From NCBI GenBank assembly GCA_002104905.1, contig MCFE01000407.1, forward strand, positions 1 to 64,000: DNA of 64,000 nt, read 5' to 3'. The stretch is from Basidiobolus meristosporus CBS 931.73. Its lineage: Eukaryota; Fungi; Basidiobolomycota. The notes beneath the pieces were generated by a model. That model did not search any database. It saw only the letters and a list, made by a program, of their open reading frames with translations, and was not told the DNA's origin. This document shows positions 1 through 64,000 of the stretch, one piece after another (position 1 is the first letter of the stretch; each line of letters starts with the position of its first letter). The translations under genes and the position numbers were made by a program.

Positions 1-1504
1 GAGCCATTCTGCGGAACAAAAGGTTAGCCATGCCGGGCCGTCCAACAAGAAGTCGCCGGGCCTTACTTCGTTCTCAATGGCTTTTTCAGCAGCATCTTCA
101 TTGGAATACTTCACGAAGGCAAATGCTGGATGTTATGCACAAAGTTATTCCTGAGAGCGCACATTTGCAACCAAGCAAAGCAGGGCACAATACCTGGCAT
201 GTTGGCATTGCGGTTGACCAGATTCAGGAGTTCGATTTTCCCGTATTTGCCAAACTTGTCCTCCAGTAGGCTCTGCGTGACTAGCTTCTGATTCAACTGA
301 CCAATAAATACGCTGGTGCGATCAACCTGACCAGAACCTCGTTCCAAATTTGGTGCCCACTCAACCACCCATTTGGAATTCACGCGCAACTCCTACATGG
401 AGTAATTTGGATATCGCGCAATTAGTAAACTGTGTGTGAGAACAATTGGTTGCTGCGAATACACTGAGAAAGGAGCAACCAAGGGAATGGCATGCATCCA
501 GGCGACTCGGCAACAACATTAATTACTGCTGAGGATTACCGAATAAGCCCTAATTGCATCATCACGATAGCAGAATTTGACGAAGCCACACCCTTTACTG
601 CGGCCAGTCTGGTAGTTCTGCAAGATGGTTAGGTCCTCTAGTGGTCCGTATTCCTCAAGAATATTCCTCAATTCCTACAGCACGAATGAATTGCGTTGAT
701 CAGGTATGCCAAATTGAGGGGGTGCATACCTCTTCATTGAGTGATCGACTGATTTTGGCTATGAATAATGTTCTATTAACTCTAGCTTGTTCCACACGGA
801 TGTGCCGACCGTCTAATATTGTGTGGTGAGCCTCTGTCAGGGCCCGTTTTGCGTCGTGGACATTCTGTTGGCAGATACAACCGGTTAGAACTGCTCGAGC
901 AAGGCTGGCCTCGAGGGCGAGCAATGGTCTCCACCCACCTCGAATTGTACAAAAGAGTATGGCCTTTGCTTCCAGTCCTTGAGTACTTTGACGTTAAGCA
1001 ACTTTCCGTATTTACTGAAGTGCTTTGTGACACTTTCATGGAGTTCTTCGTCTGTCTTGGATGCAGCGAGGCTAATCCACAAATACTTGAATAAACCATG
1101 TTTAAACCACCCAAAGGTGCCAAACTAACCTTGCAACGAATATACAACCCTGAGGAGAAGCACGCTTGATACTGTGTGAAGTGCTGTTGCTACTGGCAGA
1201 GACGAGTGACTTTGGTGAAGCCAGTCCAGGATCAGAATCTGTGGTGGGGGTTCCTAGAGTTGGAGGCGGATCAATTTCAGAGTCATGCCAGGGAAGTGGT
1301 GGCTTTAGAGGGGCAGGTACCTGGGAAATCTAGTTGTTCGCCGAAGTGATTGTCGTCGGTGAACACTGAAACTGTGGGAGAGGTCTTTGGTAGTTGTGTT
1401 GATATGGTGAGCTTGGCCATTGTTTCAGTCAGGGCGGAGTTATCGTTTCTAGGGGGACAACCGGTGGCAGTAACTTGAGTATGCCCAAGGGTACTTTGTG
1501 CCAT
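1..1504 (-). CDS. RIM4: Rim4-like RNA-binding protein with three RRM domains, multi-exon, 3' end outside the window
   Basis: Spliced reading from ATG 1504 (exon 1504-1321, next exon ~1254-1131, etc.) gives RRM1 KRASPQGCIFVASLAASKTDEELHESVTKHFSKYGKLLNVKVLKDWKQRPYSFVQF..DAKRALTEAHHTILDGRHIRVEQARVNRTLFI, which matches the Rim4 RRM1 signature. RRM2 is ELRNILEEYGPLEDLTILQNYQTGRSKGCGFVKF and RRM3 is TSVFIGQLNQK..KFGKYGKI..AFAFVKY. Symbol is by family resemblance; orthology is unproven. Confidence 0.8.
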
Positions 1505-2249
1505 GCTGCAGAGAACGATGCTGGCTGCGTGGTGATGAGCAAACTGTTCTATACAAGAGATATAGATACTAGCTGGTGAAGCAACAAGGCTTTGGAAGGT
1601 TGTGCTGTACTGAGTGAACTGGTAGCCAAAAGAGGTTCAAGTTTCCAGATACTCTGAGTTAAGGATAAGCCTTTAGAGGCCGGGAGCTATTGGTAGAGTG
1701 CAACTAGTTACTCGTACTGGTAAAGAAATCGTGCGCAAAGGAAAGCTTAGGAAAAGATAAGACTACAGGGTTTAAAAACGAGACCAAAATGAATAAGCAA
1801 AGCAAGAGTTAATTAAAAGAACTTCGAGGCAAATAGAATAAAGTAGATTTGGATGTCAAATAGTAATGACACTTTCACTTCAGGATGAGGTCATCCGTGC
1901 CTACTCACTTGAATTTTGCTTCATAAAATAATAGTCACTGTCAAACTACCTCCCTCGAAAACCATTTGTATGGAAGAACTAATCTAAAAGGGATCAACAC
2001 GTTCGATCCAATGAGGTTGGTCCCTGTACTCGCAAATGAAATGCACTTTTGGCAATCTATGAATGCCATTGCCAAAGCGGCGCTGGCCATTGGCTAGCCC
2101 ATTATCAATGTGGCTAAACCCATAATACAATCAATGCGTCTATCTCTACTGACCTTGGGCTGCGATTCCAGCGGTCTACATTGACCTCGTTCACCAGGGT
2201 TGGCGCACTGGACGCCGGACGCTGGAACGCAAGACTCTCCGCCCTCGCC

Positions 2250-3540
2250 TCTAGCCGCTATCGTTAAATCCCTTGGAGCACATGGCTAATTCCGGTTCCG
2301 GCCAGCGTATCCAACCAGCTGATCAGTGTAGAACTGCCGCATGCGTTATCTTCTTGACGGTGGATGTTTGGAATGCATTTATGCTCCGATTCCCATTGCT
2401 GCCCAATAAAATAGACTCCAGTAAATCATAGAAATGGGAGGGAATGCCGATTCACTAGGAGATCAGTACAAATCAGAGGCCCACGATTGGCCACGCCGCC
2501 GAGTTGGCCATCACTGATCGGAGAAAGCGAGTCGACCTATTCCGTGCTTGAAAGCGGCGCATTTCGCAGTCAGGGAAGCGGTTGAGATGGCTTCCATTCG
2601 CCATGGTTCTCTCCAGCGTGGGACTCTGGGTTGCTCGTTCTTTGTCACGGCAACCCAGATCCAACCCGCCAGAGCACCGCTGATCCGGCTGAGTCGATAA
2701 GAAGATTCGTCATTGCTGTGGCTCAACTGCAAAGGCCAACGGAGCATCCATCGGTTGGTGCGGTAGGTCTGAGTCTCCCCTAGGTGCACTGCTAATTGAA
2801 TGCATTTGCGGTATCACGCACCACCACCAACGACCTCCGAAAAAGGAAACTTGCCCGATGTGCGCCGTCCCAGCTTGTGTGGAGCCCACCTCTTCGAGTC
2901 AGCCTGATGAGACCCTGACCCGAGGGAGACGGTGTCAGCATCTGAATATGGACGACCCAGCAACAGTAACCCAGCACATCAAACATCGACCCTCCGCAAT
3001 CAGATCGCACAGGTGACCGGTACTATTTGATCGTCTGAGAGATTCGGTTATTATTAGATCGTCTAGGAGATGTGACCCCTATGGCCTTTGATTCGCCCAC
3101 AGGAGGCCTGGTCACATTGTATCAAGGGTTTCAAAACATCTGATCGTAAATAGCAACGAAGAGGCCACCTACTATGATCCGCCTGCGATAGGAAGTCCTT
3201 CTCAGCGTTTGCAGTGTGGCGATAACACACTACCACCCTCCTTACTTCTCCACCTTGCGCCGTAGACATCATGGAAACCCAGATGGACAGCTATCGCATC
3301 ACGACATAGTGCAGGCAGCATTTCGGTGTAAGGTGTCCACCAGGTTGGCAATCTGCATTGGAGCCTAGGGTCACTGGTGTGGAGCAAGCTGCCATTCTCG
3401 ATTAGTTGGCGATTAGTTGGCGATTAGTTGGATGGACCTAGGGTCAGATATGAGATTGGTCGTTCGAGACCCTTGACGGGGATCTATCTCGCAGGGGGTC
3501 ATCCACTTCAGTATCATTGCAGCAAGCGTTAGGAAATGGA
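2250..3540 (-). mobile_element. Heavily decayed DIRS/tyrosine-recombinase-type retroelement RT-RNase H relic
   Basis: Motifs occur in the right order across frameshifts on the minus strand: ERPI (~3465), FHDVY, GLFVA, VLKPLIQ (3118-3138), LLDDLIITES (~3040-3069, cf. YLDDLLI), FDVLG (2970-2983), GKFPFSEVV, SHLN..MANSAAWPI (RNase H-like). No intact ORF. Confidence 0.45.
3364..3446. repeat. Three tandem copies of CGATTAGTTGG (3399-3431) between two CCTAGGGTCA direct repeats
   Basis: Read directly: CCTAGGGTCA at 3364-3373 and 3437-3446; 11-mer x3 between them. Confidence 0.85.
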
Positions 3541-3999
3541 ATATTTGTTATCTATCTGCTCACAATAGAACCACGATTTAGTGATAATTAAAATGATCGA
3601 TATTCGAAATCAAATATCGACTCGTAACCCTCTTTCATTATTATTAATCTTGGATTTGATTGAGTGTGATTTTACCGATGATATTGCTGGCAAGGGCTTC
3701 ATCGAATCAAAGGCGAAATTATCCCGATCTAACGGGAAAGTGCGTAATTTCCAAGGAAATTTGCGCTTTCAAACATTTAACGCATCCTCCTTTGGGGCAC
3801 ACTACCATCTCCAGAACGCATAGCGCTGGGTCAGAGTGGGCTTTCGGATTTCAGCGGAGTTAACGTTGTTTTATTTACCAAGTGTTGTGGTAGATCTTGC
3901 TACTAGCGTAAACAATAAAGTAGCACGACTTTTGACTCTATCGCCTCGTCGAATGCCGATTGTATAGAACTGACAGGACAAACAAAGCGAAAGGAAAAT

Positions 4000-6900
4000 A
4001 TGGCGGGGAAGTACCCAGGTATGGACTTCTCTATTAAAGTTCTTACATAGACCCGAGGGAACCTCGCTCATCTATGGACGATCCCACATTGTACGGGCTT
4101 CTACTTAAGGTGGTGATGCTAATTTTGACGCGTATTCCTTACTTAGGCCACCACAACTCACGTTTATATCGGCCAAATAATGGAAACTCTGGATCTTCGT
4201 ACTCATCTCTGCAGAACGGGACCCCAGGAGCTCCAAACCTATCAAGTAAACAAAGCCAGCCACCTTATGGTTCAGTGAAATCCACAAGCTATCACCAGCA
4301 CTTGGGGGGACATTCCTCTAATTACGGAACAGGAGGCGGATATCAATCCAACGCTTCAACGAACACAGCCCCGAGCCCCAATCAATCCCATCCTTCCTCA
4401 CAAAAACCCAATGTCACTACCCTTAAAAAATACACCTTATTACCACCGCCAAAAATAGCTACTTTACACAAAACAAGCGATCTAGGTATGTTTTTAATGC
4501 AAGCGTATGTTCAGCTAGAGCCTAATCCAACCTTTGCACAATTACCATGTAACTAGGATACCCTGATTTCTTTCCACAGAGAGCCGATCAAGAAGAAGAT
4601 CAACTCACAGATGCCAACGTCAGAGGAGGTTTTCAAGATCGTATGGCCATCCAGGTAAGTTCTCCACAATCGAGCGAGGCGGCCTTCCAGCCTTCTTTCG
4701 TAACGAGAGCTGGTCTGACGTATCATCCATCATGCAGAACGAGTCATTTTCAGCGCACGATATGATATTTGACCGCCTGCAAGACTCGCGCGTCCGAGAT
4801 GAATTAAGTGCGTTTATTACGGATGTGCTTGGTCGGAAGCAAAAGGAGCGTCTCATCACAAGGTATTCTATTGCACAGCAGGTATGCATTATTGTGTGTA
4901 GCTTAATTAACTCTACGAGTAGCCCATCTATATTCCGACCTCCGACTAGAGTATCTCTGAACGAGCAACTAAAGGATCAGTGGATTCAAGATCTTGTTGG
5001 TGGAGCAGTGCCCTTGCGGAAGCTTCTCAAGAGTATACCTCACGGGTAGGTTGCTATGGTTGTTTTCGGTGGCCCAACCGCGTTATCTAATATCATTTCA
5101 GCCTCAAAGGAGACAAATTGATTGAGACTTTGGTCACAAACCAGACGCCGTTACTGAGGGCTGGATGGGTCATCAAAGCTATTGGGCTAAGCGAACTTGT
5201 AAGTCTCCTGGTTCATCCCTTCGCGGGGTTGGCCCGGTTTAGCTAACTTTTCAACTTGATAGCAATTTCAAAGGAGCAAGGCACCACTGACCATACAGCA
5301 ATACGCAGTGGAGTGGACCAACACTTTTACACAATACATGTATCGACAGCTCTTCGAATTATCAACCCAGAACCGGGCCACCTCGAGCACATCGTCCATC
5401 AATAAGCCCTGGCTCTCGGAGGAGGCGAGAAACCGGTGGACAAACAAATGGCTATACTCGTGAGTTGGTTTTTCGGCATTTCAAGCGGTCCATAGCATTA
5501 ACTAACCCTCGATCATTCAAGCATCAAACTCGCCAAGTGGCAGTATGCGGAGGGGATTCTAGACCAGAGACACTTCCTCAAGTGGGCCCTCGACCAGTTT
5601 GGAAACGCCAATTTTGAGCAAAGTGCAGTGCTGTTGCCTCTAATCACACAACTCATATCAGAGTACGAGCGTTCGCGTACATTACTACGACTTCTGATAG
5701 ACCATCTGCTGGGAAAGATCGACCAGGTAAGTTGATGGAAATGTCCGCCTTCCTTCCGCCATATTCTTACACGGAGCTATTAGCTACGAAAGCATGCGAT
5801 AACGATGAAAGTCTGGAGACACGGATATCTGGCGAAGGAGCTAGTTCGATTTATACAGGTAGCGAAGTAAATGTCCCTCGAGGAAGGAGCGGGAGCTGGG
5901 CTAATTCTATTGTATTGTTTAGGCATTATTCCTGTCATCCAGTGATGCATTTGTTCATCCAGTATTTTGGCGACAGCATCGGCGGACTCTACGCGACGTG
6001 CTTGTTGACGATCCGTTGGTTGCGCCGATCCCTGGCATGAGGGAAACCAACCACTTTGAGCTAGAGATGACCGTGCGAATGAAAGACCTCTTCGAAGTCA
6101 TCGATCGAAGAAACGCGGTCTTCACCCAAGCTGCAGAAACAGAGAAGGCTGTCAGGAGCAGCACCAGAACATACGCCGGTGGCGATCTTCGATTCTTGGT
6201 AGGGAATGGGTTAGCTATGCTGTCAAGGAGCATCATTTGAGTAACGGCTCTCTTCAGTCTCTCTTTAGGGTGGGGCTGGACTCGGACTTCGACGCACTGG
6301 CCAGCAAATACTTCGGCCCTTGGGAGAATATACAGTCAACACCCAATGAGTTCGAAAGAAAAGTCTTCACTCTGTGCAATTGGGTCATCACGAATCTAAG
6401 GCCAGGGAGCCACAAAATATACATCGTGCTGACCCTGCTCTTCAGGATGAAGGAGAAATACGACCAGGGGGTTGCTGACGAGGGTCAAACAAGCTACTCG
6501 GATCTACTGCAGGAAGTCCTGCTGAAGTTCTTGGATACGTATGCGTGTACTCCAGCGAATGACGGCGAAGGTATTTCGGTCAGATTGCTTGCATCGTAGT
6601 CTTCATTCTAACCCCTGCTACTAGAATACGATGCCATCGCCTGGCTGTACGGGGAATTTGCCAAGGCCGATCTGTTTTCCTACTCGAGATACCTGCAAAG
6701 ACTCATCTCTCGTGGCGATCTGTTGGTGTCCAAGCGTGCAGAAGAGGTAGATGGGGCTATGTGAACCCTCCTTGCTGGACTGTTACTAACCAGGGAGCAC
6801 TCGCTAGAAAACCTTGCGCCACCTGAAATATCTCCAAATCTTCCCGCTGGCCCATTCATCTACGGCGTTGCTGAATCAGCGTCGGATTGCCCTCTACGGA

Positions 6901-9900
6901 GTGGACGGAAGGGTAACTTGGTGATTGGCCTTTGCTTGGTCCGATGAAACGCTCACGCCCTTTCCCTACTTCTAGGAGGAACACGAGACAGCCCATCTGG
7001 AGTTAATCAAGAGCAAGATCCGCGCCAAGCTGCCCTACATATCCGCCGCATGTGAAGACCACCTTGAGGATGTGGATCCAAAGGTCCTGAGCAGTGTTCA
7101 GAAGTTGACTTCCCCTATAGTGGACAACTACGCGAGGGATTTCCATCTCCAGCTACCCATCGATGGTGGACTGGTGGAGCTCCTAAAAAGCTCTACCAGG
7201 TTTGTCCAGATCTACATTACTCAACAATGGCTCCTGGAGATGGTTAGGGCATACGTAGTGAAGGATGTTGAGTAAGTCGTCGTTGTATTCCACATTGCCA
7301 TTGCTCGTCGTAGCTCACACAAGAAACCCTCAGAATTGGCTTGGATAACTGGAGAGTCATCACCTCCCCCGGCACATCGCTTCTCAACCCGAGACAGTTC
7401 TCGACCATCGCCCGGATCATCGGGATTGTTCAAGACTATTACGGCATCATAGAGGTAAGCCGCGGAGCAAGAGATTGCATTGCAGCCGTTAGTTAACTTT
7501 GATGACTCAGCTTGCCCTATGGACGTTGGAGCATTCCATGGAAGACTCCGTTATATCGGTTGTCATCGAACTTATCAAGCAGTACCAAGCATACTGGATA
7601 TCCATGGGCATCCGAGATCAAATCATCAATGCATTATTAGAAAAGGTACACCGGCGGAAGTGAGGCCCGAGTTTCCAGCCACTAACCGCTTCTCTTCTCC
7701 CGTAGCATAACGAGTCAAAGGCTAAGCGGTCCGTCAACAAAGCATTGTTGGTTTATCTTCAAGCATTGGTGCATGAAAGGACTGGGTTTGACCCGAATAC
7801 CAAGAAACAGGTATTTGCTTGCGGTCAGAAGGCCATGTATCTCACTCGGGCCTATGCTAACATCCGCTCGCAGTTAAACCAAGACTTGGCGGAATACAAC
7901 GAGGCTACCCTCGCCATCAACTCCACCTACCCGGCTACCGTGTTCCCACCACGTGTCGAAGAATTGCTCTCCTTTGCCAATGAGGTCAATCCAACCACCG
8001 CCTCCACCGCCGCCGCAGTCGCCAGCACGCTTTGGCATAAATACCACACAACGGACGGCTGGCTGACGAAGATTTTTGATAGCATGGTCACGCTCTTGAC
8101 TGAGGCTCAATCCACAAGTCCGGATTTCCTAGATTTTAGAAGAAAACTGACTAGATTTTCAGAACTGCTTCGGGAGCTGACGCCAAGAGAAGCAAGCAAC
8201 CCCATCATTGAATGGCTGCGAGCCCCCAGCCACTCCAACAGCAACAAGAAGAACCTCCATATGCTGGAAAGCCCATCGCACGAATGGTTCACCTTGTTCT
8301 TGACCATCCTGGTGACCGAAGGATGTGTGTCGATCTCTGCCTTGGTCGACGAGATCGGCACGAACATCTTGGAAAAGGTCATTCAGAGCTTACTCAAGGT
8401 AGTTGCCGTTCAGCTGTTGGCAATCATAGCTTTCCAACTAACGAATCTATTTTCAGTCGAAACACAAACAATTGGACTCCGGCATTACTGTGCTGTGTAA
8501 GAACATTCTAGCGCTCTTAGGTTTGATCCTCGGGCAGCCGGAGAACAACGGTCAGGAGATGCTGCTGATCACGATACAGGTAGCGGCAACCCCATCTTGG
8601 TTCATCCCCTTGCTTGCCACTCATTCTCTTCAATTAGGAAATGAATGCAATCCAAAGCTGTCTCAGCCGAGAGTTCCAAACCACCCGGTCGTTGAAGCTG
8701 CTTTTCCACCTGGTTTACCAGGTGTGTGTGCTGGAGTCTGGGCTGCCCTTGAACCACGACTTAAGCCCGGCGTTGCAGAGCCTGAGGAAGGAGCTGGCTT
8801 CAGTAGACTGGTTCCGTAGAATATGCCTGGCCGACATCTCCGAAGTCTACCGACTCTACATGACGAGATCCGACCTCAGCGAGAAGAAGTTCAAGCGGGC
8901 AGAGAAACAGGCGGTCGCTTCCAAACTCCTAGATACCTATTTAATCCTGTTCAACGAGATACCTGGTTCGTACGCAGATGTGTATGGTAGGGTGTTCGTC
9001 GTGTCACTAACCCTTTGGTTTTCTAGACCGAACGAGCCAATCCAGCTTGTCCACCTCTGCTCTACTCGCTCACTGCCGAGACCTCTTCGCCAAGCTCAAC
9101 ACCCACACCATGGATCGGTGCCGGGTGGAGCTGTGGCTGTTGCTTGACAAGGTGATGGAAGAAAATGAGGCTGAATTCGACACTGGAAGGATCCCGAACG
9201 AAAACACTCGGAAGGAAGAGACATTGAGCCAATTGGCGCATCTCTTGTTTGAAGAGGTGCCGTCTTACAAGGACCTTGATGCGGCCATGATGAAGCATCT
9301 GTTTGTTGGCGTTAGGAACGACGTTGCTGCCGAGGTAAGAATCCCCAGGCCTCTTGCTTGCCAAGTGACGTAGCTAACTCTCCTGCCGTGCAGCTTCTCA
9401 AGAGAGCCAAGAAGATCTTGGTGGGAAGAGAAGGGAAGCCCTTCCCGGAAAACATCCTGATGTTCCACGAGATGGATATCAGCTTTGCAGCCAAAGCCAA
9501 GGTCGTCAATGGATTCAATGAAATCCTGGGGGTTTTGCTCACGTCCCTGACTGAAGATACCGCCGATGTGAAGATTGACTTCTTGAAAGCGTTGTTGGAT
9601 CAGGTGGCCAAATTCCTGCCGTATCTCAAGGTAAGTGTTTCATTCGTTCGTCTCTGAGGGATTTCTCTTTGGTAACCAGGAGTTGCGTGCTCGCGTAGAC
9701 GTTCCAAGTGATGGAGTCGTGTAACATTTCGTTTTTGGAGGCCGAGAATGCCTTGCATTTAAATTCCAATGTCTTGGTAAGCGATCCCATTCAAGCCGAG
9801 GATTTGCTGTGTAATCTATTCACTCATCTATTCAACGTTGTTTTTTCGAACTCCGAGCAGCACGCGGCAATTAGCAGTGTAAGAAGCGAAGAGAACAAGG

Positions 9901-10675
9901 AGATCTCCACCGGCCGACGGGTGTTAATAGAGGACATTCGAATAAGGTAAGATCAGGGGCCTGCTGCATCCATGGTGCAAGATGGCTAATTTGAGCACGC
10001 TAGCTTGTTGATAAGACTCCGTCTCTTTACCAATGTGCTGCCAATCCTGTGGAAGAATCCAGCACAGTGTGATGTTGGACAATGGATCACCACTTTGGTG
10101 CAGCTGTTATCGGTATGTGTCGCTCGACCGGTCCGGGTTTTCCGCTCTAGCTAAAGTTGTATTGTAGAACTGTGTAGTGCATGGGAACGGAACCTGTCCT
10201 CAGACGTTTGAGTTCGTGTTGGATCTCGTGGCAGTGTGTATTGACGGTAAGCTTAGTTATCTGTGCGCGTATGTGACGAGTGCAATCCTGACCAGTAATT
10301 CATCCAGAAATCCCCAAAGAGTTCAAGAACTCGATTCTACAGAACCTCAGAGTAAGTTTCTCCGAGGCCTGCTGCTCAAACAAATGACTTACTTTCAGCA
10401 TTTTCCAGGCCATGTGGACCGAACTGGTGTTGCCTTCGGTGTTCGGTAGTCGCTTAAAGAGGATCTTCCCCTTCCAGATATACAATATCTACGAGAACCA
10501 GCTCAAGTCGAACCCCACCCTCAAGCCCTGGGAATTCCTGGAAGATTCGAGCGGGGCCGAGACGGAGGGAAACTTGAACGACACTCCCATCCCCTTGACC
10601 TGGTTCAACGCAAAGAGAATCCGAGTCGCCGAGCCTTCGCATTACCCTATTGTAGAAACAACATTTTGGAATTGA
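4000..10675 (+). CDS. MED12: Mediator kinase-module subunit MED12 (Srb8), about two dozen short introns
   Basis: ATG 4000 with first intron 4019-4146 gives MAGKYPGHHNS. DLGYPDFFPQRADQEEDQLTDANVRGGF resembles the MED12 N-terminal motif. FRPPTRVSLNEQLKDQWIQDLVGGAVPLRKLLKSIPHGLKGDKLIETLVTNQTPLLRAGWVIKAIG is the Med12 domain. C-terminal LKPWEFLED..IPLTWFNAKR; stop at 10675. Confidence 0.92.
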
Positions 10676-11351
10676 AGGCGGGATTCCCTATACTCATCCA
10701 CCTCCGTGCCCACACCCCACCACCCACACATACACAATGTTCCCCCCCCATAAATTGTACATAACCGTTTTTTTATTTCCACTCTTGCGACCTTCCCGGT
10801 CGGACTCCAGAATGCAGAATCCTCTCAACACACGTTTCCTTTGTCTGTTTTGTAGCTATAATATAGTAATTGGATAAACAGTCTCTTGTCCAGTACTCGT
10901 TGGGTGTGTAGCAAGCAGCGGGCAAGCTTTGTTGGGAAGTAGGTAGCGGGGCGGGGCCTGCTTGTGAAAGAAGGGATCGGTGAGGCAAAAGGGGCGACGG
11001 TATCGACCACCTCCTCTTCTCGCGGGAAGTGGGCTCGAGACATTCCTGGCTGATCAATTGCTGCAGTCAATTCTCAAATACCTCACACCCATCCCATAGG
11101 CTTCCCGAGTATTCCGGAATCGAATGAAATGTGACGACTCTTGGACAACTCGTGCAGATCTAAAGAACGATTGGACAATCCGAAACTGGAGGTTCGGTAT
11201 TCGCCCAAGATCGAGGTAGTATTATGATCTGGGAATCCCAACACCCGCGTTTAATAAGGCCTGATGAAGAAAAACCTCCCAATCCGTTGAGTCATGCAGC
11301 ACATTCTGATGACGTCTGCAAGGTGGGTTTAGCGGGTTCGTGGAAGGGGCG

Positions 11352-11358
11352 TATAAAA
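11352..11358 (+). promoter_or_regulatory. Probable TATA box of the aldolase gene
   Basis: TATAAAA about 60 nt upstream of ATG 11419, followed by a pyrimidine-rich leader. Confidence 0.55.
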
Positions 11359-11418
11359 TGGGCCAGACGTGCCAGGGGACGACACGAGAGTACTTCGTTT
11401 CCACCACTTTTCCTCAAC

Positions 11419-12495
11419 ATGGGTATCCTAGACATCGTTCCACCTGGCGTAGTGACCGGGGACAACCTTCGCAAGCTTCTAACCTACGCTAGCGAGCACC
11501 AGTTCGCCATCCCCGCCGTGAACTGCACCTCCTCAAGCACCGTGAATGCCGTCCTGGAGGCCGCGAGAGACATCAAGGCCCCGATCGTGATCCAATTCTC
11601 CAACGGCGGCTCCGCGTACTACGCGGGCAAAGGGATCAGCAACGACGGGCAAAGGGCTTCCATCCTGGGCGCCATCGCGGGCGCCCACCACGTCCGTACC
11701 GTGGCCAAGGAGTACGGGATCCCGGTGATTCTCCATTCCGACCATTGTGCGAAGAAGCTGCTGCCGTGGTTCGACGGGATGCTGAAGGCCGATGAAGCAT
11801 ACTTCAAGCAGCATGGGGAGCCGCTCTTCTCGTCCCACATGCTGGACCTTTCGGAGGAGCCGAAGGAGGAGAACATCCAGATCTGCATGGACTACCTGAA
11901 GAGGATGGCCCCCATGGGATGTCTGCTGGAGATGGAGATCGGCATCACCGGTGGCGAGGAGGATGGCGTGGACAACACCGGTGTGGACAACGCCTCCCTC
12001 TTCACCCAGCCAGATGACATCTGGGACGTCTACCGTAACTTCAGCTCCATCACCGACCTGTTCACCATTGCCGCTGCCTTCGGAAACGTCCACGGGGTCT
12101 ACAAGCCCGGAAACGTGGTCCTGCAGCCGCAGCTCCTGGGCAAGCACCAAGCATACGTCCAGCAGCAACTCGGCACGAAGAACACCAAGCCGGTCTGGTT
12201 CGTGTTCCACGGCGGTTCGGGATCGACCAAGGAGGAGATCCAGACCGCGGTCTCCTACGGCACCGTCAAGATGAACGTCGACACCGACACCCAATGGGCC
12301 TACTGGGAGGGACTCAAGAACTTCTACGAGTCCAAGAAAGCCTACCTCCAGCACCAGATCGGCAATCCTGAGGGCGAGGACAAGCCCAACAAGAAGTACT
12401 ACGACCCGCGAGTGTTTATCCGCGAGGCCGAGAAGACGATGATCAAGAGAGTCCAGGAGGCCTGCCAGGCGTTGAACAATGTAAACACTTTGTAA
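11419..12495 (+). CDS. FBA1: Fructose-1,6-bisphosphate aldolase class II (fungal type), 358 aa, intronless
   Basis: MGILDIVPPGVVTGDN start as in fungal Fba1. Motifs HSDHCAKKLLPWFDG, SSHMLDLSEE, EMEIGITGGEEDGVDN, FGNVHGVYKPGN, VFHGGSGS, KMNVDTDTQ, NPEGEDKPNKKYYDPR. Strong C/G-ending codon bias. Confidence 0.98.
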   Translation: MGILDIVPPGVVTGDNLRKLLTYASEHQFAIPAVNCTSSSTVNAVLEAARDIKAPIVIQFSNGGSAYYAGKGISNDGQRASILGAIAGAHHVRTVAKEYGIPVILHSDHCAKKLLPWFDGMLKADEAYFKQHGEPLFSSHMLDLSEEPKEENIQICMDYLKRMAPMGCLLEMEIGITGGEEDGVDNTGVDNASLFTQPDDIWDVYRNFSSITDLFTIAAAFGNVHGVYKPGNVVLQPQLLGKHQAYVQQQLGTKNTKPVWFVFHGGSGSTKEEIQTAVSYGTVKMNVDTDTQWAYWEGLKNFYESKKAYLQHQIGNPEGEDKPNKKYYDPRVFIREAEKTMIKRVQEACQALNNVNTL

Positions 12496-12608
12496 ATGGT
12501 CTGTGAGTTGTACGAATAAATAAACGAGTTTCTGTGAAATCGCGCACTTGTGCATGTACGGGGACGGGGATTTATTTACAGATTTGGAAGCAACAAAAAT
12601 AAATTCGG
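12496..12608. terminator. Short shared terminator between convergent genes
   Basis: 113 nt between the two stop codons. AATAAATAAA on the plus strand (~12516) and TTTATT (AATAAA on minus, ~12571). Confidence 0.5.
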
Positions 12609-15600
12609 TTATCTTGGGTCCTCCCCGACCTCCACCTCGTCGCTGAGCCTTTGGGTTTGGATGGTTTTTCTCACTTCTTCGACCTCGACGTCCGATTCAA
12701 CCTCCTCCCCCGTTGGTTCCAGGTGGCTGGACGTCGGGCGCCCCTTACGCTGGCCCGCCTCGAACACTCGGCTTCCCTTGGGGGTGCGCTTTCCATTGAC
12801 GAACCGAGATTTCACCTTCTTCGACCATTTCTTCTCGTCGTGGGAGCTCACCACCGTAGGCCCCCCGAAGATCCCGCTCAAGGCGGCGCTCTTGGATTGC
12901 TTGGAGCCTTGCAGGCCGAGGATCTGGTAGATGTGGTAATTCGGCCCGGAGAAGTAGCTTTTCGACGGGTGCAGGGATTGCGGGGAGATCCCGATGCTTG
13001 CGCCGATGACGTTTCGGGAGGGCAGGGTGGCGGCCTTCGCCTTGAGCACCTGCTGTAGCCGTGAAGTCAGCCCCATCGGTTTCGTGGCTGTGGCGAAGCT
13101 TGGCAGCGGCTTGGAGAAGTAGGTGGAGAGTTTGTCGTCGAGGAACGGGCCCAACTTGTGCTGCAACGAGCATGTGGAGGCCAGAGCCCGGGCGCGCGGC
13201 AATGGGATCCTAAAGCAACTGGTGAGACCGGTGGAATTCGCCGGGATGAGCTTAGATGGCTTACCATGTACCAAAGAGTTGGCTATCCACTTTCCTGACG
13301 CGGACCCTACCTACCTCCAGGCTGAGCACTATGGTCCGCTCGCTCTCCGTCTCCACTCCCCCGAGCATGAGCAGTTTGGTGCCGTTCACGTAGCCAGAGT
13401 CGAAGCGACGCATCAGCTGGATGGTGTCGTCGCTGTTCGGCCCGTTCGACAGGTAGGTGACGTAGACAGGCGTGGATTCGATCTCAGTCAAATAGATGGC
13501 CGGTGTGGTGGGGGTGCGCGTGGGGATGAGGCTCTCCTCAACCGAACCTTCGCTTCTGCTGGGCGAATGGACGGCCGAGGTAGAGGGAGCCAAGTCGGCC
13601 GTCTCTGGCGGGCTGTTTAGTGAGCCGGGCTCCTCGTCGTCTTGGTCGAGGCTGATGTAAGTATCCGCGTCGAGACCCTCGACATTATCCTCTGCACCAC
13701 AAGGGCCGGTATTCTCAGACTGCGCGCTGGCTTTGGCAGAATACGGGTCTCATCCTCCAGATTGCTCTCCTGAGCAAAGTCGTATTCGGGAGTGGGGTTT
13801 GTTGTCAGTATGCCGCTCAATTCTACGAGGTGTTTGTCCATCTCGACGGGGTCGTACATCGTTTCTGGTAATCGGGCTGTCGTTAGTCCTACTCGACTTG
13901 GTCTCTAGCTTGCTGATGCCTTACCTCGGTTTTCACTCAGCGGGTCACGACTCAAGAGTTGCTGGATGTGGGGCACGTCTTGTATACCGTACTCAGCTGC
14001 CAGTTGACGAGCGCGCTCCAGAGACACCCTGTCGAGTTGGAAATGCTTCGTATGAGCGGGTGCGCTGCAGGATACAGATTGGGAGGGGAGAACTTACCAG
14101 ACCCCACGGCATTCCGGTGGGCCGTTGCGTATCACCACGAACCGAGTGTAGGCGTCGTTTCGCTCGGGCTTCCCGTGGCTTTCGTAGGTGCGAGCGGCTT
14201 TGCGCAGCAGACTGGCGTTGCAGAAATCCTTGTGACGGCTTTCCTCCAAGATGACCACGGATCGCCCGTGGCATTTGGGATCATTCGGTGGGGTGGCGAC
14301 GTTGGAGTGGAACCGCATCAGTCTGTAGGGCGGCTCGGGCAGTACGACTTCGTACACCTGGATGTTCGAATAGATCTTGTTGGTCACTTTTGGGATGAAC
14401 TCATCGATGGTGAGCGACATCGGATACGCTCCTTCCAAAGGATCATCAGAGGCGCCCCCTGTGGTCATCGCTGTATGGCTGCTGGCATTCGAGGAGGATG
14501 TGACCTCTGGAACAGCGGCACAGGGTTCGTGTGTATCATTCAGTGGCTCGGCATCGACATCCATCAAAGAAACATCACCTTGTGAGGGGAGCCGGGGATC
14601 GTCGCAATGCTTCGAAATATCCATGGAGCCTTGAGGGTTTTCGGGCCTCGTGATGTCGTGAGATAGGTGCGTTCGCATAGGGGAATGATCTTCGAATAGT
14701 CGTCTAGGGGTGAGGTCATGTCTGCGTGGAGACCCATTGAAAATCTCGTCCAACTCCGACATCGGGAGCGTTTCGGGGTTGTTCAGGTCCATCAGCGGGG
14801 CGTATGCAGAATCGGCGGCGAATTCGTCGCCGAAGTTTGGAATGAGATGAGAGTCGAACTCCCGACCAAAAAGTGACGCCGTGTCAGGTGTCAACAGGAC
14901 GGCATTCTCCTGACTGAGCTCTGTTTCGGCGGCTTTGCGAGCGGGGGTACGCGGGGCAGTGTTAGAGGGTCCTGGGTTGGCTCGGTTGCCCGCCGTGTTG
15001 GACGATGCTCGTTGAGCTGATGGTGGTGGGCTGGCTTTGTTCTGCTTCGTTGCCAGTGGGTCGGCCTCATAGCTGTCCATGTACCAATCGCCGTTCATCA
15101 TCTCCTCGAAGTAATCGCTATATTCTCCATCCAGCGGCGGCTCCTTGATGGCCTCGCGGGACTCCAGGGAGGCGGTGGCCAACGGTTGGGAAAAGGATGG
15201 GTCGCACGAGAGAGCACCCCCAGTGGTCGTAGATGCGTGAAGGTCGGAAGGGCTCTCGTTGCCGGAGTCCGAGTCCACCTCATCGATATCAGCATCGCTT
15301 CCACTCCCCGAGTTGTTGTCGGCGCAGACTCTGGTGGAGCTGCGATAGTGAGCGTGTGGAGCCCACTTTCCTTTTCCCCTCCCCGTCCCCACTCCCGGTC
15401 TAGCCCCAGACAGCATCGTTTTGTATCTCTTGAACACGTGATTCCCCAGCATACTATTCTTACGTTTTTTCAAGAGTATCTTTAGTTTTGGGTAACCCCC
15501 TTCTAGATGAGTGAACTCTTTAAGTGGCTTTAATGGTTGCGGTGGTTGTGGTTGTGGTTGTGAAGGTATGGATGTGAAACGGTCCAGTCCAGCCCTCACT

Positions 15601-16105
15601 GCTTCGTTGGCTAGATAGTAATGGATTTTTCGGGAATGGTGCTCGTCCACTATCCTCGCCAACAGTGGGGCTCTCGGGGGTTTGTGTTCGAGGGCCCTTT
15701 TGAAGTGTTGGGAGATCCGAGAGGAGACGGTAGCGTACGGGGTGGCTCCGCTAGAAGATAAGAAAGAGGTGAGTATATGGGACGAGGGGGTCGGCTATTC
15801 GGTGGCAAGGTGATCAAGGGGGGGGGAGATAGAGAGAGTTTCGTGTGCGACGATACTTACCCAAGAAGTGTGAATCTATGCTTTATGATACAGTTTGCCA
15901 GTTCTTTTGGGGAGCTTGGCTTGTTGTCCAATACCACCAGAGCCTTCAGTATGGCGGTGAAAACCTTGTCTTTGGCGTCATCTGGGTGTAGGATTTCCGA
16001 GGGAAGGGAGAGTGTGGGATGGTTCGGTAAGCTGTTGGAGTTCGGGCCCCCGTCTGAATGGTCTCCCGAGTGCTGAGCATAATCTATCTCTGGATGGAGG
16101 GACAT
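12609..16105 (-). CDS. 1053-aa putative transcription/chromatin factor: N-terminal Gds1-type winged helix plus two APSES/KilA-N domains
   Basis: Exons 16105-15861, 15750-14098, 14028-13925, 13876-13745, 13691-13265 and 13209-12609 are all GT-AG and phase-consistent (3162 nt). Winged helix: KVFTAILKALVVLDNKPSSPKELANCIIKHRFTLLGGATPYATVSSRISQHFKR. APSES-1: YRLMRF..FCNASLLRKAA..GVWVSLERARQLAAEYGI. APSES-2: LMRRFDSGYVNGTKLL..GTWIPLPRARALA. Confidence 0.85.
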
Positions 16106-16643
16106 TATGTGAGGTGGGAAGTATTCACCCGTAAGGCTCGTGGTTGTGTACGAAGGCCACTTGGATGGAAGCAGGATTAGGCAGGTGACTAGGTCTAGAG
16201 GAATATGAAGCAAGCCAGTTGCAAGGTATACAAGGAGAGCAGCTGAAATATATCAGGGACGAGTCTGAGAGGAGCGGAGGGCGGTGGGGGACTGGTCGAC
16301 GTAGAGCCTTGTAACAGCACCCACGGCTGGAAAGGAAACAAAAATAAGGTCGATTGATAGATAGACCCGGTTATACCGGATATCCATCAATTATGGTGAT
16401 TGTGCGGATGGTTCCCAAGTGGGAATTCCCCTACCAACGCACCGCCTATTGTTGCTTTCCGACTATTTTTTTCGGGAATTCTTCTGGAGCATGAATCCCA
16501 ATCTTATTGGGTTTCAAACTTTACCATCGTTTATGGCGCGGTATGATTGGCCGCTGATTCCCATTTAATAATGTACATAGATCTTTATTTACAATGACCG
16601 TGTCTGGCGACAAGTTGGGATGGATGGCCACGAACGAACGGCA

Positions 16644-18704
16644 CTATTTGACCAGCAGCACACACAGTGCCAGCATGAACGACACGAACGACAACGACGG
16701 GGAATCCACCACCACCGCGGATCCGGCGGCGGCAACGGCGTTGATGGCTCTTGCTGGAATGGATGTCAGTATCGGGAGAGGCGCGCGTGGGGTGGTTGGG
16801 GACCGGGGCTACTTACGGGAGCAGTCGAGATGGCACTGAAATGCCAGCGTGCCGCGATCACTAATCCTATCGTTGGACGGACAGCCGTTGAGGGGATTAG
16901 GTTGCACCTTGCAGAAGGTCAGGTTCTTCGGGGCGGGGACGTCGGGGAAAATGCTGTTGAGCGCGTTGAGATGAATGGCTCTGGAGGGGGATGTTTAAGT
17001 GACCGCGCAGTCAGGGACAGCAATGAGAGACACGAACAAACGCTGAAGTCGCTCCAGGTCACCCAGAGAGCCTGGGACCGGCCCCGCAAGCTGGTTCTGA
17101 GAAAGGTCACTGGCCGATATGGGTTAGTGGGAATCCGCGGTGGGTCAGGGCGATCACTTACAGTCGCTCGAGGTTTTTCAGCTCGCCGATGGTACTGGGA
17201 ATGGATCCGATGAGCTTGTTGTGCGACATGTCACTAGGATCGAGATGTTTAGAACACACGGGGGATGAGCGGATCCAATTGGTGTGGCACATACAGGGTC
17301 ATCAAATTGGTTAGACCGGTATACGGGCCGGGGATGTTCCCTTGGATCTTGTTATGGCTTATGGAACTAGAGTAGATCAGGTTAGCGATGGCGCTGGCGA
17401 TGGCGATGTGATTGGTAACGCCACTGACATGACTCGAAGCTCGACGCATCGTGCTAAGCCTTCGGGCAAGGGTCCTTCCAGCATGTTATGCCTCAAATAT
17501 CTTTCGCCGAGGCGCATTAGTGTTGTATCGGTATTTGAGACAATGCGGAACTTACAATGAACGCAGCTTGGCCAGGTTTCCAATGGCGTCGGGGAGATTC
17601 CCTCGGAGTTGATTGTAATCTAGGGAGCTAACCGGTTGGGTAAGAAGGTCATTTCGGGAGAAGATCGCAAGCGACGAGCCTCGTACAGAATCTCCAGACT
17701 ACTCAGCTTGAAGATCACCGGTGGGAGAGCATCGGCAAACTGGTTGCTGCTCAGGAATCTGTCATGTACGTTGGTTAGCCGGTGGCTGGTGCGCATGGGA
17801 AATCCTGTAGAACCCACAATCCCCTGAGATTCATTAAGCGATCCATGGATTCCGGAAGACTGGTGAACGAGTTGTTCTTCAGATGCCTACGAAGCCTGGG
17901 TGAGTTTGAGGTCATCGGGGATGGGCACAGATACTCACAGGCTTTGCAGGCTGCTCATCCCGCCCACGAAATCTCCGATTGCCCCGCCGAGGTTATTCTC
18001 GTCCAGATTCCTGTGGTGCGGGTGGTTAGTACACCGGATGGGCCAACGGATCGCCAGACAGCCCTTACAGGGAGAGGAGTGTCGACAGCGCGCCAAAGGA
18101 GTTCGGAAGCGGCCCAGACAGCTGATTCTTGCTGAGATCTCTGAAGGAGAAACGCGTTTAGATCCTCTTCCAACCACGAAGACTACACACTGCAGACGAA
18201 CAAAATAAGTAAGCTTGATAGTTGCCCGATTTCAGCGGGGATTGCTCCCGAGACACCATTTGCCGAGAGTCGAATCGCCTTGACTCTCCCACTGTTGTTG
18301 CATGCGATGCCATGCCAGCTGCAGCAGCTCAGGGGATCCTGTGAGTCCCAGCCATCTTTGTTGAGCCACATGAGGCCATTCATGGTGGAATAGATCGTTC
18401 TCAGGACCCTGCAGTCTGCTAGTAGGCTTGTCTGCTGGGCCTCGTTTAGCGTGACACCAGGGGGGAGGCCCGCGACGACAATTCCCCCTGGGCTGCGGGC
18501 TTCCTGTTCTGAGGGAGTCTCGACGACATCGATGTCTTCAGGAGGCTCCGGAAGCTCATCAGAGGCTCCGGGGAGGGGCTGACCATCAGAGGGTCGTGGG
18601 CCCGGTTCGTCCGAAGTGCCTTTCCCCCCTGGTTCTTGGGAAGAAGCCAAGTTGTTTAAGAGTAGCCAAGAGCTGAGGATCAGCCAAATCAATCGAAGTT
18701 CCAT
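16644..18704 (-). CDS. Secreted plant-type leucine-rich-repeat protein (473 aa, 12 exons) with probable GPI-anchor signal
   Basis: Signal peptide MELRLIWLILSSWLLLNNLASS, acidic/Pro linker, LRRNT cap (W..QDPLSCCSWHGIAC), about ten LxLxxNxLxGxIPxxxGxL repeats, a Cys-rich cap, and hydrophobic tail SLSFVSFMLALCVLLVK*. Exons: 18704-18202, 18140-18069, 18010-17939, 17886-17818, 17758-17687, 17627-17556, 17500-17429, 17366-17295, 17233-17162, 17109-17038, 16980-16817, 16753-16644. Confidence 0.9.
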
Positions 18705-18746
18705 CTTTCTTCTGATCCACAAAGGTAGCCACCTGACCTCGCTAGC

Positions 18747-18754
18747 TTTTTATA
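18747..18754 (-). promoter_or_regulatory. Probable TATA box of the LRR gene
   Basis: TATAAAAA on the minus strand about 45 nt upstream of ATG 18704. Confidence 0.45.
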
Positions 18755-20066
18755 GAAGCCATTGGCCATATGTAGTAACCTGGGCGTGGAGAACCCAAGG
18801 TTGTCTCCAGCTTGCCTAATCCATCTTTGCAGTGGTTGGGGGACCCATGTAAGTGACTGCGCATACCGAAGAGCAACGTGCCACCTGGAAAAGGTTGCAT
18901 TGAAGAGCCAGACGGCGTGGGCTAGCACCAACATCATTCGTGCACTGCAACACACATGTGAAGAGGACGATCGCGCGCTTCCGTGCTCGTCCCGCATGCG
19001 GTCCCGGCGAAGAGGATTCACCAGCAGCTGACCAATGCCAAGGTGAAACTGGAGAAGATCCCTCAATGCAGCCGCATGGATCGGAGAAACCATCAGTGAA
19101 AGGAACCTCCCATAGACAAATAATGGTTCCCAGATCGGCCAAGTAGCCGCGCGAGTGTTGTCGATATCTAGAACATCCACATCCGCATTCACAACCGCAT
19201 CCACATCCACGGTGATTCACAATTACGTGGACGCGTGAGGAGTTCGCCAATGAACCAAGATAACTGCGCAACACTGTCGGCCAATGCCAACGGCCGCTCT
19301 GCGCGAGGCCTAGATTTCGGAATTCCAAGGCGGAGCAGAGATAGGCGGCAGCTGGATGAAACCCTAATCATCGGAAGATCAGCGAGCAGGACGTGCGCTG
19401 AAGCTGCTCACAAATCGAGCAGCGTGTTCCACTCACCCGGCGAGTTATGGAAATCGGTTTCGCACCATTTTAGGCTCCAACCATCTCGGAATCCGGGGCC
19501 ACCGATAGGTTCCTGAAAACACCACGGCTCGGCCTGCTGTTCCAGCAACGGATCGAGCTCAATCTCAAAAGGAACCAGCCATCCACTATCCACTATCCAC
19601 CGTCGACCGTCGACCGTCCACCCGCCACCAACCTCGAGTCAGCACTCCTGGCGCCGCTCCAACGGCCATGGCGAACGTTCCCGATTTCATCACGAGAATG
19701 TGGCGAATTTAATACTGCATAGCTCGTTTGTACCAACCATACGTTGATACAAAGCATCATCGGGCTGCCAATCAGCTGGGGCTGCATAGCATGGATCGGT
19801 CAAACTGGATTGCTCTTCCAGAACGGCAACAACAAAGCTTCATGCGATTTGCATTTAGATCTCGCTCAGCCTCACTACGCTCGGCGGCGATTCAGTTCCT
19901 TTGCCCGGTCATATTGGATCCGTATAAATTAAAATACCCGGGTTTCACAAAAATAAACTAGCTGCGCCTTGATAGTCTGCTTGGCGTAGAGATCCAAGGC
20001 ACTGCTTGGTTGGACCGATACATCACCCAGCCCTCTTCACCTCCCCCGCTTCCTCTCCCGTGGCCA

Positions 20067-20150
20067 ATGGATCATCCTTGCCATTCCATTCCTTCCCCCA
20101 CCGAGAACCAACACCGGCCGAATATAAATTCGACGTGGATCCACTGCTGA
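20067..20150 (+). promoter_or_regulatory. Candidate upstream ORF (27 codons) in the bZIP gene leader
   Basis: Only ATG between the TATAAA at 19923 and the main ATG at 20168. It is out of frame and its TGA ends 17 nt before the main start. Confidence 0.4.
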
Positions 20151-20167
20151 CTTCTGTTTCACCGCAT

Positions 20168-21292
20168 ATGATTACTGAACCATTGCCCACCCCCACCCCC
20201 ATCCACACGCTAATGGATCAGTTTGCCAACGGTAAGAATGGTGCAATGAACGAGGGGGCCGAGTTCAATCCAGTTTTCTCCGCCGATTATCTAAGCAACA
20301 GCGACAACGATGCCGACCCTCTTCACTACGACAACTCGAACATCTCCGACACCCACAACAGCGTGAGCGAGGACGAGTTCCTCATGAACTACAACTTCGG
20401 CTCCAACGTCGTCACCCAGCCCAACTTCACCCACGACATGATCGCCCAGAGCTCGCTCGCTCCATCAGCCGATTTCGACTCGCGATTGAGCTCCAGCAAG
20501 TTCGACTGGAGCTCCTTCAGCAACCCCGGCCCCAACGGGCCCATCCCCGGCGTACCCATGAGCAACATGCCCATCCTCGTGAGCAACCCCTTCGACCCGA
20601 CGTCCCAGCGTCGCTCCAGCCTTCCCGGGGACTCCGACGGGGCGGACTTCGCCGCGATCGGGGACCTGAACCACCGGAAGCGCGTCTTCTCCTGGGCCGA
20701 CATGAACCATACCAGCTATTTCGGCCCCGACATGGACTTTGCCCAATCAGTGCGCCGCTCTTCCGTCAACATCCCACTTCAAGACGTGCGCAACCATGCC
20801 TCCTACATGAACCCATACGCTGCCAAGGTCCCCACCCACCTGAACCTCGCCCAGCCCCATCCCCATCCCGCCCCCAACTCCAGCGAGCCAAATCGCCATG
20901 GCTTCCCGCTGGACGAGGCGCTGTCGAACTCTCCCTCCTTCCCCACAGAAGATGTCAAGCACAAGACGAAAAGCAAGAAGTCAAGGAGCGCGGCCATGGC
21001 CGCCCCGGAGAAGAAGCACCTACCGAACGGGGTGGACAGCCTTGGGCCCGAGGCCCCACAGCAGTCGGTGGTGGAGCGCCGCCTGAACCGGAGGCGGGAG
21101 AGGAACCGACTGGCCGCGCGACGCAGCAGGGAGAAACGCACCCAGTTCTTGAGGGACCTCGAGGGGTTGAACGACTCCCTTCGTAACGAGAACAACGCAC
21201 TCAAAGGGAAGCTTTGTGAGGTGCTGCGGGAGCTGGAGATGTTGCGTGGGTCGGCCACACAGGAGGGGAGCTCCGCTTCCAATCATTCCTGA
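20168..21292 (+). CDS. bZIP transcription factor (C-terminal basic region and leucine zipper), intronless from first in-frame ATG, 374 aa
   Basis: RRRERNRLAARRSREKR followed by heptad leucines L..LEGLNDSLRNENNALKGKL; acidic/Asn/Ser-rich N-terminal region. The frame is also open upstream back to 19976, so the true start is uncertain. Confidence 0.9.
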   Translation: MITEPLPTPTPIHTLMDQFANGKNGAMNEGAEFNPVFSADYLSNSDNDADPLHYDNSNISDTHNSVSEDEFLMNYNFGSNVVTQPNFTHDMIAQSSLAPSADFDSRLSSSKFDWSSFSNPGPNGPIPGVPMSNMPILVSNPFDPTSQRRSSLPGDSDGADFAAIGDLNHRKRVFSWADMNHTSYFGPDMDFAQSVRRSSVNIPLQDVRNHASYMNPYAAKVPTHLNLAQPHPHPAPNSSEPNRHGFPLDEALSNSPSFPTEDVKHKTKSKKSRSAAMAAPEKKHLPNGVDSLGPEAPQQSVVERRLNRRRERNRLAARRSREKRTQFLRDLEGLNDSLRNENNALKGKLCEVLRELEMLRGSATQEGSSASNHS

Positions 21293-21349
21293 CTCGGAAC
21301 ATCCTCTAGACAACATGCGATCCCCATCACCCACATCCGGCACACTCCA

Positions 21350-22230
21350 TTTCCATCCAACTTACCCTTCCACCACCAACGCCAACACCAACACCAACCA
21401 ACACCATCCCCTTCCCTATCCCCCATCCCCCAAACACCTTCAACCCCAACTCCACCACCACCGCGAACATGTCCGCTACTGATTGCGTTCACCGTGTAAA
21501 AATGATCGAGCCCATGTACAATTACTCCCTTGCTTTTGGGGTCCCTTCCAGTGCACGGTCTATTTAATGCTGTATTATAGAGTGCGTTTTTCAAGTCCCG
21601 TCCCCGTTCCCGTTCCCGTTCGTGTTTTGGCCCCTCCATTCATCGGCCTAATAAAGCGACCATTCCTCGAAGACATCCACTCGTTCGGTGTGCTCCCTTC
21701 GTTCTCCATCCAACCCTCGCTCAGTCGTTCATCCCCCTACCTTACCATCTTTCCATCACCATCACCATCCCCATCCCCACCACGGGGTCGCCCCGCCCCC
21801 GCCTATCCTATCGACATCGGGCTGATACATGGCAATGGCTCTGGAAATGTTCCAATACGTCCCCAGGGTCGTTCCACCGGCTGATTGGACGTCAGGTAGG
21901 GTTGAACGGAGTCGGAATTGGAACGGGAAGCTTCGAATGGGGAGGGGCGAGAACGCTAATGGGTGCCCGGCAGCATGAGGTCGCATTCCCCGCTGGCGGA
22001 GCGAGGGACATGGGAAGGCGGAGGGAGGGGTGGGAGCGGGGGGGAGAGAAGGGGCGGTCGGGGGATCGGGGATAGGTTACGTAGGGAACATCGAGGCCAT
22101 GGATTGGTGCGCTCTCCTCGCACTCAAGTCCACCCAACCTCGTGCGATAAAACCTGGCCCCCTCCTACGCCCACCCTATCCTGGCCCCCTTCCCGTTTCC
22201 ATTCCCATTCCCATTCCCACCATCCCCCAC
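21350..22230. repeat. Low-complexity hexamer tracts (CCAACA, CCCGTT, CCATCA/CCATCC, CCCATT)
   Basis: Short imperfect microsatellites at ~21372-21470, 21597-21622, 21751-21785 and 22193-22222; similar tracts at 19176-19210 and 19581-19625. Confidence 0.7.
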
Positions 22231-22419
22231 GGGAACTCCCTTCCACTTTCGGCCATGGATCTCCCGGTCCCTCCCGTCTCCGGTGTTCCGGGCGCAGCGC
22301 CCATTCCCCTGGGGACCGATCCTGTCCCTCACGCTGGCTTGTCCACCCAACCGCCGGGAATCCGGTCATCGGCTGATCCTTCAACCGGCACGCATTCAAC
22401 AATGCTAACACTGACATGG

Positions 22420-22800
22420 AAATCTCTACTGGTGCACCATCCAAGGCCTCTTTTACTGCTTGGTGCTTGGCAACCTGAACCGAACAGGCATAGACCAATA
22501 GTGTACCCTTTTCATGGCTATCCTTTGGACCATCTTCGGATCTGGCTGGATCTTTGGCCCTGGATCACTGGTGTGAAGTTCTGTTGGAGGAAGAGTTCTC
22601 CATGATCCTACTCTGGCCTGAATTCAATCCTTGGTGGACTTGCAACCATATTTTGGCCATCATTCAAGGCAATGTGGGGTGAGGTGTCTGCCCTGGAACA
22701 GAACAAACCTGTCATTGATATGGCTGGGTTTCCTACCTGGATGATCTGGAGTTGAGAGTCATCATTGTTACCCCCTGAAATATATGGCCCTATCCTCCTG
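22420..22800 (+). mobile_element. Second decayed DIRS-like reverse transcriptase fragment
   Basis: Motifs in order across frames: LLLLGAWQPEP (cf. LLEKGAIEPV), HLRIWLDLWP (cf. RPILDLR), VDLQPYFGH (cf. IDLKDAYFH), RCLP, KPVID, VSYLDDL (~22726-22746). Confidence 0.5.
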
Positions 22801-22819
22801 ACATACCCTTCTCTCTGCT

Positions 22820-23770
22820 CATGACTGAAGAGTTAATGCATTGCTCATGTTGGAAAGCTTTTGCCCCCACTGATTCCCCCATCTTAAGTATCACTGGTTG
22901 TGGATTGATTCCATATTCTAACTATTGGCTTATTGATTGCCAGCACTGCTGTAACTGTGTGCTGAACTTCTGTACATTTCCACTATGGAAAAATAATCTC
23001 CTTGGTGTTGGTAATTGGACAGTAGTAATGTGTGTGAGTGGTGGAGTACATTCTTAGGATTTTGCATGTCTCATAGTAACATCATTCATTGTGTCCAAAA
23101 AGCCAGCCATCATGCAGATGGCTTGGGTCTCTTCAATTCATATAGTGTTATGTGCTTTGACATGACAGCTACTCACTGGTATCCCACCAGATTGCATATC
23201 AAACTCATCCAGTAATCAATAGGGGTAACTATCCAGGCATGGTGGTGCCTGAGGCCCAGATATCAATGAGACAACCATCAGATTTCTCCTTTGATACCAA
23301 GAGATTGGTGGTAGATTCAGGTTGCTGAGAATCAGTGGCCAGTAGGATTTGCTGGTAAAGTGCTTGTTTGATGAGGATCCATCAAGAGCCAAGGCAAAGG
23401 CATAGCCATGCATACCTTCTAAGCAGCCCTTACTTCTCAGTTGTTTGCAATGTTGTTTTCAACTGTATTGGGAGTGCCTGCACTTGATTGATACTGAGGG
23501 TGATACCTTATAGCCTCACAATATTTGTTGGACTGCATGTGCTTCTTCATGTTGTAAGGGTTCTGGAGATTTGCAAAGTGATTGGGAGAACAAGTAGATC
23601 CTGTAGTTTTCACTTTGTGATCTAATGAATGAAAAAGTGGTATTTTACTTCCACAAGGTATTGGCAAAGTGAACACATAAAACATGATCAGAAAAGTCCC
23701 AAGAGCATGTGAGCAGTGTCTGGGGCTGCATGGACAATCTTTGAGAAATTTCATGCTCTGGACACTGGAT
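22820..23770 (-). mobile_element. CACTA/CMC-type (Tnp2-like) transposase remnant
   Basis: AFALALDG..SYWPLILSNLNLPP..NLMVVSLISGPQAP..LDSY is the Tnp2-family signature. Homologous to the copies at 46.6-49.2 kb and 62.4-63.5 kb. Confidence 0.75.
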
Positions 23771-25677
23771 GTTGTGGATGAAAGTACTCTAATCCCATTA
23801 TGGAACTTGGTTGGAGTTCTCTAGACTTCCAGGTAATGCTCTTGGTGACTAAGTTAGGTGAATATTGAGGTGCAATTCCAAGTCTTTAAAACACTCCCAC
23901 TCAACTAAATACTCATAGTCACTAGTCCAATTGTTATTGAGATCTCAATTGGTTTCTAGCTAATGGTTTGGTAAATATGTCTTCAACCATTTCATCTGAA
24001 GGAAAGTAAGCTAGATTAACTGGGTTACTCACTAGTAGCTTCACATGTCAAATGATGTTTGACATCTATGTGCCTAGACCCAGCATGAAAAGATGGATTT
24101 CTACCTAATTGTATACAATCTTAATAACTTAAAATAATGCAGTAGGGGCTTTTTGACGCAAGCCTAAGTCTTGAAAAGCTTTCTTAACCACATTACTGCT
24201 TTAGTTGCTTCAAATGGTGTCATATACTCTGTCTCTGCGGTGGATAGTGCTATAGTTGGTTTCATTCTTGAGTTCCATCACATTGCTCCTTTACATTCTC
24301 TAAGAAAGAAAGATTAAGAAAAGGCCAGCCAAATACCACCATAATATTGGCTGAATTTCAAATTTCTCAAAGCTGACAACTCTCAATACACTAGAGTACT
24401 AGCTATTAGTTGGGTAAGTGGACATATTCTCCAAGAGGAGACCAGGTTGACTAGCATTTGTGCCAAGCTTGATAGCTACCCACCGACTACTTCCATTATA
24501 AGTATAACTGAAAATTTGAGCAGAAAACATCAGCTGAATTCCAGCAAAATACCATTAGAACACCAGCAGAATACTGGCTGAGATTCAGAGGAATTCATGT
24601 TTGAGATCTTTTGAAGGGAATTCTCTCACTTTGTGATCCCAGACCTTCAAGTTACCTCCTACATTTATATACATTTGTTGGCTATTGCCTCTCTTCCACA
24701 CTCCTTACTTTCTAACTCAACCAATGATCCTACTTTTTATGCATACAAACTAGTCTATTTCCATTGAATCATCAGTTGTAGCTCAACTGACTCTAGGGCT
24801 GATTCAAGGCCCTGGAACTTGTCCCTCAGGCTACTCAGGATGGTAATTATCACATTGACTTCAGTGGTTTGTACACTCACATATTCCATCTCATTAGCCA
24901 ACAGGGTAGCTCTTTTAAATAGATTTTTCATTTATTCTCCTAGCCACATCTTTGCAGTAGAGAATTTGCATCTAAGATATGTTTTCTTAGCAGCAGTAGC
25001 ATCAATGGTAGGTGTCTTCTAATGCATTCCAGGAATTTTTTGCCATTTTACACTTGAGTGTTGAATCAGCAATTTGACTTCAACATTAAGGCAAAACACA
25101 CTTGAAGACACTTTGTTCTTTACTCTGGTATTTAAGGCTTCCTCTCCCACACTTTTAGGAGGGCATTCTTCCTCCAAAACAATATCCCAAAGGCCTCTTT
25201 CCTGCAGTCACATCTTCATCTTCACAATCAAGACTTAGTGTTAGATCTATCCCACTATTCAGCCAACAGAAAAATACTGGTAATAGTAGTGGTAGACATT
25301 GCCAAGAGTGACAGTTTGGGGTTTATAGCCAGTAGTAAAAGTCTTGGAGATATTAGAAGTGATTTGGATAACAAGTATATTATCTGGTGTCACTTTAATC
25401 ATTTATTGAATATAAAAGCTGTATTTATACTTCAATATGATCTTGGCAAAGCAAGCACAAAGGGTTTGCTAGGAAAGGTCTCAAGAACAAGTATGCAAAG
25501 TTAAGGGCTGTTTGGACAACTTTGAAAATTAAATATTCTGAGAACCTAATGTTTTGGTTAAAGTATCTAGGTAAATCCCAACAAGAAGTTTGGTCAGTAT
25601 CCGCTAAGACTGGTAGGTAGTAATCTAGATGACTAAGTTGGGTGAATACTTAGGTAGAATTACAAATTATATCAACT
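23770..25677 (-). mobile_element. Decayed, internally deleted Ty1/Copia element (LTR family 2)
   Basis: LTR-like 25335-25677 homologous to 63559-63907, degenerate PBS at ~25318-25330, gag remnants 25310-24800, RNase H remnants 24297-23900, PPT TTAGTTGAGTGGGAG and a partial 3' LTR ending at 23893. Confidence 0.7.
24298..24618 (+). mobile_element. ~320-bp MITE, copy 1 (degenerate CCCTA-type termini)
   Basis: Colinear with 32450-32768 over its full length; ends CTCTAAGAAAG...TTTTGAAGGG. Confidence 0.75.
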
Positions 25678-25789
25678 GGAGCAAGGAGCTAGATATTCAA
25701 GTACCTAATGCTATGAGAGCACATTTTGGCTCATAGTCAAGTGTGTCTAGGACAGTCTCATAAATGAGACACCAAACCAATAAGAATAT

Positions 25790-26240
25790 AAGATCAAATA
25801 ATCATCCAGCATAATAAGCATGAATATACAGTTGATCATGACCCACCATGGTTAGCATTATAAATAAAGCTGTGGCATCACATACACACATATATATGAC
25901 TCTGTTTCCCATTTGGTTTGACTCACTTGACTTTATTTGCCACCAAAAAATAAAGCAAAGGTGTCTGGTTCCCAACAAAACCCCACCACAAATATGAGCA
26001 GCAAAATGGTTGGCCAACAGCTTGCCTTGACATTTGGTGCAACAAGCAGGGCTACATCCACAAAAGGCAGATGGATAGTGTGCATACTGAAGGTCATAGC
26101 AAACACTGCTCAGGCTCCCAATCAAGTGGGTAGTGGAGAATTCTTGGGGAGCCACAAGCAGACCATAATGCTCAGGCAGAAGAGAATCTAGCAAACACAG
26201 TACCTCTGCTTGCACATCAGCCAATAACTGCCATGACATC
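25790..26240 (+). repeat. Dispersed repeat with decayed ORF (MPPKNKAKVSG..QLALTFGATSRATS), also at ~33370-33795
   Basis: The two segments align, e.g. CTTGCCTTGACATTTGGTGCAACAAGCAGGGCTACATCC vs CTTGCTTTAACATTCAGTGCAACAAGTGAGGCTACATCC. Confidence 0.6.
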
Positions 26241-26620
26241 CCCTATGAAAAATAAATGTGATGATCCCATAAAAAGACTATCATAAGACTTAAATTTTGT
26301 GACTAAGCGGTAGTGATGCTATGAGGATACCTTACAAAAACCACTGGAGAAATTGCACCTGAGATTTCACAAATAACCTGGTCAAGATTTGCTATCACAT
26401 CACTACCTAAGTTGCATTTGATTGGTTTCCTGCCATTTCTTGCACTGTCTGATCTTTGACCCTCAATCACCTCCTATGTTTGTGCACATTGGTTGGCTAT
26501 TGCCTTTTTTCACACTCCTTACTTCCTGACACAACCATTGCTTTTACTTTTCATGCAACCAAGTTGGTTTATATTTGTTGAATATTCAACTGTAACTCAA
26601 TTATAGATGGAACAGACTTA
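26241..26620 (+). mobile_element. CACTA/CMC element terminus (CCCTATGAAAAA) and subterminal region; related copies at 24620-24790, 49509-49760, 50567-50920
   Basis: CCCTA fits the CMCWR terminal consensus. The shared downstream sequence (ATGATCCC..GTGACTAAG.GGTA; CTATTGCCT..CACACTCCTTACTT) recurs in all copies. Confidence 0.6.
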
Positions 26621-27139
26621 TGCAAGTCCCTTATGAAAAGTAACTTGGTTCTGCATATGGATCTAATCCCAATTAGCTGGCAAAATCTTGCCATAAGAAC
26701 ATCAAAATGCCGCTGGAACTATTGACTCTGTTCACAATCTTGTGGCAGGATTGTAAGCAGTTAATATTCCTGAGTTGGGGAATAAGCTTGAGAGTACCTT
26801 TATGGTCTTTTGGCAGGACTTGAATTGCATTCTGATGGTCTTACTACAGTATGCATGTATTTGAGCAGGCATTGCTGGCCAATCTATAGAATGCCTTATA
26901 CAGAAAAGAAGCTAGACAGTTTTCTGATTGCCTCAATGCAAACTTCTGTTGTCATTTATCCAGCAGTCAGCAGCATACAGCGGTTCCTTCTTAATGCTAC
27001 TGCATTGATTTACTAAGTCCTATTTCAGCTTTCTACCTCTACTTGGACCATTCATATATTCCACTGTAGAGTCATGCTTTTTTATTTGCTTACTCTTGCT
27101 ACCATAGGTATATTGCATTTTAAGAGTTCACTTATTTTT

Positions 27140-27450
27140 GTCATGATCAGTGACTGGTACTCCCACTTCATGGATTGTTGTCACAGAGTTGCATACAGAC
27201 TCTGTATTGCCTGTTCCAGAATCTGAGGTTTTGCACATAAGGCATGGTAAGGTTCTTTATGATCATTGCACATCTGCCACCCAAATCCAGGGGCATTTCT
27301 TATGTAGATAGATCTCTTAACTGGGATAATCTGCGCTGATCTGTAACTGGCAAAAGATCCTTTTGTATCTTCCTGTACTACATTTGTATCTTCTTCATTA
27401 GTGGTTATTGCATTGCCAGAAAGTTGGCCAATAAGTGGCTTTCTGATCTA
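27140..27450 (-). mobile_element. Fragment of Copia family 1 (integrase-RT junction)
   Basis: Aligns with ~57740-57980 and with the reverse complement of ~44480-44740. Confidence 0.6.
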
Positions 27451-27779
27451 AATCCTCCTCAAATACAATGCTCCTGCTCTAGACCAGTCTCTGAATTTTA
27501 CTATCATATACTCTATGCCCTCTACTGACTTCACAATATGCTATGAAGGTAATTTGGCCACACAGGTAGATTCAATCTGCAGTAGTCATCAGGATCTCAA
27601 AATGAGGTTGTCATAATGCAGGCAGCATGGAATTATTGATCCTCTGACATGATCATATGGTAGGATTGTGACAGCTCTGTGCCAAGGTTACTGCAAAATA
27701 AAGTTAAAAACTTAACAATATACTAACCACAGGCCTAATATTCTGAATGCACCATTTAAGATAGAGTAGTGAGTGAATA

Positions 27780-28300
27780 CAGTAGTGGCAGAGACCTATA
27801 CATTCTGGTCTATGCTAGTAGATCAGTGCCCAAATCTGGTCACAAACCCCTTGCATATATGCTATCAGATGAGCATATTGGCTTTCATGATCCACTTCTG
27901 GATAAGTATTCTCACAATGTCAACATATAACTCACAATGCTTCCAATATACTCTTGGTAGAAATGGCTTCAGATGATCACTTGAGTAAGTATGTATGCAG
28001 CTCATCCAGTCCTTGCATTTGTATCTTTACATATGCAAAGAAATACTGATTGGAACTTGTAAGAAGTACTTTAGGGAGTGAGTACTTTGCAATATCTTGC
28101 CAGTTCTTTCAGATGTCTCCAGTATCTTGAAGGGCTCATCAAGCTTGAAAAGCCGCATATACAACTTGGGCATTAGCAGATGGATATTGTTGAAGAGCAA
28201 GTGCATTTCTCCCAGTGGAAAGCTGTTGCTCTGGCAGATTCCCTCTATCTGAAATATATCTTGTTTTTGATTAGTTTTGGATTTGGACCAATGGCTTATA
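27780..28300 (-). mobile_element. CACTA-type transposase C-terminal remnant
   Basis: Minus-strand reading YKCKDWMSCIHTYSSDHLKPFLPRVYWKHCELYVDIVRIL resembles the post-catalytic region of Tnp2 proteins. Homologous to ~48300-48600. Confidence 0.5.
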
Positions 28301-31300
28301 GCTTACTAGCTTTGCTGCAAATGCAAGTGACCTTTGGGATATTGTCATGGTAGGAGGATGCCTCCCAAAAGTTTGAGGGAGGAAGCCTCAAAGCTCCAGT
28401 AGAAGGAACATAGTGCATTCAACTGCACTTGCCTTAATGTCAAAGACCAACTATTAATTCAATGCTCAAGCGCAAAAGTGGCAAAGAATGCCTAGAAGGC
28501 ATTAGAAGACACATACCAGTCATGTTCAGCTGCTAAGAAAATGTATCTCAGATGAGAATTCTTTACTGCTAAAATGCCACCAAGAGAAGAAATGAAAAAT
28601 CTATTTACCAGAGTTGCTCTGCTGGAAGGTGAGATGAAATCTGTGGGTGTACCAACTATGGATGAGAATGTGATAGTAACTATCCTGAATAACCTGACAG
28701 ACAGGTTTCAGCTCCTTGCATCAGCCCTGCAGTCCAGAACTGAAGATTTGACCATAAACTATATTCATAGAAGGCTCCTGGATGACAAATCTAGAAAATA
28801 AAGTGCCAATAAGAAGCAAGACCAAAATGCTGCAATTAGCAGTGATCACCAACAACACAGGTATCCAAGACCCTTTAGAGGCAATAGCAACCTGTTTTGC
28901 AACTACTGCAAAAGGAATGAGCACACATCATTCCTGTACTTCAAAAAGAGAGATAGTTGGTACAAAGAGCCTGAATATGGGAATGCTTCAACTATAAAAG
29001 ATAGACAATGCATATCTGCAACGGATATGACCACAAACAAGGATTTTCAAGCATGGTAAATTGGCTTTGGAACATCTTAGCTTTTTTACAACAAAAGGAG
29101 CTTTGTACCCAATATTAAGAAATTCCTTTTAAGAAGGTTTTCCTGGGTGACAATTGAATATTTGATGCAGTGGGAGGAAAAAATATTCAGTAGAACCTTA
29201 GAAGCAGTAAAGGAGGCCACATGCTTACCTACAAAAAAGTACTCTATGTACTAGAAATAGCCAATAACCTACTATCTGTAAGCAAGCCCATAGCAGAAGG
29301 ACGCAGTTTAAGCTTTGACAATTTTGGATGCAGGATCACATATCAGAATGGTGCCCATATTGCTTTGAGTATAAAAGATTGGAATCTGCACAAGCTGACT
29401 AATAATCAATCATATATGGAAGCCAACATAAGTAACTTGAGCAACAGAAAACCAATGCCTTGGCACAGGATATCTGGACACATCAATTTTGATTGTTTGC
29501 ACAAAATGATCAAAGATCATCATCTGGAGTAAAAATTGTTCCCCCAGCTGATTTGGAGCACTGTGGAGCCTGTATATACAAGAAACTAGCCAGACAATCA
29601 CTCAAGAGCACTGTGTTCATCAAAGCTCAGAAACAATCAGATTTAATGCACTCAGCTCTGGTGCGGACCTATGCAATGTTTATTCCTAAGCAGAATGAAG
29701 TATTGAATCACATTTATTGATGATTACAGAAGATACATGTGGGTCTACCTCATGAAAAGAAAGAAAGAAGCTCCATGTAAGCTGAGGGAGCTTAAAGCCC
29801 TGGTTGATTGAGAAACTGATGAAAAAATCAGCAAAATATGCTCTGACAATGGTGGAGAATATATCTCAAGATCCTTCATCCACAGCAGCAAAACTCTATG
29901 GGATAAAGTAAGAAACTACCATAACATACTCCCCACAGCAAAATGATCTTTAGAATGTGCAAATAGATCAATAACTGACATGGCAAGAACTATGATCCAT
30001 GAGCAAAGATTATCCTGTGACTTTGAGATGAAATAATATGCCACAGCTGTATACCATAAGAATAGGGGTTATAGCAGAATACTTGGTAAGTATAATCCAC
30101 TTGAAGAGTGGTATGAATATAGATCAAGTGTCAAAGCATCTATGAATAGTTAGGTGTACAGTATATGCCAAGAAACTGCCTGGAATACAGTCAAAATTTG
30201 AGCCAAAAAACATAAAATGCAAATTTTTGGGCTTCTGCCACAAGAGTAAAGCATAGACACTACAATACCAAGCCAAAGAAGCATGAACAAGTCTAGGGAC
30301 TTGGTGCTTAATGAAAATTTAAAATTATCACAAAAATTGATATCAGATGATGACAGAAATCTGGTCTCAAGTTTACCAATAGTCTGGATTGAATCAGAGC
30401 AAAGCAATGAATATTTATTTACTCCAGAGAACTCTACAGTCCTTGGTGCAGCCTGAACCAGTGCTCAGAAATATCCCAGGACTGTTCATTCCAGAATTAC
30501 ATGCCAGAATATTCAACTGGATCAGAAATAGCCCAAACTACATATATCAATGAGGGTACAAACTTAGCTTGTGCCTATTTAGTGCATATTGACAAGCACC
30601 AGACTGTAAAAGAGGCCCTGAGTAGTCCTCAGACAAAGTGATGGAGATTCAAATGATTGAGGAGTATTAGGCCCTAATGGAAAATCAAACTTGAGACAAA
30701 GTCATATTACCAGTCAACCAAAAATCAATTGGAGCAGATTGGTAATCAAGACAAAATACAAGGCTGATGGCACAGTTGAAAAATGCAACAAGCTTGTGGC
30801 CAAAGAATCCTCTCAATTATCTGGACCAGAATAAACTGAAACCTTTGCACCAGTAGCCAAGTTTAAATCCATCAGCTTATTATTAGCTATTGCAGCATAA
30901 TATAAGCTCTTTATACATCAAATGGATGTGAAAACTGTATTTTGAGTGGAGAATCATGACAAAACATGTACATGGACCAGCCTGATGGGTTTGCTGGCCA
31001 GGATAGCCCCCATTTGGTTTGCAAGCTTAGAAAGACTCTATATGGTCTAAAACAATCACTAAGAGCCTGAAAATACAAGATAGATTTTAATTTGAAATCT
31101 CTGAGCTCTAGAGGAGTATGGCTAACTATAGCATTTACTATAAGCCAGATAGAGCAAATCCAGGTCTGCTAGCTCTATATGTGGATAATCCTATTATAGC
31201 CATCAATAACCTTAAAATTTGAAGAGATTAAATCCAGCCAATCTAAGGTGCTCAGGATATCTGATCTAGGAAAACTCAGTCATTACAGAGGGAAAAAGTT

Positions 31301-32825
31301 CCCCATTGGCAAAAGTATCAAGAATATCACCCTAAGCCAGTCCAGGTATATTCAAGATATATTAAAGAAGTACCAAACTAAAGACTGTAAACTGGCACTG
31401 CTCAAATGGAGACAAACCCTAACTTAGTCAAAACTCAACCAAATTAAGGGAGCTTTGTGCCATCCCAAGGCCCTGACTTTCCTTATATAGTTATGCCTGG
31501 CAATCTAATATGCATCATGCTTGGATCATGCCCTGATATGTCATACTCAGTGGGAGTTACCAGCCATCACAATCAGATCTATGGATCTGATAGTGCAGGA
31601 GTTAAGTAGATTTTGAAATACCTAAAAGGAACTGCTGATATCTGCTTTAGGCACACATATAAGGACTTGGAGCAAGATTGTATGGGATACTCTGATACTG
31701 ATTGAAGCAAAGCTTAGAAGACAGAAGATCCACTATGGGACACATCTTTCTTTACTGTGAAGCAGCAATTTCAGGGAATTCATGAAAGCAGCCAAACATA
31801 GTACTTTCTGCCACAGAGAAGAGTATATGGCAGCCAGTGAAGCTACAAAAGAGGCAATGTGGCTAAGGAAGCATTTTGAAGATTTAGGCTTATGTCAGCA
31901 AACTCCTATTGCTTAATTTTAAGATAATCCAGTGTGTGTACAATTAGGTAGATATCCAACTTTTCATGCTAGAGCTAAGCACATAGATATTAGACATAAT
32001 TTCATATGTGAAGCTATAAAGAATAACTTAGTTAACTGTCCTACATATGAAATGATTGTTGATATACTTACTAAACCATTAGCTAGAGACAAACTTGAAT
32101 ATCTTAGATCAAAATTACAACCAGTTTGTACAAACAACTAGTTGAGTGTGAGTGTTGTAAGAATTTGTAGTTTCACCTGAATGTTCACCTAACTTGGTCA
32201 TTTGGATTGTTGACTACACATCCTAGAGAATACTGACCAAATTTCTTGTTGAGATTTACTTAGAATATTCTTACCACCATGTCATATACCCAGAACATGA
32301 AAACTCTCAAAGTTATCCAAACAGCCCCAAGCTTAGCACACATGCTCTTGGGATGTTCCTAAGCCTATTCTATGTGCTTGTTATGCTAATATTATGTAAA
32401 GTATCAATACTACTTCTAAATTCTATAAATCATTAAGTGAAAACTGCATCCCTAAGAGAAAAATTGAGAAAAGGCCAGCAAAATACCATGATAGTATCAG
32501 CTGAATCCCAAGTTTCTCAAAATTGACAACTCTCAGTATCTCTGTTCTGAGCTGATGGGCAGGTAAGCAAACAAGTTCTCCACAAGGAGACTAGGCAAAC
32601 TAGCATCCATACCAAATTTGGGAATTAGCTGCCCATTACTTCCATCAAAAATTGCATTGAAATTTTGAACCCAAAACACCAGCCAAATACCAGCAAAATA
32701 CCATCAGAATACCAGCAGAATATCAGCTAAGAATCAGATGAACTCCAAGTTTGAGATTTTTCTTAGGGGCGCATGCTCTAGTAGTTTTCCTATTCACTTA
32801 CAATATCTCCAAGACTCTCACAACA
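28300..32825 (+). mobile_element. Decayed Ty1/Copia element (family 2), 5'-truncated, 3' LTR 32153-32825 interrupted by a MITE
   Basis: UBN2-type gag (28574-28801), GAG-pre-integrase WHRISGHINF, integrase, RT (HQMDVKT) and RNase H (HARAKHIDIRHNFI) in Copia order; PPT then TG...CA LTR; many stop codons. Confidence 0.85.
32450..32768 (+). mobile_element. ~320-bp MITE, copy 2, inserted in a Copia LTR
   Basis: Termini CCCTAAGAGAAAAA / TTTTTCTTAGGG; subterminal repeats of AAATACCAGC at ~32678-32727. Removing it restores the LTR seen at 63559-63907. Confidence 0.85.
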
Positions 32826-33804
32826 ATAGTATCCTTGTCACTTTTTTCTATGGGTGTTGTCTCATTGAATATTGCGATTTTGCCTGGCTCATGCAGAGCA
32901 TTTTTTTGAAGGGAGATAGGTTTACAATCCATCAATGAGCCTTCTTTTCTCAGAGCTATAACTCTGCAGACCATATTTAGAAGGCTGCAGTGAGCCAAAA
33001 GACATTGCAAACTAACTTGACTCAGTTAGCATAAGGTGCCAAGTGTGGCCAGGTGGTGATGTAGAAGTATTAAGTGACCAGCATGCTATTGTTGGTGCAG
33101 TAGTACCTGACAAATGCTCAGATATGACTTGTGTGGCTACATTCTGGCCATGACACTTATGATACTTCCTATTCAGTCTGCAAGCCTTATGGCTGAGAGG
33201 CTTGTTACAATAGACACATGTTCTCTTTCTCTTTGCTTACAGTATTGAATCAAAGTAGTCTTGTCCAAGGGGTAAACAGCTTTACACTCCACAGCATAAT
33301 GCTATTATATAACTTTTTTGTTAATTTTCAAGTGAGTCTAAGACAGTCTTGTTCATGAGATATTGTACCTATATGAGTATAAGACTCATTATGACCCACC
33401 ATAGTTGGTGTTATGAATCAAGTAATGACACCACCTACACACATACATGTAATAATATTTCCTTTGACTCACCTCCATATCTGTGCTGCTAAAAAATAAA
33501 GTAAAGCTTCTCTGGTTCTCTATCAACTCCATTCCTGACAGCAGCAGAAGAACTCTTGGACCACTGCTTGCTTTAACATTCAGTGCAACAAGTGAGGCTA
33601 CATCCAAAAGAGGCCAAGTTATCAGCATGCCCACTCAAGGTATTAATACAGAATCCTCAGGCTCTAAGTCAAGTAGGCAGCTGAGTACTTCTGCAGAGCT
33701 GCAACCTAACCATAATGCTCATGCAGATGAGAATGCAGCAAACACAGTATCTCCAATGAAAGACCAGCAAATGGCCATCATAAGCACCTAACTACTTCAA
33801 CACT

Positions 33805-35925
33805 TCAAAGGAGATACCTCTACCCAAGTTCCCCAGAAGGTCAAGACTCTCCCCTATGAAAAATCTCAAACTTGGAACTCACCTGATTATCAGCTGGTAC
33901 TCTACTGGTATTCTGACAGTATTTAGCTGGTATTCAGCCGGTGTTTTTTGCTCAAATATCCAGTTGCAATCTTTGATGGAAGTAGTGGGTAGCAAATCAC
34001 CAAATTTAGTATGAATCCTGATTGGCCTAGACTCCTCTTGGAAAATATGTCTGCTGTCTGCCCAACTGCTGGTACATGAGATAGTGATAGTTGTAAGATT
34101 TGAGAAACTTGGAATTCAGCTGATTTTATGATGGTATTCTGGTGGCCTTTTCTTATTTTTTTTCTTAGGGTTCTTGAAGGAATTTTCAGACCAGTTCCCA
34201 GATGAGCTTTTAAGCCTACCCCCAGTCAGAAATGTTAATCATTGCATTGACACAGGGGTTGGCCCTCCTGTGGGAAAGACACTTACAGAATGGGTCCATT
34301 GGAACTGGAAGAGATGCAGAGACAAATTGCTCAGCTATTAGAGCAAGGATATATGAGACCCAGCAAGTTGCTATGGTGAGTACCAGGACTTTTTGTGAGG
34401 AAGAAAGATTGAATACTTAGGATGTGCATTGACTATAGTGCCTTCAACTCAGCTACCATGAAGAATAGGAACCCTATACCTTTGATTGGTGAGCACTTGG
34501 ACCAACTTAATGAGCTACTATATTCTGCAAGTATAACCACATGTCAGGATACAACCAGTATATGGTGGAACCTGAAGATATCCCCAAGACAGCATTCAGG
34601 ACCATAAATGGGCATTATAAGTACTTAGCCATGGGTTTTGACCACACCAATGCCCCTGTAACATGCATGAATGTAATGCAAGCCATCTTCTACAAGCACT
34701 TAGACAAATTTATATTATCTATCCATATGACATACTGCTTTACAGCAAGATGGAAGAGGCTAACTTGGTACACATCAAAAAGGTCTTGAAGAAGCTAATG
34801 GTGTACAAGATATATGGCAAGTTAGCAAAGTGTAAGTTCCTTAAGTAGCATGTTGAATATCTGGGACACATAGTGGCTTGCACAGGAGTAACCCTAGACC
34901 CCAAGAAAGTAGTAGTTAGTCAAGCTTTGACATTTCACCATAGAACTGATGCAGTCACCAAGCAGCTTAGCAGATTGACTAGAAAAATACTGATCAAGTA
35001 TGCAAATGGAGCTGGCAATAGATAGGACAAGTAAATAGACCAAGGGCAATACAGCTGGGATGTCAGAGTGCAGAACACAATGCAACAATCACCATTCTAC
35101 TTAGTGTTAGAATGTTAACCAAAGATTCCAGGAGATTACACACAAACAAGGCTCACAGTCACCTAAGAGGATGAGCCTAGTCAGCCAAGTAGACACCAGA
35201 AACTGGAGCAAAGATGTCAAGACACAAAGGCCAAAGTGTCAAAAAGAGCAGAAAGTATGAAACAGAGATTTGATAGGACTATATCAGCAGAAGCATTGAC
35301 AATTGGGAACTTTGCAATGCAAAGAAACCACACTTGGAAGAAGTTTGAACCCCAGTGGTCCAGACAGTATCAGATTGTCAGGGAGCATTCATTTGCAACC
35401 TACTAGATAATGGGAAAACAAGGGAATATCCTAAAAGACTTAGTACATAAAGACCAAATCAAGCTTGCAACACTTACAGGCAGTACTGAGTCATCATGAT
35501 ATTGGTATTGCAAGAAGATAGATTCAGGAGAACCCTATCAGATATAGTAGAGGAGAATGCAATGATCTACTGCTTAAATATGCTGGTTATATTTCTGCTT
35601 AGACAAATCAATTAGTTTTGCGCTAAGCCTATCAGAAGAACAGCACAATCTACTAAAACAGTAGCATTAATCAGCAGATGAATCAGTAGAACCTTATCAA
35701 ATAGAAATAGATACATGGAGTAAGATCTAATTAAGAGATGATGATGCTACTATATGACTCATCAGCCATAGTCTACTTTAGGAAGAACAGTTTTAAGCAC
35801 CTCATCTGGCAAAGTGTATATAAGGAGCTGCCAGAGCCTCATTAAGAGTCAGTACAATTTATAGTAAATATAATACTTGCTAAACTCCCCATTCTTAAAC
35901 AACCTTTATATCAGGATTGGCAACA
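33805..35925 (+). mobile_element. Decayed, deleted Ty3/Gypsy copy related to the intact element; 3' LTR 35558-35925
   Basis: RT and integrase-end remnants align with 54000-54790 and 56090-56690. PPT AGAGGAGAA precedes a 368-bp TG...CA LTR. Confidence 0.85.
33852..34170 (-). mobile_element. ~320-bp MITE, copy 3, with 3-bp target duplication
   Basis: Termini CCCTATGAAAAA / TTTTCTTAGGG. Flanks CTC and TTC; removing the element and one flank restores GACTCTCTTGAAG as in the intact Ty3 (~54037-54049). Confidence 0.85.
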
Positions 35926-38900
35926 AATGAGTGAGGAGCGCCAGTGCATTAGAGTATTTGTTGAGCTGTATATGCTACTTCGGATGGGGTATTTCTGGAA
36001 AATATCTGCAGTGTTAGCAATGTTTATATCTTATGTGGTGAATTCCTAACATGTTAAAGACCATGTGGAAGTATAATTTTATTATGTAAGTGAAATGCTG
36101 CTGTCTATGCATAGTAGTATCAGGATTGTTTCTGGGTCATATGTAGCCACCTGCATGATGGTTGTCAATTTGTAATGTGCTTATGGTTGGTTGCATCCCA
36201 GAATAACCTTATCAAAAAGTAGCAGTACCTCCTCAATGCCCTCATTACCAATAATGGTGGAAACACACAGCCTCTTCATCTGCAACATTGTCATTGACCA
36301 ATGAATAGATTGCTATGTTTACTTAGCTCCATTGAATATTCTTGTCATTTTTTTCTCAGTGTGTGGTATTATTGCTTATTAGGATTTTACAGATAACATG
36401 CAGAGTACTTTTATAAGGGAAGATAGGCCTATAATTCATTAGTAAGACTTCTTTTTCAGATTTACCCCACAAAGCCCATATTCAGAAGTCCAATGTTAGC
36501 CAATAGGCATCACAAGCCTATCTGGCTTGGCTTCCATAAGGTGACAAGTGTCAGGTGGACTCCTAACAGTTTCAGCATTATATGTATCCAGTGGCTATCC
36601 AGATATTATTGGTACTGTAGTGCCTGATGAATGCTCAAATATAGCCTCTGTGCCAAAACACTGCCATGATTGTTGTAGGTATCTTCACAAAAATACCAAT
36701 TAGTCAGCAAGTTGGAGCTATTATCAGCAGGTTTATTCAGATGGCTGAGGTGAGCCAAAATGTGCCACAAACTTACCTGACTCAGTTTGCACAATGTGAC
36801 AAGTGTAGCAAAGAGCTGCAATATAAGTTTCAAGTAGCCAGTAAGATATTGTTGATACAATAGTGATTGAAGAATGGTCTAAGTTCACCTCTGTGGCAAA
36901 GCACCAGCCATCATTGTTGTAATGCTTGCTGTGCTCCCTGCAAGCTTTGTGGCTCAGAGGCTTGCTACAGTAGCCACATTGTCTTTTTTCCTTCTCACAA
37001 TGAGCTGTACTAAAGTAGTGTTATTCTTGGAGAAACTGCTGCACACTCAACAATGTACTGTTATTTCATCACTTTTTGTCAAAATTAATTCAAGTTCAAG
37101 ATAGTCATGTACATGAAACATCACAGTAACAAGAATAGAGAGCAGTGTATCTTGCTCTCCTCAGCAGTACACTGGAGGAATGCTTTTTTCAGCTTGAGCC
37201 CTGGCTTTTGCAACAGATGTCAAGGCAAGCTTATGTCAAGCTATGTTCAAGATTTCTCATGAAGAATTTGGCCAAAAAGGCAACTCAATTCAGGACCAGC
37301 AATAACAAGCACAAAAGAAGACTGGTATAGTATTATCATTAAGCATACTCACTAATGACCCTCTATAAACATCTCAATTTTGGCATTTATCTGAATAGCT
37401 GTGATATTCCATTAGTGCTTAATGGTATTGGGCTCATTTTCACCAGTGCATTTTCTTCTAATTTGAGTTGCATTTTCTGATGAAAGTAGAGGGCAGCTGG
37501 CCTATAACAGTAAGAATTCCAACTGCCCTAGTCATCTTTGGGAATATATATCTGCCTGTCTACTTCATAGTAAGTACAAGAGAGATTGCTCACTACCAGT
37601 TATAGGAAATGGAATTTGTCAAAGTTTTCTAATTATGTAAGCCTATTCATATAAAATATATTAGGGATCTGGCAGGGTACTGTCAGTTATGATTCAATCT
37701 TCTTATGATTCAATCTTCTTATATTTGTTGCAATATGGCTAAATCAAGCTTTCAGTGGTATGGGCACTTGGTAGCTAGACCTGACAAGTCTCTACCTGAA
37801 TTTCTCCGCACTCCTAATTACATTGGCTTATTCCTGTTGTCATATTTGTTCCAGTAGTTTATATCAAATGAACTGACTGAGCTCATTATCCTTTATATCT
37901 GAGAGCTTTGATTGCATGAGATCTTCCAGCATTCTTGGTTTGTATCCATCCACTATATGAAATGGTGTTTTATACCTTGTAAGGGCTCTTGATGTGGTGA
38001 ACAATACTGGGATACATCCTCTAGCCCCTCTGAAGCTCACTCCCCCACAACCAATGCTCACATGCATAGAAATATATGGCCTCATGATTTAACTTTCCAT
38101 TAACAGAGCCAATGATTACATAAGCTGTTGAGAATAACAGAACAGGCATTATGCTTATCAAAGATCAAGTACAAGTCTTTGAGCTCATTTCAATTTTTTA
38201 GGAACCTGAGAGACACAAATATAAAAGCTGATGCTGTAAATACAGCAGTTGCAACAAAAGGAATACCTTACAATTGACTCTTACAAGAAGGATAGCAAGT
38301 TGCAGCAGGAAAGTGCATTTTATGTGCCCAAGTAAAGAGACATTGCATAATATATCAAATACAACTATTTCAGATATTGCAAGATGTATGGTATATTACA
38401 TGAGTGTAGAGCTCACATCTTGGGCTGCATTACAATTAACAGATGACTATATGATAAACAGTGCATGTCAATTGTTCATTGAGTAACACCTTGATGCCTA
38501 TATTGCTTTCCTTGGAACAGTTAGCTGCACTGCTGTTTATCATATTCCTAAAGTAATACAGGCAAGGTTGTAACCAAAAAGTACAATTGTTTCTTTTCCA
38601 GGTTCTTGGAGTGATATGATTTTGCTGGAAATCTGTGCAAATGGAGGAAACTAATATACGGACTGAAGCAAGAACCTAGAAAATAGTATCACAGAACAAA
38701 GGTTCATATATTCCTGAAGTCTAGGATTTGCTTGGCCAGTCACAACAATAAAGAACTTTGTTCCCACAGGTGTAGAATGCAAGTTGTCTTTGCATAGAAA
38801 GCATAACTAGGCTTATTAGAAATCATAAAAGTAACAGAAGAGCAATTTTGGATGCTTATAGCTGCTCAGACAAAAGAGGCATGGGAAATTGACTATTTTA

Positions 38901-41900
38901 CAAGAGCTGAGATTAAATTTGATCAACAAAAGTATGAACTATCTTGGTTCAATTTAGATACTTCTCAGATGTTCTGAGATATTGAAATATGGAGAAGTAA
39001 GAAAATGTAGCCACCTACTTAGAGCTTAATGTTTTGCAAGCAATAGTTACCCAGTTAAGAATGAGAATAGTTAAGCTTCAGATGAAACTTAACTTGACAT
39101 GAGTTGGAATTAACTAGCAGTGCAGTATAGTAGCTGTACTTCAAGTATTTACTGAACACCATGAGACACCTAACCATTGGTGTACACACTCAAGTAGGAG
39201 GAACCTAGGTCACTTGTTAAAAGTAGACAGAGGGCAACAAGCAATGATAGAAGCATAGTCCCCAATACTCAGTTGAAAGTGACTGGATATCTATGAGATG
39301 CCCTGATGAAATAATTGTATCTGAACTGCTGCTCAACAGCTAGGCAACCCAAAAGTCAGCCCTTTGCTTATGTTAGCATCACTGAAAACAAGCCAGGAGT
39401 GACTCCAATGCAGCAATATCTGACAAATTGAATGTGTAGGAACAAGAAAATTATGCTGTTACTTATTGAGCAGTATGTAGGTTATACAGCTGAAGTGCTG
39501 TGCAGGCCTGTTTAGCAATATTTTGTAGTGTACTGCAGTGGTTTCTTGGTAAATACATAGTGTTCATTAAATCTGCTAGCTTGGGCATTACGTAAGGCAG
39601 AAGTAACTGGATCATTGATTTAATAAGTGTGGAAGAGTGATAGTCATAATTGAAACATACAATGGTAAATGCTAGTCTTGAGTTGTTGAGCTTTTACTGC
39701 CAAAAGATACTAAATGCACAACATATCAGCATCTTTGGTAACAAACAGATGGAATATATAAGTTAGTGTGTAGTAGCTGATTATGGTGCTCATTTCAAAG
39801 TAGCAATAGAGGAATAAGTCTAAATTTACTGATATGAAGAAGGCACCAAGGTTCAGGCCATAACTGTAGCCTAAAATTATCAAGTAGTCCTGGGTTGCTG
39901 AGCATGCCTCCAGCTGCTGAATGATCCAAGTAGTATGCTGCTTCAGCACTCACCCTGAGTTCAAATATTTCTTGACTCAAATGATTCCCCAAGCTTGTCA
40001 GATTCTTGGGATCCTGAAGCTTTTTTAAATATATGCCATCACTTGGCATGTTGTGCAGTACACTAAGACTACCCTGTTATTCTCTCTAGATTTCTTGACT
40101 AACTATTGGTGTATAGTTACATGCTCAATGATGGCAAGGCTAGTGCTACTGCAGCTATGGCATGTCCATCAGTGAGCTGTTTCTCTCAATTTTAGACAAT
40201 TGCTTCATCAACTCCAAAGGTGCCTATTGGAGAGCTCAACCCAAGCTGCTATTGCCTCCAGGCTTACTGCCTATTATTTGCTCCTGTTGAAATATTTAGG
40301 AGCTCACCTAACTATCAATATATTATGAGCAAACACTTATTTAAATGATGCATGTCAGATTACCAATTTATAAATTAGGTTGTGATATAGACAGTTACAT
40401 TCATGTAGTTCTGTAACAAGTATAAATAGTGTGTTGCAACTCAATAAAATATCTACTTAATATTATGTAAATGTTTTAATTCTCTAATTCACTTTCAATA
40501 CATCTCTCTAATATCTTAACAGCTCCCAAGTAATCATATGCCATATGTAAGACTCCCAGTAAATACTGCAAATATGCTTAACAGCTACATATTGGGAAAA
40601 TGCATGAATTGTAGTTATTGTTAAGTGCTTGGATAAATGGACTTTACTAGTACAGCTTAACATCAGAGAGTGTCAACTGTTGAACTGCAAATTAGTAACA
40701 TAATAATAAAGTAAGATTGCCATTGTGAATAGCATACATCTGCAAGAATGCTCCAGGAGTATTAACCATTATCAATTCAAGTATTGAAATAGTATTTGGG
40801 TTGCAGTACAACTTTTAATCAGGGTGTTCATTTGCTGCTGCCAGTGATGGAATAATGCAGAATGGGCTTGTTATAGCAGAACAATTTCATGCATTCATTG
40901 TTAGATATATCATGGGCAGTTGAATAGTGCTAAATTACCTGTCAAGAGCTGTATGAGGTTTTATACTGTTCTGTTTTGTGTAAGCTAGAAAATCAACCTG
41001 AATACTTACACAATAGTATATTAGCAGTGTAATGGCCTTGCATAATGTACAAATCAATTGCATGTGACTGCTAAATTATGTTCCATTATGCACACATTGC
41101 CAGTCTCATATACACATACAAATCACAATAATTGAGGCTCTTTGTTAATTTAAAACATGCAAGCTGGATATCTGCTTTACATGCTTGGTATTTATAGCCC
41201 ACTAAGGCTATTCCAGCAATAATATCTTCTTGTTAAATTATCTGACTCTTTGGGCTTCTTAAAACATACAGCAACACTTGTTTATTAGCACTATGGACCA
41301 TCAGTAACAATGAAATAAGCAAAATCCTTTTTGAAGTTACACTGCTGACACATGTGCACCATTTGAATTTACATGATTCTATCAACATTGATGGGAGCAG
41401 TCCCTATTGCTTTAATGCTTATGAAAGTCCATAAAGAACTTGATGATACCAGTCCAGATTGGGTATCTTGTTTCAAGTCTTGGTATAGGAGTTAAAGAGG
41501 AATAGGGAGTTTAGCTATTATTGTATTCACTAAAACTTGAACTGATTTCATTGAGGTACCAGCAGCTCCTTATATACATTTTACCAGATCAATTGCTGAC
41601 TAATTGTACTTCCCAATGTAGGCTGTGGCTGATGACTCATTTGATTGCATCATCATCACTCAATAAGATCCTTCTTAATATATCTATTTCTGTCTAATAA
41701 GGATCTGCTGATTCATTTGCTGACTAATGCTACTGATTTGATAGATAATACTGTTATACTGATAAGCTAAGTATATAATTAACTAATATGACTAAAAACT
41801 GAACTAACTTAGACATTCCAGCAGTAGATCATAACAATCTAATGATATACATTGCAACAATTAGCTCTTATTGACCCAAAAACTGGTGCAGGTGCTATCT

Positions 41901-41919
41901 TGTTTACTGTAGGTATAGC

Positions 41920-44900
41920 TGTTGAATTATTGGATTATTTGGTATCATGCAGCAGCTAAAAGTTTGCTTAACAATTCTAGACCAGTTTTGGTCACTGTAG
42001 GACTTATTTGCAGCCCCAACTTGGACAGTTTCTTCACATATATGATCCTATGATTACTCCCCTATAGTGAAGATGAAATTGACACTTCTTACCCAACATT
42101 TTGTACTAGCCCTGAAACTGCTACAGAATGCTCCTAAATGTTAAAAAACCTCCTTACTTAGTATTACAGCTGTATTACCTCTTCAAAGGTATAAACACTG
42201 ATCCTCTTTATGAATGAACAACAGTTTCACTATTATCACTATATCTTGATAAGTTCTTATATCCAGATCACTACTTAAATTGCAACAGGTTATGAGCCCC
42301 AATTGTCTTAATCTATCCCAAAGATTACCTCAACTGGCAAACAGAACAATACAAACATTTTCCCTGTAAGGAGAGGCTTGATGGGAAGAACTACAGACTT
42401 TGGAGAATCAAGATGCAGATCCACCTTGAGAAAAGAGAGCTTTGGAATACAGTAACAGGAAAAGAAGTTGACCACAAAGGAACAACAGAAGAAGTGCAGA
42501 AGTTTCAAGAGATGTAGAGAAAAGCCTTTGATGCTATATGTTTCATTGTGCAAGATTCCTTCATTGGACAAATCCATGCTTCAAATACTGCCAAAGCAGC
42601 ATGGGAATCCTTAGAGAAGATACTTAGAGCAAAAGCAGTATCAAGCAAGCTTTATCTAAAACAAACATTTTTCAACATGGGGAAGAGCCAGATTATGACA
42701 TGCTACAAATTGTTACCACAATGGAGACACTTGCAGAAGTACTTTACAGTATTAATGCTGCTGTAGATGATGAAGAAAAGATACACTGTATGCTTTGCAG
42801 CCTACCAGATAAGTATGAGCCACTCATACTTTCCTTAGAATGCAGAGAAGACAATTTGACTTTTGACCTTGCTCAAGGAAGATGTCTCCACAAAGAACTT
42901 AGACTTAATGATCAAGCAGAGAAAATTGTAGACAGTTCTTTATTCAGCTCAGAGAGGCACACAGAAAAGAAGGGAAAGCAACAAAACCAAAGAGAACCTG
43001 GTTGCTGTAACTATTGTAAGAAGCCAGAATACTGGGCAAGAGAATGGAAGAAGAAACAAGCAGAAAAAAACAGCAACTGGAGCAGGCAAACCATATAGCT
43101 ACTGATGGACAGCTATTTGTAACTGTACAAGAGAGTGCAAGTAACCAAAGTAATGAATGGTATATTGACTCTGGAGCATCACAGCATATTTGTAGTATAA
43201 AGGAGTGAGTCAGCAACTCAAAGACTATTCCTGTAAGAAAGGCTTATCTGCAAGACAACTCTGCACTGGATGCTACCATCAGTGGGTCTTTACTACTAAA
43301 TGTGAGTGATATCTCATGGGCTACAACAGAAAAATTGACTGACATACTCCATGTACCTGCAATAGCTAAGAACCTACTCTCAGTCAGTAAAGCAACTGCC
43401 CAGGGACTGATATTTGTTTTAATATGCTCAGCTGCTCAATAATGAGTAAAAATTGACAAAAATTAGCCTTAGAAATCAGCAATCACAATACAGACATGTT
43501 ACAATGCAAGATCACTGTTACTGAGTATGCCAACATTGCTGAAACTGATGAAATTAACTGGGTGATGTGGCATAGGAGGCTAGCTTACATAGGGGAACAG
43601 AAAATGGACCAATTGGTGAGAAGTAAGCTTATTTTTGGCCTCAACTACTCAATTCCAATCAAATTGAGTGTATATAGGGGATGTTCATATTGCAAGCAGA
43701 CTAGGCAACACTACAGGAGCTCAGTAGGCATCAGCACCACCAAATTATTGGCTATTGTACACTCAGTTCCATGTGGGCCCATGAGAATACTATCCTTTGG
43801 AGCCAAGAGATACTTTATGATGTTTACTCATGACAAGACAAGACATACAAAGGTGTAATTCCTTAAAACAAAGGATGAGGATTTAGAGATGCTGAAACAC
43901 TTCAAGAACATGGTAGAAACACAAACTTGGTGTAAATTGAAGGTACTTTGAAGTGATAATGTGGGGGCATACTGCTCAAAGGAGTTTGCATAATACTACA
44001 CATCTACTTATATTACTCAGCCAACCACTGTTTCACATACTGCACTGCAAGATAGAATAGCAGGACATATAAATAGAACAGCAGTAGAGATGGGAAGTTC
44101 TATGGTGCATGATATGGGAATGGACTTCAGGTTTTTGGCTGAATGTGTTGCTATTGCAGTATACATCAAGAATAGATGCCAACAACAGCACTACAGGGTT
44201 CTACACTCTTTGAGGCATATACAGGCAAAAAACCAGACCTCCAGCACCTCAGGTTCTTTGACACTGATGTCTTTTATCACATCCCTGACAAAAAACGCTC
44301 AAGCTGGAACCAAAGAGTAGAAAAGGGATCTTTCTTGGGTATTGTGATGATGCTAAAGGGTATAGAGTGTATGATGGCAAGATTCAGATGCTGATCAAGA
44401 GCAGGGATGTTGTATTTGGGAAGAATTCAGATCAGAAAGCCACAGATATCTTTGGGCAGCTGCCTGATGATGCAAGCAGCACTAATGAAGAAAATACATA
44501 CCAAATTCAGCCAGATACAGAAGGTATTTCAACCAGTTCCAAATTGGAGCAGATTATCCCAGTTAGGAGGTGTACCAGAATAAGAAATGCCCATGGATCC
44601 TGGTGGTAGACATCCATTGATGATGAAGAAGCTTATCTTCCCTTATGTGCCAAACCTCAGAATCTGGAACAGGCAATGCAAAGTCCAGATGCTACTATGA
44701 GGCAACAAGCCATTCAGGAGGAGTACCAATCACTGATGAAAGTCAAACCATGGGATCTGGTAGATTTACCAAATGGGAGACAGCCAATAGGATGTAGATG
44801 GGTCTGCAAGATCAAGATAACCTCAAATGGTACAGTTGATAAGTACAAGGATAGATTGGTGGCTAAAGGCTATTCCCAGATCCAGGGAATAGAGTTTAAG

Positions 44901-46594
44901 GAAACATTTGCTTTGGTTGCCAGGTTTAACTCCATTAGGACAGTCCTAGCCCTAGCTGCTGTACACAGTATAGATCTACACCAAATGGACGTCAAAGCAG
45001 ACTCTCTGAATGAGGATTTGCAAGAAGCCATAAGTATGGAGCAACCAGAAGGCTTTACCAATCTAAAAGACCCCCATAACTTGTGCAGACTCAGGAAATT
45101 GTTTTATGGGCTTAAGCAGGCACCTAGAGCATGGTATAACAAAATTGACACATATCTAGAGGGGATTGAGGTTATTTGTAGCACTTCAGATCAGAGTATA
45201 TACATGAAACAGCTCCAAAAGGGTGTGAGCATGCTAGTTCTGTATGTGGACAACCTAATAATAGCTACAAGTGACCAGGGGGCACTTAAACAGACAAAAT
45301 CATATCTCTTCAGTAAGTTGGAGATGAAAGATCATGGGAAATAGAGCTAATTTCTTGAAATTGAAGTGAATTTGATACACTTAGGCAGAAAGATGTGCTG
45401 AATCAGTCTAAGTACATCAGGAATATTATTAGACACTTCAAAAGGAAAATTTGCAAGTATGCAGCTACCCTTATGGACAATAATCTAAAATTGAGCAAAT
45501 CTCAGCCAGTTTTAGGTGAAAATTGCTCAAATATGGACCAAAACCATCCTTATCAACCCATGGTTGTTAGTCTGATGTACTTGATGGTGTCTAGATGTCC
45601 TGATATTGTTGTGGCAGTTGGAATAGTCAGTCAATTAATGCAGAATTATGGATCAGATTAGATTACAGCAGTTTAGCGGATTTTCACATATCTACAAGGT
45701 ACCATAAATATGGTACTGGAATACTCTGGAGCAGCTAATTAGCAGAAATATGATGGTTATAGTATTTCAGATTGGGGCAGCAATCTGATTGACAGACACT
45801 TTACCACTGGGTATGTATCTCTCTATGCTGGTGCAGCTATTACTTAAAATTGCAAGATACAACCAACTGTGGCCCTATCTACAACTGAAGCTGAATATAT
45901 GGCTGCTTGCCAAGCAACTAAGGAGGCTGTATGAATATGGAAATTATCCAAAGACTTAGTCTTTACTCATACATACCAACATGTACTTACAAAGGTAATC
46001 AAAGCTGTATTGCATTAGCAAGGCATTGTACTAATTATGCCAAACTAAGTACATAGATATAAAACACAACTTTGAAAGGGAAGCTGTAGAAAATAGCTTA
46101 GTAGAGTTGGTTTACAGTCCAACTGACAAAATGGTAGTAGATGTATTGACCAAACCACTAGTTAGACCACAATTTGAGAATCTCAGAGAGGAATTAGGAT
46201 TAAGAAATTATTTAGTTGAGGGGGAGTGTTGAAATATTGGACTAATTGGTATCATTCAGCAGCTAAAAATTTACTTAACAATTCTAGACTAGTTTTGGTC
46301 ACTGTAGGACTTATTTGCAGCCCCTACCTTGCCAGCTTCATCACATCTTTGACCCTTTGATTATTCCTCTATAGTGAGGATCAAATCAACACTTTTTACC
46401 AAACATTATGTACTAACCCTGAGACTGTTACAGAATGCTCCAAAATGCTAAGAAACCCCCTTACTTAGTGTTGCCACTGTATTACTCCTACAAAGGTATA
46501 AAGTTGATCCTCTTTATGAATAAACTACAGTTCATTTATTACCACTATATCTTGATAAGTTTCTTGTATCCAAATCACTTCTTACATTGCAACA
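41920..46594 (+). mobile_element. Full-length but inactivated Ty1/Copia element A (family 1)
   Basis: 368-bp LTRs 41920-42287 and 46227-46594 (TG...CA, roughly 80-85% identical), PBS GGTTATGAGCCC 42288-42299, PPT GAGGGGGAG. gag-PR-IN-RT-RH order with many stops. Flanks ATAGC/GTAAC are at best a decayed TSD. Confidence 0.92.
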
Positions 46595-46649
46595 GTAACC
46601 CTAACTAGCAAGAAGACTGTGAAAAACTAGCATAAATTTCTCATAGATG

Positions 46650-49240
46650 GCAACTCATGATATCACATGTACCAGTTGCAGGACAGAAAAGCAGAAATTC
46701 TTTCAAGGTAAAGACTGGACTAACCTAAGCTCATTGCTAGCTTGGCACCAAGTTGCCCACTACTTCTTCATGATTTGCAACTAAATATTTGAAGGATAAA
46801 TGACTAATGAATATCATCACAATACCTTCCAACTGCCAGCTTGATACAAGCTGAAAGGCTAATAATATTCAAGTTCCAAGAATAAAACAACAGTTACATT
46901 AGATCAGAGGGCAGAGTCAAGATTTTCAGTTGAACACAAATGAATAAAAGCTAGTCTAGAATGCCTATCCTGTCACATTGCATGAAACTACTAGCCTTCA
47001 AACCAAGGTACTTCAAGCTGCTAAGAATCCAATGGCAAAAAATGCTCCACTTCACTAATCCCTAATTATCAGCAAATATCACACAAGCAAGCTCTGGAGT
47101 TAATAATCTGCAATACTTCATCTGCAACATTACTTGGATCCTCCACTTGCATCTTGATCTGCTTAAGTTGGTATCACAGAAAACCATAGCTTACTTGGTA
47201 GCTACTGATGTTAGCTTCATCTTAAGCAGGACAGAAATAATACATATATGTAATTGCACTTAAACAGTACAACCTAATCTGGGGCTTTCCAAGTGTGTAA
47301 TTCCATCATGACAGCTCTGATATGCAATTGTTACTTTTGATTGAGCATTCCATATTGATTGAGTGCAAACAGACAACTCCATGGTCTTATGGACCTATTA
47401 TAACCCTTAGCTTGGCTCTTGATAGTACTCCTCTAGCTCCAACTGCCAATAAACTAACGTCATTGCTCATTGCAACATAGTTGTGGTGTCTGACAATGCA
47501 GTCTCTCATGGATTACTCTGCTACCTTGACAAGCAACAATACATTATTGACCCTATGGGGTAGGATTGCTGGACCTTATCTAGTGTGATAGGTGGTTCAG
47601 AACTGAGTTAGGTATCAGCTAGCTCCATTGAGAAACTGGCAACTCATTAAGTGTAGGTTTGTGCTATATGCTTGGTTTTAAAATGGTGATAGCTGAGCTT
47701 CCTTGCTGATATAGTTCTAGAGCATGCAAATAGCAAATTGATGGATTGCAAGAACCCCAGAGTTTCAGGAGCTTCTTGCTTTCAAAACACCTCTAATCCA
47801 AGATGGCTTACTCTAGTTAATCATTCATTTGGATATGTCTTAGCACTTGGCAGGCTTGATCAAATTTGATGAGAAAGCTTCCTAAAGCAGACATTTCTCC
47901 TAGCATCTTGGTAGCAGCTATCACTACTGCAGTGTGGCTTGTAGCAGAGTGATGTCAATAACTTGATTGCATTGTAGTACAAAGACTAAAATGTGATACA
48001 TGTTAATATACATGGTCATTCATCATTATAGGCCAAGAGATGCATTGACTAGTGTAGGGCAACAGGTACACTACTCAGCAGTAAATCCTATATTCACCAT
48101 TGTCTATACATAGTAGACACCATCTGTCAATACTCTGGCCAAAGTCTCCAGTGGCACTTTTCTTAATGGTGGTAGAAATTCCATGGCTCAATATAATTGG
48201 ATATATTGTCTCCTACTTTTTGATTTGTGATGGAGACAAGCAGCTCATCTGATAGGTGCTTCACTAAGCCTCAGCATCATGTGTACTGCTAAAAATATCA
48301 CTGATATACCATGTGTACTGCTCCAAAGTTAGTATGTATTGAATAAAGAAACAGCCAGTTCATCTAGATGTTGCATTTGTGTTTTTGCATATATACATGA
48401 ATAGTGATTGGAGCCTCTGAGGAGTACTTCAGGCAGTGGATGCACTGTAAATTCCTGCCAATTCTTATGAATTCCTCTGGTATTTCAAAGGGATCATTTA
48501 GTGTGAAATGCCCATGTACAACTTCATCATGATAATCATGAAATTTCTGAAACGTAAATGTATTGCTCCTGGTGTAAAGCTTTTGCATGTATCTTAAGTA
48601 TCTCTGGCTTACATTTAGTTGCATATTCTGGCTGATAGCTTATAGATTGCCAACTTAGCTGTAATTGCACTCTGTTTTCTGTACATTCTCATTATGTGAC
48701 AGAATTGTTCTCAGTGTTGAGGATTGGATAATGATAACATTTGTGAGTTTTTGAGTATATCCCTTGGCTCTCACATGTTTAACAGCAATACAGTCCATTA
48801 TGCCCAGAAAAGTTGGCTATCTTTCTGATGGCTGGGGAATTATATGCATCTGGATATGATGGCCAAACACTAATATCCCACCAGAGCACATACAAATGCA
48901 TTTAGCAATGGATACAGGGAGCTGTCCAAGTTGGATGGTTATTTAGGGCAAGATGCTTGTGAGACAACCATAGGACTTCTGCTCTGATGCCATAAGATTG
49001 ACACCACATCAGATTAACAAGAATTGGAAGCTAGCTGGATTTTCAGGTAGTGTACTTGTGTATTGCAAATCCATCAGTGCCAAGGAAGAGGCATGGTCAT
49101 GCATACCTCTAAAGGATCACTTGCTTCTTGGTTGTTGCCAATGTTTGCTATGTAATATCAGAGGAATGTTTGCACTTGATTGATACTGCATGTGGTACTT
49201 GATAGCTTCACAGTATCTGTTGGACTGCAGAGTATAGACC
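46650..49240 (-). mobile_element. CACTA/CMC-type transposase remnant
   Basis: 49000-49240 aligns with 23300-23540 and with the reverse complement of 62720-62960. ORF 48364-48624 (FEIPEEFIRIGRNL) resembles the Tnp2 downstream region. Confidence 0.65.
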
Positions 49241-49508
49241 TTTTCTATGTGCACCAGGTGTTCCTCTTCTGTCTTGCTGTATATCAGTATGTTGTGTAGG
49301 TAGATTACCACAAACTTGTCAAAGTACTCCTGGAAGACTGTTTGCTCCATTGAGTTGTTCCAAATGCTCATCATTCTAAGGTATGGGGTACTTGTTCCAC
49401 ATGGTAACTGAGTTGAGGACTCTGTAGTCAATGCACATCCTGAGTGTTCCATCCTCCTTTTGCACAGAGAGTACTGGTGCTCCCCAAGGTGACTAGCTGG
49501 GTGTGATG
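49240..49508 (-). mobile_element. Isolated, internally deleted Ty3 RT fragment
   Basis: Reverse complement matches intact Ty3 ~54223-54388 joined directly to ~54550-54660 (RMCIDYR..NKYP / QTVFQEY.DKFVVIYL). Confidence 0.8.
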
Positions 49509-50560
49509 CCCTATGAGAAGTATTTGTTATGATCCCACCAAAAAGCTGTTACAGATTCTAAGTCCTGTGATTAAGAGGTACTGATCCCATCAGGACACCA
49601 TGCAGAGACCATTGAAAAATAATTGCACCCCATATTTCACAAAAAACTTAGTCAAAATTTCTCATAACATCAATATACAAGTGACTTTTGATTGGTTCCC
49701 TGCCACTTTCCAATCTCAAACACTCAGCACCTATAGATTTTCTGCTGTATCACTCTGTTTCCATGACTTTGGTGGGTGCTCAACAGCTTTGTGCAACTGT
49801 TCATTCAATGCAAGGATTTTTGGTGCTACTTTGTCTGCATGCCTCTTGTAATGAACTACATTTTCTCCAAGATGAATTCTGCTCTGATGCATCTGTGTGG
49901 GCATGCTTGTCTCTTACTGGCACACTCCTGGCAATCTAATGTCTCTTTTCCGCTTGTTTAGAGCTCTCTGCTGTAGTTGTGAAAGGCTCCAGAGAAAGCT
50001 GCTGGTCTTTATCACTGCCAAGTCCGTCACTACCACTTTGACTGAGTGCCTCTTGAGTGGAACTATGCTTTTTCCTTGATAAATGTTGTGCTGCTGCCTC
50101 CATGTCTGCCTGTTATCACTTATTGGCGTTCTTCCAGCTACCTGACATCTTTTTGACACTTGTTGGCAGCTTTTGGCCCTGCTTGTGATGGGTACTTGAG
50201 GAAGCACCTGGTTTTTAGCCATTGAACCCTTGTTCTTCTACCTTTGATAGTTTTGGCTACTCTTAAGATACTTTCTTAGCATACCAATGCCAGCCCAAAA
50301 TCAGTTTGCCCATTTAAATCCAGGATAGTGCTCATGGAGCAGGTCAAGTGCATTCTACTTGGCCTTGAGTTGCTGATGGTCCCATGGTGTGCTGGCTGAA
50401 AGGTGATGGCATGCTAGACTTCTGATGACCTCTTGAATACAAGCCCACTCTTCATTATTGCACTCAATGGCTTCACAGATCTTCAGTACCTTTTGATTTT
50501 TAAGCTTTGTATAAATACCAAATTGTCTTCCTCCCATGCTGTGATAGGTTTTTCTGTGGG
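49509..50560. mobile_element. CACTA/CMC deletion derivative carrying part of the second (accessory) ORF
   Basis: Starts CCCTATGAGAAG and ends TTTTTCTGTGGG. Minus-strand EEWACIQEVIRSLACHHL..WDHQQLKAK aligns with 61830-62290. No TSD seen. Confidence 0.55.
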
Positions 50561-52324
50561 CTTTATCTCTATGAAAAGTTACTATTATGATCCTGTCAAA
50601 AGGCTGTCACAGATTCTAACTCCTGTGACTAAGAGGTAATGATTCCATCAGGACACTGTGCAAAAATTGTCAAAAAAAATTGCATTCCATACAACATAAA
50701 TTTGGCCATAATACATCATCATGACAATACAAAGGTGTCTTTCATATGGTTGTCTGCTAATTTTCTCACTTTCTGATCACAGACACTCTACCACCTTCTA
50801 CATTTGTGTGCATTGATTGACTATTGCCTCTTTTTCACACTCCTTACTTCTTAACTCAACATTTTCTCTTATTTTTGCTCAAACAAATTGATTTACTTCT
50901 GTTAAAACTTCAGTTGTGCCACAATTGCCAATCCTATTGACCTATACATGTCCCTATACCCTACACTAATATCAAGCATAACCCTACACTCAACATGTAG
51001 CTTCATTAAAATCCACCACTTAGGTAGTATTTCTGTGGTAACACTCTGTTTGCAAGACTTTGGTAGGAACCCAACAGCTTTATGCCACTGCTCCTTCACT
51101 GGTTCTGTTGCAATTTAAGAAGTGATTAGGGTACAACAGACTTATCAAGAAATAGTGGTAAGAGCTGAACTGTTGTTAATTCATGAAGATGATCAGTATT
51201 TATACCTTTGTGGAAGTACTACAGCTGTAACACTAAGTGTGGAGGGTTTCTCAACATTCAGGAGCACTCTGTAAATGTTTCAGGGTTAGTACATGATGAT
51301 TGGTAAAAAGTGTTAATCTAATCTTAACTATGGGAAATAATCATAGGATCATAGATCTGAAGAAACTGGCTAAATTAGGGCTGTAAAATGTTTCCAAAAC
51401 AATTACTTACCAGAAATATTTCTTGCAAAAAGAATACCAAAAATATTTAAGTGGCAAGTTGTTACATATGTCTGCTTGCAAATATTATCCAAACATATCA
51501 ATACTAATACAACATATCCCGCCTTTGTTTTTGTCAATGAAGTCCAACGCTCAAGGCTGATGATTTAAGTTTTATCTTAGGGCATCAAGGTAACAAGTTA
51601 TATGTTGGGGAAAGCTTGGATACTAAAGAGAAAGGTCATGTACAATTACTAAAAAGACTTATAGCTGCTGAATGATACCAAATAGTCCAATATGTCAACA
51701 CTCTTCCTCAACTAAGTAATTTCTAGATCCTAGCTCCTCTCTGAGATACTCAAATTGTGGTCTAACTAGTGATTTTGCCAATATATCTGCCACCATTTTG
51801 TCAGTTGGACAGTAAACTAACTCTACTAAGTTATTCTCTAAAGCTTCCCTTGCACAGTGGCGTTTTATATCTATGTGCTTAGTTCTGGCATTATTGGTAG
51901 GATTCCTAGCTAATGAATTTCAATCTTGATTATCTTTGTGAATATGTGTTGGTGCATCTTTGCTGAAACCCAAGACTTTGAATATTTCCATAGCCATATG
52001 GCCGCTTTAGTGGCTTGGCATGCAGCCATATATTCAGCTTCAGTTATGGAGAGGGCCACAGTTGCATGTTACTTGCAACTCCAAATAATAGCCGCACCGG
52101 CATAAAGAAATACATACTCAGTGATAGAGTGTTATGATCTGCCGCTTGAATGTTTAAGTTAGATCAGTTTTTAGTCAAATCAATTAGTATATGTTTAGGT
52201 TATCAGTATATCAGTATTATCTATGAAATCAGTAGCATTAGTCAGCAAATGAATCAGCAGATCCTTATCAGACAGAAAAAGATATATTAAGTAGGATCTT
52301 ATTGGGTGATGATGATGCAATCAA

Positions 52325-52333
52325 ATGAGTCAT
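52325..52333 (+). promoter_or_regulatory. AP-1/Gcn4-type site ATGAGTCAT in the Ty3 LTR, upstream of TATA (GTATATAAG ~52388)
   Basis: Perfect palindrome. Also at 56895-56903, and as ATGACTCAT at 35754-35762 in the diverged copy. Confidence 0.5.
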
Positions 52334-52555
52334 CAGCCACAACCTACATTAGGAAATACAATTAGTCAGCAATTGATCTGGCAAAATGTATATAAGGAGC
52401 TGCTGGAACCTCAATAAAAATCAGTTCAAGTTTTAGTGAATACAATACTAGCTAAACTCCCTATTCCTCTACAACTCTTATACCAAGACTTGTAACATTG
52501 GTAGCAGCGATAACCAGAAACCTCCCTCCTGAAGAAAGAAGAAAACACCCTCAAG

Positions 52556-55500
52556 ATGTCGGACAATCAAGAATGGAAGAATGCCATGCAGCAAATCCTG
52601 GCCCAACAGCAACAGCTACTCCAGATCCTCAGCCAACAGCAACAAGGAATGACTACCATGGCTCAGAGCCAGCAAAGCCCTATCAAGAGCAACTTTAGTG
52701 TGAAGGTCAACCGGTACCATGGCAGAGTCAATGAAAACCTGGGAACTTGGCTCTTTCAGATTGAAGAAGCTTTTAAAGCTAAAGGAATTGCTCCAGAGAG
52801 CAAGTTGCATTATGCAGCTTCTTACCTGGCAGATGCAGCTTTACAGTGGTACCACAACAAGATCAGGTCAGCTACTATGATGGGATGCTCTACAATCTCT
52901 ACCTGGGATGAGTTTGTGTCGGAAATTCAGGATGCTTTTGAACCTCCACACCAGCAGACACTACTAAGAAGGAAGTTAAAGACACTCAGACAGAAAGGAA
53001 TGGTGCAAGAATACATCTATGAGTACAGATGTCTACTTGGACAAATTGAAAGAATGGACCCCTTGGATCAAGTTGAATACTTTATTGATGGGTTGAAAGA
53101 AAGAACTCGCAAGGAAGTCAATTACCGAAGACCTCAGACTATTGAAGAAGCCATCAAGATTGCCATTGACTATGACTCAGCTATGTTTGGAGTTGGGAAG
53201 CCTACAGTGACTAGTCAGAAAGGCTATAATCATTATGAAAGAAGACAATCAGAAGCAGTACCAATGGAAATAGACGCTATGCAGAAGAATCCCTCCTCAG
53301 AAGAATGCAAGAAGAGAGGACTTTGCTTTAATTGCCACCAGCAGGGACATATTGCAAAATACTGCCCTCAGAGAAGAAATGGACACCAGCCAACAAGAAC
53401 CTTCAACCATATTGAATCCCATGAACACAATAATGAGGAAGATGAGCTTGAAGAAGACTCGGAACTCACCTTCCATATGACAGAAGAGTACTTGTCCCAA
53501 ATGACTTCAAACTCAGGGAAGTTATTGTACCTGAATGGAGCAATCAATGGAGTACCTGCCAAGATCATGATTGACTCAGGAGCATCGCATGAGTACATGT
53601 CAGAGCAATTTGCTTTGAAAGCTGGAATCAACTCGGAACCTACCAAATCAACTTCAGTCTCCACAGCAGATGGGAACTCCCACATAATCAACCGTATTAC
53701 CCAGCCAGTAAGAATGAAGATCAATGACTATGAAGAAGACCTACAGGCTTATATATTTGGGAACTGCAAGTTTGACCTTGTACTTGGGAAAACCTGGCTA
53801 TTTTGTCGTAATCCATCAATCAACTGGAGAACCCATGCTACTCAGATCCAAAAAGACAACAAGACCTATGAGCTATTACCTGCCAGGCTGGATTTCAACT
53901 TGGTCAATTCCAGTGTGTGTGAGACAAGTGAACTTAGCAAGACCCAGTTCTGTAGAGCACTTAGAAAAGGTACCCAGATGTTCCTCATGGCGGTATTACA
54001 GGAGGATTCCTCTATCCCAGCACCCCAGCAGGTCCAGACTCTCTTGAAGAAATATTCAGACGTGTTTCCAGATGAGCTTGTAAGCCTACCACCAGTCAGA
54101 GACGTGGATCATGCCATTGACACAGGAGATAGCCCTCCAGTGAGCAAGACACCTTACAGAATGAGTCCATTGGAATTGGAGGAAATGAAGAAACAAATTG
54201 ATCAGCTATTGGAGCAAGGATACATCAGGCCCAGCAAGTCACCTTGGGGAGCACCAGTGCTTTTTGTGAAAAAGAAGGATGGAACACTTAGGATGTGCAT
54301 TGACTACAGAGCCCTGAACTCAGTTACCGTCAAGAATAAGTACCCCATACCTCGGATTGATGAGCTTTTGGACCAACTTAATGGAGCCACTATTTTCAGC
54401 AAGATCGACCTCATGTCAGGATACAACCAGATTAGGGTGAAACCAGAAGATATCCCTAAGACAGCATTCAGGACCAGATATGGACATTACGAGTACTTAG
54501 TCATGAGTTTTGGCCTCACTAATGCCCCTGCAACATTCATGACGCTGATGCAGACTGTCTTTCAGGAGTACTTAGACAAGTTTGTGATAATCTACCTGGA
54601 TGACATATTGATATACAGCAAGACAGAAAAGGATCACATGGTGCACATTGAAAAGGTCTTGAAGAAACTAAGAGAGAACAAGCTATACGGCAAGCTAGCC
54701 AAGTGTGAATTCTTCAAGGAACACGTAGAATATCTGGGACACATAGTGACTAGCACAGGAGTAACCTTAGACCCCAAGAAGGTGGAAGTAATCAAGAATT
54801 TGAAGCAGCCCCATAGCATATCAGAACTCAGATCCTTCCTTGGAATGGTTTCCTATTATCGGAGATTTGTCAAGTCATTTGCAAGTATTGCAGCCCCTTT
54901 AACTGATATCCTCAAGAAAGAGAATACCTACAAGTGGGACATAGCTTGTGAGACTGCCTTCCAGACGCTAAAGAATGAACTTGCTAAGTTACCAAGCTTA
55001 AGAATACCAGACTTCAGAAAAGAGTTCACTCTATGCACAGATGCTTCAGATTATGCAATTGGTGGAGTGCTGAGCCAAGAACACGAGGGAAAGGACTACC
55101 CTGTTGCCTTTGAATCCAAGAAACTGAACTCAGCAGAACAAAACTATCCAGTCCATGAGAAGGAGATGCTTGCTATAATACACTGTTTGAAGACATGGAG
55201 ATGCTATATTGAAGGAGTCAAATGCACTGTGAAGACTGATCATGCCTCCCTCAAGTATATATTTACTCAGAAGGTACTCTCTAGAAGAATGACAAGATGG
55301 AGTGAATACATTCAGCAATTTGACCTGGAGATTGTCTACTGCCCTGGAAAAAACAACACGGTTGCTGATGCCTTATCAAGATTAGATCAAGTTGCACAAC
55401 TCAACTTGGTGCATGAATCAGATTGGCCTAGCCTATTACCAAAGTACTTGGAGGACCAAGCCATTCCTAATGAGGTGGATGAAGATATCAAGAAGATAAT

Positions 55501-56689
55501 CCGGGATGAAGCCAGCAAATTTGTTGTACAGGATGAAACACTCTACCGAATTGTTGATGGAAGCCCTATTGCCTATTGTCCTTATGTTGCTCGCCTGGAT
55601 TTAATACATAAGCTACACAATGGATATGGACATCTTGGGATTGAAGGAACCTATAGCCTTGTAAAAGCCAGAGCATGGTGGCCCAGAATGAAACAAGACA
55701 TTGAGAAGCTAGTAAAAACATGCCCAAACTGCCAAATCAATCAAGGCCAGCCACAAAGAATTGCCGAACTCTTCCCTTTGGAGCCTGTAAGACCATTTGA
55801 GAGATGGGGAATTGACTTTATTGGAAGACTGCCAACTACCAGGAAATGTAACCGTTGGATCCTAGTAGCTATTGACCATGCCACTAAATGGCCAGTTGCT
55901 AAAGCCGTACCAATAGCCAGTGAACAAGAAGTTGCAAGTTTCATTTACCATGAGATCCTGATGAAGTTTGGATGCCCTGTGGAGATCTTATCCGATAGAG
56001 GTGCAAACTTTATGGCAAAGACATTAGAGGCTTACCTGGAAATGCAGCAGATCAGACACTTGAAAACCTCGGCATATCACCCCAGAACTAATGGAGTCAC
56101 TGAGCGGTTTAATGGATTATTTGGAAAAATGCTGACTAAGTATGCAAATGGAGTTGTCAGTAGATGGGATGAGTATATAGACCAAGCACTCTTTGCATGC
56201 AGAGTCAGAGTACACAACACCACCCAGCAATCACCATTTTACTTAGTTTATGGATGTGAACCTAGGATTCCAGGAGATCTCACACAACCCAAGCTTACAG
56301 ATGCCTTAGAAGATGAACTTAGTCAGCCAAGTAGACACCAGCAACTGGAACAAAGACGTCAAGAGGCACAGACCAAAGTATCTCAAAGTGCAGAAAAGAT
56401 GAAGCAGAGATTTGATAAGACTATAGCACCAGAAGCATTGACAGTTGGGAACTTTGTATTGCTAAGAAACAACACTCGGAAGAAGTTTGAGCCACAATGG
56501 ACAGGACCATTCAAGATCATCAGAGAATGTCCATTTGCAACTTACCAACTGGTGGACAAGCAAGGTAATATCCGGGAAGACTTAGTGCATAGGGACAGAC
56601 TCAAGCTTGCAAGACTTGCTGATAATACTGAACCATCAAGATATTGGTATCACAAGAAAAGAGATTCAGGAGAACTCTCTCAACTTTAG
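52556..56689 (+). CDS. Single-frame Gag-Pol polyprotein, 1377 aa (capsid, CCHC knuckle, aspartic protease, RT, RNase H, integrase)
   Basis: [91 protein letters not shown]. No chromodomain at the C-terminus. Confidence 0.97.
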
Positions 56690-59600
56690 TAGGGGAGAAT
56701 GTTATGATCTGCCGCTTGAATGTTTAAGTTAGATCAGTTTTTAGTCAAATCAATTAGTATATGTTTAGGTTATCAGTATATCAGTATTATCTATGAAATC
56801 AGTAGCATTAGTCAGCAAATGAATCAGCAGATCCTTATCAGACAGAAAAAGATATATTAAGTAGGATCTTATTGGGTGATGATGATGCAATCAAATGAGT
56901 CATCAGCCACAACCTACATTAGGAAATACAATTAGTCAGCAATTGATCTGGCAAAATGTATATAAGGAGCTGCTGGAACCTCAATAAAAATCAGTTCAAG
57001 TTTTAGTGAATACAATACTAGCTAAACTCCCTATTCCTCTACAACTCTTATACCAAGACTTGTAACAAGAGCATCTGTTAGTCAGATTCCTACCCCAATC
57101 TAAACCACTATTGCCTTCAAATTGTTACCTATTGGCCACTCCAAAGTATTCCAGTACCCTACTTATGATACCTTGTAGATATCTCAAAATCCACTTAACT
57201 ACTGTAATTTGATCTGATCCATCATTCTGCATGAATTGGCTTACTATTCTAACTACCACTGTAATATCTGGACATGCAGACACCATCAAGAACATCTAGC
57301 TACTAACTATTGATTGATAGGCACAGTTTTGGTCCATATTTGTGCCATTTCACCTGAAACTGGCTGCAATTTGCTCAGTTTTAGATTATTATCCATAGGG
57401 GTAGCTGCAGGTTTGCAATTTTTCATTTTGAAGCATTTAAAATGACTTACATGTACTTGTACTGATTCAGCACAATTTTCTGCACAGGTATATTATTTTT
57501 TACTTCAATTCCAAGAAAACAGTTCAATTCTCCAAGATCTTTCAACTCAAACTTGCAGAAGAGATCTGATTTTGTTAGTTTGAGTCTCTTCCCTGGATCT
57601 GGAAATAGCCTTGAGCCACTAATTGAGTCTTGTACCTATCAATGATAAAATTTGAGGTTATCTTGATCTAGTATACCCATCTACATACTATTGGCTTTCT
57701 CCCATTTGGTAAATCTACCAGTTCCCACATTTTTGCGTTGATCAGTGATTGGTACTTCTCTTGCATGGTTTATTGCCACATAATAGCATTTAAACTCCGC
57801 ATTGCCTGTTCCTGATTCTGAGATTAGGCACATAAGGCAAGATAAGCTTCTTCACAATCATTGGATGTCTGTCACCAGGATCCAGGGGAATTTCTCGTTC
57901 TGGTGGATTTTCTAACTGGGATAATGTTCTCTGATCTGAATCTGGTGGAAATATCTTCCATATCTAGCTGAATTTGGTACCTATCTTCTTCATTAGTGCT
58001 GATTGCATCATCAAGCAGCTGGCCAATGATTTCAGTGGCTTTCTGATCTGAATTCTCCTTAAATACAACATCCATGCTCTTGATCAGCTTCTGAATTTTG
58101 CCATCATACACTCTATACTCTTTTGTATCAGCACAACACCCAAGAAGGATCTCTTTTCTACTCTTAAGTTTTGGCTTTGAGCATTTTTGGTCAGGGATGT
58201 GATAAAAGACATCACTGCCAAAGATCTTGAGGTGCTAGAGGTCTGTTTTTTTGCCTGTATATGCTTCAAAGAATGTAGAATTATCTAGTGATGCTGTTTG
58301 GCATCTATTCTTGATATGTACTGCAATAGTAACAAACTCAACCCAAAAACTTGTAGTACCTTTCCTTAACGTGTATCATGGATCTTCCCATCTCTACTTT
58401 TGCACTATATTCACATTTGGCTACTCAATTTTGCTGTGGAGTATGTGGAACAGTGGTCTGCTAAAGTATACCAGTAGATGAGCAATACTTTGCAAACCTC
58501 TTTGAGCAGTATTCCCCTCCATTTTCACTTCAAAGTACCTTCAATTTACACCAAGTTTGTGTTTCTACCATGTTCTTGAAGTGTTTCAGCATCTCTAAAT
58601 CCTCATCCTTTGTTTTGAGGAATTACACCTTTGTATGTCTTGTCTTGTCATGAGTAAACATCATAAAGTATCTCTTGGCTCCAAAGGATAGTATTCTCAT
58701 GGGCCCACATGGAACTGAGTGTACAATAGCCAATAATTTGGTGGTGCTAATGCCTACTGAGCTCCTGAAGTGTTGCCTAGTCTGCTTGCAATATGAACAT
58801 CCCCTATATACACTCAATTTGATTGGAATTGAGTAGTTGAGGCCAAAAATAAGCTGACTTCTCACCAATTGGTCCATTTTCTGTTCCCCTATGTAAGCTA
58901 GCCTCCTATGCCACATCACCCAGCTAATTTCATCAGTTTCAGCAATGTTGGCATACTCAGTAACAGTGATCTTGCATTGTAACATGTCTGTATTGTGATT
59001 GCTGATTTCTAAGGCTAATTTTTGTCAATTTTTACTCATTATTGAGCAGCTGAGCATATTAAAACAAATATCAGTCCCTGGGCAGTTGCTTTACTGACTG
59101 AGAGTAGGTTCTTAGCTATTGCAGGTACATGGAGTATGTCAGTCAATTTTTCTGTTGTAGCCCATGAGATATCACTCACATTTAGTAGTAAAGACCCACT
59201 GATGGTAGCATCCAGTGCAGAGTTGTCTTGCAGATAAGCCTTTCTTACAGGAATAGTCTTTGAGATGCTGACTCACTCCTTTATACCACAAATATGCGGT
59301 GATACTCAAGATTCAATATACCATTCATTACTTTTGTTACTTGCACTCTCTTGTACAGTTACAAATAACTGTTCATCAGTAGTTGTATGGTTTGCCTGCT
59401 CCAGTTTCTGTTTTTTGTCTGCTTACTTCTTCTTGCATTCTCTTGCCCAGTGTTCTGGCTTCTTACAATAGTTACAGCATCCTGGTTTGCTTTGGTTTTG
59501 TGGCTTTCCATTTTTTTTGGTGTGCCTTCCTGAGCTGAATAAAGTATTGACTTCAATTTACTCTGCTTGATTATAATATCTGAGTTCTTCATGGGGAAGT

Positions 59601-59813
59601 CTCCCTTTAACCTAGTCTAAAGTCAAATTGTCTTCTCTGCTCTCTAAAGAAAGTATGAGTGGCTCATACTTGTCTGGTAGGCTGCAAAGTAAACAGAGTA
59701 TTATTTCTTCATCATCTACACCAATATTAATACTGTAAAGTCCTTCTGCAAGTGTCTCTATTCTGGTAATGAGTTTTAGCATGTCATCATCTGGCTTTTT
59801 CCTCATGCTGAAT

Positions 59814-60546
59814 AGACTTGTTCCGTTGGATAGTGCCACATTGAGCCATGAGTGCCAAATGATGCCATAGTGTGCCAGAGAGGTCAAGTGAGCCTATACT
59901 TGGCCACAGAGTGTGAAACATAGCTCTGCATCTTCATGTAAAGCAGCCCCTGTGTTTCACCCATTGCGCAGGAGAAAATACATTTTTTGACCTTTTTTTG
60001 TGGATCAATGTAGCTCAGGATGTGTAAGAGCACAGGAGAACTGAAGATATGCATCTGGTACTCAATACCCATGGCACTGTGAATCTAGCTCCTGTAGCTT
60101 GTATCATGTCACAAAAATGAATGGCATTATTTTGGTCCACTGGTACTATCTGGCACTATAAGTGCTTTGTATAGATCTTACTTTAGGGCTAATATTTAAA
60201 TATAGTGCCTGATAGTACCAGTGGACCAAGAGAGTGCCATTCATTTTTGTGACATGATACAAGCTACAGGAGCTAGATTCAGAGTGCCATGGGTATTGAG
60301 TACCACATGCATATCTTCAATCTGCTTGTGCTCTAATACATCCTGCACAACATTGATCCAAAAGAAAGGTCAAAAAATGGATTTTCTCCAACACAATGGG
60401 TGAAACACAGGGGCTGCTTTGCATGAAGATGCAGAGCTATGTTTCACACACTGTGGCCAGGTAAAGGCTCAATTGGCCTCTCTGGCACACTATGGCATCA
60501 TTTGGCACTCATGGCTCAATGTGGCACTATTCAACGGAACAAGTCT
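59814..60546. mobile_element. 733-bp non-coding foldback element (~347-bp inverted arms, 40-bp spacer), 3-bp TSD AAT
   Basis: 59814-60160 is the reverse complement of 60201-60546 at roughly 90% identity. Termini AGACTTGTTCCGTTG; AAT on both flanks. Confidence 0.92.
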
Positions 60547-61149
60547 AATAACTTTTGCTTTAACTAAAGCTTGCTTGGCACTGACTTTGCTCTGAATATT
60601 TTCTCTGAGGATTCCCATTATGCTTTGACAGTATTTGAAGTATGATTTGTCCAATGAAGGAATTTTGCACATTGCTACATAGAGCATTGAATGCCTTTCT
60701 CTCCTTCTCTTAAGACATTTACACTTCTACTGCTGTTCCTCTGGGTTCAACTTCTTTTTCTGTCACTACATTTTTAAAGCTTTTTTTTCCTCAAGGTGGA
60801 TCTGCATCTTGATTCTCCAAAGTCTGTAGTACTTCTCATCAAATCTCTCCATTACAGGGAAGATATTTGTATTGCTCTGTCTTCTGGCGGAAGTCATCTT
60901 TAGAATAGATTAAAGCAATTGGGGCTCATAACTTGTTGCAATTTAAGAAGTGATTTGCTTATAATGAGCTTATAGCTGTTAATTTGATCTTGACTATGGG
61001 GGAGTAATCATAGGATTCTAAATCTGAAGAAACTAGCAAAGTTGGGGCTGTAAAATGGCCTAACAGTCACTAGGACTAGTCTAGAATTGTCAAGTAAGTC
61101 TTAGCTGCTGAATGATACCAAATAGTGCAATATTTTAACAGGTTCACAC

Positions 61150-63550
61150 ATGTCCTGGTCATCAGCCAGCACTGTAGGGTCTAGCACCTCATCTGCCAGT
61201 CTTTGCAATAAATCCTTACAATATTTAAGTGCATTTTTGTTGAGCACTGCTCTTGAGAAGTGCTGGAATCACTTGGTATGCCTATTAAAGATCCAAAACT
61301 CCACCTCAAGCATTGTGATAATCCTTGAGTTCTCAACATTGCTACTTTGTCTGTCAGTGGGATCCCTACTATGCCAATAATGGAGGATGTGAAGGCTGTG
61401 GTTGACAAATTGCCTTTCTCTGCAAATTCATCTACCTCACTAGAGTGTAGCTTAACAGGATGTGCTTCCAACTCTTGTGAAAACAGCTGTTTTCTTGTTT
61501 GTGATTCTTCTTGGCTATGATGGGATACCGTCTGTTCCAGGCTCACAGCATTAATTGGCAAGAACTGCAGCTTTTTTCTTAAGTTTTCCTGCCTCTGGCT
61601 TGAGTAGACTTTTTCCCTTTATCTTTCCTTTATCACTGTCAGATCTTTCACTGCTACTTTGACTGAGTGCTTTTTGTATTAAACTATATATTCTTGTTGA
61701 TAAATGCTGATCTGATGCATTTGTTTTGGCCTGCTTGTCCCTTGCTGGCAATCTGCAGGCAACTTGTTTCAAGCTCTCAGCCCATGCTGTGCTGGGCTCC
61801 TGTGGTAGCTGCTCATTTTTATCACTTCCAGGGCATTTATGCATCCTTGACCAATTGCATCTTCAGTAGAATTACACTATTTCTGGATAAATATTGCACT
61901 GGTGCATCTGTGTTAGCCTGCTTTTCCCATATTGGTACTCTTCCAACTACCTGTTGCCTCTTTGATGCTTGTTTGAAGCTTTTGCCCTGCTTGTGATGAG
62001 CTCTTGAGGAAGCCCCTGGTTTTTAGCCATTTCTCCCTTGTTCTTCTGCTTTTGATAATTTCTGCAATTCTTAAGATACTTTCTTGGTATACCAATGCTG
62101 GCCCAAAAACCATTTGCTTGTTTGAGCCCAGGGTAATGCTCATTGAGCAAGTCAAGTGCATTCATATTGACCTTGAGTTCCTGATGGTCCCATTGTATGC
62201 CAGCCTTAATGTGTTGGCATGCTAGACTTCTGACAGCCTCTTGAATATTAGCATACTCTTCATTATCAACCCTACCAACAGTACCTTGCATGAGCCCAGC
62301 AAAATCCCAATATTGAATGAGACTATGCCCATGGAAAAAAATGCCAAGAAAACCTTAAGCAAATAAGTGAGCCAAGTATTTCATCTACTGGTGAGTGATG
62401 TTATGTTGTGGCTAGGGAAGTGGCTCATTTCCACTAATATTAGTAATGGGGGCTTTGAGAATATACTACTACTTCTTGCTAATATCATCCCAGGATGCCA
62501 CTTTCCATATACAGTGTATAAATGGAAAACCATCATGTGGCTGGCAAAATATGACCCAGAGATGATCCTGATACCAGCATGTGTTAGCAGTTGCATGGTG
62601 CTCACATCAGAAAATGCCACCATTGCAAGGTGTCCAACTCAACAGGTATCCACCACCATTGGGGGTAAACATTGTTCACACTCCAGACATATTCCAGTTA
62701 TGCCCCATATAAAGAAGCTCATGCAGTCCAACAAACATTGTGATGCTATAAAGTACCGCACTCAGTGTCAATCAAGCATAAAGGTATCCAATATATTTTA
62801 TGGTAAACATTGCAAGCAGCTAAGAAGCAAGGGCTACTTTGAAGGTATGTATAATAATGTCTTTGCCTTGGCACTTGATGGATTCTCATTAGACAAGTAT
62901 TCTACTAGCAAATCCTACTGGCAACTGATTCTCATGAACCTGAATCTGCAGCCTATCTTACAATATCAGAGCCAAAATCTGATGTTAGTCTCACCAGTAT
63001 CTGTACCTAAATCACCATGCAACCTGGATAGCTACTTATACTCATTGCTGGATGTATTTTGTATGCTTTCCAACAGGATAACAGTATATGCCATCATGTA
63101 AAAGCTCATATTATTATCTGCATTGGAAATACCCCAGCCATCAGCACAGAGCTGGATTTTCTGGGCACAATGGATGGCATTGCAGTCAAATATGTGGGAT
63201 CCAGTAGGCTTACTCCACAGCTCACGTGCATTATTATTTCCCTAACACCAAAACTTAAAACATCATCTGTCCACAGAGAGAATGTACAGAAGTCAGCATG
63301 CAATTGCAGCAAATTTGGCAAGCTCTAAGCCATTGGCCAGAATATGGAATCAATTAGAAACCAGAGATACTCAAGATAGAGGGTATCTGTTGGAGCAAAA
63401 GTTTTTCACTGAGAGCAATGCATTTGCTGCTCATCAATATTACTATACTGATGACCTATTTGCACATGGGACATTTCAAGATAAATGAGCCCTTTGAGAT
63501 ACTGGAGAAATCTGAAAGAATTGGCAATATATTACAGAGTATCCACTACC
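61150..63550. mobile_element. CACTA/CMC-type element remnant: accessory ORF on minus (~61550-62290), Tnp2-like transposase on plus (62367-~63550)
   Basis: ACVSSCMVLTSENATIARCP (Cys cluster), VFALALDGFS..SYWQLILMNLNLQP..SVPKSPCNLDSYL, VKAHIIICIGNTPAIS. Confidence 0.75.
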
Positions 63551-63558
63551 CTCAGCAC

Positions 63559-64000
63559 TGTTGTAAAAGTTTGTAATTCCACCTACAAATTCACCTAACT
63601 TAGTCACTTAGATCATTACCTTCAAATCCTAGAGAACACTGACCAGATTCCTTCTCAGGATTTACTTAGAATACTCTCACCAAAGTACCAGGTACCAAGA
63701 ACATGAAAATTCACAAAGTTGTCCAAACAGCCCCAAACTTTGCACACATGTTCTTGGGACCTTCCTTAACCTATTCTACATGTTACCTATGCCAAGACCA
63801 TGTAAAAGTATAAATACTACCTTTACATTCAATAAATCATTAAGTGAAAAGCACATAATCTACTTGTCCTCCCAATCACTTCCAATATCTCCAAGACTCT
63901 TACAACGGGTTATGAGCCCCAAGCTGTCACTCTCTGAAATGTCTACTACTGCTATTACTGGAATTTCTCCCTCTGCTGAAAATTTGGACAGATCTAACTA
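63559..64000 (+). mobile_element. 5' LTR (63559-63907) and PBS of another Copia (family 2), continuing beyond the window
   Basis: Homologous to LTR 32153-32825 minus the MITE; followed by GGTTATGAGCCC at 63908-63919. Confidence 0.88.

What the first reader, a model, noticed from the sequence alone, without database searches (positions are those of the whole stretch)
16644..18704. Cell-surface plant-type LRR protein built one repeat per exon
Seen: nine consecutive internal exons are exactly 72 nt (one is 69 nt). Each encodes one LRR and each is bounded by phase-2 introns splitting the same conserved Leu/Ile codon, so any exon can be skipped, duplicated or swapped without frameshift. The protein has a signal peptide, LRRNT cap and GPI-like tail but no kinase or cytoplasmic domain. 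Known: this exon-per-repeat layout occurs in plant LRR receptor kinases and brown-algal LRR genes linked to exon shuffling, while extracellular LRR receptors are rare in Dikarya. Inference: a candidate diversifiable recognition or defence receptor, or a PGIP-like enzyme inhibitor, in a fungus. This is the strongest candidate for an undescribed system here.
Basis: partly seen in the sequence, partly recalled or inferred. Interest (0 to 1): 0.78.

Follow-up and report, generated by a model that had tools for sequence, protein, structure and literature searches.

The report
Basidiobolus surface LRR protein, one repeat per exon
This is a real, intact gene of the early-diverging fungus Basidiobolus for a secreted, probably lipid-anchored leucine-rich-repeat protein with one repeat per 72-base exon; the layout is a known eukaryotic design, the family is unstudied, and nothing here shows active reshuffling.

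Summary
A minus-strand, 12-exon gene (18704..16644) encodes 473 aa. Exons 2-10 are 72 nt (exon 4 is 69 nt), each encodes one 24-aa LRR, and introns 1-10 all split the same hydrophobic codon in phase 2.

The product has a signal peptide, a roughly 70-aa acidic Pro-rich disordered stretch and a four-Cys N-cap. The N-cap model superposes on plant receptor and Bacteroides LRR caps. Ten or eleven plant-specific-type LRRs follow, then a four-Cys C-cap and a GPI-signal-like tail with no cytoplasmic part.

- The host is Basidiobolus (the neighbouring aldolase is 91% identical to B. ranarum), not a Dikaryon.
- Secreted plant-RLK-like LRR proteins of zygomycetes were already tabulated in 2010.
- 72-nt same-phase LRR exons are known from brown algae.
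- The nine exons are only 43-61% identical, their introns are unrelated, and there is no second copy in the window. The array is therefore old and frozen, not visibly shuffling.

The scan has already flagged this stretch once and at least six sister LRR genes elsewhere in this genome. The joined protein was not searched, so orthologues were not examined. I file it as a new member of a known kind, of moderate interest.

The parts
18749..18765 (-). Core promoter motifs: CCAAT (18765-18761) and TATAAA (18754-18749), about 50 nt upstream of the ATG
   Evidence: Motif positions; sequence read
18639..18704 (-). Start codon and signal-peptide-like N-terminus (aa 1-22, MELRLIWLILSSWLLLNNLASS, with an A-x-S site before QEP)
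   Evidence: Hydropathy maximum 2.24 and sequence; modelled as a helix at aa 3-19. No SignalP run was possible
18420..18638 (-). Acidic, Pro/Glu/Gly/Ser-rich low-complexity stretch (about aa 23-95), predicted disordered
   Evidence: Sequence; pLDDT 50-67 across aa 21-80; not matched by any homologue
18273..18419 (-). LRR N-terminal cap (about aa 96-144): a helix followed by a beta hairpin, Cys98, Cys127, Cys128, Cys135, W..C.WHGI.C motif
   Evidence: Pfam LRRNT_2 only 15.2 bits (cut-off 20.7). phmmer against the PDB hits plant LRR-kinase N-caps (GSO1 1.5e-17). 40-48% identity to bacterial cap modules. Model pLDDT above 90; Foldseek matches 4ECO, PXY, SERK1 and PGIP caps at rmsd 2.1-2.9 A
18202..18272 (-). 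LRR 1 (RLSANGVSGAIPAEIGQLSSLLIL), the last part of exon 1; no intron separates it from the cap
17038..18140 (-). Array of nine one-LRR exons (exons 2-10: eight of 72 nt and one of 69 nt), bounded and separated by ten phase-2 GT..AG introns of 52-62 nt (introns 1-10). Consensus in exon register: xLSxNxLxGxxPxxxGxLxxLxxL
   Evidence: Single exons give weak Pfam LRR_1/LRR_4 hits (E 0.01-0.07)
16817..16980 (-). Exon 11: a degenerate last LRR plus a C-terminal cap with Cys406, 416, 432 and 436 and an N-glycosylation sequon (NLT)
   Evidence: No Pfam or PDB sequence match
16644..16753 (-). Exon 12: small-residue run AAAGSA (candidate omega site G448), a 9-aa spacer, a 13-15-aa hydrophobic tail ending ...LLVK, then stop TAG. 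This is a GPI-attachment-signal-like C-terminus
   Evidence: Hydropathy and sequence. This is the only hydrophobic segment besides the signal peptide. No GPI predictor was available
16584..16589 (-). AATAAA polyadenylation-signal-like motif 55 nt after the stop

Best explanation
This is a native, intact Basidiobolus gene for a 473-aa protein of the secretory pathway. After signal-peptide removal the product has a disordered acidic Pro-rich N-terminal stretch, then a disulfide-capped curved solenoid of 10-11 plant-specific-type 24-residue LRRs. The C-terminal signal is most likely exchanged for a GPI anchor. That would place the LRR domain directly on the outer face of the plasma membrane, or in the wall after transfer, as happens to many fungal GPI proteins. 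The protein has no cytoplasmic part. It can therefore only bind something on its concave beta-sheet face (a protein, peptide or glycan), and it either hands that ligand to a membrane-spanning partner or acts as an adhesion or wall-organising module. The one-LRR-per-72-nt, phase-2 exon array is best read as the frozen footprint of the exon-plus-intron duplications that built the array long ago. It is a design shared with sister genes and with LRR genes of other eukaryotes. It permits in-frame exon skipping or swapping but does not demonstrate it. Shown here: the gene model, the domain order, the LRR class, the cap fold, the host genus and the lack of recent duplication. Inferred: signal-peptide cleavage, GPI anchoring, surface location and the binding role.
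For: Gene model and exon phases. Promoter, poly(A) and branch-site motifs. LRR consensus with N at 10/10, P at 9/10 and G at 8/10 positions, the hallmark of the 24-aa plant-specific class. Exon 1 matches only plant LRR receptor-kinase ectodomains in the PDB (66 chains, best 1.5e-17). The cap model has pLDDT above 90 and superposes on Bacteroides LRR (4ECO), PXY, SERK1, FLS2 and PGIP caps. The only hydrophobic segments are the first 20 or so and the last 15 or so residues, with AAAGSA plus a spacer before the tail. Host: the neighbouring class II aldolase is 91% identical to B. ranarum and 84% identical to a B. meristosporus CBS 931.73 paralogue, and both neighbouring proteins are held by NCBI, UniRef and EukProt on an 80,410-bp contig. 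Old array: exons are 43-61% identical (mean 51%), introns score 0.53 against 0.47 when shuffled, and there is no paralogue in the window. Same design elsewhere: 72-bp exons in one shared phase (called phase 2 by the authors) in brown-algal ROCOs, and all-phase-2 introns in similar-sized gonadotropin-receptor LRR exons as cited there (PMC11378527); phase-2 excess in Brassica LRR-RLKs (PMC4654520).
Against: No transcript evidence was available, so the splicing is inferred from GT..AG sites, frame and LRR register. The signal peptide and GPI signal were judged by hydropathy and small-residue rules only. The hydrophobic tail is short (13-15 aa), and there is no Ser/Thr-rich stalk of the kind typical of fungal wall GPI proteins. 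Pfam LRRNT_2 is below threshold, and the C-cap matches nothing. GC3 is 65% against 82-84% in the two neighbouring genes, which may mean low expression. No ligand, partner or expression data exist.
Confidence: 0.6

Rival explanations
1. A soluble secreted binding protein or enzyme inhibitor of the PGIP type. The LRR solenoid is released into the medium or wall and blocks a foreign hydrolase or binds a microbial protein. The hydrophobic C-terminus is either not used as a GPI signal or is removed in an isoform.
For: The size and build are those of PGIP: about 10 repeats of 24 aa and four Cys in each cap (the PGIP disulfide pattern is recalled from memory). PGIP structures 1OGQ and 8IKW are among the cap fold matches. 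Retaining intron 11 would stop translation two codons later (..DCSRK*) and delete the GPI-like tail.
Against: The tail has the standard layout of a GPI signal. PGIP ranks no better than many receptor ectodomains. No polygalacturonase link is known for an animal-gut or soil saprobe. No isoform data exist.
Confidence: 0.15
2. A diversifiable recognition receptor. Exon skipping, duplication or exchange among the symmetric 72-nt exons of this gene and its paralogues generates many binding specificities, as proposed for brown-algal ROCO genes and Tetrahymena LRR genes.
For: All nine exons are symmetric (phase 2-2), and every possible junction stays hydrophobic. Several sister genes with the same layout are noted in this genome (unchecked). 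The gene sits about 5 kb from a 40-kb retrotransposon-rich block. Alternative splicing of such exons is reported in Ectocarpus (PMC11378527).
Against: The exons are only 43-61% identical and the introns are unrelated. In the shuffling systems, exons and introns are near-copies. There is no tandem paralogue or spare exon in 64 kb. Each repeat is distinct and the array is complete with both caps, as in stable plant co-receptors.
Confidence: 0.1
3. A wall-organising, glycan-binding GPI protein analogous to Ecm33/Sps2. The LRR-like solenoid binds chitin, chitosan or glucan and helps build or mask the wall rather than sensing anything foreign.
For: A fungal GPI-anchored protein with an LRR-like fold that binds wall polysaccharides has been described (PxECM33, PMC13282541). 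Fungal GPI proteins are often wall-linked (general knowledge).
Against: No sequence relation to Ecm33 was seen. Exon 1 matches only plant-kinase-type LRRs, and no Pfam receptor-L domain was found in the pieces scanned. The repeats are of the canonical protein/peptide-binding 24-aa class.
Confidence: 0.1
4. A gene family acquired from bacteria by horizontal transfer and later invaded by introns.
For: The cap plus first LRR (aa 96-165) is 40-48% identical (60-68 bits) to modules of large bacterial LRR proteins with lipoprotein-type N-termini, and 32-45% identical to loci in Porphyromonadaceae, Pseudomonadota, Acidobacteriota, Gemmatimonadota, Calditrichia and Dehalococcoidia. The top Foldseek hit is a Bacteroides LRR protein. 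Basidiobolus is reported to carry bacterial genes (recalled from memory, not checked).
Against: There are eleven spliceosomal introns, ten at the same repeat position, which fits unit duplication in a eukaryote. Plant ectodomains match as well. Similar secreted LRR proteins occur in Mucorales and a chytrid. The library ranking favours long multi-repeat proteins, so 'bacterial first' is a size effect.
Confidence: 0.05

Closest known systems
Plant LRR ectodomains with an LRRNT_2 cap (SERK/BAK1 co-receptors, ERECTA-family, GSO1, FLS2; PGIP)
   Same: 24-residue LxxLxLxxNxLxGxIPxxLGxLxx repeats. N-cap with W..C.W.G..C and the same fold. Secretory signal. About 10 repeats, as in PGIP. A phase-2 excess in the introns of Brassica LRR-RLK genes (PMC4654520).
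   Different: No transmembrane helix or kinase. A GPI-like tail instead. Pfam LRRNT_2 is below cut-off. The C-cap is unrelated by sequence. There is a 70-aa acidic disordered N-terminal extension. The host is a fungus.
Brown-algal ROCO and LRR-only genes with shuffling 72-bp LRR exons (Zambounis 2012, PMC3341825; Teng 2024, PMC11378527)
   Same: One LRR per exon, exon length exactly 72 nt, and all introns in one phase, so exons are interchangeable.
   Different: The algal proteins are cytoplasmic LRR-ROC-COR GTPases. Their exons are near-copies with documented alternative splicing and positive selection. Here the exons are 43-61% identical, the introns are unrelated, and no isoforms are known. 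Whether the intron sits at the homologous repeat position was not tested, because the algal paper's numbering suggests a different codon split.
Secreted plant-RLK-like LRR proteins of zygomycetes listed by Soanes & Talbot 2010 (Muci92600, Phybl70934, Phybl78885, RO3G_08725, RO3G_11619)
   Same: Early-diverging fungi. Signal peptide plus LRR_1 repeats (one entry with LRRNT_2), no other domain, and best Swiss-Prot hits to plant LRR kinases.
   Different: These are known only as table entries with no function. Homology to the present gene was not tested here, because the joined protein could not be searched and those sequences were not retrievable.
Animal GPI-anchored LRR proteins (CD14, Nogo receptor, Drosophila chaoptin and connectin); recalled from general knowledge
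   Same: A capped LRR ectodomain tethered by GPI with no cytoplasmic part. These act as ligand-presenting co-receptors or adhesion molecules.
   Different: A different LRR class and different caps, with no sequence relation shown. This is an analogy of architecture only.
Bacterial multi-module cap+LRR proteins (e.g. Bacteroides BACEGG_03329 / BT_0210, PDB 4ECO / 4ECN)
   Same: The cap helix motif (ALxALYxxTxGxxWxxxxxW....W.GV) followed by NxLxGxIP repeats. 32-48% identity over about 70 aa. Top fold matches.
   Different: The bacterial proteins are 700-4,800 aa, often carry several cap+LRR modules and other domains, mostly lack the cap cysteines, and have no introns.

Membership tests
Plant-specific-type (24-aa) extracellular LRR domain | Tandem 24-residue repeats with LxxLxLxxNxLxGxIPxxLGxLxx | tested here: met
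   Ten in-register units: N 10/10, P 9/10, G 8/10, and L/I at the scaffold positions. phmmer aligns LRR1 to many repeats of GSO1, ERL1 and At4g26540
Plant-specific-type (24-aa) extracellular LRR domain | N-terminal cap of the LRRNT_2 type | tested here: inconclusive
   The Pfam score of 15.2 is below the 20.7 cut-off. However, sequence matches to plant caps and the fold match (pLDDT above 90; rmsd 2.1-2.9 A to SERK1, PXY and PGIP caps; Foldseek E 1e-3 to 5e-2) support a cap of that fold
LRR receptor kinase / receptor-like protein | Transmembrane helix followed by a cytoplasmic tail or kinase | tested here: not met
   The ORF ends one residue after the terminal hydrophobic stretch. There is a stop at 16646-16644 and AATAAA 55 nt later
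PGIP (polygalacturonase-inhibiting protein) | Secreted protein with about 10 LRRs and disulfide caps | tested here: met
   10-11 LRRs and 4+4 cap cysteines. This covers architecture only
PGIP (polygalacturonase-inhibiting protein) | Orthology to plant PGIPs and inhibition of polygalacturonase | not testable with these tools
   The joined protein could not be searched. PGIP is not ranked above other plant ectodomains for exon 1. No assay was possible
Shuffling LRR-exon arrays (brown algae, Tetrahymena) | Equal-length exons, one repeat each, all introns in the same phase | tested here: met
   Eight exons of 72 nt plus one of 69 nt, with ten phase-2 introns
Shuffling LRR-exon arrays (brown algae, Tetrahymena) | Evidence of recent exon duplication or exchange (near-identical exons and introns, spare exons) | tested here: not met
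   Exon identity is 43-61%. Intron identity is 0.53 against 0.47 when shuffled. No further LRR exons in the window
Shuffling LRR-exon arrays (brown algae, Tetrahymena) | Alternative splicing that combines LRR exons | not testable with these tools
   No transcript data
GPI-anchored protein | N-terminal signal peptide | tested here: inconclusive
   The n/h/c layout and the A-x-S site fit. No SignalP was available
GPI-anchored protein | C-terminal omega site with small residues, a polar spacer, and a terminal hydrophobic stretch | tested here: inconclusive
   AAAG|SA, the 9-aa spacer VVVDSPSLS, then FVSFMLALCVLLV-K. This is a rule-of-thumb reading only, and the tail is rather short

The most novel reading that the evidence does not exclude
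Basidiobolus, a gut-associated early-diverging fungus, may run a cell-surface LRR recognition system of its own. In this reading, GPI-anchored LRR proteins such as this one act like CD14 or plant co-receptors. They capture a microbial or host ligand and pass it to the membrane-spanning LRR-SH3 paralogues noted elsewhere in the genome. The symmetric one-repeat exons would allow isoform or paralogue diversification. That would contradict the textbook statement that fungi lack extracellular LRR pattern receptors.
Probability: 0.1. Interest if true: 0.75.

Novelty: new member of a known kind. Interest (0 to 1): 0.4.

Why it matters
Fungi are usually said to lack extracellular LRR receptors (Soanes & Talbot 2010). 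Early-diverging lineages do, however, carry unstudied secreted and anchored LRR proteins of the plant class. This gene is a clean example, with complete caps, a GPI-like tail and a textbook modular exon design. It gives a concrete target for asking whether such fungi sense microbes or hosts at the surface. It also bears on whether the 72-nt same-phase LRR exon seen in plants, brown algae and animals is ancient or convergent. By itself the locus adds one more family member and no functional evidence.

Tried and rejected
1. phmmer of exon 1 against 1.84 billion representatives gave 16,965 hits. The 150 shown are all long multi-repeat, bacterial-looking proteins ranked by summed score, so the true orthologues stayed hidden.
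2. The word-index search with exon 1 was blank because of the length filter.
4. Cluster look-ups returned no names for the bacterial hits, and the window's own proteins are masked.
5. The ESM Atlas gave only generic bacterial, diatom and green-algal LRR clusters.
6. The JGI metagenome and GTDB genome scans gave only distant bacterial cap modules (28-45% identity) and no fungal contig.
7. Exon-by-exon Pfam scans gave only sub-threshold LRR_1/LRR_4 hits, as expected for single repeats.
8. The C-cap exon matched nothing in Pfam or the PDB.
9. The search of earlier findings by sequence was blank, which says nothing.
10. Literature searches for Basidiobolus plus LRR and for GPI-LRR in Mucorales found no study of the family.
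11. Rejected: a 78-nt version of exon 4 using an in-frame AG 9 nt upstream, because it would insert three residues inside the LxLxxN strand. Also rejected: a tandem-paralogue or spare-exon reservoir in the window.
12. Left out on the operators' rule: the joined 473-aa spliced product has no reference and was not handed to any search, family-scan or fold tool. It was used only inside scripts for frame checks, repeat statistics and a self-scan of the window.
Full report
**Observation.** The minus strand between 18704 and 16644 carries a stop-free 12-exon model found by a GT..AG search constrained by frame.

- Exon 1 is 503 nt, exons 2-10 are 72 nt (exon 4 is 69 nt), exon 11 is 164 nt and exon 12 is 110 nt including the stop.
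- The eleven introns are 52-63 nt long and all are GT..AG. Seven carry a CTAAC/CTGAC/CTAAT motif 11-29 nt from the acceptor (intron 10's at 29 nt), and each introduces a premature stop if retained.
- Introns 1-10 are phase 2 and intron 11 is phase 1.
- TATAAA and CCAAT lie about 50-60 nt upstream of the ATG, and AATAAA lies 55 nt after the stop.
- An in-frame alternative acceptor 9 nt upstream of exon 4 exists but would break the LxLxxN strand, so the 69-nt exon is preferred.

**The protein (473 aa).**

- Residues 1-22 look like a signal peptide.
- Residues 23-95 are acidic and Pro/Glu/Gly/Ser-rich. They are modelled as disordered (pLDDT 50-67).
- Residues 96-144 form the N-cap, with Cys98/127/128/135.
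- Ten clear 24-residue LRRs follow (one in exon 1, nine in exons 2-10), plus a degenerate eleventh.
- The C-cap carries Cys406/416/432/436.
- The C-terminus reads AAAGSA, a 9-residue spacer, then a 13-15-residue hydrophobic end.
- In exon register the consensus is xLSxNxLxGxxPxxxGxLxxLxxL, which is the 24-residue 'plant-specific' LRR class. The intron splits the codon of the Leu/Ile that opens LxLxxN.
- Only the first two bases of that codon come from the upstream exon (CT, TT or AT). Hence all 100 possible exon joins still give L, F, I or M. This explains why a phase-2 split at this position makes such exons interchangeable.

**What the pieces resemble.** The joined protein has no reference and was not given to any search, family or fold tool.

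- Exon 1 gives only a sub-threshold Pfam LRRNT_2 hit.
- phmmer against the PDB returns 66 chains, and all 60 listed are plant LRR receptor ectodomains (GSO1 1.5e-17, ERL1, FLS2, SERK/BAK1).
- An AlphaFold model of exon 1, built with nine bacterial cap modules as the alignment, has pLDDT above 90 for residues 85-160.
- That model superposes on the caps of Bacteroides LRR proteins 4ECO/4ECN and of PXY, SERK1, FLS2 and PGIP, at rmsd 2.1-2.9 A for the plant chains and one 4ECO chain (5-6.5 A for 4ECO_B and 4ECN), over about 75 columns. The E-values are weak because the piece is short.
- Single LRR exons give only weak LRR_1/LRR_4 hits.
- The C-cap matches nothing.
- The cap plus LRR1 module is widespread. 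It gave 16,965 hits in the 1.84-billion-protein library, and the top 150 are long bacterial-looking multi-repeat proteins at 40-48% identity per module.
- Related loci occur in six bacterial phyla and in a few metagenome contigs.
- The ranking by summed score favours long proteins, so it says nothing about origin.

- The neighbouring single-exon class II aldolase (11419-12495) and a bZIP gene (20168-21292) are exact entries of NCBI, UniRef and EukProt on an 80,410-bp contig.
- The aldolase is 91% identical to Basidiobolus ranarum and 84% identical to a paralogue in B. meristosporus CBS 931.73. The next hits are Mucoromycota and Neocallimastigomycota.
- The window is therefore Basidiobolus, as the scan's earlier notes said, and not a Dikaryon.

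**Is the array being reshuffled?**

- The nine LRR exons are 43-61% identical at the DNA level (mean 51%).
- The introns share nothing beyond splice signals (0.53 against 0.47 for shuffles).
- The window holds no other LRR exon.
- In the systems where exon shuffling is argued, exons are near-copies and alternative transcripts are documented. These are the brown-algal ROCO genes, with 72-bp exons called phase 2 by the authors (PMC11378527, PMC3341825), and Tetrahymena, with 90-bp phase-2 exons (PMC6564038).
- Here the design is the same but the copies are old.
- The simplest reading is an ancient build-up by duplication of an exon-plus-intron unit, since frozen.
- All-phase-2 introns are also reported for the similar-sized LRR exons of gonadotropin receptors (via PMC11378527), and a phase-2 excess is reported for Brassica LRR-RLKs (PMC4654520). 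The layout is therefore not new in kind.

**Prior knowledge of the family.**

- Soanes & Talbot 2010 argued that fungi lack LRR pattern receptors. Their Table S5 nevertheless lists secreted LRR proteins of Mucor, Phycomyces and Rhizopus whose best hits are plant LRR kinases, and Table S4 lists a chytrid protein that hits FLS2.
- I found no paper on LRR proteins of Basidiobolus or on GPI-anchored LRR proteins of zygomycetes.
- The scan itself has noted this same stretch once (s1-190913) and at least six other plant-type LRR genes in this genome. One of those is a GPI-type 12-exon gene that a follow-up agent called annotated and shared with Mucoromycota, and two have SH3 tails. Those notes are leads; I tested only the genus.

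**Mechanism.**

- Most likely (0.6) this is a GPI-tethered, or wall-transferred, LRR binding module with no signalling part of its own. It would act as a co-receptor or ligand-presenting protein, or as an adhesion or wall-organising protein.
- The rivals are:
  - a soluble PGIP-like binder or inhibitor (0.15), for which intron-11 retention would delete the anchor signal;
  - an actively diversifying receptor (0.1);
  - an Ecm33-like glycan-binding wall protein (0.1; PMC13282541);
  - a bacterial origin for the family (0.05).
- None can be settled without transcripts, localisation and the paralogue and orthologue set.

**Verdict.** This is a new member of a known kind. It matters mainly as one element of an unstudied LRR surface-protein family in an early-diverging fungus. 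Interest is 0.4.

Noticed in passing
window 23000-64000: The G+C content drops from about 53-59% to 34-43%. The block is a nest of retrotransposon sequences with many 71-94% identical direct and inverted copies, for example 1,074-nt arms at 43065-44138 and 58343-59416 (94%). The LRR gene lies about 5 kb from its edge.
   Followed up: partly
window 52126-56995: An apparently intact, very young Ty3/Gypsy element. It has 100% identical LTR segments (at least 300 nt) at 52126-52425 and 56696-56995. These flank one 1,377-aa gag-protease-RT-RNaseH-integrase ORF (52556-56689).
   Followed up: partly
window 44676-45344 and 62367-63101: A Copia-type reverse-transcriptase fragment (RVT_2, 1.5e-53) and a weak Transposase_21 (tnp2) fragment that scores below Pfam's cut-off.
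   Followed up: no
window 11419-12495 (+): A single-exon class II fructose-bisphosphate aldolase. A second copy at 84% identity exists in B. meristosporus, so the enzyme is duplicated in this genus.
   Followed up: partly
window 14094-15662 (-) and 20168-21292 (+): A 522-aa ORF rich in Ser/Pro/Asp with no Pfam match, in a region of strong G-over-C skew. Also a 374-aa bZIP protein that is an exact database entry.
   Followed up: no
window 16754-16816 (intron 11) and 17887-17895: Retaining intron 11 would end the protein two codons later and remove the GPI-like tail. An in-frame alternative acceptor lies 9 nt upstream of exon 4. Both are possible isoform sources, and neither has been tested.
   Followed up: no
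L001:690-2787 (metagenome contig Ga0209737_10101492): A Bacteroidota-like (39% G+C) gene. It joins a signal peptide and the same cap+LRR module to a C-terminal region carrying an HELLGH metalloprotease-like motif.
   Followed up: no
window 16644-18704: The GC3 of the LRR gene (65%) is well below that of the two neighbouring genes (82-84%). The introns have the same G+C content as the exons (55%).
   Followed up: no
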